Source: an uncultured Chthonomonadaceae bacterium
GTDB taxonomy: Bacteria > Armatimonadota > Chthonomonadetes > Chthonomonadales > Chthonomonadaceae
Length of the DNA: 64,000 nt
Assembly: GCA_963835065.1 (NCBI GenBank)
Contig: CAWIEK010000063.1
Location: 96,001 to 160,000, forward strand
Direction of reading: 5' to 3'
How positions within the stretch are numbered: the first letter of the stretch is position 1; the number at the start of each line of letters is the position of its first letter. The notes below the pieces were generated by a model that did not search any database, was not told the origin of the DNA, and saw nothing but the letters and a program-made list of their open reading frames with translations. A program made the translations under genes and the position numbers. Shown in pieces: positions 1 to 64,000 of the stretch.

Positions 1-1719
1 AATCTGGCCGAAACCGCGCTTGCGGGCGAACTGGAAGGCGGCGTTGCCGGTTTTTTAGCCCGCATGTCGCTGCAAAAGAACAGCGGCATGACGGCGGATG
101 TTTATAAGCACGACGGCAGCAGCGAGGACATGGATTTCGCGCGCTGCTGGCGGGCGTACGAGAAAGAAAAAGCCAAAAAAGGGTTTCGGGAGTTCGATGA
201 TTTAATTCTGGACGCGGGCGCGCTGCTTTCCAAGCGGGAGGATACGCGCAGGCTGCTGGCGGACCGCTTTACGCACATCATCGTGGATGAGTGTCAGGAC
301 ATGAATCAGCCGCAATATGCCGTCGCGTTCGCGCTGGCGCAGGATCATAAGAATTTGATGCTTGTGGGCGATCTCGACCAATCGCTTTACGGCTTCCGGG
401 GCGCGGATACGGTCACCTTCAAGCATTTTGCCGCCAACCCCCGCACCCGCGTCTATGAGCTGCGGGAAAACTACCGCTGCACCCAAAACATTCTGGCGTT
501 TGCCGACAGCCTGATACGGCAGGACGAGAACCGCCGCGCCCTGGCCTTCGTTCCCACCCGTCCCGAAGGTGAACCCGTCACCTGGGAGCGCTACCCCGAC
601 CCCGACCTGGAAGCGCTGGACGTTGGCGAACAGATTCTGCATCTGAACAAACGCGGTATCGCCTGGCGCGACATCGCCGTTTTGTACCGCACCAATGCCC
701 AGAGCGAAGCCTTCGAGCGCCACTTCGCCGGCCTGGAAATCCCCTACGCCCTCCGCGACGACGGCGACTTCTACGCCCGCAAGGAAGTGCAGGGGGTGCT
801 GGCGTACCTTAACTTCTTTCAGGGAACAGGGAACAGGGAACAGGGAACAGAAAAGTCCCATGCTGCCATAGCGCGGCGTGAATCAAAGAAGGAACAAGAT
901 AATTCTGTTCCCTGTTCCCTGTTCCCTGTTCCCTACCCGGATGAATGGCTCCTCGCCCTGCTCAACGTGCCGAGCCGCAAGATCAGCCGGGGCACGGGGG
1001 CGCAATTGCGGACGACGGCGGAAGTGCGGGGCAAGCGTATCTGGGATATTCTGCCCCACTTCCACGCCGATGATTTGAAAACGCACAAAGGGCTGAAGTC
1101 GCTTGTCGGCGAACTTCAGCGCATTGACGAGAAGATCAAAAACATTGCCGATGCCGGGGAAGCCATTCGCATCATTCGCGCCGTAACCTATTTCGACGAC
1201 TGGCTGCGCCGCGAAGAGCAGAATGACCGCGACAATGACCGTATCCAGAACATCCAACGGATGCAGGCGGCGGCGGCGCACTACCCGACGATAGGCGAGT
1301 ATCTGGCCGCTGTGGAAAAAGTGCGGACGGAAGCGGAGCGGCGCAAAGCCGAGCGCAAGAAAAAGCGGCGCAACGAGGATGAAGTGACGCTGGCAACCGG
1401 GCACTCCGCCAAAGGTTTGGAGTGGCGCTACGTGTTTGGCGTCGGCTGGTCCGAGGAGATTTTGCCCCACCGCAAGGCCGAAGACATCAGCGAGGAACGG
1501 CGCATCGCGTATGTCATCGCTACGCGGGCGCGGGATCAGTTCTTCGTCTCGTCCCTCGATAGCTGGAACGACGCCATTGTCGCGCCCTCCCGTTTCCTGT
1601 CCGGCGTACAGGTCGCTTCACCCGCCGCTCGTGAAATGCCGCCCGAAGCGGAAGCAGTCAACCTGAAACCGGAACCGGAAGCGGAGGATTTGTTGGGCGG
1701 GCTGTTTTTGGCGTTGTAG
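1..1719 (+). CDS. UvrD/PcrA/Rep-family SF1 DNA helicase (5' part outside window)
   Basis: Motifs IIVDECQD, VGDLDQSLYGFRGA, LRENYRC, AVLYRTNAQS, TGHSAKGLEW, EERRIAYVIATRAR; no Walker A within the window, so the gene begins upstream. Confidence 0.92.
   Translation, partial: NLAETALAGELEGGVAGFLARMSLQKNSGMTADVYKHDGSSEDMDFARCWRAYEKEKAKKGFREFDDLILDAGALLSKREDTRRLLADRFTHIIVDECQDMNQPQYAVAFALAQDHKNLMLVGDLDQSLYGFRGADTVTFKHFAANPRTRVYELRENYRCTQNILAFADSLIRQDENRRALAFVPTRPEGEPVTWERYPDPDLEALDVGEQILHLNKRGIAWRDIAVLYRTNAQSEAFERHFAGLEIPYALRDDGDFYARKEVQGVLAYLNFFQGTGNREQGTEKSHAAIARRESKKEQDNSVPCSLFPVPYPDEWLLALLNVPSRKISRGTGAQLRTTAEVRGKRIWDILPHFHADDLKTHKGLKSLVGELQRIDEKIKNIADAGEAIRIIRAVTYFDDWLRREEQNDRDNDRIQNIQRMQAAAAHYPTIGEYLAAVEKVRTEAERRKAERKKKRRNEDEVTLATGHSAKGLEWRYVFGVGWSEEILPHRKAEDISEERRIAYVIATRARDQFFVSSLDSWNDAIVAPSRFLSGVQVASPAAREMPPEAEAVNLKPEPEAEDLLGGLFLAL
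821..934. repeat. In-frame inverted heptamer repeat (AGGGAAC)4..(GTTCCCT)4 inside the helicase
   Basis: 32-bp perfect inverted arms at 821-852 and 903-934; total 114 bp = 38 codons. Confidence 0.93.
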
Positions 1720-2047
1720 GGGTTCAGGGATTAGGAACTTCTTGACGGTGTGTAACGTTACAAACAGGGTTTTAACATTTTCTTAATCTTGGAAACGCTT
1801 GCTGTGAAATACTGGCCGAGCATTGAAAATACCCGGCAGGAAAGTGCAAGCGTCTTACAGACGCGATTCCCTACATCAAGATTCCCGCGTCTGTAAGATG
1901 CTTGTTTTGTCCTGCCGGGTACTTTCAGTACCCGGCAACAGACAGGATACGCCCATTTCACAGCAGGCGTTGGAAACACTTTCTTGTGCAGACGGCCCAT
2001 TCTAGTCAATCAAACCTGATCCCTAATCCCTAACCCCTAATCTCTAC
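1717..2047. repeat. Nested palindromic intergenic element bounded by CCCTAAT-type heptamers
   Basis: Arms 1824-1865/1886-1927 and 1794-1810/1955-1971; alternative hairpin 1913-1937. Confidence 0.75.
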
Positions 2048-2064
2048 ATGAAGGAGCGATTCCA

Positions 2065-3054
2065 ATGTCGAAAGCCGCGCCCAAGCCCAAAGTGAAGCAT
2101 GCCGCCAAGCCCAACGCCGGCCATTCCGGCAAACATTCTGAAAAACCTGCGCCCAAACCGAAGCGCAAGGCCATGCCTACCCTGCCGCAACACCAGTTTC
2201 CCGCGCCTTATGACCGCCTGCTGGCAATGGGCGAAGTGGATGGGGATTTCGTCGCGTACAAGCAATTTGCAGGAGAATTGGGACGTGGAAACGCGCAGGA
2301 GGCGGTTGCGCGTCTAACGGCTATTGCGCTGGATCGCTCGTTTGAACAGTATGACGACGATGCTAACCCCGATTTGGACGATCCGCGCTTATGGACGCGC
2401 CTTCACGCAGTGGGTATTCTGACGCAAATGGGCGACGCGGCGCAGGCTGCTATTGAGCCTTTATTGCCTCTTTTGGACGATGAAGACGACTGGCTGCGCG
2501 AGGAACTGCCCGTGTTTTACGCCCATATAGGACAGCCTGCCGTCGAGCCGCTGCGCCGCATCCTGCAAAACGGGGAATTGGACACGTACCGGCGCACGGG
2601 CGCGGGTGACAGTCTGGAGCAGATGGCAGAACACCGTCCCGAACTGCGCGCCACCATTGTCCCCCTGCTGGAGCAGGCGCTGATAGACGCCGGGCAGGAC
2701 GATGTACTGGCCTCGTTTCTGGTGTGCAACCTGCTCGATTTGAACGCCAAAGAAAGCCTGCCCCTGATACAGCAGGCGTTCGCGGAAGATCGCGTAGACT
2801 TGTCCGTTGTCGGCATGGAGGATGTGGAGGAGCATTTCGGAATAATTACAGAGGGAAAAGGGAAAAGGGAAAAGGGAAAAGAAGAAAGGGAAGCGGAAGA
2901 TACGGGCGGGGAAAACATTGCTGCGAGTGGAGACGTAGAAGACAGGGATAGTATTCCTGCGGCGGCTCCTTTTGTGAAGCCGGTGAAGTTGGGGCGCAAT
3001 GAGCCGTGCTGGTGCGGCAGTGGCAAGAAATTCAAACAATGTCACGGCGGCTGA
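2065..3054 (+). CDS. HEAT-repeat/DUF1186-like protein with C-terminal SEC-C motif
   Basis: [25 protein letters not shown]-like [27 protein letters not shown]. Confidence 0.85.
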
Positions 3055-3116
3055 GGGGAGTTTCCTCTTTTGCCGTTGGCGTGTGTTGTTTGACGGTCAG
3101 GCAGCGAGCAATTCTT

Positions 3117-3752
3117 ATGCGCGACATGACAATTTATCTTTTGATGTGCATGATGGCTTTTGCCATGCTTTTCATCAGCATGTTTTTGACGGTCAGCCTG
3201 TCGGCAAACCCTTACGCGCAAGTGGCCTTTGCAACGCTTGGCCTCCTGATTGCCGCGCTCTGGCTGCGGCGGATAGTTCGGCAATGGAAGCAGGCGCGGC
3301 GATTGCGGCAGGCGCAGGTTTCCAAGTTGGCCGAGTCCCTGACGCCGCAATTGCAGGGCGAGTTTTCGCCGTATGTGATCGAAGCGGCGGAACGTTTGGG
3401 CGAAGCACGGGATACGACCGCCGTTCCCGCCTTGATTGTCGCGCTGGAGCATTGCGTGGAAACGCAGCGCCCCGGCTGGCGTGACCGCGCCGCAGCCCTT
3501 GCCGACGCATTGGGACGTATAGGAGACCGCCGCGCCCTGTCTCTGCTTTACCGTCTTGACAACGTGCGCGGCATCGGCTTAATTCCCGCCGTGCGCAACG
3601 CCATCGCCGCCATCGAACCACAAACCAGCCTGCTCCGCGCCGGCAGCGCCGACAATGTACCCCCGCAATCCCTCCTGCGCTCCGTTCAGCAACGCCCCCA
3701 GGCCGAAGAAGCAACAGTTTTGCTGCGCAGCGTGGAGGTAGTTGATAGTTGA
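3117..3752 (+). CDS. Membrane-anchored HEAT-repeat protein
   Basis: Two N-terminal hydrophobic helices, then AAERLGE..AVPALI and ALGRIGDRRAL; start codon inferred. Confidence 0.7.
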   Translation: MRDMTIYLLMCMMAFAMLFISMFLTVSLSANPYAQVAFATLGLLIAALWLRRIVRQWKQARRLRQAQVSKLAESLTPQLQGEFSPYVIEAAERLGEARDTTAVPALIVALEHCVETQRPGWRDRAAALADALGRIGDRRALSLLYRLDNVRGIGLIPAVRNAIAAIEPQTSLLRAGSADNVPPQSLLRSVQQRPQAEEATVLLRSVEVVDS

Positions 3753-3760
3753 AGGGTAGG

Positions 3761-3834
3761 AAATGATGAGTGATGAGTAATGAGTGATGAATGGAATTCC
3801 TATCTCATCACTCATCATTCCACGTTCATCATTT
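3761..3834. repeat. ~72-bp TGATGAG/CTCATCA hairpin element, intergenic copy
   Basis: Near-identical copies at ~6913-6983 and ~23667-23739. Confidence 0.85.
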
Positions 3835-3857
3835 GTCCCTCAACTCTCAACTCTCAA

Positions 3858-5522
3858 CTATTTCCCCGCTTCCGCATTGAACGTGTAGTGCGTAATCGAG
3901 TATTGGTTCAGTTCCCCGTTTAGAACGATCATGTCAATGCCCCTCAAGATTGGGTGTTGAGGATTTTCGATTTTCGATTTTCGATTTTCGATTGGAGGCA
4001 GGGAATTGGGAATTGTAGATGGGGAATTTGGGATTGGGGGCGGTGGGGCGCTGAAGGTTAGGACGGCGCAGGAGAAGGCTACGCCTTTGTCTTTGTCGAG
4101 ATAGCGCCCGCCTGCCGCGCCGGTTGTGCCGGCGTTGCACAGAATGGTTTTCAGGGCGGAAGCAGGCTGTGCGCTTGACGGCGGAAGGGCGGCTTCTGTG
4201 ACGTCGTGCGTTTCGATATAGTAGCGGTGTTCGTGTCCACATAGAATAAGCGGGACGAGGCCCCATAGAGCGCGCGATTCTTCCGGGTCATGTACGGCGA
4301 TAATGTCGGGAATCGCAGGTTGGGCGCGGACGGCTTGCAGCAGTTTGTCGCGCTGCGCCTGAATTTGCGCGTCGCTTGTGTCCACGCTGCCTACGCCGTC
4401 GCGCTGCGAGGCGGGATTGGGCAGGCCGAGCAGCGTCACGCCGTCTATGGTTACCAGTTGCCCGTTGAGTTGGGTGACGTTGGGCTGTCCGGCGAGAGCG
4501 CTGCCGACCGCCTGCGAGTCATGGTTGCCAAGCACGGACACGTAGGGGTAGGGCAGTTTGCCGACGCTGGCTGCCAGAGCGGTTTCCGCCGGGCTGCCGA
4601 AGTCGGTCAGATCGCCCGTATCCACGATGAACTTTACTTTGAACTGATCGGCCACTTGCCGCACAAAGTTCATGGAAGCCGGGTTGTTGTGAATATCGGA
4701 AATGTGGAGAATACGGAACGTGTTTGGGCCGTCGTCCAGTCCCACGCCGTTAATCGGCGTGTTGATACGCCCGTACAGCACATCCAAATTTTTGGCGACG
4801 GATTGTAATTTCTGCGACAGGGCTTCGATTTTGGTGAACGCATCCTTGCCGAACTGAATCACCCAGGGGGCCTGCTTCAGCGTTCCCGTATAGATGGGCG
4901 CGCGAAAGGCGTGGTTGTCGAACGTTGTCAGGATATTGCCGAGCAAGACGCCGACCACAAGCATACCGAGCAGCATCGCGCTGATGTACCAGCGCGTTCG
5001 GCGGGCGCGAAACAGCAGGGGGGCGAGCAGCCCGCCCAATGCGGCCACAACAAACTGCCGCAAAACAAAATTCCGCAAGTCTGCCCGCGCCGTTTTCTCA
5101 AAATCCTGCGCCAAATCGTCGCGGTTAGGATTGCTTTCGACAAGTTTCTTGATCTCGTCTACCTGAATCTCTTCCAGCGTGGCGATTAGGGCAACGGGCG
5201 CGACGTGCGTATACGCCTGCACTTCCCCAAGCGGGCGCAGTACCAGCGTGGTCAGGCCGCGCTTGGCGGGCAGCAGGCGCAACTCCACCTGAAAGCCGTG
5301 CCAGCGATAGGCCGAGCGTCCCAGCGTACACACGCTCAACGCCGAACCCCACAGCGCCAGCAGCACGAACAGAGTTGCCAGCCCGACACGCGCCAGCCAG
5401 CGTTGGAGGCGTCGTAACGCGCCTTTGCCCTGTGCCGCATGGCTGTTTGCGCCCCTCACGGTACTATTGTCAGCGCCCTTTGCTCCTGCCCCGTTGCTGT
5501 TGTCTATCGTGCCCTTCCTCAT
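3858..5522 (-). CDS. Membrane-bound calcineurin-like metallophosphoesterase
   Basis: HISDIH, DTGDL, LGNHD, CGHEH motifs; three TM segments; repeat-derived insert IENRKSKIEN near the C-terminus. Confidence 0.85.
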   Translation of the reverse strand: MRKGTIDNSNGAGAKGADNSTVRGANSHAAQGKGALRRLQRWLARVGLATLFVLLALWGSALSVCTLGRSAYRWHGFQVELRLLPAKRGLTTLVLRPLGEVQAYTHVAPVALIATLEEIQVDEIKKLVESNPNRDDLAQDFEKTARADLRNFVLRQFVVAALGGLLAPLLFRARRTRWYISAMLLGMLVVGVLLGNILTTFDNHAFRAPIYTGTLKQAPWVIQFGKDAFTKIEALSQKLQSVAKNLDVLYGRINTPINGVGLDDGPNTFRILHISDIHNNPASMNFVRQVADQFKVKFIVDTGDLTDFGSPAETALAASVGKLPYPYVSVLGNHDSQAVGSALAGQPNVTQLNGQLVTIDGVTLLGLPNPASQRDGVGSVDTSDAQIQAQRDKLLQAVRAQPAIPDIIAVHDPEESRALWGLVPLILCGHEHRYYIETHDVTEAALPPSSAQPASALKTILCNAGTTGAAGGRYLDKDKGVAFSCAVLTFSAPPPPIPNSPSTIPNSLPPIENRKSKIENPQHPILRGIDMIVLNGELNQYSITHYTFNAEAGK

Positions 5523-5567
5523 CCGCCCTGCTCTGCTCCTGTCCGCCTGCTCATCTCATGCACAATA

Positions 5568-5906
5568 TTATGCTACCGCAAAATCGGTGTACTGTCGCAT
5601 ACTCGGATGCTGAAACCCTAAAACTATATCCTCGTTGCGGACGCCCGCCCGCAGGAATTCCGCCGTAATTCCCTCCTCCGTCCAATCCTCCTCAATCCAT
5701 ATCCTGCCATTTTTGATGCGGACATGCACAATGATTCGGGAAACGTGCTTGACGCCCTCCCAACCTACGTCCATAATCATATAGTGGTCATGGGCTTCAT
5801 CGAAGACACATACAGATTCCAAGTCACAGTCTCCCGTTCCATCAGTATAGGGCGAAGCGGAAAGCGCTTGTTTAATCAAATTTCGCCATTTGCGTTGATT
5901 ATCCAT
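5568..5906 (-). CDS. xisI: XisI family protein
   Basis: VFDEAHDHY..GW....IVHVRIKNGRIWIEEDWTEEGI..EFLRAGV..DIVLGFQHP..RQYTDFAVA. Confidence 0.9.
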   Translation of the reverse strand: MDNQRKWRNLIKQALSASPYTDGTGDCDLESVCVFDEAHDHYMIMDVGWEGVKHVSRIIVHVRIKNGRIWIEEDWTEEGITAEFLRAGVRNEDIVLGFQHPSMRQYTDFAVA

Positions 5907-6051
5907 TTACAACCTCCTCTTGTGGAACATCCACTACCAGGAACGCCAGATCATACTGCTTCACAATCGCTTGTACCGCTTTTCTTCCAAAGACATTGCT
6001 GTACGCGACGGTACTGACGGCCAGATACAGTTTACGCTCTGGCTCTATTTC
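5899..6051 (-). pseudogene. xisH: 5'-truncated XisH (C-terminal ~50 codons only)
   Basis: Manual translation EIEPERKLYLAVSTVAYSNVFGRKAVQAIVKQYDLAFLVVDVPQEEVV, overlapping the xisI start; no start codon. Confidence 0.75.
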
Positions 6052-6059
6052 CTAGACCT

Positions 6060-8165
6060 CTAAATGTAGATTTTGTAGGTTTGCAGGTGCTGGAGGGGGC
6101 CGTACAGCGCCCACAGCGAACCGATGATATAATCTCCTAAAATCAGGCCGAGGAAAAACGGAATCGCCGCGTTGTAGGTTTTCATGCCGCCGAAGCGCAC
6201 CAGAATGGATTTTAACGCCCACGCCACGAAGAAGCAGAACCAGAAGTAGTCCATTGCATACGATACGGCCAGCGCGTACCCGGCGGGATGGAACGGCCAC
6301 CACAGGAAATTGGTTCTCATGCCGCGCAGGAAAATCACCAGCAGGAACCCGCCCGCAATGTAAAACATCTGCGTGATGTTTACCTTTGCGGGCGTACTCA
6401 GCCAGTCGTGCAGGCGCTCGTAGCTTTCCCCGCCCACCCACTGCTTGAAGCCCACCGCTTTGGCTGTCGCGCCTTCCGTAAACGTGACGTGGAGATTGGC
6501 CCAGTACGCGCACAGCGTTCCCCAAATGAGGGCAATCACCAGCACTTTCAGGATAGAACTTTGCCGGATGCGCGCGGTTTCGCCCATCTTCATGGCTTCC
6601 AGTTCGTTGGGCATGGGATGGCAGCGATAGCCCCGGTTGAACCAGTACATCGTGGACATAGCGGTCAAACTCTGCGCCCCAATCGCCTGACTGCCGAACA
6701 GCGTGACCAGAATCAGGCGCGGATTGACAAAGTAAATCTCGTGCGGCGTTCCCAATTCCGCCCGAACGCGCGTCAGCGTCAGGGCGAGCAGAAAGTACAG
6801 CCCGAAGAACAGCACCGCCACCCAGGGCGTCAGCCCAATCTTCCAGCTATACCCCGCCAGTATCACCATCCCCACGCCGATGCCGATAAACGCGCCGCGA
6901 TACTGCTTTTGTAATGATGAGTGATGAGTGATGAGTGATGAATGGGATTTTAATTCATCACTCATCATTCCTCGTTCATCACTTCTCCATGCCGTTCGCC
7001 ACGCCAGCCGGAACTGTTTGCGCAGCGCCCAGACAATCGTTAAGCCCCAGGCGATCCATGCGCCACTGGCCTGCTGCTCGAAGTAGGGGAAGCCCTGACT
7101 GCCCGGCCCGTCCAAACCGCTGGCCGCGCCGAACACTTGAAACAGTTTGCGGGCAACGAAGAAGAACCAGCAGGAAAACGATAAATCCAGCGGGACAAAG
7201 AACGCTAGTCCGATGGCGAAGGGGTACAGCGAGATGTTGGTGACGCCAATCGCGCTCCAGGGGCGGGCGGTCACGAACTGCCCCATGTTATACAGCTTGA
7301 TGATTTCCAGATAGGGCAGGGAGGGGTAGATGGTATGCAGGCCGTTGATGCTGTCAATCAGCGCGGCGAGGGCGAACCCGGCCCACATCATGCGGCTGGT
7401 AAACAAACTTGCGCCCGTTGCGGTTTTGCCGCTGTTGTCGTCGGTCATGGCAAGCGGAAGCTGCACGATGGGAAAGGCCAGTCGCTCGTTGTCGCTCCAA
7501 TGGCTGCGGATAAGGATGTTCAGGCACAGGCAGACGCCAATCAGAGTGCCGATGAACAGCGTCCACCACGCAAGGGGAAGCACGAACGGCCCCCAGTAGC
7601 GCGGGTCGTAGGGGTTGGCGTTGCCTAAGTAGTAGGCTTTGAGGGCGTCGGGGTCGCGCACGATCCAGAAGGAGGGCAGGAACGCGAAAAACAGATCGCC
7701 CCACTTGTTTTCTTTGGTGGCGAAGCGGTCCGCGTGTCCAATCGCGCCGAACAGGTTCTGGAACATATCATGCCCGGCCAGCAGGGTTCCGATGACCAGA
7801 ATGATGTAGATGGTGAGCAGTTCCGGCTGCGAGAAACTCCAGCGGGGCGCAAGGCGGGGCAGAAAGCGGCGCAATCCTAAATTCAGCAGGCACAGCCAGA
7901 ACAAAAAGAAAATGGGCGTAATGAACAGGGGCAGGCTGGTTCCGTCCAGCGTATACCAGCGCACTTCCACAACCGTAATCCAGAATGTGTTGGGCACGGT
8001 CAGCAGCAGGCCGAGCAAAACCGCGCGCAGCGAGACATTCCGCAATGTTTGCTCGGAGGCAGGCGATTGCGCCGATGCAGGCACAGACGCAGGCATGGAC
8101 GACAGGGCGTTTTCAGACGCAGAAGCGGGCGTTGCGCCGCGCATGGGAGGCTTCGTTGGTTCCAT
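6060..8165 (-). CDS. Polytopic membrane protein (DUF6785/DUF6784-like, putative transporter)
   Basis: Many TM segments; W...ERLAFPIVQLP, WWPFHPAGYA, PFFLGLILGD; carries an in-frame hairpin repeat. Confidence 0.7.
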   Translation of the reverse strand: MEPTKPPMRGATPASASENALSSMPASVPASAQSPASEQTLRNVSLRAVLLGLLLTVPNTFWITVVEVRWYTLDGTSLPLFITPIFFLFWLCLLNLGLRRFLPRLAPRWSFSQPELLTIYIILVIGTLLAGHDMFQNLFGAIGHADRFATKENKWGDLFFAFLPSFWIVRDPDALKAYYLGNANPYDPRYWGPFVLPLAWWTLFIGTLIGVCLCLNILIRSHWSDNERLAFPIVQLPLAMTDDNSGKTATGASLFTSRMMWAGFALAALIDSINGLHTIYPSLPYLEIIKLYNMGQFVTARPWSAIGVTNISLYPFAIGLAFFVPLDLSFSCWFFFVARKLFQVFGAASGLDGPGSQGFPYFEQQASGAWIAWGLTIVWALRKQFRLAWRTAWRSDERGMMSDELKSHSSLITHHSSLQKQYRGAFIGIGVGMVILAGYSWKIGLTPWVAVLFFGLYFLLALTLTRVRAELGTPHEIYFVNPRLILVTLFGSQAIGAQSLTAMSTMYWFNRGYRCHPMPNELEAMKMGETARIRQSSILKVLVIALIWGTLCAYWANLHVTFTEGATAKAVGFKQWVGGESYERLHDWLSTPAKVNITQMFYIAGGFLLVIFLRGMRTNFLWWPFHPAGYALAVSYAMDYFWFCFFVAWALKSILVRFGGMKTYNAAIPFFLGLILGDYIIGSLWALYGPLQHLQTYKIYI

Positions 8166-8210
8166 GCGCTAATCATAGCAAATTTCAACAAAAGACGCAA
8201 GAGGCAGGAA

Positions 8211-8507
8211 TCACGTTGTTTTCTGTGGCGACGCCCGACGGAACAGGAGGGGCAGAATCCGTTCCTGTACGAACTCGTAAACCGCCTCGTCTTCCGCCTC
8301 CGCGTCTTCCAAAGGCATGATAATACGCCCCGCCTCCTGATACAATGCGCCGAGTTCGTCTGTCGTCAGGGCAACATCCTGTACGCCTGCTTCTTCATCG
8401 CTGCTTACGAAACGCTCCCATCCTGTCAACAGGTCGAGCAGGCGCGTACCCGCTGTTTTCACTTCCGTTTTTGTTGTGATTTGTTCGGCTACTGCAGTGT
8501 TCGTCAT
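8211..8507 (-). CDS. Hypothetical small acidic protein
   Basis: ORF MTNTAVAEQ... with AGGAG upstream. Confidence 0.55.
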   Translation of the reverse strand: MTNTAVAEQITTKTEVKTAGTRLLDLLTGWERFVSSDEEAGVQDVALTTDELGALYQEAGRIIMPLEDAEAEDEAVYEFVQERILPLLFRRASPQKTT

Positions 8508-8589
8508 GGCTTCTCCTGAGATAGGAACGGCGTGAAGGACTATACCCATTATACAACACTATGGGACTGTAAATCTATAACTTCCCAGA

Positions 8590-8613
8590 GGGCACAACAT
8601 GTTGTGCCCCTAC
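8590..8613 (-). repeat. REP-like element (GTAG + 20-bp palindrome)
   Basis: GTAG-GGGCACAACATGTTGTGCCC on the minus strand. Confidence 0.65.
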
Positions 8614-8855
8614 AATCGAGAACTTGTTCTTTTATGGATCCCATATGTCCTTCGTAAAGAACAAGCTCACGCCGGCATACTGCATGGTATGTAATAGACT
8701 GATGGCACAGCTAGAGGAATTCTATTTTAATCTGTTGAATATAGAGCGTGAAATGAAAATCATCTTGTTTTTGCGGCAGCCGTGTCAGGATGCGGCAAGT
8801 GAACGAACACCTTTAAGGCGACAGTTTTTTCAGAAGGCCGGGCAGGAGTTTTGGC

Positions 8856-11800
8856 ATGATTCGCAGACTTGAAGCAGGGCAAGCCGTTGGCATGATGCAG
8901 CCCGATCATGCCGCATTGGGAAGGGGAATGGCGCAAACGGCCTGCGCAAACCTGTCCATGCCGCTGCGATTAGCCCTCGCCTTTGTAAAGCCTGGGCTGG
9001 CAACCCCGGATTTTCTTGCTGGCATACGCGGCGGTTTGGACGCGGTTCGCCCCGGCTCGGCTCCTGTTCCCCTTATCGGTTGTACAACCCCCTATCCCAT
9101 TTGCAGCCTGGCAGCGGAAACGCTGCCGGATGCCGCGCTGACAATCGTGGCCGCGCAGGAGCAGGACCTGACCGTCCATATCGGGTTTGGCCCCAACGCC
9201 GCCTCAGACCCGGAAGGAGCGGTTGTCGCCGCGCTGGCTCACCCTCCCATTGCGCAGATGATCAAACATCGCCCGCATGGGTTTTTGCTGGTGATTACGC
9301 CGGGTTTCGCCGTCCGCGACAGCGATCAGCCGGTGGGACCGCATAAGGATTACGAAATCATCCGCTTGCTGGCCGCCAAATTGGGGCGTCATTTCCCCAT
9401 TTTCGGAGGTTCCGCCGCCGATGATTTTTTGCGCTGTCAGGCCCGCCAGCTTTTACGCGCCGATGTTCATGCCGATACCCTGCTTCTGGCGTTTGTGGAG
9501 ACTACGCTGTGTTTCGAGTACGACTACGCCTATGGAATGGAGCCGCGCCTGCCCGGTTATCGCGTGGACGCTTTTGCGGCAAGCGAAACCGGGGCATCCG
9601 ATGCCCGGCAGTCGGGGCAGTATGTTTCCCGGATCGAAAACCGCCCTGCCGTTGAATTCATTCGTGAGTGTCAGGCCCGTACGCCCGAAAAACCCCTGCT
9701 GTTCGCGGTCGGCGACGCGCTCAACGGATTCCATTTCGCGCGTCACTTCGCGTGGGGCGACAGGCCGGAAGCCGTCTTTTTCCAGCGCCCTCTTCCCCTT
9801 TCCGCGACCCTGTACCCCGCAGAGGCTTCCCGCGAAAAGATGCTTCAGGCCGCCCGCTTCCCTGATGGGGCGCGGGAAAGCGGTGGTTCACGCCCGCGCC
9901 CTATCCTTTCCCTGGCCGTGTGCGGCGCAGGCCGCCCGGACATTGTAAGTTCCGATGCGCAGCAACGAGCCGCCTATGTGGTGGAAGAGATACAGGCATT
10001 GCGCGGCAGCCTGTCCGGGACATCGTCGTGTGCGGAAAACGAGGCTGTCCTCGCCGGCTTCTACGCTTACAGTGAACACTGCGGCAATTATGATGTCGCC
10101 AATGTGAATAAGAACTTTGCGGTTGCCCGATTGTCGCTTGGCAACGAACTGTATCGGGACGCGGCGCAACTGGCGAAACTAAGCCTTTTATCGCAGCTTG
10201 CCTTGAAACTGCCGGAATGTAACACCGAAAAAGACATTGCCGTGATGGTGCTGGAAGCGCTCAATCAAGTGGATTACGCGGGGGGCATGATTTCATTCGT
10301 CAACTCCAAGGAAAACAAGATACGCGCCTCCTATGCGGTTAATGGATCGGAGGCCGACTGCGGGCAATGGAAAAACATCTCCGATTTAACCGTTCGAGAA
10401 CTTGACAGCGATGACATTCTGGCGTATGTCGTCAACACCGCCAACCCCTCTTCAAAGCCGATAGTGATTGGGGATTGTTCTCAGGAGGATAATGGTAATC
10501 AGGGCCATAGTAACGGGGATAATGGTACTCAAAGAGCGCGGTGTAATCAGGAGGCCGTTCGCGCGGGGCACATTCAGGGGCAGGTGATTTTTGCCCTTAT
10601 GGACAGCCGCATCGGGGAACGGGCGTTCGGCACATTGCAAATCGGTATCCCGCTGAATTATGATCCGAGCGCCTCGGAATTGGAGGCGCTGCAAACGTTC
10701 GCGCGCCTGGCCGCGCAAAGCATCGCTTCCCTGCGCGGGCGCCTGGAGTTTCAAAATCAGTTACAGCAATTGTACGCCCTCAGCCATGATGCGGTATCCG
10801 GCGAGGACATAGATAAGCTGCTGGAAGATTTCGTTCGTTTGGCAATGGAAAAAACCGGCGCGGAATGTGCCTCGCTGCGCCTGGTGGATCACGCCAAAAA
10901 CAAATTGTATTTCCGCGCGCTTTATCCGCCCAATGCCGAAATATGGCAGCAGAAGCGCGTTCTTGACGCGCGCCATCAGGGGATCAAGCTGCCTCCCGAC
11001 AGTCAGGACGACGGCTTTGAGTATATCGGGCAGCGCGTGTACCATGAAGGCAAGCCTTACCGCACTCAACGGGAGGACCCGCAGCGGCCTTACAATAAAT
11101 TTATTGAGAGTATGACAAGCGATCTTTCCGTGCCGCTGCTGCTGCACATCCCCGACGACGGGGAGGACGGCAATCAGGATATGTCTCTCCATCTGGCCGA
11201 CAGCCCCGGCACCCTGCGCAAAGGGCACTTTTTGGGTATTCTCACCGTCAACCGCAACGGGAACGATTTTCATCCCGAAGACGAGTATCGTCTCGTGGTT
11301 TTGGCGCGCATAGTGACGGCTTCCCTGCTGTTTGCCAATGCGCAGGTGCTGGCGACCACGCGCAATGATGTGTTTCGCTTATTTTTACACACGCTGCCTT
11401 CGCCCGGTTCCGTAGAGGAGCGTCGCGCCGTTTTGAATCAAGCGGCGGAAACCATTCGTAAAGCGCTGGGCTGCCAGACCTGCTCCATATTTCTGGAAAA
11501 CCCGCTGTCTTCCCAAACGCTGTATCTGGAGGCGACCACCAGTTCAAACTGGCCGATAAGGTGGGCAGCGCGATGCAGGCGTATGGGCACGGATTGACGG
11601 GCGGCGTGGCGCAGTTGAACATGCCGCTGCGCCTGACGGATGTGACGCGCTGCCGGGAGGGAGACAGCGCTTATGATGAATTGCGCGAGGATTATCCCCA
11701 GTTCTGGCAGGCAGGCATTTGTTGGCGCAACGTCCATTCGGAATACGAGGAGGACGCGGCGGATAACAACGGACGCAAGCAGTGGCTTGGCGTGCCGGTT

Positions 11801-12694
11801 TCCGTGCCGGGGGAAGCCCGCTGTCAGGGGGTGATTCGCTGCACGGCCTGGCACAGCGCGGAAAATTTCACGGAAGAAGACGAAAAATTGCTGATGGCGA
11901 TTGCGGAGTGGCTGGCGCAATGGCTGACCCTGCTGCAGCATCAAAGCGACTTTAGCGAAACCAAAGACCGTCTGCTCGCCTTTGTGTCCCACGAACTGCG
12001 CACCCCGCTGACTTCCGTAAAAAACAACGCCGAGATGCTGCTGAGTCCGATGTACGGCGACCTGGACAAAAAACATAAGCAAATGGTGTCGCGCCTGCAT
12101 CAGCGCAGTATCGAAGCGCTGGAAATGGTCAGCAACATGCTGGATCATGCCCGCTTCAACGCCGGCAGCCTGCCGCACAGGCCGCGCTACCTGAAAGTGA
12201 AGACGCTTCTCGATCAGATAACAAAAGAATTTTATGATACCTGCGAGGCGCGTCATATCACGCTGACAAGTTCGGCGGACCCGCCGGACGGCATGATGTA
12301 TGCGGACCCCGCACAGGCCAAAAGCATCGCGCAAAACCTGGTAAGCAACGCGGTCAAGTATACGCCCGATGCAGGTACAATCACCATCCGCGCCGAAGTT
12401 TCCAGTCAGGGGTGTCGTATTTCGGTGCGCGATACGGGCGTCGGCCTGACCCCGGAAGATGCCGAGCGCATCTTTGATCCGTTCTTTCGCGTCAAAACCA
12501 CGCGGCGCGCGACCGTGCCGGGAATTGGCCTGGGGCTGTCGCTGGTAAGGGAGCAGATCGAGCGGCATGGCGGTTCGGTGACAGTAAACAGCGAGATCGG
12601 CAAGTTTACGGAATTTATCGCGCTGTTCCCGCCGGGCAAAAAGCCCGCGCGCCGTTTTCCGGCATCGGCAAAACGTTCCCGGAAAGGAGATTAA
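8856..12694 (+). CDS. FIST-domain, multi-GAF sensor histidine kinase, split by a frameshift near 11550-11590
   Basis: PLIGCTT, PIFGGSAADD and AGFYAYSE (FIST); GAF-like segments; VSHELRTPL, NLVSNAVKY, DTGVG, GIGLGL in the overlapping ORF 11561-12694. Confidence 0.8.
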
Positions 12695-12695
12695 C

Positions 12696-13898
12696 ATGCC
12701 TGCGGAAGTTCCGGCGCAAACCATTGTGATCGCCGATGATGATAACAGAAACCGTGAAGACTACGAGGCGATGCTTCAGCCGTTGGGATGTACGATTGTC
12801 CCGCTGCAAAGTAAAGAGGAGGTCTATGAATACTGCGCCGGCAACCCTCCCCCCGATCTGGTGCTGCTGGATTTGTGGTTCCCCGACATGGAGGATGGGC
12901 TGGAAGCCTGCCGCCGCCTGCGGGAAGCGTCGGCCCACTCGGAAATTGCCATCGTGATGATTACGGCGGTCGGCCACGATCCCAACAATTTGCAAAAGTG
13001 CATCGAGGCCGGCGCAGACGATTTTCTCGTTCGGGGCGTTGCCATCGTGGAACTTTTGCAGCGGGTCAGCAGCAAACTGCGGGCGCAGCGGGCCATTCGG
13101 CAACTGGTTGAGCGGGAGCGGGAGTTGGTCGAGCGTAAGCTGGATGCGGAGCGGCTGAAGGCTTTGGCTGAATTTGTCCGCAGCGTCAAGCATGATGTCG
13201 GCAACGCGCTGAACGTGATTGAAGTCGTATTTGAGGACTTCAATGCCAGCCGGGACCGCCTGCAAACCTTGAGAGCCTCGGTGGAACAGCAGATAATCGC
13301 TCTGGAGCAGACGTTTGCAGACAATCATGGTCAGCTTGCGGAATTGCAATATCTGGTGAATTTACAGGTGCAGGCGTTGCAGGCGCTGGCAATGAGCGGC
13401 GGCGCGGAGCCACAAGATGAAGTTGACATTCGCGCGCTGGTCAAAGACGCTTACACGCTGGCGCGCAAGCAGGCGCAGCCCAGCGTGGTTCGTTTGGAGT
13501 GCCCGCCCGATCTGGACGCAAAGGTAAGGGCGTACCGGTTCGGCCTGCTTTTTTCATTGCGCGAAATGGTTTTGAATGCGTCTACCTTCATTCGGCAGCA
13601 TGGCGAAGTCCATAAGACAAGCAGATCGGGCAGTATCCTTTTGAAAGCCGAGCGCGTGGAAATCAATGGCAGATCGGCGGTGCGTATCATCGTCGCGGAT
13701 GACGGGCCGGGCGTTCGGGAAGAACTGCGCGACAAGATATTTGAACAGGGCTTTCGTTCGCGGCCCGGCATCAGCGAACCGGGCGGATGGGGGCTTTATG
13801 CCGCCAAAATGCGCGTGGAAAAAGCGGGCGGGACGCTGCGGCACGAGCCTAACCAGCCACAGGGCGCTGTGTTCATCATCGAACTGCCTGTGCCGTAA
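12696..13898 (+). CDS. Hybrid response regulator-histidine kinase (REC-HisKA-HATPase)
   Basis: IVIADDD, DLVLLDLWFP, GADDF; KHDVGNAL; DDGPG, GWGL. Confidence 0.88.
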   Translation: MPAEVPAQTIVIADDDNRNREDYEAMLQPLGCTIVPLQSKEEVYEYCAGNPPPDLVLLDLWFPDMEDGLEACRRLREASAHSEIAIVMITAVGHDPNNLQKCIEAGADDFLVRGVAIVELLQRVSSKLRAQRAIRQLVERERELVERKLDAERLKALAEFVRSVKHDVGNALNVIEVVFEDFNASRDRLQTLRASVEQQIIALEQTFADNHGQLAELQYLVNLQVQALQALAMSGGAEPQDEVDIRALVKDAYTLARKQAQPSVVRLECPPDLDAKVRAYRFGLLFSLREMVLNASTFIRQHGEVHKTSRSGSILLKAERVEINGRSAVRIIVADDGPGVREELRDKIFEQGFRSRPGISEPGGWGLYAAKMRVEKAGGTLRHEPNQPQGAVFIIELPVP

Positions 13899-13943
13899 CT
13901 CAATCTTAGGTATGCGGGTGTTCGAGTGTTCAGGTATTCGGTA

Positions 13944-13974
13944 TGTGTTCATCATCGAACTGCCCGTGCCATAG
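13944..13974 (+). repeat. Second copy of the last 10 codons of the upstream kinase gene
   Basis: Matches 13868-13898; both encode VFIIELPVP*; three third-position differences. Confidence 0.85.
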
Positions 13975-14013
13975 CGGATTGACGCGCGCCTGTCCCTGTC
14001 AGACGGATTGTGT

Positions 14014-14589
14014 TCAGACCTTTTTCAAAGTTTCCAGGTACTTGAAAACTTCTTCGGCTTCCTTGCCGCCCATTTTGGCATGGGCGAGGAGGGGGATACC
14101 GTGCGGGCCTTTGGCGTCGGCAAGGGTCGGGTGCGCGGTCAGCAGGGATTTGACGACATCCAGATGGCCGAGCATTGTGGCCGTAAACAGATCGGGACGC
14201 GCGCCTTTCTCGATTAAAAACAGGGCAATATCGCGCCGTCCCATGTGTGACGCGCCGCCAATGCCCGCTTCCCAATCGCCGCCGCCCCAATCCACCGTTG
14301 CGTTCAAAACCGCAGGCTCTTTTTCCAGCAGCCTTTTGACCATATCCAGATCATAGTGCGCGAAAATCACGAAGTCCTGAACCAGCGTGCTGCTCAGGCG
14401 CGGCTTGCGCAGTTTCGGCTTAAACGTGGGCGCGGGATAATCGCGCGTCTCATCCGGCGTGGGCGCGGGGATAGGCGGCGTTTGCGGCTGCGCCTGCCCT
14501 GTGGTTTGCGCCTGCGCGATGGTTTCCGCCGACAAAACTCCGGCAATCAGCGCGGCGTGAAAAGCGCGGCGCGACATAGGTTCCTGCAT
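14014..14589 (-). CDS. Tat-signal ankyrin-repeat protein
   Basis: SRRAF twin-arginine motif; ASHMGRRDIALFLIEKGA, TMLGHLDVVKSLL. Confidence 0.8.
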   Translation of the reverse strand: MQEPMSRRAFHAALIAGVLSAETIAQAQTTGQAQPQTPPIPAPTPDETRDYPAPTFKPKLRKPRLSSTLVQDFVIFAHYDLDMVKRLLEKEPAVLNATVDWGGGDWEAGIGGASHMGRRDIALFLIEKGARPDLFTATMLGHLDVVKSLLTAHPTLADAKGPHGIPLLAHAKMGGKEAEEVFKYLETLKKV

Positions 14590-14647
14590 AATCGTTTCCT
14601 TTCTGGTTCAGGGACACAGCCCGAACTGGTATCTACAACAAGAGGAT

Positions 14648-15079
14648 TCATTCTCTCTCCGCAGCCATCTTACGCTGTTCGGCGCGGCTTTCCGCAATCG
14701 CGTCCCACAAACCGTCAACCGCCTCATCCAATCCCGGATCTTCAGTGTGCAGAGCCTGTACCATTTGCATGATGCTTTCCATGCTTCCGTCTCCGGTTGC
14801 GGGGGGGATGATACCAAGTCTGGCCTGCTCGGGCGTGGGGTCGGGACGTTGAGGAATGACAAGTTTAGCCGCTTCCTCCGATACACTCCGCTGTTCCTGC
14901 ATTTCCGCCTTATCTTTGCGCCCTGCGTCTTCTTGTAATGAATCTTCTTGCCGTGTATCTACCAGCGACAGACGCACTCGCCGCCCCGTCCAGCGCGCGG
15001 CCTGCGCTGCCGCTTCTTCCCAGGTTCCCTCAAATTCGTACAGCCGTTGATTTCCTGATACGTTCATCGTTTCGTTCAT
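14648..15079 (-). CDS. Hypothetical protein (antitoxin-like)
   Basis: GGAGG RBS; EGTWEE..GRRVRLSL N-terminus; acidic. Confidence 0.55.
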   Translation of the reverse strand: MNETMNVSGNQRLYEFEGTWEEAAAQAARWTGRRVRLSLVDTRQEDSLQEDAGRKDKAEMQEQRSVSEEAAKLVIPQRPDPTPEQARLGIIPPATGDGSMESIMQMVQALHTEDPGLDEAVDGLWDAIAESRAEQRKMAAERE

Positions 15080-15235
15080 AGTACGCCTCCTGACGGCCTC
15101 GACGCGCTTGCAGCATCCTGACCCTGCCTACAGTTTCCCACATTTTCATCATAAACAAGCGTGAATAAACACGCCATCTTCATTCTACACTGATAGGCGG
15201 CAAACGCGCAAGTAAAAACTTAGCGGTTTTCTATA

Positions 15236-15273
15236 GCAAACAGCCTCCTGTCTTATGGCAGGAGGCTGTTTGC
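15236..15273. terminator. Hairpin, probable intrinsic terminator behind the duplicated RND 3' end
   Basis: GCAAACAGCCTCCTG..CAGGAGGCTGTTTGC. Confidence 0.7.
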
Positions 15274-15280
15274 GCGTTAG

Positions 15281-15417
15281 GGCAGGTGGCGCAAGGTAGA
15301 TTAGCGGCGGCGGGTAAGCGGGTTCAGGCGTCCCAAGCCTGTGCGCAGCTTGCCCCACAGCGGCGTGGTCACGATGTCGTCGAAGACCGAGGTAGATGAC
15401 GGGCGTGGTGAGCAGGG
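15281..15417 (-). pseudogene. Duplicated 3' end (~39 codons plus 3' flank) of the RND gene
   Basis: Aligns with 18083-18214; tail NPLTRRR* versus NPRARRP*; one 1-bp insertion. Confidence 0.88.
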
Positions 15418-15437
15418 ACAACCGTTTAAGCGCGTGT

Positions 15438-17337
15438 TCAGGGCGATGTTAGCGCCGCAATATACAGGCGGACGCGCGGAGAGTTGTGTAAACTCAGACT
15501 TTCGACGCCCACATTGGAGCGTAAGCCAAGCAGAACTGCGTTCTTACTGTCCGCCGCCTTGCTTAAATCCGGCGCAGAAAGCAATGCAAGAGCCTGCCGC
15601 TGTTGAGCGTCGGTAAGCGCGGCAAATGGCAGGTGCCCCTCGACAATTTGACGGCGGGCTTCCTCGCGCAAACTGGAGTAAAAGCGCGTGGTGGAATACT
15701 CATGAAAAATACGATTCACATCCTGGTCGAAGGGGAAAGGCCAGATGTAATTGGTGAGCGTACTTTGGTCGTTGACAACTTCCGTTCGCGCCTTTGGCAA
15801 GCTTTTGGGCGTGTAAGGGGTATACCAGGACAATCCATTTGCGAGTTGCCAAAGCGTGAGCGTATCCGTAACCTCCGCCTCCCAATCCATTTGCGCTTTC
15901 ACTTGTTCCGGCGTCCAGGGCGTCTTCGCGTCTTTAGCCCCTCCCTTTTTCATGTTCTGCTTGACGGACAGCCAACGACTGAGAAGAGAGGCCGGAACTT
16001 CCAGATTGTCGGCCTTATACCAGCGGTTATAACGGAACAAGTAGAGGTTGGCCTCTGTTTGCTTCCAACTGGTATCTTGCCTGCAGGGCGCGAAAATTCA
16101 ATTCCTCTTTCAGCGGGCGCGTCAGAGGCTGAGAAAAAGGATTGGGAGCGCTCGTAGCGGATAAAGACGCGGGATAACCAGGCAGCGAGTAGTAGTCGGC
16201 AATAAACTCCATGTTGCTCTTGTCTGCAAGCCATTGAAACACTTCGGGGCGATAAGGTGGCGGGTTGCTGCGAGACGTCTGCGTGGGGAGGTCATTGGGC
16301 CAGACACGGGTGCTTTGATAGTTCGCCAACTCACGCCAGGCGCGTGGCGCAGCGCGTCCCATCCGCTTTACCTGCTCCGGCAGTTGATTTTGACTGAGCA
16401 TCAGCACGGCCAATTGTGGCGTCATGCCTGTAGAAAACGCATACACATGCGTTGCCTGGTAATCGGGAAGCAAAATGCCAACGGTGACTCCGTGCCCCCG
16501 ATTGTTGAAGCGCACAATAACGTTTTGCCAGTCTACACTTCTGTGCGCCGCAAACATGGTCGCGCCCTCAGTGTGCCCCAACAGGTTTTGCGCGCCGGAA
16601 GGCAGATCGCGCAGGAACACCGTTGTCGCCTGTTCCTCAAAGTCGCCCTGCGTCGCCATGCCTCCTTGCCCATAGAAGGATAAATCAATCAACTGGTTCG
16701 CGATTTGTTCCTGCATGTCGGCTGGCAGCAGGTTGAAAAACTCTTGTTGATTGGCTAACATCGCTTCGATTTGCAGATCACTGTGTTCCGGGTTGGGATC
16801 GTTAGGCTGCCTGCGGAAAGGCTTGGCGCGTAAATGCTGAAGAACCTGTTCGCGCAGCCCCGCTAACGCTTGTTCACGCTGGCTTAGAAATAAATCCCAC
16901 CACCGCTGGCGACGCTGCGCGGCGGCAGGAGCCATGTAGAGTTTGTACCCGGTGTTGTCACTCAGAGCATGCCATTCACCCGGCATCCATTCCGCCAGCG
17001 ACTGCATCAAGGCGCGTAGGGAACGCTGTTTCAGCCGCAGTTGCAGTTTCTGGTTTGCGCAGGAAGGGTCTGCTTTAAGCGTCAGGCCATTCGCGCTAAC
17101 CTTTTGCAGAAGTTCCTCCAAATTGATGCCTACCTCATCCAAACTGATTTTACGTTCCAGGCGCGTGTCATTCGGAATTGGTGGAGATTGCGTTACAGGC
17201 GATTGAGAGGGAAGCGTGGAAGGTGGTTTCTGCGCCAATCCTGCTGTACAAGCAAACAGTAAAAGTAAAGGCGCAAACCTGAAGCTCACTAAGTGTTGTC
17301 TTCTCAAAGTGACCTCCTCGCAAACATAGTTGCCCAT
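15438..17337 (-). CDS. Secreted hypothetical protein (STN-like N-terminus), split by a frameshift near 16040-16070
   Basis: Signal peptide; DTRLERKISL..LEELLQ..LQLRLKQRSLRALMQSLA; overlapping ORFs 16027-17337 and 15438-16040. Confidence 0.6.
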
Positions 17338-17418
17338 ACCGAAGAGTGTTCATTCAATCGGCATGGGCAAGGAATAACAAAAGGCAGTCAGCTGTTCCAG
17401 TGGCAAACTGCCATAACG

Positions 17419-17847
17419 TTATTGAGTGATAGTGACATTGATGTGGTTCGTTGAGGCTGACCAAACGCCGAATCCATTCTCCAATCCGCCGTCAATACAA
17501 TAACACTCGTATACGCCGGATGAGTTGAATGATTCAGAAAAGCTATGGCTGCCGCCATGAAAAGCGGTAAAGTTGTCGAAGTTCGGATCCGTTTCCGAAA
17601 ACAAGTCACCCGTGCTAAGGTTGTTCCAGTGCGCCACGATGGATTTCCAATCGGAGTCACTGGAACTCAGCTGCACACTGTTAATCCATTGCATGATGAC
17701 AGTGTTCCCTCCCCCATAGAATGAGAAAGAACTGGTATTGCCGGCAATAGATAAAGAGCAGGTAGCCGCGCGGACAGGGCAAGCAAGCGTCAGCAAAGTG
17801 CCGATGCTCAGGAAAGCGAACAAACTGGCGTACCTCATTCGTTTCAT
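17419..17847 (-). CDS. Secreted Ser/Thr-rich beta-strand protein
   Basis: GAGG RBS, signal peptide; TTGACA-type promoter near 17945. Confidence 0.6.
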   Translation of the reverse strand: MKRMRYASLFAFLSIGTLLTLACPVRAATCSLSIAGNTSSFSFYGGGNTVIMQWINSVQLSSSDSDWKSIVAHWNNLSTGDLFSETDPNFDNFTAFHGGSHSFSESFNSSGVYECYCIDGGLENGFGVWSASTNHINVTITQ

Positions 17848-18098
17848 GACGAGCCTCCTTGTTCCTTAAAGGAACAGTCGTGCGGCTTACCTTCAGAAGC
17901 CGCAGTATGATTGACTTATCATTGATAAGTTTTTTCTGGGATTTGTCAAGAGGCTACAGCAAAAATACTGCGATTTGTCGTAAAAGTTCACTCAACTTCG
18001 CGTAGAGACATGCTTTTAAAGCAAATGCCGCAAAATCAAGGTTGGTTTTGCGGCTTTTCGTGTGAGCTACTGATGCAGTACAGGCAAGTAGCGTAAGG

Positions 18099-21000
18099 TT
18101 AGGGGCGGCGGGCGCGTGGGTTCAGGCGTCCCAAGCCTGTGCGCAGCTTGCCCCACAAGGGCGTGGTCACGATGTCGTCGAAGACCGAGTAGATGACGGG
18201 CGTGGCGAGCAGGGTCAGCAGCAGGGAAAGCGTCTGCCCGCCGATGACCGTGTACCCGATGCCCCGGTTCGTCGCCGCGCCCGTGCCGCTGGAAAACACG
18301 AGCGGAATCATGCCCGCCACAAACGCAATCGTCGTCATCAGAATCGGACGCAGGCGGTCCCGGTTGGCCTGAATGATGGCGTCGTAGCGGTTCATGCCCC
18401 GCGCCCGCAGTTGGTTGGTGTGGTCTACCTGCAAAATACCGTTCTTTTTCACCACGCCGAACAGCACCATCAGCCCCAAAACCGTGAAGATGTTGAGCGA
18501 CTGGTGGAAAATCACGAGCGCGAGTATGGCGAACGGAACCGTCAGCGGCAGGGCGAGCAGAATGGTGATCGGGTGTATCCACGATTCAAACTGCGCGGCC
18601 AAAATCAGGTACATGAAGATGATCGCCAGCAGGAACGTGGTGACGAACGCGACTGCCGCCTTGACCAGCTCTTTCGATGTGCCGGACGGCCCCGATGTGT
18701 ACTGCGGCGGCATGTGCTGCTTGTCAATGATTTTTTGCAGCGCGGCGGATACGTCCGACTGTGACGCGGTGGGCAGCACGTTGCTGGTAATCAGCACGTT
18801 GCGCCGCCGGTCCTGCCGCGTGATCTGCGACGGCCCGGTTCCCGTTGTAAAGTCCGCCACCTGATCCAGCGTCACCGTGCCGCCCGGATTGGTCGTGGAC
18901 GGAACCGTCATCTGGCTGATAACACTTGGATCGTTGCGGTATGGCAGGTCGGCGCGGACGTGTACCTCGTACTGTTCGCCGTTTTCAAAGTAGTCCGTCA
19001 CTTTGTCGCCGCCCACCAGCAGGTGTCCCGTGTTGGCGATGTCGGCAACCGACACGCCCAGGTCGGCGGCGCGCTGGCGATCCGGCACGATGCCCAATTC
19101 CGGCTGCCCGACAATCAGCGACGTATCCGCATCCACCACGCCGGGAACCTTCTTGAACTCGGCCAGAACGTTCTGCGAATACTTTGTCAGTTCTTTCAAA
19201 TCCGGCCCGCCGATGAAGTAGGTAATGACCGCCTGGGGCGCTCCCGTCGAGAACGCGGGAACCGGTCCTGCGGATGTGCGCAGGTTGCCATACTTGGGCA
19301 GCACCTGGGTACGCGCCATCTGGGTCAAATCCTGCTGCGTCAGATCAGGGCGCTTGCTGACATCCACCAGCTTGACGAATATTGCGGCAAGGTTGGGCGT
19401 CTGCTGCGCGTTGTTGCCAATGGTGACAACGGTATACGCCACGCCTTTCAGCTTGCGAATGTCATCGGCAATGCGGCTGGCAATGGCGGTTGTGGCGCGG
19501 AGGGTCGTGCCTTCCGGCGCGCGAACGCTCACCTGGAACTGCAACTCGTCATCGTCCGGCAAAAAGTTCTTGGAAACCATCGGCACGGTAAACTTCATGC
19601 TGAACAGTGCCAGCAGGCAGGCCAGAATGACAATCCAGCGATGCCGCATGGAAAAATGCAGCATCCAGGTATACACGGCGTCAATCGGCTTGAAAATGCC
19701 TTTGTGCTTGCTGCCCTCGTTGGTGGTTGGTGACTTGTGGCTGGTGGCTGGTTGTCCTGTTCCCTGTTCCCTGTTCCCTGTTCCCTGAGTGACCCCTTCC
19801 TCACTGGGTACGCCGACGGGCAGGCCGTCCGAAGAGGGTTCTGCGGCGGCGGGTTTGGAGCGCTTGATCCAGCGGGAGGCGAGCATGGGCGTCATGGTGA
19901 AGGACACGATCAGCGAGACGAAAATGGCGAAGGCCATTGTCCAGCCGAACGAGTTCATAAACCGCCCGACGATGCCCGACATGAACGCGACGGGCAGGAA
20001 CACGGCGATCAGCGACAGGGTGGTGGCAAGCACGGCCAGCCCGATTTCGCGCGTCCCTTCAATCGCCGCCTCGAACGGCGTCATGCCCTTTTCTTCGATG
20101 AACCGATAGATGTTTTCCAGGACGACAATGGCGTCGTCAATCACGATGCCGACGGAAAGCGTGAGCGCGAGCAGGGTGAGGCTGTTGAGCGTAAAGTCTT
20201 TGGCGTACATCAGCGCGAACGTGCTGATGATACTGGCGGGAATGGCGATGGCGGAAATAATGGTCGTGCGCCAGTTCCACAGGAAGATGAGAACCACGAG
20301 CGCGGCCAAAATGCTGCCGAGTTTCAGGTGTTCCTTTACCGCGTCCGTGCTTGCCTTGATGTATTCGGACTGGTCGCGGGTAATGATGATTTTGTAACCC
20401 GGCGGCAATCCTTTCTCGATTTGTTTGAGGCGATCTTTCAGGCCGTCAACGGTCGCAACCGTGTTCAAGCCGGACTGCTTGCGGATGGACAAAATAACTG
20501 TCGGAACGCCGTTGTACAGCGCGGTGGTGTTTTCGTCTTCCACGCTGTCTTCCACATGCCCGACATCGGACACGCGAATAAACGCGCCGCCCTTTTTAGC
20601 AATTACAATGTCGTTGAAATTTTGCGCGACTTCTACCCGCCCGTGTGTGCGCAGGGTCAGTTCGCGGGTGTTCTGATCCACTTTGCCGCCCGGAACCTGA
20701 ATGTTCTGCGATTGCAGCGCGCGCTCCACGTCAATGGCGGTCAGGTTCACGGCGCGCAGTTTGCCGGGGTCAAGAATGATGTTAATCTGGCGCTTGCGTC
20801 CGCCGAGCAGCGTGACCTGTCCCACCCCGCTGACGTTTTCCAGTTGGCGGCGCAGGGTTTTGTCGGCGTACTCCGTCGTATCGCGCACATTGCCGGGCGA
20901 GGAAAGCGCCACTTCCAGGATCGGCGCGGCGTCCGGGTCTACCTTGTCCACAATCGGCGCTTTCAAGTCCTGCGGCAGATCGGCAAGGACGCCACTCACC

Positions 21001-21335
21001 TTGTCGCGCACTTCCTGCGTGGCGATGTCAACGTCCTTTTCCAGTTGGAAGGTGATGAAGATGACGCCGACGCCCTCATACGCGGTGGAGTTGAGCGTAT
21101 CAATGCCGCTGATGGTGTTGACGGCCTCTTCCACCTTGTCTATGACTTCGGTTTCGATCTCTTCGGGCGACGCGCCATCCTCGCGCAGCGTGATGGTAAC
21201 GGTCGGGAAGTCTACTTTGGGAAAACGGTCAACGCCCAGTTTGGTGTAGCCGAAGTAACCGACAACCGTAAGCGCGAGAATGATAACGGTCGCAAACACG
21301 GGACGGCGCACACAAATTTCTGCCAGCCACTGCAT
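18099..21335 (-). CDS. AcrB/AcrD/AcrF-family RND efflux transporter
   Basis: RRPVFA, GIVIDDAIVVLEN, GVVKKNGIL, RLRPILMTT; repeat insert GTGNREQGTG in the central loop. Confidence 0.95.
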   Translation of the reverse strand: MQWLAEICVRRPVFATVIILALTVVGYFGYTKLGVDRFPKVDFPTVTITLREDGASPEEIETEVIDKVEEAVNTISGIDTLNSTAYEGVGVIFITFQLEKDVDIATQEVRDKVSGVLADLPQDLKAPIVDKVDPDAAPILEVALSSPGNVRDTTEYADKTLRRQLENVSGVGQVTLLGGRKRQINIILDPGKLRAVNLTAIDVERALQSQNIQVPGGKVDQNTRELTLRTHGRVEVAQNFNDIVIAKKGGAFIRVSDVGHVEDSVEDENTTALYNGVPTVILSIRKQSGLNTVATVDGLKDRLKQIEKGLPPGYKIIITRDQSEYIKASTDAVKEHLKLGSILAALVVLIFLWNWRTTIISAIAIPASIISTFALMYAKDFTLNSLTLLALTLSVGIVIDDAIVVLENIYRFIEEKGMTPFEAAIEGTREIGLAVLATTLSLIAVFLPVAFMSGIVGRFMNSFGWTMAFAIFVSLIVSFTMTPMLASRWIKRSKPAAAEPSSDGLPVGVPSEEGVTQGTGNREQGTGQPATSHKSPTTNEGSKHKGIFKPIDAVYTWMLHFSMRHRWIVILACLLALFSMKFTVPMVSKNFLPDDDELQFQVSVRAPEGTTLRATTAIASRIADDIRKLKGVAYTVVTIGNNAQQTPNLAAIFVKLVDVSKRPDLTQQDLTQMARTQVLPKYGNLRTSAGPVPAFSTGAPQAVITYFIGGPDLKELTKYSQNVLAEFKKVPGVVDADTSLIVGQPELGIVPDRQRAADLGVSVADIANTGHLLVGGDKVTDYFENGEQYEVHVRADLPYRNDPSVISQMTVPSTTNPGGTVTLDQVADFTTGTGPSQITRQDRRRNVLITSNVLPTASQSDVSAALQKIIDKQHMPPQYTSGPSGTSKELVKAAVAFVTTFLLAIIFMYLILAAQFESWIHPITILLALPLTVPFAILALVIFHQSLNIFTVLGLMVLFGVVKKNGILQVDHTNQLRARGMNRYDAIIQANRDRLRPILMTTIAFVAGMIPLVFSSGTGAATNRGIGYTVIGGQTLSLLLTLLATPVIYSVFDDIVTTPLWGKLRTGLGRLNPRARRP

Positions 21336-21526
21336 AACATGTCTCTCCTGCCGCGCATAAAATTGCCGGTGTTCAGGTATTCGGGTGTTCGGGTATTCAG
21401 GTCGCGGATGCTGCCTGCTGTCCGGTAAAATTAGTTCGGTTACGAACTAATTTGCGGGGAACCTTTTTTTCTGGTGTCTTATGGTTCGCATACGAACCGC
21501 GACGGCGGTAAATTCCTGCCTGTACA

Positions 21527-22045
21527 CTAACCGCCGTGCAAATTCGCGCAAATGCTTGCCAGCGTTTGATGCAGCATTGCCAGTTCTTCATCCGAAATTC
21601 CGCCAAGCGCCTGCTGCTGCACCTGGAACCACAGGGCGCGGAGTTGGCGTTCGCGCTTACGTCCCATTTCGGTCAAATACAGGCGTGACACGCGGCGGTC
21701 TTCGGGGGCGCGTGCGCGGGCGACAAGATGGGCGCGTTCCAGGTCTGTGACGAGCGGCGTGAGCGTGGAGTTTTCCAGCCCGCAGCGCCGCGCCAGTTCG
21801 CCCAGCGTCAGGCCGTCCTCGTCGCCCAAATGCAGGAGCAGGGGCGTCGCGCCGGGGTTCACGTCGTCAATGCCCTCGTCGCGCATCTGCTGCAAGGCGC
21901 GTTGACGAAACGCCAGCCCGACCTGCTTGAAAACGCGATACAGCGGCTCGTCGCGCAAGGCCGAGGAGGGCGGGTCAGCCTCCGGCATCCCGCAATGCGG
22001 CACAGACATGCGAGGCATAAGCACAGGCTTGTTCTCAGTCTTCAC
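21527..22045 (-). CDS. MarR family transcriptional regulator
   Basis: GLTLGELARR..NSTLT..V..LE..LV.R....DRRVSRLYLT..G. Confidence 0.88.
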   Translation of the reverse strand: MKTENKPVLMPRMSVPHCGMPEADPPSSALRDEPLYRVFKQVGLAFRQRALQQMRDEGIDDVNPGATPLLLHLGDEDGLTLGELARRCGLENSTLTPLVTDLERAHLVARARAPEDRRVSRLYLTEMGRKRERQLRALWFQVQQQALGGISDEELAMLHQTLASICANLHGG

Positions 22046-22142
22046 AACAGTCCCCCTTGTACGGCGCGGCTGCTGTTAAATGAAAACGCCTCCTTGCCCG
22101 AACACCTGAACACCTGAATACCGAACACCTGAATACCCGATT

Positions 22143-22400
22143 TCAGATCGTCCACGATTGTTCCTGACCAACCGGCGTGACGGTGATTCCCAGGCGGCGC
22201 AAAAACTCCATGCCCGCTTCCAGATCGTCGGCATCGCCTTCGATTTCCAGAATCATCATGCCGCCCGCGTTGTGGTCAATGTTGGCGCGGCGGATGTTGG
22301 GAACCAGCCGATAATCCGTGACCAGATGATAAATGATTGGTTCCTTCACCCGTTCCAGCGGGTAATCCAGTTTCACGCGCATTGTTTCCAGTTCAGCCAT
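22143..22400 (-). CDS. NIL-domain protein
   Basis: EPIIYHLVTDYRLVPNIRRANI...GMMILEIEG. Confidence 0.8.
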   Translation of the reverse strand: MAELETMRVKLDYPLERVKEPIIYHLVTDYRLVPNIRRANIDHNAGGMMILEIEGDADDLEAGMEFLRRLGITVTPVGQEQSWTI

Positions 22401-22403
22401 ATT

Positions 22404-24719
22404 TTAAATATCCTTTTCTGATTCTGGCACTTGGGTTTCCTGTGAGCAAAGCAATTGCCACACGCGCAGGGTTTCGGCGATGCTCCATGCCTGCGCGTAA
22501 CAGCCGTTGGGACGGTGCGGTTCGGCTCCGTCAAAGATTTCGGCCAGACTGCCAATGCCAAATGTCGTTAGCTGCGCCTGCAAGCCGCTCAACATCTGCT
22601 TTGCGCCTTCCACATCGCCCGTTACCTTTGCATACGCTTCGGCAAACGGGCCGAGCAGCCAGGGCCACACGGTTCCCTGATGGTACGCGCCGTCCCGATG
22701 CCACGCATCGCCCTCATAACGCGGCTTGAAATCGGGATCATGCGGCGACAGGGTACGCAGTCCACACGGCGTCAGCAACTCCTCGCGCACAACCTTAATA
22801 ATGGCAGTCGCCAATGCGGAACTCGGCTCGACGATGGGAAACGGCAGCGACAGCGCAAAAATCTGGTTAGGACGCACACTCAAGGATGAAGGATGAAGGA
22901 TGAAGGATGAATCCGCTCCTCCTGTTCCCTGTTCCCTGTTCCCTGTTCCCTCCGCGTCGTCCAGCACATCGTACAGGCCGCGTCCGTCTTCGCGGGCGAA
23001 GCGGGAGAGGAAACTGGCCTGTGTTTGCTGCGCCTGTTGTGTGTACGAATTGCCGGAGGAATCGTTCAGCAGATTGGCGAAATGCGCCATGACGCGCAGG
23101 GCATTAACCCAGAGCGCGTTGATTTCGACGGGCTTGCCGATGCGTGGCGTCACGACCCAATCACCCACTTTGGCGTCCATCCACGTCAGTTGAACGCCGT
23201 CTTGACCGGCATACAGCAGGCTGTCATTGACGTCCACATGGATGTTGTAGCGCGTTCCCTGCTGATGCCAGTGGACAATCTGCTTGAGCGTTTCCCACAG
23301 GCCACTTGACAGCAGGCCGACATCCCCCGTCGCTTCCACATACCGGTAAATGGCGACAAAGTACCACAGCGTGGCGTCTACGGTGTTGTATTCCGGCGTT
23401 TCGCCCACATCCGGGAAGCGGTTGGGCAGCATGCCCGCGTCCACATACCGCGCGAATGAAAGCAGGATTTCGCGGGCAATATCCATTTTCCCGGTTGTCA
23501 GGCACAAGCCGGGCAGGGAAATCATCGTATCCCGCCCCCAATCCCCAAACCAGGGATAGCCCGCGATAATCGTAGACCGAACCCCCGGAACCTGCACGAT
23601 GAATTGGTCGGCGGCGAGGGCAAGCTGCTGTAGGAGGGTGTTGGGTGTTGGGTGTTGGGTGTTGGGAAATGATGAGTGATGAGTGATGAGTGATGAATGG
23701 GCTTCTAATTCATCATTCATCATTCCGCGTTCAGCATTTCCTTCTGTTCCCTGTTCCCTGTTCCCTGTTCCCTGTTCTTCCGCGCTGGCGGCTACGACGA
23801 TGGTTTGACCGGGCGTTAGTGGGAGAGACAGGGTTCCGGGGGCGTACAGGTCTTCCTGAAAGTCCTGGCCCCGTTCCTGTTCGCGGGGGTGCTGGATGTG
23901 GTAGTACCAGTCGGAGTGGGGTTCAAAATGGGCGGCGGGAACGGGCTGGCTGTCGGCGGCAAGCAGGCGCAAGCTCAGCGTGGTGGGAACCGATGTGACG
24001 CGGGCAATGGGCGGCAGCAGCAATTGCAGTTCGGAGGCAGATTCAGAGGAAAGCCAGGTCGCGGACGGGTGGAAGTCGCCGGCGGCCATTTCGCTGTGGT
24101 AATCGCGCCAGGCAAGGAGAGGTATAAGGGACAGGCGGACGGCTGTGTTTTCCGGCGCGTTTAGCAGTCGGTACGCGATGTACGTGGTGTTCTCGCCCTG
24201 CGCCATCCAGACACGTTTCTCGAAACGAAGGCCGGGCGCGGGCTGCCATATCCATGTCGGCGTCGGGTACGCGCTCCAGGCTTCCAGATATTGATAGCCC
24301 TGTGGGTAAATCGCGCCAGGATACACATTGGCCGACAGCGCATAGGCAGTATTGGAACCCTGCGCGTCCGTGACTGTCAGGGTTTCTTCCAGTTTCGACA
24401 GCAGCACGGCGCGGCCAACGGGGGGATTGAGCGCGGCGACAAGCAGGCCATGATAGCGGCGCGTGTTGGCAGTGGCGAGGGAAGCGGACGCATAGCCGCC
24501 CAACCCGTTCGTTGCCAGCCATTCGCGGCGCAGGGACTCGTCCGCATTACGCAGCAGTTCCGCGCCAAAGATAAGATTATTTTCAGCGCTCCACTCGCCT
24601 GCGTTCTTTAACTCGCCTGCGTTTATATTGTCTGCGCCTTTCTCGCCTGCATCGGACTTACTGACATCGGGCTTACCTGAGTCGCTTGTGTTTTCGGCAT
24701 TGAAACTGTCGGCGGTCAT
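22404..24719 (-). CDS. Glycogen debranching enzyme / amylo-alpha-1,6-glucosidase
   Basis: REWLATNGLGGYAS, TRRYHGLL, AGYPWFGDWGRDTMI, TWMDAK, RPNQ, YHQGTVWPWL, QAWS. Confidence 0.93.
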   Translation of the reverse strand: MTADSFNAENTSDSGKPDVSKSDAGEKGADNINAGELKNAGEWSAENNLIFGAELLRNADESLRREWLATNGLGGYASASLATANTRRYHGLLVAALNPPVGRAVLLSKLEETLTVTDAQGSNTAYALSANVYPGAIYPQGYQYLEAWSAYPTPTWIWQPAPGLRFEKRVWMAQGENTTYIAYRLLNAPENTAVRLSLIPLLAWRDYHSEMAAGDFHPSATWLSSESASELQLLLPPIARVTSVPTTLSLRLLAADSQPVPAAHFEPHSDWYYHIQHPREQERGQDFQEDLYAPGTLSLPLTPGQTIVVAASAEEQGTGNREQGTEGNAERGMMNDELEAHSSLITHHSSFPNTQHPTPNTLLQQLALAADQFIVQVPGVRSTIIAGYPWFGDWGRDTMISLPGLCLTTGKMDIAREILLSFARYVDAGMLPNRFPDVGETPEYNTVDATLWYFVAIYRYVEATGDVGLLSSGLWETLKQIVHWHQQGTRYNIHVDVNDSLLYAGQDGVQLTWMDAKVGDWVVTPRIGKPVEINALWVNALRVMAHFANLLNDSSGNSYTQQAQQTQASFLSRFAREDGRGLYDVLDDAEGTGNREQGTGGADSSFILHPSSLSVRPNQIFALSLPFPIVEPSSALATAIIKVVREELLTPCGLRTLSPHDPDFKPRYEGDAWHRDGAYHQGTVWPWLLGPFAEAYAKVTGDVEGAKQMLSGLQAQLTTFGIGSLAEIFDGAEPHRPNGCYAQAWSIAETLRVWQLLCSQETQVPESEKDI

Positions 24720-24805
24720 GGCTGTTGTTTCCTTCCAAGCCTGTACGCGCACACGCAGGAACGTGAACAACCTGTGCGCCGAACAAGCCTACAATTGGCC
24801 TACAA

Positions 24806-25321
24806 TTAAGAGGAAGCGGTGGCAAGCCGCTTGAGTTCCTGATACAGCGCGAGGCGTTCGCGGCCCCATCCATCGGCGCGGGCGCTGGAACTATGCGCGA
24901 CGAACACGCCCGTCTTCCCGATGCGCTCCGCCTGCTCGCCCCAATCCATGCAAACGCGCCCGGTTGCCAGTTTGTAAACATCTTTGCCGTTAAAGCAGGC
25001 CCATCGCGGCGCGTACTCTTCAATTTTGCGCCGCAATTCACTGCGCTGCGTGGCGGTGGGCGGGGGCAGCAGATGGTTGGCGCTCGTGGACGTGTGCTTG
25101 TACAATCCGGTCAGGCCGATGTGGTACTGCAAAACCTGCGTGTCTTCTTCGGGGCGCAATTGGCGCGGCGTAAACCCGGACTGGTGCAACACGAGCCAGA
25201 ACTTATTGGTCGGCCCCGCGTAATAATGCCCGCTTTGCGCCGAGGACAGGCTCGGAGCCGCCCCGACAAAGATCACATCAAGGCCATGCGCAAGATAATC
25301 CGGCAGAATAGGTGTTGTCAT
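24806..25321 (-). CDS. mug: Mismatch-specific uracil-DNA glycosylase (MUG/TDG family)
   Basis: LPDYL..GLDVIFVG..PS..S...GHYYAGPTNKFW..L..SGF, FNGK, SSSAR. Confidence 0.85.
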   Translation of the reverse strand: MTTPILPDYLAHGLDVIFVGAAPSLSSAQSGHYYAGPTNKFWLVLHQSGFTPRQLRPEEDTQVLQYHIGLTGLYKHTSTSANHLLPPPTATQRSELRRKIEEYAPRWACFNGKDVYKLATGRVCMDWGEQAERIGKTGVFVAHSSSARADGWGRERLALYQELKRLATASS

Positions 25322-25456
25322 GCCGCGTTCGTAACAGGAATGGACTATTAACAATTGTCCGGTATAATGAGAAAGGGAACGTGCAGTAACACGTTCCCTA
25401 AACCTTGACTTACCGGCTCGTCAAAGCCTGTAAGTCATTAGCAAGGAGGAACTGCA

Positions 25457-25660
25457 ATGAGCAGTTTCTGCTTCTGGCTTGGCTTCGGTGCCAACGTCAT
25501 TACCATTGTTGGCAACAATCTTGTTCACGGCGACGATCCTGATGGCGGGCGCGATGTAATTGTACGTCTGCTGCATGAACCCCGCAGGAATTTTACTTGT
25601 CGGCAACCGGCGAAGCGTCAGGCGCGCTTTGTATTGGAGTGGAAGCAGGCGCGGAGGTAG
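25457..25660 (+). CDS. Small protein with hydrophobic N-terminus
   Basis: AAGGAGG RBS and TATAAT at 25363-25368; MSSFCFWLGFGANVITIVG. Confidence 0.4.
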   Translation: MSSFCFWLGFGANVITIVGNNLVHGDDPDGGRDVIVRLLHEPRRNFTCRQPAKRQARFVLEWKQARR

Positions 25661-25781
25661 ACGCAGGCTGTGGCGCGCTGATTGTGTGCAGCCCAGCCTC
25701 GCGCCGCACCCAATCCGGCCACTCCTGTGCGGCTCGCGCCGCTGCTTCCAACTGTTTTGTAAACCATGTCGTTTCCTGCAT
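25593..25781 (-). CDS. Small hypothetical protein directly after the dCTP deaminase
   Basis: AGGAGG RBS within the deaminase 3' end; MQETTWFTKQLEAAARAAQEWPDWVR. Confidence 0.55.
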   Translation of the reverse strand: MQETTWFTKQLEAAARAAQEWPDWVRREAGLHTISAPQPASTSAPASTPIQSAPDASPVADK

Positions 25782-25785
25782 TCTG

Positions 25786-27324
25786 CTAACCTCCTGATGT
25801 ACTTTCCACCGTTAGTTCGCTCAGTTTTTGTTCTAACTGAGCCAAGTGTGACTTTTCATTGAAATTTGTCATGTAGTGCGCCCATCTTCCCAAACGCGGC
25901 ACAGCCTGAGCAGGCTGCCACTTTAGGGCCACACCGTTATTATCCTTGCGCTTATCCATAGCAAAAAGCTCCAGATAGCGCCGGGGAGCCAGGCCGACAA
26001 AAGGCTCAAATTGTACGCGACCGTTTGTGCTGCCCTCTCCTTCGATACATATCGAGTCTGCGTGAAGATTCCGCGCCAAGCTTTTAGCATAGGGTTCAAT
26101 ATACACGACGCGCATAATGCCTGCCGCTACCATGTGCCGCGCGCATCCATGACAGGGAAATGTCGTTGTGTATACAGTACAGTCTTGTACAGCCACGCCA
26201 CGCCGCGCGGCATCTGTTAATGCCGTCATTTCTGCATGAACAGGTCGCTGATACTCTGTCAAACCGGTAAACTCCGCTCCTTCCATAAGCGCTGTTTTAC
26301 CCTCCAGCAATGTTTTGACAAGTTCTGGAATAGATTGTTCCCGCTTATCTTCGGCCAGCCAGTTATTGTCTTTCAGGCGCTGAACGATATCGCCAAACAT
26401 CTCCCGGCGCATAGCATCACTGCTGTCATGTCCAATGATATGATCACGCGCGTCAGGTTCATCTTCGTACCAGTAAATCCCGCCACCAGCGCGGGGAACT
26501 TCGTTTGCGCCAGTGGCAACAAGGCTGCCATTGGGTGCAGCAATTACAGCGCCTACCTGCCTGCCCAACGAAGCAGAGCGATAGGCGGCAGCTTGCGCCG
26601 AAAACATCAAGTATTCATCGCGCGTCGGGGTATGAAAAGGATGTCCAAACCACAATTGCACGATACGCTGAATGGCGGCTGTTAAATGTGCAGTATCACT
26701 GGCATCTACAAAGGCATCGCTGCGCCAAAACGTTGCGCGCACCTGCTGACCAAAAACTTCCCCGGCCTCAGCCTCATCACGGTTGATTGCTTCTATCGCT
26801 TTACTTTCAAACTCTTCTATACGAAAGCTGTTATGCGACGCCATAATCTGGCGCGCAATGTTTCTACACGCTTGTGGCGTGGCGAATACGCGGAAATCAG
26901 GAAAAAGGAAGGGCCATAAATGGCGCGCAAGGTTTCCACTTCCTGAGAATGTTTCAACGAACGTAAAATGAACGCATGATTAGGTACTGGATGGTCGTCA
27001 TCTGTCCGCTCGGAAACGGTCTGTTGTCGCTCCTCGCGCATTTTACCGACCGCAAGCAAAGCGACTGCATCCCCACGCTCCGTCAACCGCCGCCACTCAT
27101 TTCCGGCACTCATGTAGGCATTCAATTTTGCTTCATAATATGGTGACTCAGTTAAAGAAACGGACGGGAAGAGGAATGGGAATATCATGCAGCAAATGAC
27201 TGAGGCGTACCTCAGTGTGCGTATAGTTTACTTCCGCCAACGCATGATGCAGAGCGGCGCAAACAGGAGCAAGGTCAGTTCCTACAGCGCCCACCAATCC
27301 AATAACAATCTCCGGCCTGTCCAT
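25786..27324 (-). CDS. Anti-phage-type dCTP deaminase (kinase-like + deaminase domains), two frameshifts (~27170, ~26840)
   Basis: Manual translation from 27324 (AGGAGG RBS): MDRPEIVIGLVGAVGTDL; ILRSLKH..EVETLRAIYG; SLGRQVGAVI, GANEVP..GGG.YW, HAEM..PCHGC, YIEPYAKS, FVGLAPRRY. Confidence 0.85.
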
Positions 27325-27655
27325 ACTCCTCCTGTCATCCTACCGCCTACATACACGCATCCTGTTGTTACTTGCATACCAAGGCAAACTTGTACTCCCC
27401 GCTCAATCATGGCAGCCAACATTGCTAAATTCGTTTCGCGCATACGCCTTTCCTGCCCGACATCGCAGAAAGAGTACGTCTGCTCACGAAAGATTGCAGG
27501 TAGGCATTGATTTTTCTATACACACATGGCAAGATAAGGATACAAGTCGCCACTGATTACCGAATACTCCCCCAAGCGGTGAGGCAGCCAATACTAGTGG
27601 ATCAGGGATTAGGGCGGCTTTACTTACGCCACATTACTGCAAAGGATAGTTCGCC

Positions 27656-29299
27656 ATGCCTATAAGTCCGCTTGCCGGAAAACCGGCTCCCGCTGCTATG
27701 CTCGTTGATGTTGCCCAACTGCTGCGCCAGTACGATGATATTCACCCCGACCCGGACGACCCGCTCCAGCAGGTCAGTTTCGGCACGTCGGGGCATCGGG
27801 GCACGGCGGCAAAAGGCTCGTTCAACGCCGACCATATTCTTGCCATCACGCAGGCCATTGTCGAATACCGAAGCGCGCAGAACATCACAGGGCCGCTGTA
27901 CATGGGCATGGACAGCCACGCGCTTTCCGCGCCCGCGCAGTGCAGCGCTCTGGAAGTGCTGGCCGCGCATGACATTCCCGTATTTATCGCCGCCAATGAG
28001 GGGTTTACGCCCACACCCGTGATTTCCCACGCCATTCTTACTTATAATAAAGGGTGCAAGGACGGGCTTGCCGACGGCATCGTGATTACGCCCTCGCACA
28101 ACCCGCCCGAAGACGGCGGCTTCAAGTACAATCCCCCCAATGGCGGCCCTGCCGATACCAACATCACGGGCTGGGTGCAGAACCGCGCCAACGAACTGCT
28201 GAAGGCCAAACTCAACGGCGTCCGGCGCATGAGTTACGAACAGGCGCTCCGCGCTTCCACCACGCGCCGGTACGATTACATCCGGCCTTATGTCAACGAT
28301 TTGGGCAGCGTGATTGATATGGAAGCCATCAAAGCGTCCGGGCTGAAATTGGGCGCGGACCCACTCGGCGGCGCAAGCGTGGCGTACTGGGAACCCATTG
28401 CTGAAACCTACGGCCTGAATTTAACGGTTGTGGACAAGACCGTTGACCCGACCTTTCGCTTTATGCCCGTTGACCACGACGGCAAAATCCGCATGGACTG
28501 CTCCTCGCCCTACGCCATGAACAATCTGATTGCCCTCAAAGATCAGTACGCCATCGCGTGGGGTAACGACACGGACGCGGACAGACACGGCATTGTCGCG
28601 CCCAGCATCGGCCTGCTCAATCCCAACCATTATCTTGCCGTCGCCATCCACTACCTGTTCACGAACCGCCCCGATTGGCGCATGGACAGCGCAATCGGCA
28701 AAACCGTCGTCAGCAGCAGCATCATTGACCGCGTGGCGCAATCGCTGGATCGCAAACTGATGGAAGTGCCGGTGGGGTTCAAGTGGTTCGTGAGCGGATT
28801 GGTGGACGGCTCGTATGGCTTCGGTGGCGAGGAAAGCGCGGGCGCGTCGTTTCTGCGCAAGGATGGAACCGTCTGGACAACCGACAAGGACGGCCCGATT
28901 ATGGACTTGCTGGCAGCCGAAATCACCGCCCGAACCGGCAAAGACCCCGGCATCCATTATCAGGAATTGACCGCGAAATTGGGCAATCCAATTTATACCC
29001 GCATTGACGCGCCCGCCACGCCCGAACAAAAAGACAAACTCAAAAAACTGTCGCCCGAAGCCGTCCGCGCTTCCACCCTCGCCGGCGACCCCATCACCGC
29101 CCGCATGACCAAAGCGCCCGGCAACAACGCCGACATCGGCGGCCTGAAAGTGGTGACGGCTAACGGCTGGTTCGCCGCCCGTCCGTCCGGCACGGAAGAC
29201 GTGTACAAAATCTACGCCGAAAGTTTCCACGATCAGGAGCACCTCGACAAAATCGTCGAAGAAGCCCGCCACATCGTTAACGACGCGCTCCAAGCCTGA
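27656..29299 (+). CDS. pgm: Phosphoglucomutase (alpha-D-glucose-1,6-bisphosphate dependent)
   Basis: [43 protein letters not shown]. Confidence 0.97.
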
Positions 29300-29311
29300 T
29301 GAAAGGAAAAT

Positions 29312-30836
29312 ATGGTGTCTCAAAAACTGCCTTGCAGAACTCGTTTTGGAAAGCGAACGCTTTGGCGCGGCGCTATTGCGCAGGCCGCTTGCGCCGTTTT
29401 GCTCCTCAGCCTCGGTGTGTGCGGAACCGGCGAAGCGCAAAACGCTTTTGTTCGCAACAGGAAGCCCGCTATGAGACTGCCACATCCGAAGCATGAGAAC
29501 CCGAAGCCCACTGCCGTCCCTGGAGGAACTGACGGCGAAAGTGGATCGTTTTGTCAAGCCCCTCATAGACGGCGAAGTGGTTTCCAGTTTGGCTATCGGA
29601 TTGATGGATGGCGACAAAACGTACATTTTAGGCTATGGAAGCGTTTCGCCCTCCAAACCGGGCAAGCCGGACGGGAACACGCTCTATGAAATCGGCTCCA
29701 TCACCAAAGTATTTGCCGGCATTGCGCTTGCCGACGCGGTGGAACAAAAACAAGCGTCGCTTTCCGATCCGGTTGCGAAATACCTGCCCACTTCCGTGAA
29801 GATGCCAGCGTTTGAAGGGACGCCGATTACCCTCCTCGATCTTGCCACGCAAAGTTCCGGTTTGCCAGGACTGCCGGACAACTTCGCGCCCAAAAACCCC
29901 GCCAACCCTTATGCCGACTATACCGAAGACAGGCTGTTCGCGTTTCTTTCCGGTTACAAACTCACGCGCAAACCGGGTGAAAAGTACGAGTACAGCAATC
30001 TGGGCATGGGGCTGCTCGGCTACGCGCTGGCAAGGCAGGCCAAAACGCCCTATGAGGAACTGGTCAAGCAGCGCATTTGCCGGCCATTGGGCATGAGCAG
30101 CACAACCTTTACGCTTGATGCGGAACAGCGCTCCCGCCTGGCGGCGGGGCATGATGCGGACGGCAATGTGGTTAAGAATTGGGATTTGGGGGTACTGGCA
30201 GGCGCGGGAGGCTTGCGCTCCGATGTCAACGATATGCTGCGCTTTATGCAGGCCAATTTGATGCCTGAGTCGGGCTTGATTCCGGCGCGGCTGCAAACCG
30301 CCCTGCGCGGGGCGCAAAAGCCACAGCGTTCCATTGCGGGGCCGGGGCATATCGGGCTGGCATGGCACATTCTGCCCGACAGCAAAACCCTCTGGCACAA
30401 CGGCAGCACGGGCGGCTATCGTTCGCTGCTGGCGTTCAATCTGGAAACAAAACGAGGCGTTGCGGTATTGTGCGGCACGGCCAGCGAAACCACCGATGCG
30501 CTTGGCTTCAGCCTGCTGCGGATGCTGGGCGGCGAGGAACCCGCGTCCCTCAAAGTACGCCTGCCCGCTCCAATTGACACCGCTGTTTACGCGAACTACG
30601 TGGGCGATTACCAACTCGCGCCCGGAGTAATTTTAACGGTCGCGCGGGAACAAAATCATCTGCTGGCGCAACTGACGGGGCAGGCGAAATACCGCTTATA
30701 CCCCGCTGCGGAAACAGAGTTCTTTTATCGGATCGTGGACGCGCAAGTTACGTTCGTCAAAGGCGGCAACGGCAAAATCGAAAAACTGATCCTGCACCAG
30801 AACGGCAGTAACCTGCCCGCAAACAAAGTCAAGTGA
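29312..30836 (+). CDS. Serine hydrolase, beta-lactamase class C-like, with DUF3471-like C-terminus; signal region in another frame
   Basis: EIGSITK, YEYSN, WHNG; overlapping ORF 29312-29689 supplies a signal peptide. Confidence 0.85.
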
Positions 30837-30863
30837 TGCTGACTTCTTTACATCCAAAACCAA

Positions 30864-30920
30864 AGGCTTTGTTGATCTGGAAGGCGTATTCCGGGGCAGG
30901 GTCGTGTTGTTCAGAACCAG
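30864..30920 (-). pseudogene. Small internal remnant of a HEPN paralogue
   Basis: Translates LVLNNTTLPRNT/FQINKA, compare LVLNNTSLHRSKRYQLNKA in the 32749 fragment. Confidence 0.55.
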
Positions 30921-31136
30921 CTATTGTGTAAGCATGCATTTGCTTGCAGTCGTTTCATGCCTCATTATTTAACATCATGAACTCATCACCTACCGTTCTG
31001 CCTCGTCAACAAGCGAAGCAGGACGGCTTTTCACGTTTTGTCGGTTCGATGTTTTCCTTTGACTCCCGCAGACTTTGACTCCCGCAGAATAAGAAGCGTT
31101 TTTCACAGCTCGTACTTTGCGGAAGCAGGCAATGGA

Positions 31137-31376
31137 TCAAGCGGCGTATTAATCCAGCATTGGCTCTGTCGGCGCAAGCAGGATGTTCAAATGCTTGTCT
31201 TCCTGAATGGCAGTCTCTATTTCGGCCAACGTATCGTACAATTCAAACGTTTTTTTCCGGCCAGGCGCTCGGACGAACGGGAACCTGCCACCAGTGATCT
31301 ATCTTGATAACTTCCGCTTCAACCACTTCCAGCGTCAGTCCGCTCGGATGCTGATCGCGCAGATACTCCCATACCG
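31137..31376 (-). pseudogene. Decayed third paralogue of the HEPN-partner gene
   Basis: VWEYLRDQHPSGLTLEVV..WWQVPVRPSAWPEK[fs]TFELYDTLAEIE..HLNILL; no start, frameshift in an A-run, premature stop. Confidence 0.8.
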
Positions 31377-31396
31377 TTGGGAACGCGCGTTCAGTA

Positions 31397-31675
31397 TCAC
31401 GCCGCCTGCGCTGTTAAATCCGTTTTCGCCGGGCTTGTCACGAGATAGACCTTCAAATTTTCCTCATCCGCCAGCGCAATCATTGCGTCTGCCAGCGCTT
31501 CATAATACTCAAAAAGGCGCTCAGGCTCGAAATCCGGCTGCACGGTGACGTTCCATGCAAACTCATCATGCCATATCTGGTCTTCCAGCACTGCCAGCGT
31601 TGCGCCGCCGGGACGAGCATCTTTTAGATAATGCCGCACCCGTTCCGCGATGAAATGCTTATCGTGTTCCGCCAT
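31397..31675 (-). CDS. Small acidic HEPN-partner protein (antitoxin-like)
   Basis: Overlaps the HEPN gene end; paralogous to 32475-32759. Confidence 0.7.
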   Translation of the reverse strand: MAEHDKHFIAERVRHYLKDARPGGATLAVLEDQIWHDEFAWNVTVQPDFEPERLFEYYEALADAMIALADEENLKVYLVTSPAKTDLTAQAA

Positions 31676-32048
31676 GTCTCTCCTCCAGAATTCTGATCAC
31701 GCTTTGCGCAAGTACCACCGATTCTAATGCCAGCCGCCTGTCTATGGATACCTGCGGGCGGTAGTCTGCGTTCTCTCTTGATGGCCGCAGGATAAGAAGC
31801 GCTTTTCGCAACTCGTGCTTTGCTTTGCGCGGAAGGTTGATATTGTTCATGACGAGTTCGGGGAGTTGTTCGTGCGCGGGATTGTTCCAGCCATGCGCAA
31901 AACTCACACCTTTTGCCACCAACTCCGCCGTAACCGCTGAATACGCCGCATAATACGAACTGCTGATGCTGCGCCGAAACAACCCTTCCTCCAACAGTTT
32001 TTTCGCAGCCTTCAAGCAATCCTCACTCATGTCCTGCCACGTTGCCAC
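31659..32048 (-). CDS. HEPN-domain protein
   Basis: LKAAKKLL......SISSSYYAAY.A..A.L, H, RENADY. Confidence 0.82.
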   Translation of the reverse strand: MATWQDMSEDCLKAAKKLLEEGLFRRSISSSYYAAYSAVTAELVAKGVSFAHGWNNPAHEQLPELVMNNINLPRKAKHELRKALLILRPSRENADYRPQVSIDRRLALESVVLAQSVIRILEERHGGTR

Positions 32049-32132
32049 CGCATTTCCCTCAGTTGATGTTTAAAAAAGGCGCGTGAAACTGTTCACGCGC
32101 CTCTTTATTATACGCCCGGTTTGCAGGAATGT

Positions 32133-32330
32133 CTACCTGTCGCGTTCGGTTCCGCTGTTGAGGGCGGCTTGGGCGGCCAGTCGGGCAATGGGGACGCGGA
32201 AGGGCGAGCAACTGACGTAGTTGAGGCCGATCTTGTGGCAGAACTTCACGCTTTCCGGTTCGCCTCTATGCTCGCCGCAGATGCCTAACTTGATGTCGGG
32301 ACGCACCTGCTTGGCCGACGCAACCGCCAT
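32133..32330 (-). pseudogene. ppdK: ppdK 3'-end copy 2 (~198 bp, decayed)
   Basis: [25 protein letters not shown]...[17 protein letters not shown] to R change and one-codon deletion versus ppdK. Confidence 0.92.
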
Positions 32331-32474
32331 AACAGGCTGCTTTCTCAATCGGGCATTCCTACGGTTCGTCCGTCACACGGTTGGCAAAAGGCCGTAGAAT
32401 CCTTTTGGCGCGCATCAAAACTGTGGAACACAAACAAACGCGAATGGTTCGCGCCTGTTTTTGAGTCTGCTTTG

Positions 32475-32759
32475 CTATGCCGCCTGCTTTTCCGGCGCTT
32501 CAATTTCTTCCTGCGGGGCCATGAGCGACAGCAGAATGTTCAAATGCTGCTGATCTTGCAGTTCAATTTCTACATCGGCGAGCGTATCGTACAGTTCGAA
32601 CGTCCGGGCGGGCCAGACATTGGGGCGCACGGGAACTTGCCACAACGTTTCCATTTTACGAACGCCCGCGTCCAGAACTTCAATGGTCGCGCCGCTCGGC
32701 TGACGCCCTTCAAAGCGTTCGCGCACCATTTGCGCTACGGCTTCCGCGTTAATCTCCAT
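32475..32759 (-). CDS. Small acidic HEPN-partner protein
   Basis: Paralogue of 31397-31675 (P.GAT..VL, W.V.V.P, YDTLAD). Confidence 0.72.
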   Translation of the reverse strand: MEINAEAVAQMVRERFEGRQPSGATIEVLDAGVRKMETLWQVPVRPNVWPARTFELYDTLADVEIELQDQQHLNILLSLMAPQEEIEAPEKQAA

Positions 32760-32965
32760 TGTCTTTTATCTCCAGAATGTCGAATACAAGCCGAACGTCA
32801 TGGATTCTGTTGAGCGCTGTACGCCGGTCTACCAGAACCGCCGGACGATAATCCGCATTTTCGCGTTCGATACGGAGGCGGCGGAGCGCTTTGTTCAGTT
32901 GATAACGCTTGCTGCGATGCAGGCTGGTATTGTTGAGTACCAAATCCGGCACTTGCTCATGTTTG
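32749..32965 (-). pseudogene. 5'-truncated HEPN gene (C-terminal half)
   Basis: HEQVPDLVLNN..LNKALRRLRIERENADYRPAVLVDRR aligns to the second half of 31659-32048; N-terminal half absent. Confidence 0.8.
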
Positions 32966-33007
32966 CCGAAATGTCTATAAACTGGAAGAGACGATCTTAT
33001 TGTTGTG

Positions 33008-33301
33008 CTATACCAGACAAAAATCCTTAAGAACCTTCGGAATGCCTTCCGTATCCCAAGCCGTTTCCACACAGACTCGCATTTCCACGTCAGGTAATGC
33101 CTCCAGGCGCAGACGTTGGAGCAGAGTTTCATCTATCACCTGCACGACCAATGGACAGCGTTTCTGAGTTCCATTGCGCAGGGTAAGCGTCATGACACAT
33201 CCGAGCCGTGCAGGAGTCCCTTCCACAATTCCTGTTGCTGTAACGCGATGCCAGGCCGTTTTGCGTCCCACCCGGTTCGCCGTAATTGTCTCACTGCTCA
33301 T
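33008..33301 (-). CDS. Hypothetical beta-rich protein, paralogue of 34357-34722
   Basis: W.R.T.TG...G.P, V.V.DE.LL.RL, E.R.C.ET.W, LKDFC shared; ATGA coupling. Confidence 0.75.
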   Translation of the reverse strand: MSSETITANRVGRKTAWHRVTATGIVEGTPARLGCVMTLTLRNGTQKRCPLVVQVIDETLLQRLRLEALPDVEMRVCVETAWDTEGIPKVLKDFCLV

Positions 33302-33855
33302 TGTTTGTTTCCTCTCCGAACTCTGACGTGATCTCTCGTTTCCAGTTGCAGCAGTCTCTCGTCTGGCGGTGGGCTGCCCGGAACCGGCAGCCCTGTTCCT
33401 CCTGTATCTATCTCTACGCCAGTCGCCAGGTGGAAAATAGCAATCTGATCACTCTCCAGCGCAAAATCTCGCGCTACACTCTCCTCATAAACCAGAACAG
33501 ATAGATCGAGAAAAAAGCTTTCTACCCCCTCATCGTTGATACCTTTCCATATTCCAATGCAGCAACGCGGGTGCTGCAGCAGGCTATAGTGCTTTTCAAT
33601 GAAGGCTTGCAGTTCCTCGGCAACGCTTTCTGCATCTGGATAGGCCGTTAGATCGTTGTCTAATCCAACCGCAAAGAACGGCTGGCTTATTTGATCACCG
33701 AAGTACAGGCTATAAGTTGCGCCCCCGCCGTTCTCAGGCTTCTCCAGAATTTCCAATATCTCATCAAGCGCCTTCGCGACTTCGCGCATATTCGGCAGGG
33801 AGGCAGAGACAGAAGAGAGGTATTCCAACAGGTTGTTCGCGCTCACCCCGGACAC
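33298..33855 (-). CDS. Hypothetical protein, paralogue of 34722-35255
   Basis: GG.TYSLYFGDQ..QPF.AVGLDN, HPRCC.GIW, QIA...L..G.EI..GGTG shared. Confidence 0.78.
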   Translation of the reverse strand: MSGVSANNLLEYLSSVSASLPNMREVAKALDEILEILEKPENGGGATYSLYFGDQISQPFFAVGLDNDLTAYPDAESVAEELQAFIEKHYSLLQHPRCCIGIWKGINDEGVESFFLDLSVLVYEESVARDFALESDQIAIFHLATGVEIDTGGTGLPVPGSPPPDERLLQLETRDHVRVRRGNKQ

Positions 33856-34027
33856 CGCCTTTTCATTCTACCTACAGGACAAATGTGTTTTGAATTAATT
33901 GGCGCATCGAACAACCAATTGTTGTAGATATTGTAGCATAGAATAGACAGACCGAACGAGGCACAAAGGGAAAATTGAATTTCCCCTCTGTGCCTTTGTG
34001 TCTCTAGCGTAGCGGGGGACTATGCGG

Positions 34028-34368
34028 CTATTTGTCCCGATGCGCGGTATCGCCAAGCGCGGCTTGGGCGGCGGCCAGTCGGGCAATGGGAACGCGGAAA
34101 GGAGAGCAGGACACGTAGTTGAGGCCGATCTTGTGGCAGAACTTCACGCTTTCCGGTTCGCCGCCATGCTCGCCGCAGATGCCCAACTTGATGTCGGGAC
34201 GCACCTGCTTGGCGCTTGCAACCGCCATCTGCATCAGCTTGCCCACGCCGGCTTGATCTACGGTGTCGAAGGGATCGGCAGCCAGGATTTTCTGCTCGAT
34301 GTAGGGCACGAGGAACTTGCCCGCATCATCACGGCTGAACCCAAACGTCATCTGCGTCAGGTCGTTGG
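34028..34368 (-). pseudogene. ppdK: ppdK 3'-end copy 1 (341 bp, alternative tail GDTAHRDK)
   Basis: Colinear with 37701-38041; the differences I found before the tail are synonymous. Confidence 0.95.
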
Positions 34369-34722
34369 CTGCTTGTAAAGCAACTCAGGCGTTTCTGACG
34401 GCTCTATGCAGCAGAAATCCTTGAGTGTCGCGGCAACATCCGCTGTGTTCCAATCGGTTTCTATACAGGCGCGTATTTCAACGCCTACAGAAAGTTTCAT
34501 AAGCCGGAGCAACAGGTTTTCGTCCGTCACGCGCACTGCCTGCGAGAAGTGCCGGGTGACACCGCTTTGCGTTTGCCCAACCGCATGAAATGTCACGCAG
34601 GTAGGATTGCCCGGTGTGACGCCTGTAAGCGTCATGCGCTGCCAACGAGCGTTCGGCTTAGAGGACGTTACTGCCTGCTGTGTTTCTAAAATGGCGATGT
34701 CGTTGCTCATAATTCGCTCCAT
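34357..34722 (-). CDS. Hypothetical beta-rich protein whose stop codon lies within the ppdK copy
   Basis: Paralogue of 33008-33301; final codons PTT* come from ppdK sequence CCAACGACCTGA. Confidence 0.75.
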
Positions 34723-35255
34723 TATTCCGGCTTGTCCTGCGTATCCAGTCGACGCAACCGCTCCAAACTGGATTCGCCTGTACCGCCGATTGCAATCTCC
34801 CCTGAACCGCCTTGTCGAAGATCGTACAAGGCGATCTGGTTTCCCCCGAGTGCAAATTCGCGCGCCCTTGCTTCATTGTACACCAGAACGGCAACATCTA
34901 TCCAGGCGGTTTCTACGCCATCCACATCTTTTGTTCGCCAGATACCAACACAGCAACGCGGGTGTGTCAGCAAATCACGACGCGCTTGCAGAAACCCGGT
35001 CAATGCTTCCGTCAGGGCTTCCGGTTCTGCTGTCCATGTGAAATTGTTGTCCAGACCCACAGCGTAAAAAGGCTGGCCGAATTGATCGCCGAAGTAAAGG
35101 CTGTAGGTCACTCCTCCATCCCGCTCAGGTTTGTTCAGAATAACTTGCATGTCTGCAACTGCCTGTATCGCCGCTTTCAACGCAGGCAACGATGGGGCAA
35201 CTTCGCTGAACAAGTATTCAAACAACGTTCCCGCAACGTTACCAGACATCCACAT
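34722..35255 (-). CDS. Hypothetical protein, paralogue of 33298-33855
   Basis: Shared motif blocks; TAATG coupling at both ends. Confidence 0.78.
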   Translation of the reverse strand: MWMSGNVAGTLFEYLFSEVAPSLPALKAAIQAVADMQVILNKPERDGGVTYSLYFGDQFGQPFYAVGLDNNFTWTAEPEALTEALTGFLQARRDLLTHPRCCVGIWRTKDVDGVETAWIDVAVLVYNEARAREFALGGNQIALYDLRQGGSGEIAIGGTGESSLERLRRLDTQDKPE

Positions 35256-35662
35256 TACCTCGTGACTCGTTGATGCGCCAGATCGAGAAGATGTTCCGAC
35301 TTGTCAATAAGCGCATCCGCCTGCTGGTCGCGCTGTGCCCTTATCTGCTCTTGAGCCATGCGCCCATTGAGCGCGCTCATTTCAATGCGAAGCGCGTCCA
35401 TACGCTTTTCTTCCGCGCGGCTGATCGTTCGCATCAAAGCCTTTTCTGTCAGCCGTTGATACTCCTGCCGCAGCGAAGCAAGGTTTTCCATTGCCTGAAA
35501 CTGTTGAACCATATCTTCGACTATTTGAGCAGGGGTGGTACTTCGCGCCTGCGCCATCTGTTCTAAAATGTGGTAAGTACGGGGCGTCAGTTCCAACCGC
35601 TCACCTGTTTGTGCCAACTCATTTTCTCCTGTTCCATTGGCGTTGCGCTTTCCTTCATCCAT
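35255..35662 (-). CDS. Helical protein with RHH-like N-terminus
   Basis: RLELTPRTYHILEQMAQARSTTPAQIVEDMV, then coiled coil. Confidence 0.6.
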   Translation of the reverse strand: MDEGKRNANGTGENELAQTGERLELTPRTYHILEQMAQARSTTPAQIVEDMVQQFQAMENLASLRQEYQRLTEKALMRTISRAEEKRMDALRIEMSALNGRMAQEQIRAQRDQQADALIDKSEHLLDLAHQRVTR

Positions 35663-35722
35663 GTCAAAAAGAGGACGCGAACATTCTCGCCCTTCTCCAT
35701 TATACGCCCGTTTCGCTAAATC

Positions 35723-35944
35723 CTATGGTAACGGTTCAGAATCACAGAAAGCATCGAAAGCCTTTCCTGTTTCGATGTAAGCCGTAAATTCAATACTTTC
35801 CTGCTCGGACCAATCCATAGCCGCCAATATGCCGAAGAACTCCGTGACATCTACTTTGTCGTACCCCTCGCTCAATATAGCATCTGCCATCGTCTGAAAA
35901 TTAGTCGGTATCAACTCCTCATTCAACATCAGCCCCTTTTTCAT
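35723..35944 (-). CDS. Small acidic hypothetical protein
   Basis: 73-aa ORF with purine-rich upstream sequence. Confidence 0.5.
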   Translation of the reverse strand: MKKGLMLNEELIPTNFQTMADAILSEGYDKVDVTEFFGILAAMDWSEQESIEFTAYIETGKAFDAFCDSEPLP

Positions 35945-36863
35945 AAGCCTACCTACCCTTACTGTAATTCGCTGCTACAACCACAGTCCAAATTTCGCAA
36001 CAAAAAGGTTCCTACTAAACTGCCTTATCCCCCCTGCGCCTTTGTACCTGACGTGAAAGAGTTGTAGATCAGCGGATTCGCAAAAGGCGAGACATGTCAA
36101 CTCTATTTTTGCATAACGGCACATTCAAACCATTTTGTTATCCATGCTTATTTATTGTAGACTGTCACAAGAGGCTCATCCTGACCATTGAACGATTTTG
36201 AACTGTTTTTTTCGACGTTTTCTGTCCATTGAAACTATGCAATCTGTTGGCATCCAAGATTTAGAAATATGGATTTCATGTCTCACTATATTTCTCGACG
36301 GTCAGCCGAACGGCAACGGACGTCTACTGCTATGCGCCTGTACGTTGTTACGTTTCGATTCAACGCTTGGTTTCAAGCGTTACGACAAAAGGAGAAGCAA
36401 TTGGTTACTAATCCCTGCACCCCTGCTTACTAGCTCAACCGCCTTCTCATCCTTTCCGCGCATGCGGCACAGCGTTGTAAAGAGCGCGGCCTGCCCCATC
36501 TGAATTATCTGCCAGCCAATGCTCGGCTCGTGGACACGGATGTGGACGTGCATGGACGACTGGAAGCGCTGACGTTCAAAGTTTTGGACGATGAGTGCCC
36601 CTTCTTCGTTGTGGTTTCGGTGAACGCAGTTGTCATCACGGTGTTCATAAACGAGGAACAGATGTTCGCCAAATCGCAGCGTCGCAAGCAGTACCGTAGA
36701 CGCTGCCGACAGATGGGCTAAAGCAACACAAAACATATCGTGAGTACAAGATCAGGCTGCTAGTGCAGTGCCTGATTTTTAAACGCCTTCACACAAAGGC
36801 GCTTTGCACGGAGGGCAGCAAAGCGCCTTTATTGTGAGGCTCAGGTGAAAGGGCAATACGCAT

Positions 36864-37580
36864 ATGGAACAAAAATATGCTTTGTCAGCATACAAACCGA
36901 CGCACATCACCCCGCAACTTATTAAAACAGCCTATCACGAAGCCGGTCACGCGCTCGCCTGCGTGTGGCGTCGCTCACTGGTACAGCGCGTCACAGCAAT
37001 GCCACAGCCAGGCTCACGCGGGCATTGTCTGTATTCCATCAGCAACGCGACATCGCCGTTGGATCGCGTCAAGATGAGTCTGGCCGGAGCCATCGCCGCC
37101 CGCATTGCCACACAACCACAATGGTATCCTGTTCCGGGTTGGCGTCCCTCAGCGGAAGAGGGAGCAGGCGCAGATATGCAGGATGTATTCCAGTTTCTCC
37201 GAGAACACACAAGCGGTTCTTGTGTTTCGTGGAGTGACCGTAGCGCAGGGTTTTCAGAAAAGGAGGATGCCATACTTGATGGCCTCATTGCTGAAGTCTT
37301 CAAATGGCTGAGTGCCCCGGCGCGGCGGCAGGCGTTGGATGTGGTGGCGTCTCTGTTGATGGATCAAGGAACTCTGGTTATGCCATTGGTTAATCAGATC
37401 ATCCGCGACTCGATGACTTTTCCGTCACATCAAGGGTTCGTGTTTGCGCCTGATTTTAGCTATCGGCACTGGAAACGAATGGTTGAATTAGGTGGCGTGT
37501 ACGACCCGCGCCGCCGCGCCTGGTGGATTCCACCCTCACAAATCAACAGCCTTAACAATTTGAGGCGCAGGCAAGGATAG
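36864..37580 (+). CDS. Stand-alone M41/FtsH-like zinc peptidase domain with DUF5710-like tail
   Basis: TAYHEAGHAL, LAG.IA, GAD; C-terminal LGGVYDPRRRAWWIP. Confidence 0.7.
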   Translation: MEQKYALSAYKPTHITPQLIKTAYHEAGHALACVWRRSLVQRVTAMPQPGSRGHCLYSISNATSPLDRVKMSLAGAIAARIATQPQWYPVPGWRPSAEEGAGADMQDVFQFLREHTSGSCVSWSDRSAGFSEKEDAILDGLIAEVFKWLSAPARRQALDVVASLLMDQGTLVMPLVNQIIRDSMTFPSHQGFVFAPDFSYRHWKRMVELGGVYDPRRRAWWIPPSQINSLNNLRRRQG

Positions 37581-37651
37581 CACGTTTTGCAGAGATGCGC
37601 AAGAACCTGAACCTGTGCAATTTACTCATCCGCCCTCACGACACCTGCAAA

Positions 37652-37686
37652 CAACAACAGGCAGGGCTTATTTCTGCCTGTTGTTG
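37652..37686. terminator. Hairpin after the ppdK stop, between convergent genes
   Basis: CAACAACAGGCAG..CTGCCTGTTGTTG. Confidence 0.7.
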
Positions 37687-37700
37687 CATGAGTATAACAC

Positions 37701-40391
37701 CTACTTATCGCGTTCGGTTCCGCTGTTGAGGGCAGCCTGGGCAGCGGCCAGTCGGGCAATGGGAACGCGGAAGGGAGAGCAGGACACGTAGTTGAGGCCG
37801 ATCTTGTGGCAGAACTTCACGCTTTCCGGTTCGCCGCCATGCTCGCCGCAGATGCCCAACTTGATGTCGGGACGCACCTGCTTGGCGCTTGCCACCGCCA
37901 TCTGCATCAGTTTGCCCACGCCGGCTTGATCTACGGTGTCGAAGGGATCAGCGGCCAGGATTTTCTGCTCGATGTAGGGCACGAGGAACTTGCCCGCATC
38001 ATCACGGCTGAACCCAAACGTCATCTGCGTCAGGTCGTTGGTTCCGAACGAGAAGAAGGCCGCGTTGCCATTAGCCGGGTCTGCCAACTGATCGGCGACG
38101 AGGCAGGCGCGCGGGATTTCGATCATCGTGCCGAACATGTAGTCGAGTTCGACGCCCGCGTTGGCGATTACGTCGTTGGCGACCCGCTCCAGATTGCCAC
38201 GCACGGACTTGAGTTCGTTGACGTGGCCGACGAGCGGGATCATGATTTCGGGGTGAACGTCCTTGCCCCGCTTCTTCACGGCTGCCGCGCCCTGCAAAAT
38301 GGCGCGTACCTGCATTTCGACGATGCCGGGGAACACAATGGAAAGACGGCAGCCGCGCAGTCCCATCATTGGGTTTGCTTCGCGCATTCCCTCGACGGCT
38401 TGCAGCAGGGCTTCCTTCTTGTGCAGTTCCTCGCTGTCGCCCTTTGCCCGCAGTTCCGTCACCTGTACGAGCAGTTCGTCGTGGGAGGGCAGGAACTCGT
38501 GCAGGGGCGGGTCAATCAGGCGGATGGTGACGGGCTTGCCGTCCATGACCTCGAAGATGCCCTCGAAGTCCTTCTGTTGTATGGGCAGCAGCCGATCCAA
38601 GGCGTTTTTGCGGACGGCTTCATCCGTCGCCAGAATCATTTCCTGCACGATGGGCAGGCGATCCTGCTCGAAGAACATGTGTTCGGTGCGGCACAGGCCG
38701 ATGCCTTCCGCGCCCAGATCAAGCGCCTGCTGCGCGTCGCGGGGGTTGTCGGCATTGGTGCGGACGCCCATTTTACGGAAGCTGTCGGCCCATACCATCA
38801 GTTCGCTGAACGCGCCGGACACTTCGGGCGCGATCAGTTTCAGCGCGCCCACATAAACCGCGCCGCTGGAACCGTCCATCGTAATCGTGTCACCCTCGCG
38901 CACAACCACGTCGCCAACGGTCATGGTTTTAGCTTCGGCGCTCACTTTCAGGCTTTCCGCGCCCGCTACGCAGGGGATACCGAAGCCGCGCGCCACAACT
39001 GCGGCGTGACTGGTTTTGCCGCCCCGGGCGGTGAGGACGCCCTGCGCCGCGAGCATACCATGAACATCGTCGGGGTTGGTTTCGTCGCGGACGAGAATCA
39101 CTTTGCCGCCCGCGCCGCCGTGTACGCCCTGCAAAGCGGCGGTGTCGGCGTCAAAAACCGCTTTGCCGACGGCAGCGCCGGGAGAAGCCGCAAGCCCGGT
39201 CGCAATCTTTTTCGCGCTGTCGAGTACGGCGGGGTCAATGCGCGGGTGCAGCAGTTGGTCTACGTGCGAACCCGTGACGCGATTGACGGCCTCTTCTTTG
39301 GAAATCAAGCCCTCATGCACCATGTCAACCGCGATACGCACGGCAGCCGGCCCCGTGCGCTTGCCGGAACGACACTGGAGCATGAACAGTTTGTTGTGTT
39401 CAATGGTGAACTCAATGTCCTGCATGTCCTTGTAGTGGTCTTCCAGACGGTCGCAGGTTTCGATAAACTGCTTGTAAATTTGCGGGTTCTGCTGCTCCAA
39501 GTGGGAAATCGGAACCGGGGTGCGGACGCCGGCAACCACATCCTCGCCCTGCGCGTTCATCAGGTACTCGCCGAAAATGGCCTTTTCACCGGTAGAGGGG
39601 TCGCGGGTAAACGCAACGCCCGTGCCGCAATCGTCGCCCGCGTTGCCGTACACCATAGACTGGATGTTGACGGCTGTGCCGATGTCATCGGGGATTTTTT
39701 CGGTGCGGCGGTACACAATGGCGCGATCCGTATTCCAGGAACGGAACACGGCCTCAACCGCCAATTGCAGCTGCTCGTAAGGATCGGTGGGGAATTCGCG
39801 GCCCGCGTGTTCGCGGACATGGGCGAGGAACAGTTCCGAAACCTGCCGCAGGTCGTCGGCGTTGAGTTCGAGGTCGTCCGTGACGCCCTTCTTTTCTTTG
39901 TATTCCTTGAAGATGTGGTTGTCGAAATCGTGCTTGGACAGGCCGAACGCCACATCCGAAAGCATCATAATGAAGCGACGGTAGGCGTCGTAGACAAAGC
40001 GGGGGTTGTCGGTTTCTTTGATCAGGGCGTCAATTGTGGTGGGATTGAGGCCGAGATTAAGCACGGTGTCCATCATGCCGGGCATGGAAAACTTCGCGCC
40101 GGAGCGCACGGACACGAGCAGGGGTTTCGCGTCGCCGCCGAACTCGCGCTCCATTTGCTTTTCTACGGCGCGGATAGCCTCTTTGACGGCGGGCATCAGG
40201 TCGGCGGGAACCTGCTTGCCATTGGCGTAGTAGGCGTTGCAGGTGTCGGTGGTGATGGTGAAGCCGGGGGGTACGGGCAGGCCGATGTTGGTCATTTCGG
40301 CGAGGTTGGCGCCTTTGCCACCCAGCAGGTCGCGCATGGATTTGTCGCCCTCTGCAAACAGATAGACGCGCTTCGTTGCCACTGCGGTCAT
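37701..40391 (-). CDS. ppdK: Pyruvate, phosphate dikinase
   Basis: [66 protein letters not shown]. Confidence 0.98.
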   Translation of the reverse strand: MTAVATKRVYLFAEGDKSMRDLLGGKGANLAEMTNIGLPVPPGFTITTDTCNAYYANGKQVPADLMPAVKEAIRAVEKQMEREFGGDAKPLLVSVRSGAKFSMPGMMDTVLNLGLNPTTIDALIKETDNPRFVYDAYRRFIMMLSDVAFGLSKHDFDNHIFKEYKEKKGVTDDLELNADDLRQVSELFLAHVREHAGREFPTDPYEQLQLAVEAVFRSWNTDRAIVYRRTEKIPDDIGTAVNIQSMVYGNAGDDCGTGVAFTRDPSTGEKAIFGEYLMNAQGEDVVAGVRTPVPISHLEQQNPQIYKQFIETCDRLEDHYKDMQDIEFTIEHNKLFMLQCRSGKRTGPAAVRIAVDMVHEGLISKEEAVNRVTGSHVDQLLHPRIDPAVLDSAKKIATGLAASPGAAVGKAVFDADTAALQGVHGGAGGKVILVRDETNPDDVHGMLAAQGVLTARGGKTSHAAVVARGFGIPCVAGAESLKVSAEAKTMTVGDVVVREGDTITMDGSSGAVYVGALKLIAPEVSGAFSELMVWADSFRKMGVRTNADNPRDAQQALDLGAEGIGLCRTEHMFFEQDRLPIVQEMILATDEAVRKNALDRLLPIQQKDFEGIFEVMDGKPVTIRLIDPPLHEFLPSHDELLVQVTELRAKGDSEELHKKEALLQAVEGMREANPMMGLRGCRLSIVFPGIVEMQVRAILQGAAAVKKRGKDVHPEIMIPLVGHVNELKSVRGNLERVANDVIANAGVELDYMFGTMIEIPRACLVADQLADPANGNAAFFSFGTNDLTQMTFGFSRDDAGKFLVPYIEQKILAADPFDTVDQAGVGKLMQMAVASAKQVRPDIKLGICGEHGGEPESVKFCHKIGLNYVSCSPFRVPIARLAAAQAALNSGTERDK

Positions 40392-40489
40392 ATAGGTAAG
40401 GTCTCCTTCTTCGGGTTCAATACTTGGGATGCGTCTGTTATTGTACCAGAAAACGGCGGGAAGGGGTTACTGCGCGGCCAGGAAGGGAT

Positions 40490-40617
40490 TCACCACAGAG
40501 GCACAGAGGGGGCACAGAGGAAGACAAGGAGAAAAGGAGAAGAGGAGAAGAGGAGAGGGGAACCGCGAAAGACACCAAATAAACGAAAAAGACGAAAACA
40601 AAGTAGACAGGATGAAT
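40490..40617. repeat. Modular purine-rich repeat, related to one arm of the 52848-53133 palindrome
   Basis: ACCACAGAGGCACAGAG..CACAGAG, AACCGCGAAA.ACAC.AAATAAACGAAA, GACAGGAT. Confidence 0.65.
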
Positions 40618-40660
40618 GGAGGCTGTTGGGAAACAGGATATTGGTTCGCGCCAACCGGGT

Positions 40661-41020
40661 TCATTTTGCCGCGCCCTGCAACAGAGCGGCGGCGCGTTGT
40701 CCTGCGGCGCGTACTTCGGCGTGGACAAGCCGCTCTATTTCCGCCTGCAATTCGGCGGGAACTTCCTGGTTGGCGTCCTGCGCTTCGCGCCATTGCGTCC
40801 TCAGTTCTTCGCGCCGTTGCTGTTCGGCAGTAAAGAAACGATCCGGGCGCTGCTTTTGCATCACGATAAGGGTAGCGGCGTTATCATCGTCTTCCAATTG
40901 CGGCGTCAGGGCGTCCAGAGCCTCCCCCATCGTGTTGCCTGATGCCTGCTTGTTGCCGGCGACAGCGTGATACGCTGTTTCAGACGCGCTATCGGTTACG
41001 GGTACAACAGCAATGACCAT
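40661..41020 (-). CDS. Hypothetical antitoxin-like protein
   Basis: GGAG RBS; G.T.GEALDAL..QL, PDRFFTAEQQ, E.ERLV.AE. Confidence 0.65.
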   Translation of the reverse strand: MVIAVVPVTDSASETAYHAVAGNKQASGNTMGEALDALTPQLEDDDNAATLIVMQKQRPDRFFTAEQQRREELRTQWREAQDANQEVPAELQAEIERLVHAEVRAAGQRAAALLQGAAK

Positions 41021-41056
41021 ACATTTCTCCCTTGTTCGCTAGAGGTAGCAACATAC

Positions 41057-41871
41057 TTAAACAACCCACTTATTCTTGAGGGCGTTCTGCCCTATTTTGC
41101 TTGCAGCAGCTATGATCTTTGAACGATTCCGAGCCAGCCACGCTTCTAATTCTAAAAAGAGTTCGGCAGAAGGGAATTGGTTGATAATCTTCTCATAACC
41201 GCACATGCTTAAATTAACACTTATAAAAGCAGTTAAGCAAACAGCGCCCGTCAGCAGTCCCGGTGTCATCTCCTCCGAGAAGTGGTCAAATGTGTAACGG
41301 AATATCCTAATGTATACATCATGTTCGTACCCTTCTATTCCGATAAGGTAGGCGTATAAACCCTCCGTTCCCTGCTGAACTTGCTGTAAGACAATTGTTC
41401 TTCTAAGCCTAAAATAATCAAGCACATGAAATAGGCGGCGTATGCCATTCTGACAATAGGCTGCGAACCAGCATCATACGCTTCAATGTAGTTTGCAAGC
41501 GGCTCTGCTTGCAGCAATTTGCGCATTACTACGATTAGTTGAGTATCAAATGGCGTAGTGCCGGTGAATTCGTCGCCGCAAGAAACCTCGCCTCCCGCGC
41601 TACGCTTCATTTCTACGACGTAATCTCCACGCCTGAAACTTTCCCAAGACAAACTGTGCTGTTGCATCCCTTCTTCCATCAAATCTATAAGCCAGTGAGC
41701 AAACACTACATTTTCGGACGCAGCATATCTTGTCGCTTCCATGATTACCAGTGTTTCCTCGCGGTCAAGCCGGCTTGCTTCTGGTGTTTCCCTTCCTGTA
41801 TCGTGTTTTCGGTAAATTCTCTGCATGATGGTTTGCAGGTAATCATCGTTGCTCATGCTTGTAACCTTCAC
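41057..41871 (-). CDS. AT-rich hypothetical gene(s); two overlapping ORFs, possibly one frameshifted gene
   Basis: ORFs 41335-41871 and 41057-41425. Confidence 0.5.
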
Positions 41872-41901
41872 GATGTTGTGTCCGCACAGGGGGCTGCGAC
41901 T

Positions 41902-42240
41902 TTACACAAGATAAACGGCAACGCACAAGGCTTGCTCCACCTGATTTAGTGTAGCATCGGATACCTGTCCCATGCGTCGAACAAGCCTTGTCTTATCTAT
42001 GGCGCGGGCTTGATGGTAGAGAGCAACAGAGTCGCCGGTCAAGCCGCCTTCGCCTACCGCAACCTCTACACAGAAAGGATAGCCCGCCCAATTCAGATTG
42101 GACGTAAAAGGAACCACAACCGCAGTGCGCAAAAAGACGTTGAATGAATCGGCTTGCAGCACGAGAACGGGGCGCGTTCCCGCTTGCTCGGAACCTCGTG
42201 TCGGGTCCAGCGAGGCCATCCACAGTTCGCCGCGCTTCAT
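41902..42240 (-). CDS. MazF/PemK family toxin
   Basis: MKRGELWMASLDPTRGSEQAGTRPVLVLQ, VVVPFTS, Q.RAIDKTRL..RMG. Confidence 0.93.
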   Translation of the reverse strand: MKRGELWMASLDPTRGSEQAGTRPVLVLQADSFNVFLRTAVVVPFTSNLNWAGYPFCVEVAVGEGGLTGDSVALYHQARAIDKTRLVRRMGQVSDATLNQVEQALCVAVYLV

Positions 42241-42345
42241 GCTTTGTCCGCCTCTTGAAGTTGCTAATTGTAACCGTCCATGCCTGCTTCTGCCAGAGCC
42301 ACATCTTCATCAGCAAGTTGGCTGTACAGGTTGGGCGGCAAGTTC
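42237..42345 (-). pseudogene. 3' remnant of an antitoxin-like gene coupled to the toxin
   Basis: LYSQLADEDVALAEAGMDGYN*QLQEADKA* with ATGA overlap; internal stop; no start. Confidence 0.6.
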
Positions 42346-42395
42346 CCGCTGGACGATGTTTGCCTCACGCCGCAGAATACGTAATGCCTCACCAA

Positions 42396-42435
42396 AAGCC
42401 ATGCCCATGAGCAAAAAGGCTCATGGGCATGGCTT
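42396..42435. repeat. Perfect 17-bp inverted repeat (REP-like)
   Basis: AAGCCATGCCCATGAGC..GCTCATGGGCATGGCTT; nearby direct repeat TTCGCGCCGCCACACA. Confidence 0.75.
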
Positions 42436-42513
42436 CGCGCCGCCACACACAGTGGGGCGTTACTTTGTTCAGATTGGCGCTGCCGACATCGTTCGCGCCG
42501 CCACACAGAGGGA

Positions 42514-45500
42514 TTATTTTTCCAGCGTGATGGCGGCGATTTTCAGGTCGGGCGCGTTGGGCAATTGTAAAGCGACAAGGTTGCGCGGCTCCTTGATCTT
42601 GATGGTGTAGTGGAACAGGGCCACCGCGCTGTTTTGTACCCCTTTGGGCGTGGCATACCGGCGCGACAGGAACGCGATCTCCTCGCCATGATGGGGCGGC
42701 TGATCCCAGCGCCCCGCAGCAAAGGTGTACAAATCCTCCGACTGGCTGGTCGGCTCCTGAAAAATCAGTTTCAGGCTGGCCGTCACGTCCTTGCCGGTGC
42801 AGGCGGCGAGGATGTGCAGGACGCGAACCGTGCCATTCGTTTTGCCCAGTTCCACGCGCTGACCCTTACAGGCGATGAAGTTCTTGTTTTTGCCGTCCTT
42901 GTCGCCCCACCGGAAGCTGATGCGCCGCGACGAGTCCGGCCCGGTCTTTTCGGAAAACAGCCACACGCCGCTGGACACAACCGGGCCTGTCGCATACGGC
43001 GGCAGCAGGGACGCGGGAAAGGCGTTGCCCTGCCCGTCAAAGTCGCCGTCGCCCGCGTGTTCCTCGTCCGTGATGCCGTCGAGATTGAACGCTTTGCTCA
43101 GGTCTACGAAGTTCAAGCGGCCATTGCGCACCTGAATCGTGTGTACCACTTCGTCGGCGGGATGCGTGGCGGCAAGCGTGGATGCCCACGTATCCCCGAC
43201 CTTGACATCCCAAACCAGCGTGTACGTGCCATCGTAGGGCGGCGGAGTCAGCCATGCCAGCACGTCACCCGTTGTCTGTCCGGGCGCAACGTCCTGTGAA
43301 ATGGGCGTGGTTTCATCCTCCCAGCTGTATTCGGCTCCGTCCTGATAGTACCAGTGGTAGCCGATGCGAACCTGGTCTTTCTTCCAGATTTGCGGGCCGT
43401 TGTTCAGCACGGTCAGGCGCACGGGCTGGCGGCGCTCGGCGGGCAGGGAGGGAAGGGTAGAATCGGACACGAACCGCGCCCCGAAATCCAAATCCACGAT
43501 GCTGACAGGCGTGGAGTGGGTTTTCGCGTTCCCACGCTGGTGTCTCCGTTTTCGCCCTGCGCCACTTCCCAATGTCCCGCGTAGGTCCACGTTTTCTTCC
43601 GGCGTCCAGACAGGCAGAGGTTTGCCGTCTGCATCCATAGCCGGGAATGGTGACGCGGGCCGTGACAGTTTGACCGGCGCAGACGTCACTTGGTCAGTTC
43701 CATCGTGGCGTCGGCAAGGGAAGACGGGCGTTTCAATCGCCGATCCTCAGGTGATTGTGGGCGAGGCGATGCGGGTCAGGCGGAAAGTGACACGCGCTCC
43801 TGCTGCTTTGCTCCACGTTACTCGCGCCATCATTGCGCAGAGTGGCCGTCGCCGCGTACACGCTTCCGGCTTCCATAAACGCGGGCACGTCAGCGCGTAC
43901 CAGGGTCGCGGCGAAGTCAGGCAGGCGTTTGTCGCCCGCCGCCGCAATCGTTATGGGAATTTGCAGCGCGGCTCCTGGATCGGTTCCGATATTCACTCCC
44001 TGCGCGCCTTTTTTGGCTTCATCGGCAAGCCGGATTTCCAGGGTGTAGTCGCCGGGCGCAAGCGGGCTGCCGTTTGCGGACGCGGCAACGCTCAAAGCGC
44101 TGTTGACGTTTTGTGTGGGCAGGGTTAAGGTCGCCAGAATTGCGCTCGCGCCCGCGCCAACCGGCGTACCGCTGCGCAGCCAGCGATAGGTGAACTGCAC
44201 GGGCGGATTGCCCGGAACGAGCGGCCCGCCCCAGGGTTCCACTCCCGTATTCTGCGCCCGCGCTTCTATGCTATAGGTTTGTCCGGCCAGCATGGTTTGG
44301 GGCGCGTTGTGAGACAGGAATTTTACGCTGCGCTTTGTCAGGCCGAGATACTGGCGCGCGTATTCGCGGGTGATGTCCGCCGTGCTGTACCCGGCTTCCA
44401 GCGTGGGCGCGATTTCCGCTCCAACGTCGTAATCGTTCCAGCCGTCGAGCAGTATCCAATCGGGGTTTTGCTTCAGCGCGGCCTTCCAGTTCTGGCGATA
44501 CGTGTCGCCGCTGTGGCGCGGCAAATAAGGCGCGTCGGGCGCGGTTTCCCCCGGCGCGTTTTCGCCCTGTGTGCCGTCGTAGCCCGCCCCGATACTGCCC
44601 GTTTTGATCCAGCCGCTGTTTTCAAACTGAAAACCCTTGTCGCGGGTGTCGGTAAAGTAGCCGTCCAGACCGGCTTTGCCTTTGAAGTCGCTGCCGCCCA
44701 AAACGAGCAAATCCGCGCCGTTAAAATCCTGTGCGAACCGCGTTCGCAGCGCATGAACGAATTGCCCGTCCATGTCCTTCCAGGCCGCCGCCGAGGACAG
44801 AAAGACAGGATACGCGACCCGCCCGCCACTTGCGGCTTGCAGCGTCACCTGCGCGCGAAACGCAGCCGGTATCTGGCGGTAAAAGTCGCGTACCATACCG
44901 TACAAAGCGGCCTGCGCCCCGGCTTCCTTCAAATCGGCCTGCGCGCCAAGCGCATCATTAAGGCTTGTGGTATCCAGGTACAAACCGACCTGCGGATAAT
45001 CCTGCCCGGTTTGCGCCAGCGATTGCAGGGCGCTTGCCATCACGCGCAGTCCCTTGTCGGCGTACAATCTACGGGCAGCCGCATCGCCCCGATATTCCGG
45101 CAGAACCACGTCAATGCCCGACCTCCGCATTTCGCGCAGTTGGTTGCGATGCCAGTCGGCCCGGTCATAACTGAGCCAGGGACCGACGCCTTCCAGGGGA
45201 TGATGGGCCAGGGCCGTGCTGCCGTTGGCGCGAACCACGCCGACAAGCGGCGCGGCCTTGCGCGGGTCGCCCTGATAGCGGTACGCATACCGCGCCATGA
45301 CCAGATGGGCAAGGGCTTGCGGCTTGTGTTCGGGCAGGTCCGGGACAGGGGGAGTGACGGCGCTTGCGGCAAGCATTTGGGGTGAAAATCGGGCGGGCGT
45401 GGCGGCAAACACGGGGCGGGCGCGGGCATCCAGAGTGCGCTGAAGCGAAAAATCTCCGCCTACTTCGTTGCTGCTGCCAAACTCAAACCTTGCCTGATTG

Positions 45501-46325
45501 TTCCACTCGCCCGCCAGCACGTCGCCGTCAATGTTGGGTTTGTTGGACGTGACGCGGGGGCTGAACAGCAGGCCGGGGCGCGAAGGCAGGGAGGAATTGT
45601 GCAGTTGGATTTCGTCCCACAGGCCGGGATTGTCCACATCCGCAGGCGCTTTCACCCGCGCGGACAGGCTTTGCACAGCGGGACTGCTCGGCACGATGCT
45701 TTGCGCCACAACGTTGAAGCCCATACGGGTTTCCGCGCTCGGCCTGCCGCCCAGATCCGCCCAGGGAATTGCGGCCTCAACCGTATAGCCCAATGCCGTG
45801 CCGCCGCTCGCCCGCCCCGCGCCTTTGGGCGTGACGACAAACTTGATGACACGCGAAAACAGAGCCGCCCGCGCCGCTTCCTGCTGCGGCTGCGTCAGGG
45901 ATTTGTCCGCGCCCAAGTCGGTAATTCGCTTCTGAATGTCCCCGATGCCGTTAAACAACGGGGTTTTCGTCGCGCCCGTATACAACTGCGCGCCGCCCGC
46001 CGCGCTTGCCACCAGGAACACGGTATGCGGGTTGGGCCTGGTTCCCTGATGGTCGTTGTCGGTTTGCAGGCTGACGATAACGGCGTCGTCTTCCAGGGGG
46101 TTAGAAAAAGGCGTGGCGTTTTTGCCGCTCGTGACCGGCTTGTTGACCTGAACCGCCACGTAGAAAAAGTCATCGTCCCAGGCGGTATAGCCCGCGATGT
46201 GATTGGCCGACTCAGTGGCAGTGGCGCGCGCCCCATTGGCCGGGGGCGCGGGCGTTTGTGCCCGGAGGGGAACCGCTATCGGCAGCAGCAGCGCCGCCGC
46301 AAGCGTCAGGGCTTGTTTACCCATG
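42514..46325 (-). CDS. Large secreted glycoside-hydrolase-like protein (CBM9-like, TIM-barrel-like and Ig-like domains), frameshifted near 43550-43820
   Basis: Signal peptide; WDDDFFYVAV and YTVEAAIPW; WILLDGWNDY..GAEI; repeated N.G...W / Y.W / PG.YTL Ig motifs. Confidence 0.6.
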
Positions 46326-46521
46326 AGAGCGCTCTCCTTACAAAAACGCCCGCGCAGTCGGAAGTTCCCGAAGCCCTTCGTATATGGCAACGGAAAGTAT
46401 CCACAGCGCACAGGCGCATGTTGTCTCATCTATTACAGGAATACGTGTCGTGTCTTACGTCTATTAAGAATACGTACAAGGCCGCCGAATGTGAACATTT
46501 TCGTCGGCTTAAAGATGGCGG

Positions 46522-46550
46522 ATAGTAGCACACATTCGCCGGGTTGTCAA
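46522..46550 (-). promoter_or_regulatory. sigma70-type promoter
   Basis: TTGACA-17 bp-TACTAT. Confidence 0.6.
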
Positions 46551-46665
46551 GGAAGCGTTTAGAAGCAGCAGGGCCGGCGCATCTTAACTGCGGCAAGCGT
46601 TGACATAACCCCGATAATTTAGGCAAGTGGGCATGTTCGTGCCAATGGCGTACAACTCGCTTCCC

Positions 46666-47424
46666 TTAAAAAGAGATCGGTTCGTAGGGGAGGGCCAGGC
46701 GCATGGACGAGGCGACAAGCTGCTGCTGCCAGTCCGCTTGTTCCCGCTTTTCGCGGATGTCGTCGTCGTAATGCACCAGGTACATGCGTTCGCGGAACTC
46801 GGCGGGGTATTCGCGTAACTGCTCGAAATGCGAATGAACCGTGTTGGCAAACAGGGGCTTGAAGGTGCAGTCGTGGAACACGCAGGCCGTGTCTTCAAAG
46901 AACCAGGGATCGGCGACGGCCAGCGTGTCGCAGGTGAAGCCGACAGACACGCGGCCTTCGGTAAGTTTCAGGCCGTAGGAAACCGCGTTGGGCACATGGG
47001 GAACCGGATGAATGTCCAGCGTCAGTTCTTCCCATTGATGCGGGACACCGACGCGCAGGGGAACCACGTCGAAATAATCCTTGAGTTCGCAGGAACAATC
47101 GCACACTTGCCCCATTGTGCCCGACAGCACATTGTTCCACAACCGGTCGGGCAGCGTTTCCGGGATGAACATGGTGGGGCGAATCTGCCATTGCAGCATG
47201 TTCCGAAAGCCCCACTCTTCCAGCCCATAGATATGGTCGCCGTGCAGGTGGCTGATGAAAACCGCGTCCAGGTCGCGCAGCGATAACTGCATGGCTTGCA
47301 GGCGTCCGGGAACCGTATGCCCGCAGTCAATCAGCAGGCGCTTGCCCCCGCTTTCCACAACCGCCGAAGAATTGCCCCAGTGCGTGGACCAGGCCGAACC
47401 GGTTCCGTTCCAGGTGATGTTCAT
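46666..47424 (-). CDS. MBL-fold metallohydrolase (RNase Z/PhnP-like)
   Basis: GTGSAW, LLIDCG, SHLHGDH, HDC, VHS, LVHY. Confidence 0.88.
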   Translation of the reverse strand: MNITWNGTGSAWSTHWGNSSAVVESGGKRLLIDCGHTVPGRLQAMQLSLRDLDAVFISHLHGDHIYGLEEWGFRNMLQWQIRPTMFIPETLPDRLWNNVLSGTMGQVCDCSCELKDYFDVVPLRVGVPHQWEELTLDIHPVPHVPNAVSYGLKLTEGRVSVGFTCDTLAVADPWFFEDTACVFHDCTFKPLFANTVHSHFEQLREYPAEFRERMYLVHYDDDIREKREQADWQQQLVASSMRLALPYEPISF

Positions 47425-47639
47425 GGCAAATCCTCCATGCGCGGCGCGTGATTGATTTTCAATGCGCAGAGCGCGTCAATTCTCCGGGTGCAAAGCGCAA
47501 AGCGCGGTGCCGCAGGCAAGCCCCGTGTAAAAATAAAATCGGCACAGGTATCTTACGCTTGTACATAACATTGTACACGAAAAGATACCTGTGCCGAATC
47601 ATTACGCCGGAAATATCAGCGCAAATAGTAATGCAAGCG

Positions 47640-48329
47640 TTATTTTTCCGTGCCGAACGCTTCCGCGCGGTCCCGTTTGGTCAGCGAATGGACCAGTTCC
47701 GCCGCCTGGCTTGCCGGCGTGGCGGAAGAGGTTGGCATGGCGGGCGTTTCCTGCATCGTCGTTGCGGGCGCTGCTGTGGCGGTTTCCGGCGTTCGCAGGC
47801 TGGGGTTCAGGCTGGCCGCGCTGCGGTACGTGCCCAGGCACTTGTCGGCGAGCGGGAAGAACACGTTCAGGTTTTGCAGCATGTACTTGTGGTGGATGCG
47901 GTGATGCTCCTTGACAAAGCGGTACACGCGCAGTTTTTCAAACCAGCGTCCATCGGGAACGTGCATGCAATAGTGGAAATACTCGTAGACGGTGTAGTAC
48001 GCGACCACGGAAGCCACGCCGCCCCACAAACTTTGCCAGCCGGTGAAATGCTGAATCAGCCAGAAGATGGGCAGGTGAAACGCGACGAACAGGGGAAGGG
48101 CAAACCAGTCCATCGCGATATGGTCTTTTTCCTGGCCTTCCTGCCACTCATACGAGGAGGGTTCAAACTTGTAGCGCTGATGATGCACGACGGTATGCGC
48201 GTTAAAGGTCTGTTTGATGAACTTCGGGGAGTGAAACAGATGTTTGTGAAACGCCCACTCGAAAAAGCTTTCGTACAGGAAGTAAACAACGAACGCGGCC
48301 AATTCCTGGCCGATGAGATTCCATGTCAT
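47640..48329 (-). CDS. Sterol desaturase / fatty-acid hydroxylase family protein
   Basis: His boxes EWAFHKHLFH, HTVVHH, YEYFHYCMH, HHRIHH. Confidence 0.85.
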   Translation of the reverse strand: MTWNLIGQELAAFVVYFLYESFFEWAFHKHLFHSPKFIKQTFNAHTVVHHQRYKFEPSSYEWQEGQEKDHIAMDWFALPLFVAFHLPIFWLIQHFTGWQSLWGGVASVVAYYTVYEYFHYCMHVPDGRWFEKLRVYRFVKEHHRIHHKYMLQNLNVFFPLADKCLGTYRSAASLNPSLRTPETATAAPATTMQETPAMPTSSATPASQAAELVHSLTKRDRAEAFGTEK

Positions 48330-48480
48330 ATCGAACAGTTTCCCTTCTCACTTCTGCGGCTTTGCGCCCCCGGCAAACGCAATTCAGCATTTCCTGACCA
48401 ACTCGCGGCAACATGCCAAAGTATATAGCGCACCAACCACTACGAACTAATCACCACTAAGGTTTCAGCGCTTTAACATA

Positions 48481-48611
48481 GAAAAACGGCCTGGCACTTG
48501 CGTGTCAGAGGCCGTTCCGTGGAAAACTTACCGGAGACAACCATAGCGCCAGTTGAACGAACAGCGGCAGGCGATTCATTTTGCCCCGCCACCTTCCCAA
48601 ACAACGTGATT
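48481..48611 (-). ncRNA. Candidate small RNA or attenuator leader
   Basis: Near-consensus promoter upstream, internal hairpin GCGGGGC..GCCTGCCGC, terminator AACGGCCT..AGGCCGTTTTT. Confidence 0.5.
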
Positions 48612-48616
48612 GAGGA

Positions 48617-48645
48617 ATTGTACCTGCTTTAAGTTTGGCTGTCAA
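48617..48645 (-). promoter_or_regulatory. sigma70-type promoter
   Basis: TTGACA-17 bp-TACAAT. Confidence 0.72.
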
Positions 48646-48765
48646 CAAAATTTCGGCTGCCGGAGTTGATTTTTACGAATTTGCAAAGCAAAACAAACAG
48701 CCACGCAATTCCCCTGTCGCTCCTTATCCCTTATCCCTTACCACTTATCCCTACTGCCTACTCCC

Positions 48766-49065
48766 TTACTTATGGCGAAACACAAAGAAGTAAAGCAGCG
48801 CGATTATCAGCAGGAGCAGCGCGGCAAGGATTAGTACGGCAGGGTTTGCGCGGCGCGCGGCCAGGCGCTCCTGCTTGCGCTGCGCGACGCGCTCTTCCAG
48901 ACTCAATTGCGTTTTTAGTTTCTGCCCGTTCGCGTCTATTTCTCCGGCGGGCGCGGCTTCGGGCGCTGCGGAAGCGGAAAGCGGTTTGCCGCACTTCCAG
49001 CAGTTGTCTTTCGCGGTCACATCCTGGTTCATCGCGCCACAGTGCGGGCACTTGATCTTATCCAT
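48766..49065 (-). CDS. Zinc-ribbon membrane protein
   Basis: CPHCG..CWKCG; C-terminal TM helix. Confidence 0.75.
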   Translation of the reverse strand: MDKIKCPHCGAMNQDVTAKDNCWKCGKPLSASAAPEAAPAGEIDANGQKLKTQLSLEERVAQRKQERLAARRANPAVLILAALLLLIIALLYFFVFRHK

Positions 49066-49411
49066 GCGTTTCTGTCCCTGAGCGTTTTTTATCGTGAACG
49101 TTTCTTACATCGTGGATATTTTTCCCGGCGCGTTTGCGTGACTCATGCTTTCCTCTCCCTCCGACAGCAAAATGCCCGGCACAATGCGCAAATTCGAAAG
49201 GAATATGAAAGAATGGCGGCAGAAAGTCGTGGTTTTATCAAAAGTTGCGGTACAATTCCCTACGAGTAACAACGCGCAAAGGTTACGCGCCGATCAATCA
49301 TTGCTCGCTCACTTCTTTCCTGCCCTGTATCCTTGCTCGTAACTTTGCGCGTTGTCAGCAGGCCCCCTCTGCAAGCGCCTGCTGCAAATACATTATGGAG
49401 TTTTCCACATT

Positions 49412-50227
49412 ATGCTTGAACTTGCGCTGGCACTGCCGCCCCTGCTTGCCTGCCTGCCGTCCGAAGCGGCTTCCCCCTCGCAGCGTTTGTTGAAACGCGC
49501 GCAGCGGCACATCGCCCACAAGCACTACGACGAAGCCGTGACCGCTTTGCGCCGCGCCATTTTACTGGGTGCGGACGCTTATGTGTGTACGCTGCACATT
49601 GCCGATCTGGAATGTCGGCGTCAGAACTGGCTTCTGGCTCTGGGCGCGGCGGAACAGGCGGCAGCCCTCGCCCCCGAACGCCTGACCGCGTATGAAGCCC
49701 TGATGACCATTGCGCTCCATGCGGGCGACTGCGAACGCGCCCTTGCCGCCTGCCAGATGCTGCTGAAACGCGCGCCCCGCCATCTCGCCGCGCACGAAAC
49801 CCTGGGCATGATTTATATGCAGGCCGGCGACGTGGACGCCGCCCTGCGCGCTTTGAATACCCTGCTGCGCCTCACGCCCGACAATCCCGCGTGTTATTTC
49901 CGCAAGGGGCTGCTGTGCCAGCACAAGGGCGAAATCCGCGCCGCGCTCCAGGCGTTCCATACCACGCTCCACCTCGACCCGGACGGTCCCTTCGGAGAAG
50001 AAGCGCGCGACGCGATGGAAGCCCTGGACGCCTTCCAACTCAACCAGATTTTGACATTGGGCATGGACGACATGCTGTTTCGCGCCCAACTCCGGCGCGG
50101 GGCCGGGGAAGCGGCGGCGGCGCGCGGCTTCGCTCTGAGCGAACAGGGCGCGCATATCCTCGCCGACCTGTGCGCCCACCTCCTGCCCGATGCGCTCGAC
50201 TATTGCCGCTCGCTGCGAGTGAATTGA
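49412..50227 (+). CDS. TPR-repeat protein
   Basis: TPR consensus repeats; GGAG RBS before ATG 49412. Confidence 0.82.
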   Translation: MLELALALPPLLACLPSEAASPSQRLLKRAQRHIAHKHYDEAVTALRRAILLGADAYVCTLHIADLECRRQNWLLALGAAEQAAALAPERLTAYEALMTIALHAGDCERALAACQMLLKRAPRHLAAHETLGMIYMQAGDVDAALRALNTLLRLTPDNPACYFRKGLLCQHKGEIRAALQAFHTTLHLDPDGPFGEEARDAMEALDAFQLNQILTLGMDDMLFRAQLRRGAGEAAAARGFALSEQGAHILADLCAHLLPDALDYCRSLRVN

Positions 50228-50374
50228 AGAAGTGGTCGGTGGTCAGTGGAGGGTGAGTGATTGGTTTGCTTGAATGGTGGCGCATAAACATGTCCGAACA
50301 CCGAACACCTGAACACCTGAACACCGACACCGACACCCGAACACCCAACGCCCGCCTCTGCCCGTCTCCAGGAA

Positions 50375-51220
50375 TTGCTGGACATTGCCCGCGCCGGACA
50401 GCGCACCCTTATTATGGGCATCCTCAACGTGACGCCCGATAGTTTTTCGGATGGGGGCAGGTATTGGGAACCGGAGCAGGCCGTTGACCGCGCCCGGCAG
50501 ATGGTGGCGGAAGGCGCGGACATTCTCGACATCGGCGGCGAATCCACGCGCCCCGCCACCTTTGCAAGTCATGCGCCCCTGGCGGTGGAAGAAGAATTGC
50601 GCCGCGTTTGCCCCGTGATCGAAAGCCTTTCCGCGCTGCTGCCCAATGTTCCCCTGTCCATTGACACCTACAAAGCCTCCGTTGCCCGACGCGCGGTTGC
50701 CGCCGGAGCCGCAATGGTCAACGACATCAGCGCCCTTCGCGCCGATCCCGCTATGGCCGCCACAGTCGCCGAGCTTGCCGTTCCCGTCTGCCTGATGCAC
50801 CTGCCCGGATTGCCAATGGCTATTCCTTCCCATCCCGAATATGGCGACGTGGTACAGGACGTAGCCGACCATTTACGCGAACGGGCCGCGTTTGCCGCGC
50901 AGGCGGGCATTGAATCGCGTAACATCGTGCTTGACCCCGGCTTCGGCTTCGGCAAAACCGTTGAGCAAAACCTCGAATTGCTGCGGCGTCTGCGCGAATT
51001 GACCGTTTTGGGCTACCCCCTGCTGCTCGGCACATCGCGCAAATCCACGATTGGCAAAGTGCTGGGCAACCTGCCGCCCGAAGAGCGTCTGGAAGGCACG
51101 GCGGCAACCGTCGCGCTGTGCATCGCCAACGGCGCGGCCATCGTGCGCGTCCACGATGTCAAGGCAATGGCGCGGGTCGCAAAAATGAGCGACGCCATCG
51201 TTCGCGGCTACGCAAGTTGA
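50375..51220 (+). CDS. folP: Dihydropteroate synthase
   Basis: MGILNVTPDSFSDGG, DIGGESTRP, SIDTYK, DPGFGFGK, SRKS, RVHDV. Confidence 0.97.
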   Translation: MLDIARAGQRTLIMGILNVTPDSFSDGGRYWEPEQAVDRARQMVAEGADILDIGGESTRPATFASHAPLAVEEELRRVCPVIESLSALLPNVPLSIDTYKASVARRAVAAGAAMVNDISALRADPAMAATVAELAVPVCLMHLPGLPMAIPSHPEYGDVVQDVADHLRERAAFAAQAGIESRNIVLDPGFGFGKTVEQNLELLRRLRELTVLGYPLLLGTSRKSTIGKVLGNLPPEERLEGTAATVALCIANGAAIVRVHDVKAMARVAKMSDAIVRGYAS

Positions 51221-51235
51221 TCTTGTGATAGGGAT

Positions 51236-51661
51236 ATGGACATTTCCGTTCACGACAATCGCCTGCTTTCCTATTGCGTGAATAGTGACACACGCGAAAT
51301 TCGCCTGCACACTGCTTACGAGGATAACGAGCCGCAGGAGGCCACAGACGTTGTGTTTTCGGGCGTTGTCGCCTATCACTTTGAGCAGGACAATTTCGGC
51401 ACAATCATTTTTGACATACGCGAAGCAGAGGCCGCAACAATCTACGCCGGAGACAAAGAACGCTTCGAGGTAGGGCAAAAATACGGCTGGCCGGGAACGT
51501 GGAACACGTCAGAAACGGCAGTGTTGGCGTACCTTCTGGCGCAGGGCGTCAAAGGCTTTGTACTCTCTTCGTCGTATGGCCTGAACGGGTGGGTATTGGC
51601 GCGAAGCATGAGTGTCGTAAAGACAAAAGCATTGGATGATGGCGCAGAATGCAGGAAGTAA
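51236..51661 (+). CDS. Hypothetical protein
   Basis: SVHD..LLSY.V, V.F.GV..Y.F, L.SSYGL.GWVLA. Confidence 0.65.
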   Translation: MDISVHDNRLLSYCVNSDTREIRLHTAYEDNEPQEATDVVFSGVVAYHFEQDNFGTIIFDIREAEAATIYAGDKERFEVGQKYGWPGTWNTSETAVLAYLLAQGVKGFVLSSSYGLNGWVLARSMSVVKTKALDDGAECRK

Positions 51662-51785
51662 CAGGAAGTAAGCAGTAAAGATTAACACGGAAGAACAGCC
51701 CGGCGAAGAAAACAAGTCTTTGCCGGGCATTTTCATGCTTGCTGAACGTAGTTGAAAACAAAGCGCGTGAATGGGAGTGAACAGC

Positions 51786-52850
51786 ATGGGCAGGAATATT
51801 GCGGTGATTGGGGCGGGTATGGCAGGGCTGGCGGCGGCGCGGGAACTGACCGCTGCCGGGCATACGGTCACGCTTTATGAGAAGAGCCGGGGCGTTGGCG
51901 GGCGCGTGGCGACCCGGCGCATCGAAGGCTGCATTGTGGATCACGGCGCGCAGAACATCAAGCCGGCAGGTTCCGCGCTGGAACACGTCATGCTGCGCGA
52001 ATTGTCCACGGACGAACTCGCCGCGATTGAACTCCCCGTGCGCGTGTACGACAGCAAGGGCAACATCTGGCCGCCCGACACCGACAAGAACAGCGAGGCG
52101 AAATACTCCTACCGCAACGGCATGACCATGCTTGCCAAACTGCTGTTCAACGCCCTGCCGCCGGAACAAACGACCATCCGTTACGAAACGCGCATTACCC
52201 GTTTGGAAGAAACCGACAAGGAAGTGATACTGAAAGAGGAAAATGGGCAGGAAGCCGGGCGGGCGGAAATCGTAATCGTCACCGCGCCTGCGCCCCAGGC
52301 CGCCGACCTGTTGGGCGAAAGCGCCCCCCGGATGCGCAGCACGTGGGAAACTCTGGACCGCGTGAAGGCGCTGCGGCAGGTGGAGTACCATCGCAACCTT
52401 ACCGTTTTGCTTGGTTTCGCTGCGCCCGCGCCACCCCCGCCCGCTTACGCCCTGCTTGCCGAAGACCGGGCCACCGACCTGCTGTGGCTGGCCTTCGAGC
52501 AGACCAAATCCCCCGAACGCGCCCCAAATGGCGAGGCGGTTTTAATCGCGCAGATGAGTCCCAAATTCAGTAGCTTTTTCTACGACGGCGACGATAACTT
52601 TCTCACCTGGCGCGTTCTGGACGAACTGCAAACCCTGTTCGGCAACGCTTACACAGCCCCGCTCTGGTCACAGGTGAAACGCTGGAAGTTCGCACAGCCG
52701 CACGGCATGGTGCGCTTCGAGGAAGTGAACTTTTCCGGCATGGCGTCTTCCGTCCTCGTCTGCGGCGACGCCCTCCGCCCCGAAGGCGGCAGGGTGCATC
52801 AAGCCTACGAAAGCGGCCTGGAAGCGGCAAAACTTGCAAAAGAGTTATAA
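51786..52850 (+). CDS. FAD/NAD-dependent oxidoreductase (renalase-like)
   Basis: IAVIGAGMAGL, EKSRGVGGRVATRR, DHGAQ, CGD..GGRV..AY.SG. Confidence 0.9.
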   Translation: MGRNIAVIGAGMAGLAAARELTAAGHTVTLYEKSRGVGGRVATRRIEGCIVDHGAQNIKPAGSALEHVMLRELSTDELAAIELPVRVYDSKGNIWPPDTDKNSEAKYSYRNGMTMLAKLLFNALPPEQTTIRYETRITRLEETDKEVILKEENGQEAGRAEIVIVTAPAPQAADLLGESAPRMRSTWETLDRVKALRQVEYHRNLTVLLGFAAPAPPPPAYALLAEDRATDLLWLAFEQTKSPERAPNGEAVLIAQMSPKFSSFFYDGDDNFLTWRVLDELQTLFGNAYTAPLWSQVKRWKFAQPHGMVRFEEVNFSGMASSVLVCGDALRPEGGRVHQAYESGLEAAKLAKEL

Positions 52851-53133
52851 CCACGGGGAACACGGGGACACGGGGAGGAGAAGGGGAAAACATCAGGAAA
52901 GTAGAAACCGCGAAACACACGAAATAAACGAAAAAAATACAGGCAAATCCGCAACTGCCGCCGCACGTTCCGAACAAACAGGCTTCTCTTCTCGGTTCGT
53001 AATCCTGTTTAATCCTTCTAATCCCGATAATCCTGTCTATTTTCTTTTAGTTTATTTGGCGTGTTTCGCGGTTTCTACTTTCCTGATGTTTTCCCCTTCT
53101 CCTCCCCGTGTCCCCCGTGTTCCCCGTGGTTAA
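52848..53133. repeat. Long palindromic MITE-like element between convergent genes
   Basis: ~95-bp inverted arms 52848-52943 and 53032-53133, outer ~70 bp nearly perfect. Confidence 0.85.
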
Positions 53134-53134
53134 G

Positions 53135-54076
53135 TTAGGGCTGGTCGGCGTAGATGGAGTACGTCGGCGTGGACAGGTAGCGCTCGCCGGTGGAGGGAAT
53201 GATGACGACGATCAGCTTGCCCGCGTTTTCTTCGCGGTGCGCCACTTGCAGCGCGGCCCAGACCGCCGCGCCGGACGAGATGCCCGCGAAAATGCCTTCT
53301 TCCCGCGCCAATCTACGGGCGTATTCCATCGAATCGTTATTGGAAACCTGAATGATTTCGTCGTAGATATGCGTATTCAGGTTGTTGGGGATGAAGCCCG
53401 CGCCGATGCCCTGTATGGGATGCTGTCCACGTGGCTTGCCGCTCAGAACAGCGGACGCGGCGGGTTCTACCGCCACCACTTTGAAACTCGGCTTACGCGC
53501 TTTGATCACTTCGCCCACGCCCGTAATCGTGCCGCCCGTTCCCACGCCGGCGACCAGAAAATCTACCTGGCCTTCCGTGTCGCGCCAGATTTCTTCCGCA
53601 GTGGTTTTGCGGTGAATTTCCGGGTTGGCGGGATTGTTAAACTGCTGCGGGATATAGTATTTGCCGGGCGATTCCGCCGCCATTTCCTCGGCCTTGCGAA
53701 TGGCTCCCTGCATCCCTTCGGGGCCGGGCGTCAAAATCAATGCCGCGCCCAGCGCGCGCAGCATGGCGCGGCGCTCGTGCGACATGGTTTCCGGCATAAT
53801 CAGCGTACACTTGTAGCCTTTGGCGGCGCAGGCAAATGCTAGCCCGATGCCCGTATTGCCACTCGTCGGCTCCAATACAGTTATGTCCGGCGTCAGCAGA
53901 CCGTCCCGCACCGCCGCCGCGATCATAGCGACCCCGATGCGGTCCTTCACGCTCGACAGCGGATTGAAATACTCCAATTTACACGCGATCTGCGCTTTCG
54001 CCCCCGCAGCCATCCGGTTCAGCCGCACGAGGGGCGTATTTCCAATTAATTCGGTTACGTCGTTTGCAATTCGCAT
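53135..54076 (-). CDS. cysK: Cysteine synthase A
   Basis: [51 protein letters not shown]. Confidence 0.97.
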
Positions 54077-54090
54077 GGGGCACTCCAGAG

Positions 54091-54196
54091 GTAGACGGTA
54101 GACGGTAGACGGTAGAGAAACCATCTATCCTACTTCAAAGTTTGCGCATTGCAAAGAGCAGACAGGCATTTCTACCGTCTACCGTCTACCGTCTAC
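54091..54196. repeat. Inverted heptamer arrays (GTAGACG)n..(CGTCTAC)n
   Basis: Arms ~54091-54117 and ~54170-54196 between Rrf2 and cysK. Confidence 0.85.
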
Positions 54197-54206
54197 TGAC
54201 TACTTC

Positions 54207-54662
54207 CTAAATTCCCGGCATAATACTCAGCGAGTCATCCAGGTCGGTTTTACGATGTACCAGGTCGGCCAGTGTGGTCGCGTCGAGATGGCGCGTGAGC
54301 AGGGTTTCTACCTTTTCTTCAAATTCGCGCACCACCCATGTCACGCCGGGGGCGTTGATGTCGGCGCTCTCCTCTTCGTTGTGGCAGGAAAACAAGCGGT
54401 CGCCGCGCATCAAGGCGCGCGTGATGTCACCGACGCTGATACGGTCAGGAGCGCGCGCCAGATTGTAGCCGCCGCCCGCGCCCCGGATGCTGCGGACGAT
54501 GCCCGCGCTTTTCAGGGCGGCGAGTATCTGATCCAGATAGGGGCCGGGAATCTCCTGGCGTAAGGCGATTTCGCGGCTCTGGCAGGCTTCCGTTGTCGGC
54601 TGCATCGCCAAATCCACCGCTGCGCACAGCGCATAACGCAGTTTTGAATTGAAGAATCCCAT
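54207..54662 (-). CDS. Rrf2 family regulator (CymR/IscR-like)
   Basis: RYAL..VDLA, EIA.RQ.IP..YL.QIL..L..AGIV.S.RGAGGGY.LAR; upstream of cysK. Confidence 0.9.
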   Translation of the reverse strand: MGFFNSKLRYALCAAVDLAMQPTTEACQSREIALRQEIPGPYLDQILAALKSAGIVRSIRGAGGGYNLARAPDRISVGDITRALMRGDRLFSCHNEEESADINAPGVTWVVREFEEKVETLLTRHLDATTLADLVHRKTDLDDSLSIMPGI

Positions 54663-54730
54663 GCGGCACACGCCTCTCGCAGCTATGCCACTCGCCACAG
54701 AGCAGTATAGGCATAAAAGTTGATTGATTT

Positions 54731-54759
54731 AGTATACTTTGTCGGAGCGGCAGTGTCAA
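54731..54759 (-). promoter_or_regulatory. sigma70-type promoter of Rrf2-cysK
   Basis: TTGACA-17 bp-TATACT. Confidence 0.75.
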
Positions 54760-54873
54760 GCCGAAGAAGTGGAGAGTAAGAGCAAAGAATGTTCACTCTC
54801 ACTCTCCACTTTCTATCATGGTTCAAAGGGGCGCTTCTAATGGAGTCGCTTTGTAGGGGAATTGCGAACAGGC

Positions 54874-55056
54874 TTATTCCATGTATTCCGTTGTGTCGTT
54901 GCTGCCCATGAGGGTGACGCTTTGCGTGGGCGCGGCGAGTTTGATGGTCAGGGTGGAACCGTCCTCGAAATCAATGTCGAGTTCGGTGTCGCGCTGTCGA
55001 ACGCTGTCTACTTTGCGGCCAGCCAGCAGTTTCGTGAGTTTTTGGTTGGTTGCCAT
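54874..55056 (-). CDS. Small hypothetical protein
   Basis: AAAGGA RBS; KLT.LLAGRKV, L.IDFEDGSTLTIK. Confidence 0.6.
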   Translation of the reverse strand: MATNQKLTKLLAGRKVDSVRQRDTELDIDFEDGSTLTIKLAAPTQSVTLMGSNDTTEYME

Positions 55057-55296
55057 GGTGTCTTTGTTCCTTTCGGGCGGTGCGCAGAGGCGGGAAGTGG
55101 CATGGGGAACGGGGCGTTCTCTCTTGCCGGGTCGGGTGCAGGCCGAATAATCAGGCTTATCGGGGTGTTATTCGCCTGTGGGCGGTGATAATCCTGCTAA
55201 GGAAGGGAACAAAGAGAAGACAGGCGCGCAAAATTGAAATAGATTGCCCCTTTCCTCAGTTAAGGGTCTGTAAAAGAACAAGTTCCCGATACATTT

Positions 55297-55320
55297 GTAG
55301 GGGCGTGATTTATCACGCCC
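55297..55320 (+). repeat. REP-like element (GTAG + palindrome)
   Basis: GTAG-GGGCGTGATTTATCACGCCC. Confidence 0.65.
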
Positions 55321-55396
55321 GCGTGATGGGAAGTTATAGATTTACGGACGCTAAGATGCGCCGGCTCTGCACAGGATGCCGCTGCGATAGTCAACG

Positions 55397-56053
55397 CTAT
55401 GGCTCAACCAAGCCGCCGCGCGCCGCGAGCATGGCGGCTTCCGTGCGGTCATTCACTTGCAGTTTGAACAGAATGTTGCTGATGTGGTTCTTCACGGTCT
55501 TTTCACTGATGAACAGGGTTTCGCCGATGTCGCGGTTGCGCTTGCCCGTCGCCACTTCCTTCAAGACTTCGATTTCTCGATCCGTAAGTTCGGAAAACAG
55601 TTTCATGTCCGCCGCGCGCTGCGAAGATAGGCGGTTGAATTCGGCGAGAACGCGGGACGCGATGCCGGGATGCAAACGGCTGCCGCCTTCCGCAATGGCG
55701 CGAATGGCCGCAACGGTCTCTTCCAGCGGGCTGTCTTTCAGAACGTAGCCCGTTGCCCCGGCTTTGATGGCCTGGAACACATTGGCGTCGTCGTGATAGA
55801 TGGTCAGGATGCACACGCCGACATGCGGCATTTCCTTCTTGATGCGCGTCGTCAGTTCGATGCCGTTCATTTTGGGCATGTTGATGTCGGCCAGCAGCAC
55901 ATCGGGCGTTGTTTCGCGGGCGAGGCGCAGCGCGCCCACGCCGTCCGCCGCCTGTCCCACGACGTCAATGTCGTCTTCCATCGCCAGCAGGCGGGCAAGC
56001 GCGTCCCGCGTCAGGCGTTCGTCCTCGGCAATCAGCAGTTTGATGTGTTCCAT
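55397..56053 (-). CDS. NarL/LuxR family response regulator
   Basis: REC (AED, DINMP, GYVLKD) + LTDRE..G..N..I...LFISEKTVKNHISNI. Confidence 0.95.
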   Translation of the reverse strand: MEHIKLLIAEDERLTRDALARLLAMEDDIDVVGQAADGVGALRLARETTPDVLLADINMPKMNGIELTTRIKKEMPHVGVCILTIYHDDANVFQAIKAGATGYVLKDSPLEETVAAIRAIAEGGSRLHPGIASRVLAEFNRLSSQRAADMKLFSELTDREIEVLKEVATGKRNRDIGETLFISEKTVKNHISNILFKLQVNDRTEAAMLAARGGLVEP

Positions 56054-56390
56054 AGTTTCGGTGTTCGGTATTCGGGTGTTCAGGTGTTCGGGTGTTCAGG
56101 TAGTTGAATTGTCTTGTTGTTCGCGTGTTTGTGGGAAACTTCCTGCCTTTTGGGGCGCGGCAGGCGTATTTGTGGCTGGAAGCGGTCACATACTGCCCGT
56201 TCGTGATGTATAATAGGGAGTGGGGAGTAGGCAGTAGGGAGTAGGAAAGTCACTGTACATACATTACAAAAGGCATTAATTCACTTTGCCCTGTCAAGAT
56301 TGTTATGTGTGAGCCGGTTTTCCTAATCCCTAATCCCTAATCCCTAATCCCTAAGACGGAGTTTACGGTATCAACTGGATTGCCTGGACA

Positions 56391-57287
56391 TTGCTGATAA
56401 TCGTTCTTGCGGGCGTGGCGGGCGCGGCAATTTGGGTCGTTGGCGGCTCCTACGTAATCGCGTACCTGGCGACGTTCCCTCCGCGCCGCCGCTTGAAACG
56501 GACGCCGGAGAAATTCGGGGCCGAGTATCAGGACATTTGCTTTCCTTCCCTGGACGGCACGGCGCTGTCGGGGTGGTTCGTGCCGTCTGCGGAACCGGAG
56601 CCGCAGGGCATCATTGTGCTGTGTCACGGCATGATGGCGAACCGGGCCGAAATGCTGCCCTGGGCCGAAACCTTATGGAATAATGGCTTTTCCCTGCTCC
56701 TGTTCGATTTTCGCGGCACGTCACAAAGCGGGGGCGATATGTGTACATCGGGCTGTTTCGAGCCACAGGACTTGCGCGGAGCCGTGGATTACATCGAATC
56801 GCGCCCGGATTGCGCAAACTTGCCGGTGGGCGTGTTCGGCTTTTCCATGGGCGGCGCGACGGCGATTATGGCGGCTGCCGACGACCCGCGCTTTCAGGCT
56901 ATTGCCACGCACGGCGCGTATGCCACGCTTAATGGCGCGATACGGCAGCGCTGCAAGCACCATTTCGGCCCGTTTGCCCCGCTTGCCGAGCGTCTTATGA
57001 TGAGCCTGGGCAACCGCAAGCAATGGTTTCCCGCCGCGCCTTCCACCGTTTCGCCCCTGCTCATGATTCCCCGGCTTGAGTCGCGTCCCCTGCTGATTTT
57101 GCACGGCGAGCGCGACCCGATTATTCCCGCCATCCACGCCCACACTCTGTACGCGGCGGCAACCGGCCCAAAGGAACTGCATCTGTTACGTCGTTCGCGC
57201 CACAAGCGCATTTACCGCAAAATCCGTTCGCAGGCGCACGCGCATGTAGTCCAATTCTTCTGCGATCATCTCGTCTCGCAAATATAA
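56391..57287 (+). CDS. Alpha/beta hydrolase
   Basis: LCHG, FDFRG, GFSMGG, LHGERD. Confidence 0.88.
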   Translation: MLIIVLAGVAGAAIWVVGGSYVIAYLATFPPRRRLKRTPEKFGAEYQDICFPSLDGTALSGWFVPSAEPEPQGIIVLCHGMMANRAEMLPWAETLWNNGFSLLLFDFRGTSQSGGDMCTSGCFEPQDLRGAVDYIESRPDCANLPVGVFGFSMGGATAIMAAADDPRFQAIATHGAYATLNGAIRQRCKHHFGPFAPLAERLMMSLGNRKQWFPAAPSTVSPLLMIPRLESRPLLILHGERDPIIPAIHAHTLYAAATGPKELHLLRRSRHKRIYRKIRSQAHAHVVQFFCDHLVSQI

Positions 57288-57302
57288 TGAGCACTTATTT
57301 CC

Positions 57303-60300
57303 ATGCCAATTATTTACAGGCGTATTATGGCGCTATTCTCTTTTGCACACACCGCAACCTTTTCTCACGCACCAACGCGCCTGCCGAAAACTGCGCCCGG
57401 TAAGGCGCTGTTGTTGGTTGGCCTGATATGCGCGTGTCCGTCCGCCGATTGCCAGAACGCCGACAGCAAGGGACAGAAGCCGCCAACCGCGAAAACAAAG
57501 CCACAGCAACCCCCGCCCGCAAACGCCGCACCCTCAAAATCCGCGCCCAAAACAACGCTTCCAAATCAAACTGCGCCCCAACAATCCCCCCTTCTCAATC
57601 CGCAATCCCCAATCGGAAATCCAAATCGTCAATTGTCAATCGTCAATCCGCCTGCCGCTGCTTGGGCCGCTTCCTGTGACATTGCAGCAGAAGGCCGTTC
57701 GCGTAGATGTGGAAGCGGGCGCGTTGGGCAATTCCCTGCCGACGTTCTGGCGCGGCGATGCGCGGACGCCCGCCTTCGGACTTGCAAACACCCCTCTCGT
57801 GCCGCCTGCTTCCCCCAATTTCATTTCCCTGCGCAAAGGTTCGGGAGCCACGCTGACGCGGCTGCTGCCTTTTGCCACGCCCGGAACCCTGACGCTGCAC
57901 CCCGATGGAACGCCGATTGTGCGGTGGGAAAGCGTAGACGCGGCGCTCCGGCAGGCGGGGCAGGCGGGCGAAGACGTTATCTTTAACCTCCAGTATCCCG
58001 CCGGGTTATCGCCGGACGGATGGCATGCGCTTGTGGAAGCCGTTCTGCGCCGTTACCGCGACAACCCGCCCGCGCCTATCGCCCGCTGGGAAGTCGCTTT
58101 GAGCGCGGGAGAAGTGGGCGCGCGCTACGAGCCGTTTGCGCGGCTTGTCCGTTCGTTTTACCCCACTACGCCTGTCGGCCTGAACCTGCTTACAGAAAAT
58201 GCGCCTGCTGCCGCCAACGCGCCTGTCGGCAATATGCCTGTCGGCAATATGTCTGTCGGCGGCAAGAAATTTGTTGCGGGCAACGCGCCTGTTGCCGACA
58301 ATGCTTCTGCCGCTGGCATGGTAGCGGAAGGGGTTCGGCGCGTGGCGCAGGTTTGCGTTCAAGGGAAAGTTCCTCTTGATTCCATTGCCTGGCGTTTGGC
58401 GGACACGCCTGCTCCGGCAACGCAGCAAGTGGAGCGCGTTCGGCGCGTTCTGGCTGCCTTTCCCGCTCTGAAGAACGTATTCTTGTTGCCCACGCTTGGG
58501 CTGGAAAGCGCAGCCGGTACACCTGTTCAGGCCGCTTCTGCTCAAAACTCCGCGAGGCAAGGCATTTTGCCGCTATCGGTTTCTTCACAAGCTCCTGATT
58601 CGCAATCCTTTGTTTCGGCGCGTTTGCTTGCGTTTGTGGCGAAGATGCTGGACACGGGGCAATTCTCGCCGCCCAATGCGTTTGTCGGCGCGCTGCTGGA
58701 AGAACCAACGAAGCCTTTGCCGCGCCATAGTTCGAGTGTGGGAAACGCGCTTACCGTTAAAGACGGGGCAGGACTGCTGGACGAGGAAGCCCGGCAGGAA
58801 CAGGACGAGGAACTTGCGGCGGAAGCGAACGCGCAAGCCCGTCTGCAAACCGCGCAGCAGGCGCTTGCCCTGCTTAATCGCATGGCGGGAACGCGAGTAC
58901 GCGCGCAAAGCGACGACAGCGGCATCGGTTGCCTGGCCGCGCGCTCGCAGGGACATACCTTCGTACTTTTGTGGCGGGAACCGGCGGCAGGAAATAAGCC
59001 GGGTCGCCCTTCACGGCTGACGGACGGCGGCAACGCCCTGATTGTCGCGCATCTGCAGCATCTTGGTTTGGAAAACAGCGCGGGCATACGGGTCACGCAA
59101 ACCGACCTGACGCAAACGCTTGCCAATTCTGCAAACATGCCTTCAACCGGATTGCCGGTTCGCGCCAATGCAACGAGCGCGGCAGGCGCGGAAACCAACA
59201 CGATTTTGCCGCCCTCCGGCGTTTCCACAACGTATTGGAGCAGCAATCCCGCCCCGACGAATGTTGTGCCGCCATCGGCTGTACCGACGGCCACAAAACC
59301 GGCTTTTGCCAGGCCGACTGCTATTGTACCGCCTTCCACAAGACCAACAGCCACCAGACCGACAACGGCTGCGCCTCCAACTGCCGCGCCGAAAAACTCC
59401 ACGCCGAAAAACTCTGCGCCCAAAAGTTCCACACTGCCAACCTCTAAACCAACCTCTAAACCAACCTCTGCGCCAACAAACGCCACGCAGCCAAATGCCG
59501 CGCAGTCCAACGCCGCGCCGATAACTGCAACGAACGTCAGTGCCGCGAACGTCAATGCCGCGCCGACAGACGTGGAAATCCCCGTGCTGCTGGAACCGGG
59601 AAGTGTCTGCCTGCTGGAGATTGCGCCCATCAAGGCGAAACCGGTTTTGGCGCTCACGCTGTCTACGCAGGACGCCAATCTCAACGGCGGCGATCCGTTC
59701 AGCGTCGTTCTTGCTGTGCGCAATCTGTCTGCCCGCCCGCAAAATTTGGAACTGGCGCTGGCTTCGCGGATGCCGGACTTGCTGCCGCAGGGCGGGGCGC
59801 AGTTCAAGCCGGGGATGCTGGCCGCGAATGGTATCCGTTCGTTTCGCTTCGGATTGCGCGCCCCGGTGCTGGCTGCGGGAGCCAATGTTTCGCTGACGGC
59901 GCGTATCGGCGACAGCGCCGCTGCGCTAACCGTTCCCGTGCAGTCTCCCCTGGAAGCCAGTCTCGAAGCGCCCGCGCACGGATGTGGAAAGCGGCACGGG
60001 ACGCGCCAACATCCGCGTCCGCCTGGCGAACCGCAGCCGCGCGCCCCTCAGCATTCACTTGCAGGCGGGCGATTCAGGCGAAAACAAAGCGGGAACGTCC
60101 ATTACAGTTCCGCCTGGCGGCAAGCCCGTCACCACAATTCTGGCGGTATCCCCTGCCTCCCATACGCCGGGATTATACCCAACTCAGGTGCGCGTGGAAA
60201 GTTCGGCGCGACTGCTGCAAATCCTGCGGCCTGTGATTGGCGTACCCCTTGTGTGTCCGTATGCCGTCGCCAAACCCGCGATAGATGGCGATTTGCGAGA

Positions 60301-60922
60301 ATGGTCGGGGAATGTGCCTCTGGGCATGGGACGCGCGGAGCAGGCGCGCGGCAAGGCATGGGGCGGGCCCGCCGACGTTTCCGCGTATGCGTATGCGCTG
60401 TGGGATGAGCAATACTTTTATTTTGCCTGCGCCGTAACCGACGATGTGTTCACGCCGCCCCCTAATCCGGCAGGATTGATGCAGGGGGATTGCATCCTGT
60501 TCGCGCTTGCCGTAACGCCGCGCGCCGGAGCGCAGGCAGACCATGCGCTGTATGCGAAATTCGGCATGGCAGTGGTGCAGGATGGACTTGGCGCATCGCA
60601 TCCGGTTCTGGTCCGCCTGTCGCCCGCGCCCAAAGCATCGAATAGACAAACCTCCGCTTTCCGCGAAACAGCCACGCCCGTAAAGAACGCGCGCATCGCC
60701 GTTCGCCGTGAAGACACGCGCGCGTTCTATGAAGCGGCGATTCCGTGGAGCGAATTGCTGTCCCAACCGCCAACGCCCGATTTTATTGTATCGCTTGCAA
60801 TCACCGTTAATGATGTGGATGGGCGCATACAGGGTACAATGGAATGGGGAAGTTTGCTGACAGGCGCGATAAACCCTCTGCTCTTCCCGCCGCTGCGCCT
60901 GGTGAAGTTGCCCGCGCGCTGA
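57303..60922 (+). CDS. Large secreted protein (degenerate GH39-like region, Pro/Thr linker, C-terminal CBM9-like domain), split in three ORFs
   Basis: Signal-like N-terminus; WESVDAALRQA; PAIDGDLREW, LWDEQYFYFA..VTDD, YEAAIPW, VNDVDG. Confidence 0.6.
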
Positions 60923-60928
60923 CCCGGC

Positions 60929-63151
60929 ATGTTTTGGTACGCACCTTCAAGTTGTTTCGTAATTGCGCCTGTTTATTTACAGGAGCGTTCCTTGCCCTTT
61001 CACCTGAAAACCTGGAAGCCGCGTTCCCTCAGTGAAGCGGCCGGCCTGCTGACCGTCGCGCTTGTCGCCCTGCTGCCTTTCCTCCCGCTTATGGAACGGC
61101 TGGAATTGGGCAGTTACAATGTGCGGTTTTCGCTGCGCCACGCCCGCCCGACCCATGCCAAAATTGTCATCGTGAGCATTGACGATGACACCGCGCAATC
61201 CTACGCCGAGGAACTGCATGATCCGAACCGCGAAGGCGGCAGATGGACGGAGCCGATAGTCTTTTGGGGAGCGCGACTGGCAAACGTCATCAAGGAATTG
61301 CATCGGGACAAAGCCAAAGTGATTGGCATAGACTTTTTAATGGCTGCCGATCCCGACAGCCTCATTGCCACAGAATTGGATAAGGCGCTCGACAACGCCC
61401 ATGTTTCCCGAAGCGTCGCGCTGAATGTAAGCAGCAACCTGCCACCCGCCTTGCAGCCCTGGAAAACGTTTGTCGGCGCCCTGGAAGAAGCCGATGGCAG
61501 CGTACTGCTGGCCGATCATCCTTTGTTGAAAAATGCGCAAATGGACCTGTTGCGCTATAATCTGGATGCCACGCAGGGATGTTTGGGCAATGCCATTCTG
61601 CCGAGCGACTTGGATGGCGCGGTGTGGCGCGTCCCTTTGTATACCCGGCTGGTTTACAACGGGAAGGAGAATACCACGCCGGAAGGAGAAGCGCCCCCCG
61701 AGGGGAAGCCGGAAGAGAGGCCATCAGGAGCCGACGCGCCGGACAACATCAAGCCGAACGTGAACACGCCGGGAGTCAGCGCGGCGGCAAGTAACGCCTC
61801 CAGCGGTAACGCGGCGGCAGGCGAAAAAGGGGAGGAAGTCATCATTCCCGGATTTGCTGCGCTGATCGCTGCCCGCGCGAGCGGCATTGATCCCCATGAC
61901 GAAGCGGCGCTGCGGCGGATGGGAGGATTGCCGCTCGGACAGGCCACCATAAACACTGATGTGGAATTCGGCATCAATTATATTGATACCAACGCCATCG
62001 AAAACCTACCATACATTTCCGCCCGGCGTGTGGCGAATGGCGAGTTGACCCAACAGGAACGCGCGCTGTTGCGCGATGCTGTTGTAATGGTTGGCTCGAC
62101 TTATAACGGCAATGAGGATACGCACTATGCCCCGCGCCTGCAGCTCGTCAACGGCGTGGATATTCAGGCGCAGGCGGTTGCGACCCTGCTGGACGGCAAA
62201 ACGCTGCACCGCTGGACTCGCGGCGGCGAAGCCCTGGCGACCCTGCTGATTGGAATTCTTGCCGTTTGTTTCGTGATACGCCTGCCCATCGGCAGAGGCG
62301 GCGCGCTGGTTGTTGCCGCTGAATTGACCTGGTTTCTCATTGTGCAGGGATTTTTCGACGTGGGCGGGCGGATGCTGCCGCAGACCGGCCCCGCGCTGGC
62401 ATTGCTGTTGCCGTTTGTGTCCTGTCACCTGATGCGTTCCCTGGAAGAAGCGCGGCGACGGCATAAAATCGAGGAAATTTTAGGGCGCACCGTTTCTCCC
62501 GCTATTGCCGACCATCTTATGTCGAACCCCGGCGCGCTGGAACTGGGCGGCAAACGCATTGAGGGCAGCGTCCTGTTTTTCGACATTCGTGGATCGAGCG
62601 CGTTCGCGCAGTATCAGCCGGCGGAAACGGTGTTTGCCGAGTACAACGGGCTTTTCGGCGTGGTTGTGCCGGAAATCGAAAAGCACGGCGGGCTGTTGTA
62701 CCGCTATCTTGGCGACGGCTTTATGGCCGTGTTCGGCGTTCCCACTCCCTTAAAAGGGGAACTGAAAGACCATCGGCAGGCGGCAGTCCGGGCCGCGTTT
62801 GCCGCAATACAGGCCGTTCACGCCCGCAATGCCGTTCAGCCGCGCATTGACGGGCAGCCCTGGCGCGTCGGCTGCGGCGTCCACACCGGCGAACTGGCAT
62901 ACGGCAATTTGGGACAGGAGGAACGCTCAGAATTTACTGTAATTGGAGATACAATAAACGTAGCGGCTCGCCTGGAGTCCATGAACAAGAAGCTGAACAG
63001 CGAAATCGTTTTCAGCGCGGCCACCCTTGCCGATGCCCCGCTTCCGCCGGGTTTGCATGGCCCGGTTGATATGCCGGTTGACGGCAAGGTGGGGGATATG
63101 CCAGTCTATTACAAGTGTCAGGAAGATGCGCAGGCGTCGGAGGAATCTTGA
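60929..63151 (+). CDS. CHASE2-domain adenylate/guanylate cyclase
   Basis: IVIVSIDD, IGIDF, D.DGAVWR, GV.IQAQ; FFDIRG, GDGFMA, GDTINVAARLE. Confidence 0.92.
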   Translation: MFWYAPSSCFVIAPVYLQERSLPFHLKTWKPRSLSEAAGLLTVALVALLPFLPLMERLELGSYNVRFSLRHARPTHAKIVIVSIDDDTAQSYAEELHDPNREGGRWTEPIVFWGARLANVIKELHRDKAKVIGIDFLMAADPDSLIATELDKALDNAHVSRSVALNVSSNLPPALQPWKTFVGALEEADGSVLLADHPLLKNAQMDLLRYNLDATQGCLGNAILPSDLDGAVWRVPLYTRLVYNGKENTTPEGEAPPEGKPEERPSGADAPDNIKPNVNTPGVSAAASNASSGNAAAGEKGEEVIIPGFAALIAARASGIDPHDEAALRRMGGLPLGQATINTDVEFGINYIDTNAIENLPYISARRVANGELTQQERALLRDAVVMVGSTYNGNEDTHYAPRLQLVNGVDIQAQAVATLLDGKTLHRWTRGGEALATLLIGILAVCFVIRLPIGRGGALVVAAELTWFLIVQGFFDVGGRMLPQTGPALALLLPFVSCHLMRSLEEARRRHKIEEILGRTVSPAIADHLMSNPGALELGGKRIEGSVLFFDIRGSSAFAQYQPAETVFAEYNGLFGVVVPEIEKHGGLLYRYLGDGFMAVFGVPTPLKGELKDHRQAAVRAAFAAIQAVHARNAVQPRIDGQPWRVGCGVHTGELAYGNLGQEERSEFTVIGDTINVAARLESMNKKLNSEIVFSAATLADAPLPPGLHGPVDMPVDGKVGDMPVYYKCQEDAQASEES

Positions 63152-63153
63152 AA

Positions 63154-64000
63154 ATGAAGCAAACTTTACAGCTTAATCTGCGTCAAAATAAATTCATGCT
63201 AAATCGAACCCTAATCCAGCCCATAAATCAGTTGGTCACGCGGGCGCGGCTCTGGAAGCGGTTCCGCTCCCTGCAAATCAGCCCGGCAGAAACGGGTTGG
63301 CTTTTCGCTTGCGGATTGGTGGCAGGCTGTTGGAGCGTGAGCGTAATGGCGCAAAAGCCCGCTTCGGTCGGTCCTGTCGGGCAGTTGCTCAATGTGCGCG
63401 GCGGAGTGAAAATCGAACACGACGGCAAGGTGACGAACCCGCAAGCGCATACCTGTGACCTGCTGCATGAGGGCGATGTTGTGACAATCGCTCCGGGCGC
63501 GAACGCGCAGGCGTTGCTTTCCAGCACGGGTCTGCGCTACGCCCTGGCAAGCGGCAGCAAGATACAGGTGCAATCCGGCTTGAAAACTCTATCCGGCGCT
63601 GCGCCCAAAGAAATGCCCCGCATTGGCCGCGCCCTTGCCATGAACCGTCCCGGCAGGGCCGGGGCCACACTGCTGCGCGGATCGGAGGATACCGATGGCC
63701 CTTCGCATCCTTCTCCTACCGGCCTGGTTCCTGCCAAACCCGTCGTGCTGCGCTGGTCGGGAACCACAGAAGGCAGCCTGATTGTGCGAGTACTGGAAGC
63801 GGATACGGATAAACTAGTGTATACTGAAACCATAGCCGCAAACGTTCAGGAGCAAAAAATACCTGACGACAAATTGCATCTGGGCGTTTGGTACTCCTGG
63901 TCTGTGCAGGCTATGCCCTCCGACGCGCCGGGGCGGGTCTGCAAGAGTCTGTTTCGCCTGCCCCTGAAAACGGATGCGGCCCATTTAGCTGCCCTGGAGC
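63154..64000 (+). CDS. Secreted protein, FecR/DUF928-like CHASE2 partner (truncated by window end)
   Basis: Open frame from ATG 63154: GQLLNVRGGV..LLHEGD..GANA; LRW; L.LGVWYSWSV. Confidence 0.6.
   Translation, partial: MKQTLQLNLRQNKFMLNRTLIQPINQLVTRARLWKRFRSLQISPAETGWLFACGLVAGCWSVSVMAQKPASVGPVGQLLNVRGGVKIEHDGKVTNPQAHTCDLLHEGDVVTIAPGANAQALLSSTGLRYALASGSKIQVQSGLKTLSGAAPKEMPRIGRALAMNRPGRAGATLLRGSEDTDGPSHPSPTGLVPAKPVVLRWSGTTEGSLIVRVLEADTDKLVYTETIAANVQEQKIPDDKLHLGVWYSWSVQAMPSDAPGRVCKSLFRLPLKTDAAHLAALE

Follow-up and report, generated by a model that had tools for sequence, protein, structure and literature searches.

The pyruvate phosphate dikinase gene ppdK is followed in this genome by cargo genes and displaced copies of its own 3' end, and the same pattern recurs at other genes and in other genomes in the absence of an integrase, which points to gene cassettes that are spread by ordinary homologous recombination. 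The window, i.e. the whole 64,000-nucleotide stretch that was analysed, contains two such anchor genes, ppdK and the gene for an AcrB-family transporter.

The ppdK region

Downstream of the intact ppdK the order is cargo A, a 341-bp 3' copy, cargo B, a 198-bp copy and cargo C. ORFs, alignment and BLAST bear out this architecture, which a first-pass annotation had described, and the features are as follows:

37701..40391, minus: intact ppdK, pyruvate phosphate dikinase, 896 aa, tail NSGTERDK, anchor gene (ORF)
37701..38041, minus: ppdK 3' segment that is repeated downstream (alignment, BLAST)
36864..37580, plus: cargo A, HEXXH protein of 238 aa that matches M41 weakly, encoded on the strand opposite to ppdK (Pfam PF01434)
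35723..35944, minus: cargo A, 73-aa ORF without family match (ORF, family searches)
35255..35662, minus: cargo A, 135-aa ORF, first of three overlapping (coupled) genes (ORF)
34722..35255, minus: cargo A, o177, belongs to a conserved module of two genes (o177 family and o121 family)
34357..34722, minus: cargo A, o121, partner of o177 (ORF)
34028..34368, minus: displaced ppdK tail copy 1, 341 bp, frame still open, tail GDTAHRDK (BLAST)
33298..33855, minus: cargo B, o185, paralogue of o177 (47%)
33008..33301, minus: cargo B, o97, paralogue of o121 (36%)
32749..33132, minus: cargo B, o127, HEPN-like (36% to o129, 49% to the HEPN gene of genome G010)
32475..32759, minus: cargo B, o94, small partner of the HEPN gene
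32133..32330, minus: displaced ppdK tail copy 2, 198 bp, tail NSGTERDR (alignment, BLAST)
32077..32102, minus: terminator-like hairpin just 3' of copy 2, with 11 pairs and a T run on the minus strand (consensus scan only)
31659..32048, minus: cargo C, o129, HEPN-domain protein, putative toxin (Pfam HEPN, 2.5e-12)
31397..31675, minus: cargo C, o92, small partner of the HEPN gene, putative antitoxin
31161..31398, minus: cargo C, frameshifted o94-like remnant (two tblastn segments in different frames)

The ppdK reading frame contains all three PPDK domains (PPDK_N, PEP-utilizers and PEP-utilizers_C in Pfam), and a terminator-like hairpin lies 3' of its stop codon. By BLAST, ppdK, copy 1 and copy 2 are the sole matches in the 8.0-Mb assembly. 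Copy 1, which matches Pfam PEP-utilizers_C, is 97% identical to ppdK across 313 nt and diverges in the last ~28 nt; such a match cannot have arisen by chance. Copy 2 is about 90-91% identical to ppdK and shows both the codon deletion (LAAAQ to LAAQ) and the G-to-R change that had been pointed out before. The hairpin at 32077..32102 is, going by its sequence, probably the old ppdK terminator.

The last three codons and the stop codon of o121 derive from the ppdK copy, which places the joint at the 3' end of o121. An M41 peptidase had been proposed in cargo A, and the 238-aa protein does contain a HEAGH motif, but its match to PF01434 is below threshold (22.1 bits against a cut-off of 29.9); the ORF has a low coding score and was passed over by the codon-usage gene finder. 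No curated family matched the 135-aa ORF in family searches. Paralogous pairs of the o177/o121 module are found at C54 and C48 of the same genome as well as in G010 and one metagenome contig, and at C16 and C53 of this genome the o121 family was matched alone. The cargo blocks do share paralogous pairs as suggested earlier, four in number at 36-47% identity (o177/o185 47%, o121/o97 36%, o129/o127 36%, o92/o94 37%). Among the scanned proteins only o129 reaches the Pfam HEPN model. Its paralogue o127 has no Pfam match and does not reach the HEPN threshold; it also scores low for coding potential, was not called as a gene, overlaps o97 by 125 nt, and is probably decaying. The small partner genes have close relatives beside ppdK fragments in G010 (86% identity for o94, 78-80% for o92), and the nearest Atlas cluster of o92 is mostly Armatimonadota. 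The suggestion that distal cargo is more decayed agrees with o127 and the frameshifted o94-like remnant, but not with cargo A, where a 0.9-kb low-GC stretch holds no convincing gene. Neither a tRNA nor an Rfam match was found in the ppdK region.

Allele-like character of the displaced tails

Up to its divergent tail, copy 1 differs from ppdK by nine synonymous and no non-synonymous substitutions, in agreement with the first-pass annotation, and is on this basis a diverged functional allele. Pooling of 13 tail/copy comparisons from the genome gave Sd 93.5, Nd 39.5, pS 0.18 and pN 0.025, i.e. a pN/pS of 0.14; the ratio is at most 0.16 in 11 of the 13, and 0.72 and 0.51 in the other two. In most pairs 6-27% of the synonymous sites differ, against about 1-3% of the non-synonymous sites, and between recA and its copy the identity is 97.5% in DNA and 100% in protein across aa 5-94. 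That nearly all differences are synonymous, at ppdK and in those 11 comparisons, supports the earlier proposal that the tail copies are former functional alleles and not fresh duplications.

These figures bear on an insertion in situ with long target duplication, where distant staggered breaks and fill-in would leave the recipient with its own tail in duplicate. Direct repeats of 46-423 bp around inserts without mobility genes are documented in the part of PMC2853133 drawn on here, and some repeats are indeed nearly identical, namely the two ppdK copies of G008 (98.6% over 434 bp) and the HpcH and subtilase cases (98.5%). Still, the excess of synonymous differences is unexpected for copies that were identical at birth and of which one drifts, the C-terminal tail of copy 1 differs, and a foreign-type ppdK fragment is present in G010. 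We regard such a duplication as very unlikely.

The same pattern at other genes

The second anchor gene in the window shows the same order of elements:

18099..21335, minus: AcrB-family RND transporter, 1078 aa, second anchor gene (Pfam ACR_tran, 7.7e-270)
15438..17847, minus: AcrB cargo, three ORFs (142, 436 and 200 aa) without family match
15298..15417, minus: displaced AcrB tail copy, 120 bp, 92%

Local direct-repeat pairs number 179 in this 8-Mb Armatimonadota-like genome, and in 19 of them, at 17 anchor genes including recA, dnaA, galT and acrB, a 3' end is followed by cargo and then by the displaced tail copy; the mirror arrangement, a 5' end with its copy upstream, was seen in three. 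The idea that a metabolic gene, ppdK, is special as an anchor was therefore too narrow, since at least 17 genes of the genome show the pattern. Tail copies are 92-415 bp long, and their 5' boundaries are sharp, lie at differing positions and have no motif in common, while the homology stops at the stop codon. The last cargo genes end 0-35 nt ahead of the tail copy, a spacing that a random process does not obviously predict. The cargo consists mostly of toxin-antitoxin and defence genes, and most cassettes hold only ParDE, VapBC, HigBA-like or unknown pairs.

Members of a single HNH family (50-57% identity) occur in two cassettes of this genome, the recA and the WD40-caspase one, and at two places in the G023 ppdK stack. 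The stack of G143 contains two more distant HNH genes (26-36% to this family, 49% to each other), the recurrent cassette HNH proteins are 170-190 aa long, and about 18 loci of this genome match HNH queries. This recurrence would suit nuclease-assisted homing, in which a cargo endonuclease such as HNH cuts a cassette-free tail and repair copies the donor tail together with the cargo; the synonymous differences would make the imported tail immune, and the displaced native tail would remain. Homing could also account for copies that differ chiefly at synonymous sites and for tails that are more diverged than the gene bodies from G007, a genome of the same genus (87% vs 92% identity for an ABC gene, 83% vs 91% for AcrB). 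It is nevertheless an unlikely explanation, as the ppdK stack in the window has no nuclease domain except HEPN and the typical cassette carries nothing beyond the gene pairs listed above.

Comparison with related genomes

Within the phylum, four or more families have ppdK stacks, a single further stack was found in Planctomycetota, and the cargo differs between the ppdK regions compared, as had been anticipated for relatives. In G007 the intact ppdK has the copy-2 tail, NSGTERDR, and runs directly into the N-terminal part of the cargo-C HEPN gene o129. In genus g84 (G156, G139 and G329) the same units are found at different ranks of the stack, and one cargo/copy joint is shared at about 70% identity. 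The G007 linkage and the g84 rank shifts confirm that a tail and its downstream cargo form a unit, with older units lying further downstream. The tail GDTAHRDK, expected on an intact ppdK somewhere, was absent from intact genes among all tblastn matches in loci L005-L031, which include about 20 full-length genes from relatives in the family. G010 likewise speaks for such units: it contains a ppdK fragment that is 87% identical to the ppdK of the present genome and adjoins an orthologue of o92 (78%), compared with 65-76% for the resident gene of G010. Homologous recombination between this tail and the resident gene would, at such protein identities, be inefficient.

Empty sites are present in G007 both at AcrB and at the ABC gene: the AcrB cargo is missing from the orthologous site, where the end of acrB joins directly the flank that follows the AcrB tail copy here. 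At the ABC gene G008, which is also of the same genus, carries a different cassette with its own tail copy. Informative sites in these two genes, small in number, fit a crossover inside the repeat. For AcrB the anchor is G007-like at the one site in the 5' part (1/1); in the 3' part seven sites could be scored, of which the copy is G007-like at six and one matches neither. For the ABC gene all six sites of the 5' part (6/6) are G007-like in the anchor, and next comes a block in which it is the copy that resembles G007. The informative sites of ppdK gave no clean crossover pattern, and a sliding-window comparison with G007 no crisp step.

The genome is a 71-contig, metagenome-type assembly (92% complete, 3.7% contamination), and a 16-kb match at 98.65% identity between contigs C8 and C20 reflects strain heterogeneity or duplication. 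Independent reads bridged none of the junctions and revealed no circle, and neither a donor molecule nor a transfer route came to light. A chimera of strains joined at their common ppdK 3' end is even so hardly credible, because a mixture of strains does not generate joints between cargo ends and sites inside ppdK, the two copies differ in sequence (97% and 90%), and the same architecture is seen in genomes of 1-5 contigs (G008, G010, G023, G180, G329, G156 and G139).

Search for integrases and other machinery

In the ppdK region of the window 11 cargo ORFs (among 14 proteins) and 41 further ORFs of at least 43 aa on both strands were scanned, and none of the 52 has an integrase or transposase domain, in line with what had been read from the sequence at first. 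No integrase was found among 124 ORFs of the G008, G010 and G023 stacks, where the transposases are solely of IS3 type, among 126 ORFs of five stacks from three other families, or among 146 ORFs at 20 loci of this genome and 17 at three further loci. The genome encodes only six tyrosine recombinases, none near the cassette loci. Three of them have a direct-repeat pair nearby (49, 61 and 52 bp at 96-100% identity), unlike the divergent tail copies of 92-415 bp.

Decayed or trans-mobilised integrative elements of the CIME type would integrate in tandem at gene 3' ends with a replacement tail in attP, their integrases being lost later or acting in trans from elsewhere. Elements that insert at the 3' end of a gene and rebuild it from an allele that they bring along would yield a synonymous-only pattern too, the stacks resemble tandem accretion, and the IS3 elements reveal plastic regions. 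What makes this origin improbable is that integrases are absent from 15 stacks or cassettes here and from 10 ppdK stacks of other genomes, that the repeat boundaries share no core and enclose such variable lengths, that the repeats near the three integrase genes are of another kind, and that at least 17 different targets would require many integrases. DprA and Ku were not found in the genome (92% complete), so its gene content supports neither transformation nor end-joining.

A model for the growth of the stacks

We favour, as fairly probable, a model in which units of gene tail and cargo enter by homologous recombination in the conserved tail and displace older tails downstream. The ppdK region would then consist of three stacked units, and each would combine a ppdK 3' end with the genes that it preceded in a donor. 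Related bacteria would supply DNA with a ppdK tail, terminator and cargo, which would recombine with the resident ppdK within the conserved 3' coding region; the incoming tail would become the working end of ppdK, and the old tail would be moved downstream with everything behind it. Insertion would have occurred at least twice, with cargo C as the original neighbourhood, followed by cargo B and finally by cargo A, which would have come in together with the present ppdK 3' segment (37701..38041). Since the conserved tail offers homology to the host RecA pathway, no element-encoded recombinase would be needed. The data show the architecture, the allele-like nature of the copies, the unit structure, the stack order, the lack of integrases in the ORFs scanned and the recurrence across genes and genomes; the recombination pathway, the origin of the first joints and the transfer route are parts of the model that we infer. 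A single crossover with a circular molecule of tail and cargo is one possible route, and a double crossover with the two tail copies flanking a cassette as arms is an alternative. The direct repeats would also permit shuffling or loss of cassettes, which would account for the predominance, in the cassettes that persist, of genes that are addictive (toxin-antitoxin) or under selection (defence).

Relation to known systems

Tandem accretion of integrative elements and CIMEs occurs at gene 3' ends, e.g. ICESt1/3 at fda. As here, the 3' ends of conserved genes are targets and direct repeats bound successive blocks without integrase, but those repeats are short att sites of a tyrosine integrase, whereas ours are long and divergent, with no integrase and no common core. 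Free-standing endonuclease ORFs of fungal mitochondria bring a replacement 3' end, e.g. in Allomyces atp6, so that a foreign 3' end is supplied by the incoming element and the native one is left downstream; in our case a minority of cassettes, and 0/3 ppdK units in the window, have an endonuclease gene. Orphan modules of the CdiA/Rhs polymorphic toxins consist of a main gene followed by displaced 3' fragments, each with its downstream gene or genes, and in the accepted model a new 3' end and its partner arrive by homologous recombination in the conserved part, with older modules pushed downstream. The displaced 3' fragments with downstream genes of their own are alike, but here it is housekeeping or ordinary genes that act as anchors (ppdK, recA, dnaA, galT, acrB and others), and the tails are conserved instead of being a variable payload, which is made up of separate cargo genes.

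Insertion with long target duplication was reportedly described for restriction-modification genes by Nobusato et al. in 2000. It was treated for the same genes by Furuta et al. 2010 (PMC2853133). As far as the portion of that paper used here goes, the two systems share the lack of a mobility gene as well as long direct repeats whose length varies, from 46 to 423 bp there and from 92 to 415 bp here, and gene 3' ends are overlapped by some of the repeats there too. According to the same portion, the repeats there are near-identical (e.g. 417/423), while ours are diverged alleles with almost only synonymous differences; ours also end consistently at the stop codon of the gene, repeated insertion builds stacks, and toxin-antitoxin and defence genes make up most of the cargo. 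A further relative is the minimal mobile element of Neisseria, the subject of PMC3787668 and PMC1797815. Such elements are likewise cassettes without mobility genes that are swapped by homologous recombination in conserved flanking genes. They depend on a conserved flank at either side and do not leave a gene end in duplicate, whereas here a single gene tail can supply the homology and remains as a copy.

The ppdK stack in the window

The first-pass annotation had described repeated 3' ends of ppdK with cargo in between and no integrase, and ORF calls, alignments and domain scans bear this description out. Below, the anchor is the gene with the repeated 3' end, the tail is that 3' end, a copy is its displaced duplicate downstream, and cargo ORFs are named by their length in amino acids (o135 and so on).

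Features of the ppdK stack, in order of transcription
37701-40391, minus strand: intact ppdK, 896 aa, all three PPDK domains (Pfam), C-terminal tail NSGTERDK
Between ppdK and copy 1: cargo A, with a weak M41-like HEXXH protein (opposite strand), a 73-aa ORF and the overlapping o135, o177 and o121
34028-34368, minus strand: copy 1, the last 341 nt of ppdK, 97% identical over 313 nt and then with a different tail, GDTAHRDK
Between copies 1 and 2: cargo B, with o185, o97, a degraded HEPN-like o127 and o94
32133-32330, minus strand: copy 2, the last ~198 nt of ppdK, ~90% identical; it lacks one codon, has a G-to-R change and ends in NSGTERDR
Behind copy 2: cargo C, with the HEPN protein o129, o92 and a frameshifted o94-like remnant

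The 8.0-Mb, 71-contig source assembly (G000) contains no ppdK-tail matches beyond these three places, and the tails vary in only the last ~8 residues. The cargo has a GC content of 0.45-0.55, compared with 0.58-0.65 for ppdK and 0.57 genome-wide. The pairs o177/o121 and HEPN/o92 each form a two-gene module that has paralogues at other places in G000. The o129 protein matches HEPN at 2.5e-12 and its gene overlaps o92 by 17 nt; the pair of a HEPN gene and a small partner gene is kept in two other genomes (G010 and G139), an architecture that points to a HEPN toxin-antitoxin module with the HEPN protein as the putative toxin. NCBIfam, PADLOC and the ESM Atlas gave no function for the cargo beyond HEPN. 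At 33008-33132 the o97 and o127 genes overlap by 125 nt in different frames, although both align to full-length relatives; an older joint probably disrupts one of the two.

No integrase or transposase domain was found among the 11 cargo ORFs (of 14 proteins scanned) or among 41 further ORFs of the window region, which also gave no Phage_integrase, Resolvase or Recombinase matches, and the stack region has no tRNA or Rfam match. The stack therefore differs from an integron with IntI, attI and attC-bounded cassettes, as it lacks an integrase and an Rfam match and its cassettes are bounded by copies of a gene tail. In CdiA and Rhs orphan modules, displaced 3' fragments are found together with partner genes. 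The logic is alike at ppdK, where displaced 3' fragments lie behind the main gene and each is followed by its own partner gene or genes, but here the anchors are ordinary genes and the cargo consists of separate genes; the main gene is a complete pyruvate phosphate dikinase and not a secreted toxin with a variable C-terminal domain.

A chimeric assembly could in principle mimic such a stack, which we consider extremely improbable because the same architecture is present in genomes of 1-5 contigs. A soil metagenome run (X1, available as contigs, with 8% of sampled words) gave no junction-spanning contig against window 30000-41000; its contigs over this region are 151-220 nt only, five of them identical to the window. 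One apparent joint in X1, 32210 to 34158, was discounted as too weak (depth 2, one side of 34 nt, 85% likeness).

The same pattern at other genes

Self-comparison of G000 gave 179 local direct-repeat pairs (90-1500 bp, <30 kb apart), which were classed by independent codon-usage gene calls, with an anchor gene of at least 600 nt for the 3'-end class. The repeat lies at a gene 3' end with a short copy downstream in 19 of the 179 pairs, 3 show the mirror image (gene 5' end, copy upstream), 5 have a gene 5' end with the copy downstream, 1 has a 3' end with the copy upstream, and 151 fall into none of these classes. The 19 pairs represent 17 anchor genes, with ppdK occurring twice and lactate permease on two contigs (98.65% identical). 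Four loci from a first, cruder classifier (L033, L035, L040 and L044) were set aside as tandem paralogues. The scenario of the first-pass annotation, an integrase-free cassette stack formed by recombination at ppdK, is thus supported, but its focus on ppdK was too narrow, since the repeat scan and Pfam assignments extend it to 17 anchor genes; recombination is the mechanism that we infer.

Anchors other than ppdK, with cargo and displaced copy (Pfam assignments)
AcrB (contig C5): ParDE, then copy
18099-21335 of the window, minus strand, AcrB-family transporter: three unknown ORFs, then a copy of 120 bp at 15298-15417
Lactate permease: unknown ORF and Exo_endo_phos, then copy
WD40-caspase protein: DUF4276, AAA_21 and HNH, then copy
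ABC ATPase: 114-aa ORF and PIN, then copy
AP_endonuc_2 protein: AAA_21 and others, then copy
TPR protein: DUF5655 and glyoxalase, then copy
Subtilase: 91-aa and 120-aa ORFs, then copy
RecA: 6.5 kb including a sacsin-like protein and HNH, then copy
GalT: methylase fragment and others, then copy
DnaA: 7.7 kb, then copy, then 83-aa ORF and PIN
DUF1501: ParDE, then copy
DUF3500: HTH_37 and Gp49-like, then copy
HpcH aldolase: IS200 fragment and others, then copy

The same-genus genome G007 has empty sites at the AcrB (window) and ABC ATPase anchors, and at the ABC anchor a second same-genus genome, G008, has another cassette, accompanied by a 153-bp tail copy of its own. Cargo of recA and dnaA was not found in G007 or G008 with the queries used, but the downstream flanks there are IS- or repeat-rich and leave no cleanly delimited empty site. 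The closest published class is the insertion of restriction-modification genes with long target duplication, where inserts without mobility genes are flanked by direct repeats of 46-423 bp and occur mostly in competent species (PMC2853133). As in that class, we find inserts free of mobility genes, direct repeats longer than 30 bp, and a single copy at the empty sites of G007. The repeats of that class are near-identical duplicates (PMC2853133), whereas those in G000 are diverged alleles that end at a stop codon and stack.

Two observations concern the sequence around these loci. The lactate permease contigs C8 (384-17792) and C20 (16370-32853) share their 98.65% identity over ~16 kb, one of them having an IS5 insertion within the cassette, which points to heterogeneous strains in the assembly or else to a recent duplication of the segment. 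Behind the ABC-ATPase cassette (C31:18886-19032, in locus L038) lies a repeat of ~150 bp with ~40 matches in G007 and several in G008, which also occurs in the dnaA locus L050 and looks like a MITE.

The displaced tails as former alleles and the order of the stack

Copy 1 had been proposed to differ from ppdK only at synonymous sites until its tail, as a former functional allele would, and we indeed count 9 synonymous and 0 non-synonymous differences before the tail. When 13 tail/copy comparisons in G000 were pooled, Sd was 93.5, Nd 39.5, pS 0.18 (range 0.06-0.27), pN 0.025 and pN/pS 0.14; the ratio was at most 0.16 in 11 of the 13 and high in two (0.72 and 0.51). The recA copy is protein-identical over 90 residues at 97.5% DNA identity, and no other recA tail copy occurs in the 63 order genomes with a match. 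Had a gene end been duplicated in place and one copy left to drift, we would expect about half of the divergence to be neutral and a ratio near 0.5 or above. The pooled ratio lies below this drift expectation, which argues for two alleles that both evolved as working genes and were then brought together. An in-situ long target duplication, with both repeats derived from the recipient and near-identical at birth, is hence quite improbable given this spread of pS and the low pooled pN/pS; it also sits badly with the distinct tail of copy 1 and with a foreign-type fragment in G010, a genome of another genus of the family (see below).

The single ppdK of G007 carries the tail NSGTERDR, which is the tail of copy 2, and its 3' end continues into the start of a HEPN gene in the same way as copy 2 continues into cargo C; positions 17935-18356 of locus L028 align to window 31908-32330 at 85%. 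Copy 2 and cargo C thus represent the original gene end with its old neighbourhood, in front of which cargo B and A were later placed, in agreement with the earlier proposal that older cargo had been pushed downstream. The GDTAHRDK tail of copy 1, which that proposal led one to look for on an intact ppdK, was absent from loci L005-L031 (~20 full-length ppdK genes of family relatives).

Joints, boundaries and signs of crossover

At the anchors homology ends at the stop codon or within ~10 nt after it, and the 5' boundaries are sharp and lie at differing positions with no common motif; for ppdK in different genomes they fall at residues 675, 761, 764, 774, 785, 786, 809 and 831. The last cargo gene ends 0-35 nt ahead of the displaced copy, the final three codons and the stop of o121 derive from ppdK, and each tail is followed by its own hairpin. 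The repeats measure 92-415 bp and diverge by 1.5-22%, again with no common boundary motif, and are thus not the short, near-identical repeats that form att cores at the ends of an element.

None of the six tyrosine recombinases (PF00589) of G000 lies at an anchor-cargo-copy locus. Direct-repeat pairs occur near three of the six and measure 49 bp (100%), 61 bp (98%) and 52 bp (96%), and the difference between these recombinase-linked repeats and the tail repeats is a clear contrast within one genome. Decayed integrase elements, or elements mobilized by an integrase acting in trans, are an unlikely source of the stacks, as a recombinase gene in or beside the element was found neither in the window region nor in the related stacks nor at the other G000 loci. 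A 61-bp direct repeat (C49: 432227-432287 and 447490-447550) belongs to the region C49:430200-447550, in which a 16-tRNA array lies directly beside a tyrosine integrase gene (432742-433284), and suggests an integrated element of ~15 kb.

Identity to G007 is lower in the tail than in the gene body for ABC (87 versus 92%), AcrB (83 versus 91%) and ppdK (88 versus 90%), and when identity to G007 was followed in a sliding window along three anchor genes, it did not change sharply at the copy boundary. Among the sites that distinguish tail from copy in AcrB and ABC, it is the working gene that resembles G007 towards the 5' side of the repeat and the displaced copy that does so towards the 3' side, which is exactly what a crossover inside the repeat predicts. 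The numbers are small: in AcrB one of one site and then six of seven scorable sites follow the pattern, the remaining one matching neither, and in ABC six of six sites are followed by a copy-favouring block. The informative sites of ppdK are mixed.

ppdK stacks in related genomes

A ppdK-tail match is present in 37 of 42 family genomes, 9 of which have two or more. Tail copies on the same strand, at 1-8 kb downstream, were confirmed in G008, G010, G023 and G009; G023 has three of them. In G008 the cargo is an unknown gene and a PIN gene, and the repeat (L027 2499-2932 and 3837-4270) is 434 bp long, 98.6% identical and reaches 66 bp past the stop codon, which means that either the event is much younger or gene conversion has homogenised the repeat. 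G010 carries a ppdK fragment with 87% protein identity to G000 ppdK, compared with 65-76% for its own gene, and this fragment lies next to an orthologue of o92 (78%); 114 kb away, another fragment is followed by HEPN, o94 (86%) and o92 (80%). Tail and cargo thus travel jointly across genera. Both fragment sites adjoin IS3 transposase ORFs of the same length and Pfam scores (L024 6136-6846 and L025 13368-14078), and an IS-mediated rearrangement may have split one G010 stack in two.

In a phylum sample 366 of 401 genomes (G000 included) have a ppdK-tail match, with two or more in 6 of 29 family relatives and 21 of 336 others. Copies lie downstream on the same strand in all five multi-match genomes that were checked (G156, G139 and G329 of family f29, G180 of f11 and G143 of f6), with as many as three in one genome. 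Among the cargo of these stacks are XisHI, VapBC, MazEF, a HEPN pair, GmrSD, an AAA_15/21 ATPase with DUF3226, a DNA methylase, HNH and AIPR, and their 126 stack ORFs hold 0 integrases; the expectation that relatives would show variable cargo and no integrase was thus borne out. Cargo at the same anchor varies among relatives and no mobility genes are present; whether such cassettes move like minimal mobile elements would depend on their exchange by homologous recombination. Within genus g84, XisHI stands directly behind ppdK in G156 and behind a displaced copy in G139, and the HEPN unit leads the stack in G139 and closes it in G329; G156 and G139 have one joint between cargo and tail copy in common (~70% identity). 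The joints are thus old and passed on by descent, with the units shuffled among the tail copies.

The stacks are not exclusive to Armatimonadota, since a clear downstream tail copy was found in the Planctomycetota genome G620. Two or more ppdK matches occur in 20 of 242 Planctomycetota genomes with a match; among five checked, G620 has the clear copy, in two the copies lie at contig edges, and the matches in the others are distant paralogues. A named-genome scan with the ppdK tail, which placed G000 near Chthonomonadaceae / Armatimonadota, found no second copy within 8 kb at 80 loci, mostly from other phyla, and the single locus returned by a metagenome scan with o177/o185 has no ppdK fragment and two divergent o177/o121-like pairs.

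A possible route of gene gain

The best-supported reading of these data, and in our view a probable one, is the recombinational replacement of a gene tail by an incoming unit of tail plus cargo. The conserved tail would supply the homology and the old tail would be displaced. This could happen by a single crossover with a circular molecule of tail and cargo, such as two recombining tail copies would themselves set free, or by a double crossover with a cassette that lies between two tail copies; both copies would then serve as arms, so that homology to one gene would be enough. The excess of 3' over mirror-image cases (19 versus 3) may reflect selection, as a gene whose 3' end is replaced retains its promoter and most of its length. 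Survival could likewise account for the prevalence of toxin-antitoxin and defence genes in the cargo, because direct repeats that are 90-98% identical are prone to deletion and a cassette would persist only if it is addictive or selected. Among competence and end-joining genes, ComEC is present in G000, and DprA and Ku were not found in this 92%-complete assembly, an outcome of little weight for the route.

Conserved gene tails might, as a more tentative extension, serve as transferable homology arms, much like an "integron without an integrase". Host recombination would then insert, stack and shuffle tail-flanked cassettes and pass them between diverged genomes. Within one genome this would involve 17 or more genes, and for ppdK it would extend to at least four families of the phylum, with toxin-antitoxin and defence genes preferentially retained.

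Minimal mobile elements would have in common with the stacks a mobility based on recombination alone, but they do not leave a gene end in duplicate. Endonuclease ORFs of fungal mitochondria bring a replacement 3' end and are a structural parallel to the tail replacement described here. No description of allele-like gene-tail stacks was found in the literature searched. Many defence and toxin-antitoxin islets occupy "hotspots" without any mobility gene. G000 offers a readable record of islet gain, in the form of leftover, age-ordered tails of diverged alleles at many genes, and this record supports a route of gene gain that needs homology to a single conserved gene end only and no mobile-element machinery, which is where its interest lies. 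It also accounts for the ability of the tails of core genes (recA, ppdK) to diverge beyond the rest of the gene, and provides a signature that can be sought in any genome, namely a short in-frame downstream copy of a gene 3' end with low pN/pS relative to the gene.

A bolder version of tail replacement is that a dedicated nuclease, for example a small HNH family, actively drives insertion. Nuclease-assisted homing by such a recurrent family seems doubtful as a general explanation, because cargo A, B and C of the window hold no endonuclease gene, even though HNH genes occur within two G000 cassettes, those of recA and of the WD40-caspase gene, and within the G023 and G143 ppdK stacks. The family of the recA and WD40-caspase cassettes and the G023 stack is 50-57% identical between genomes, and the two HNH genes of the G143 stack are more distant (26-36%). 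Small stand-alone HNH genes of this kind, 170-190 aa in length, are present at ~18 loci in G000 (e.g. C54:56 kb, C11:71 kb and C2:39 kb).
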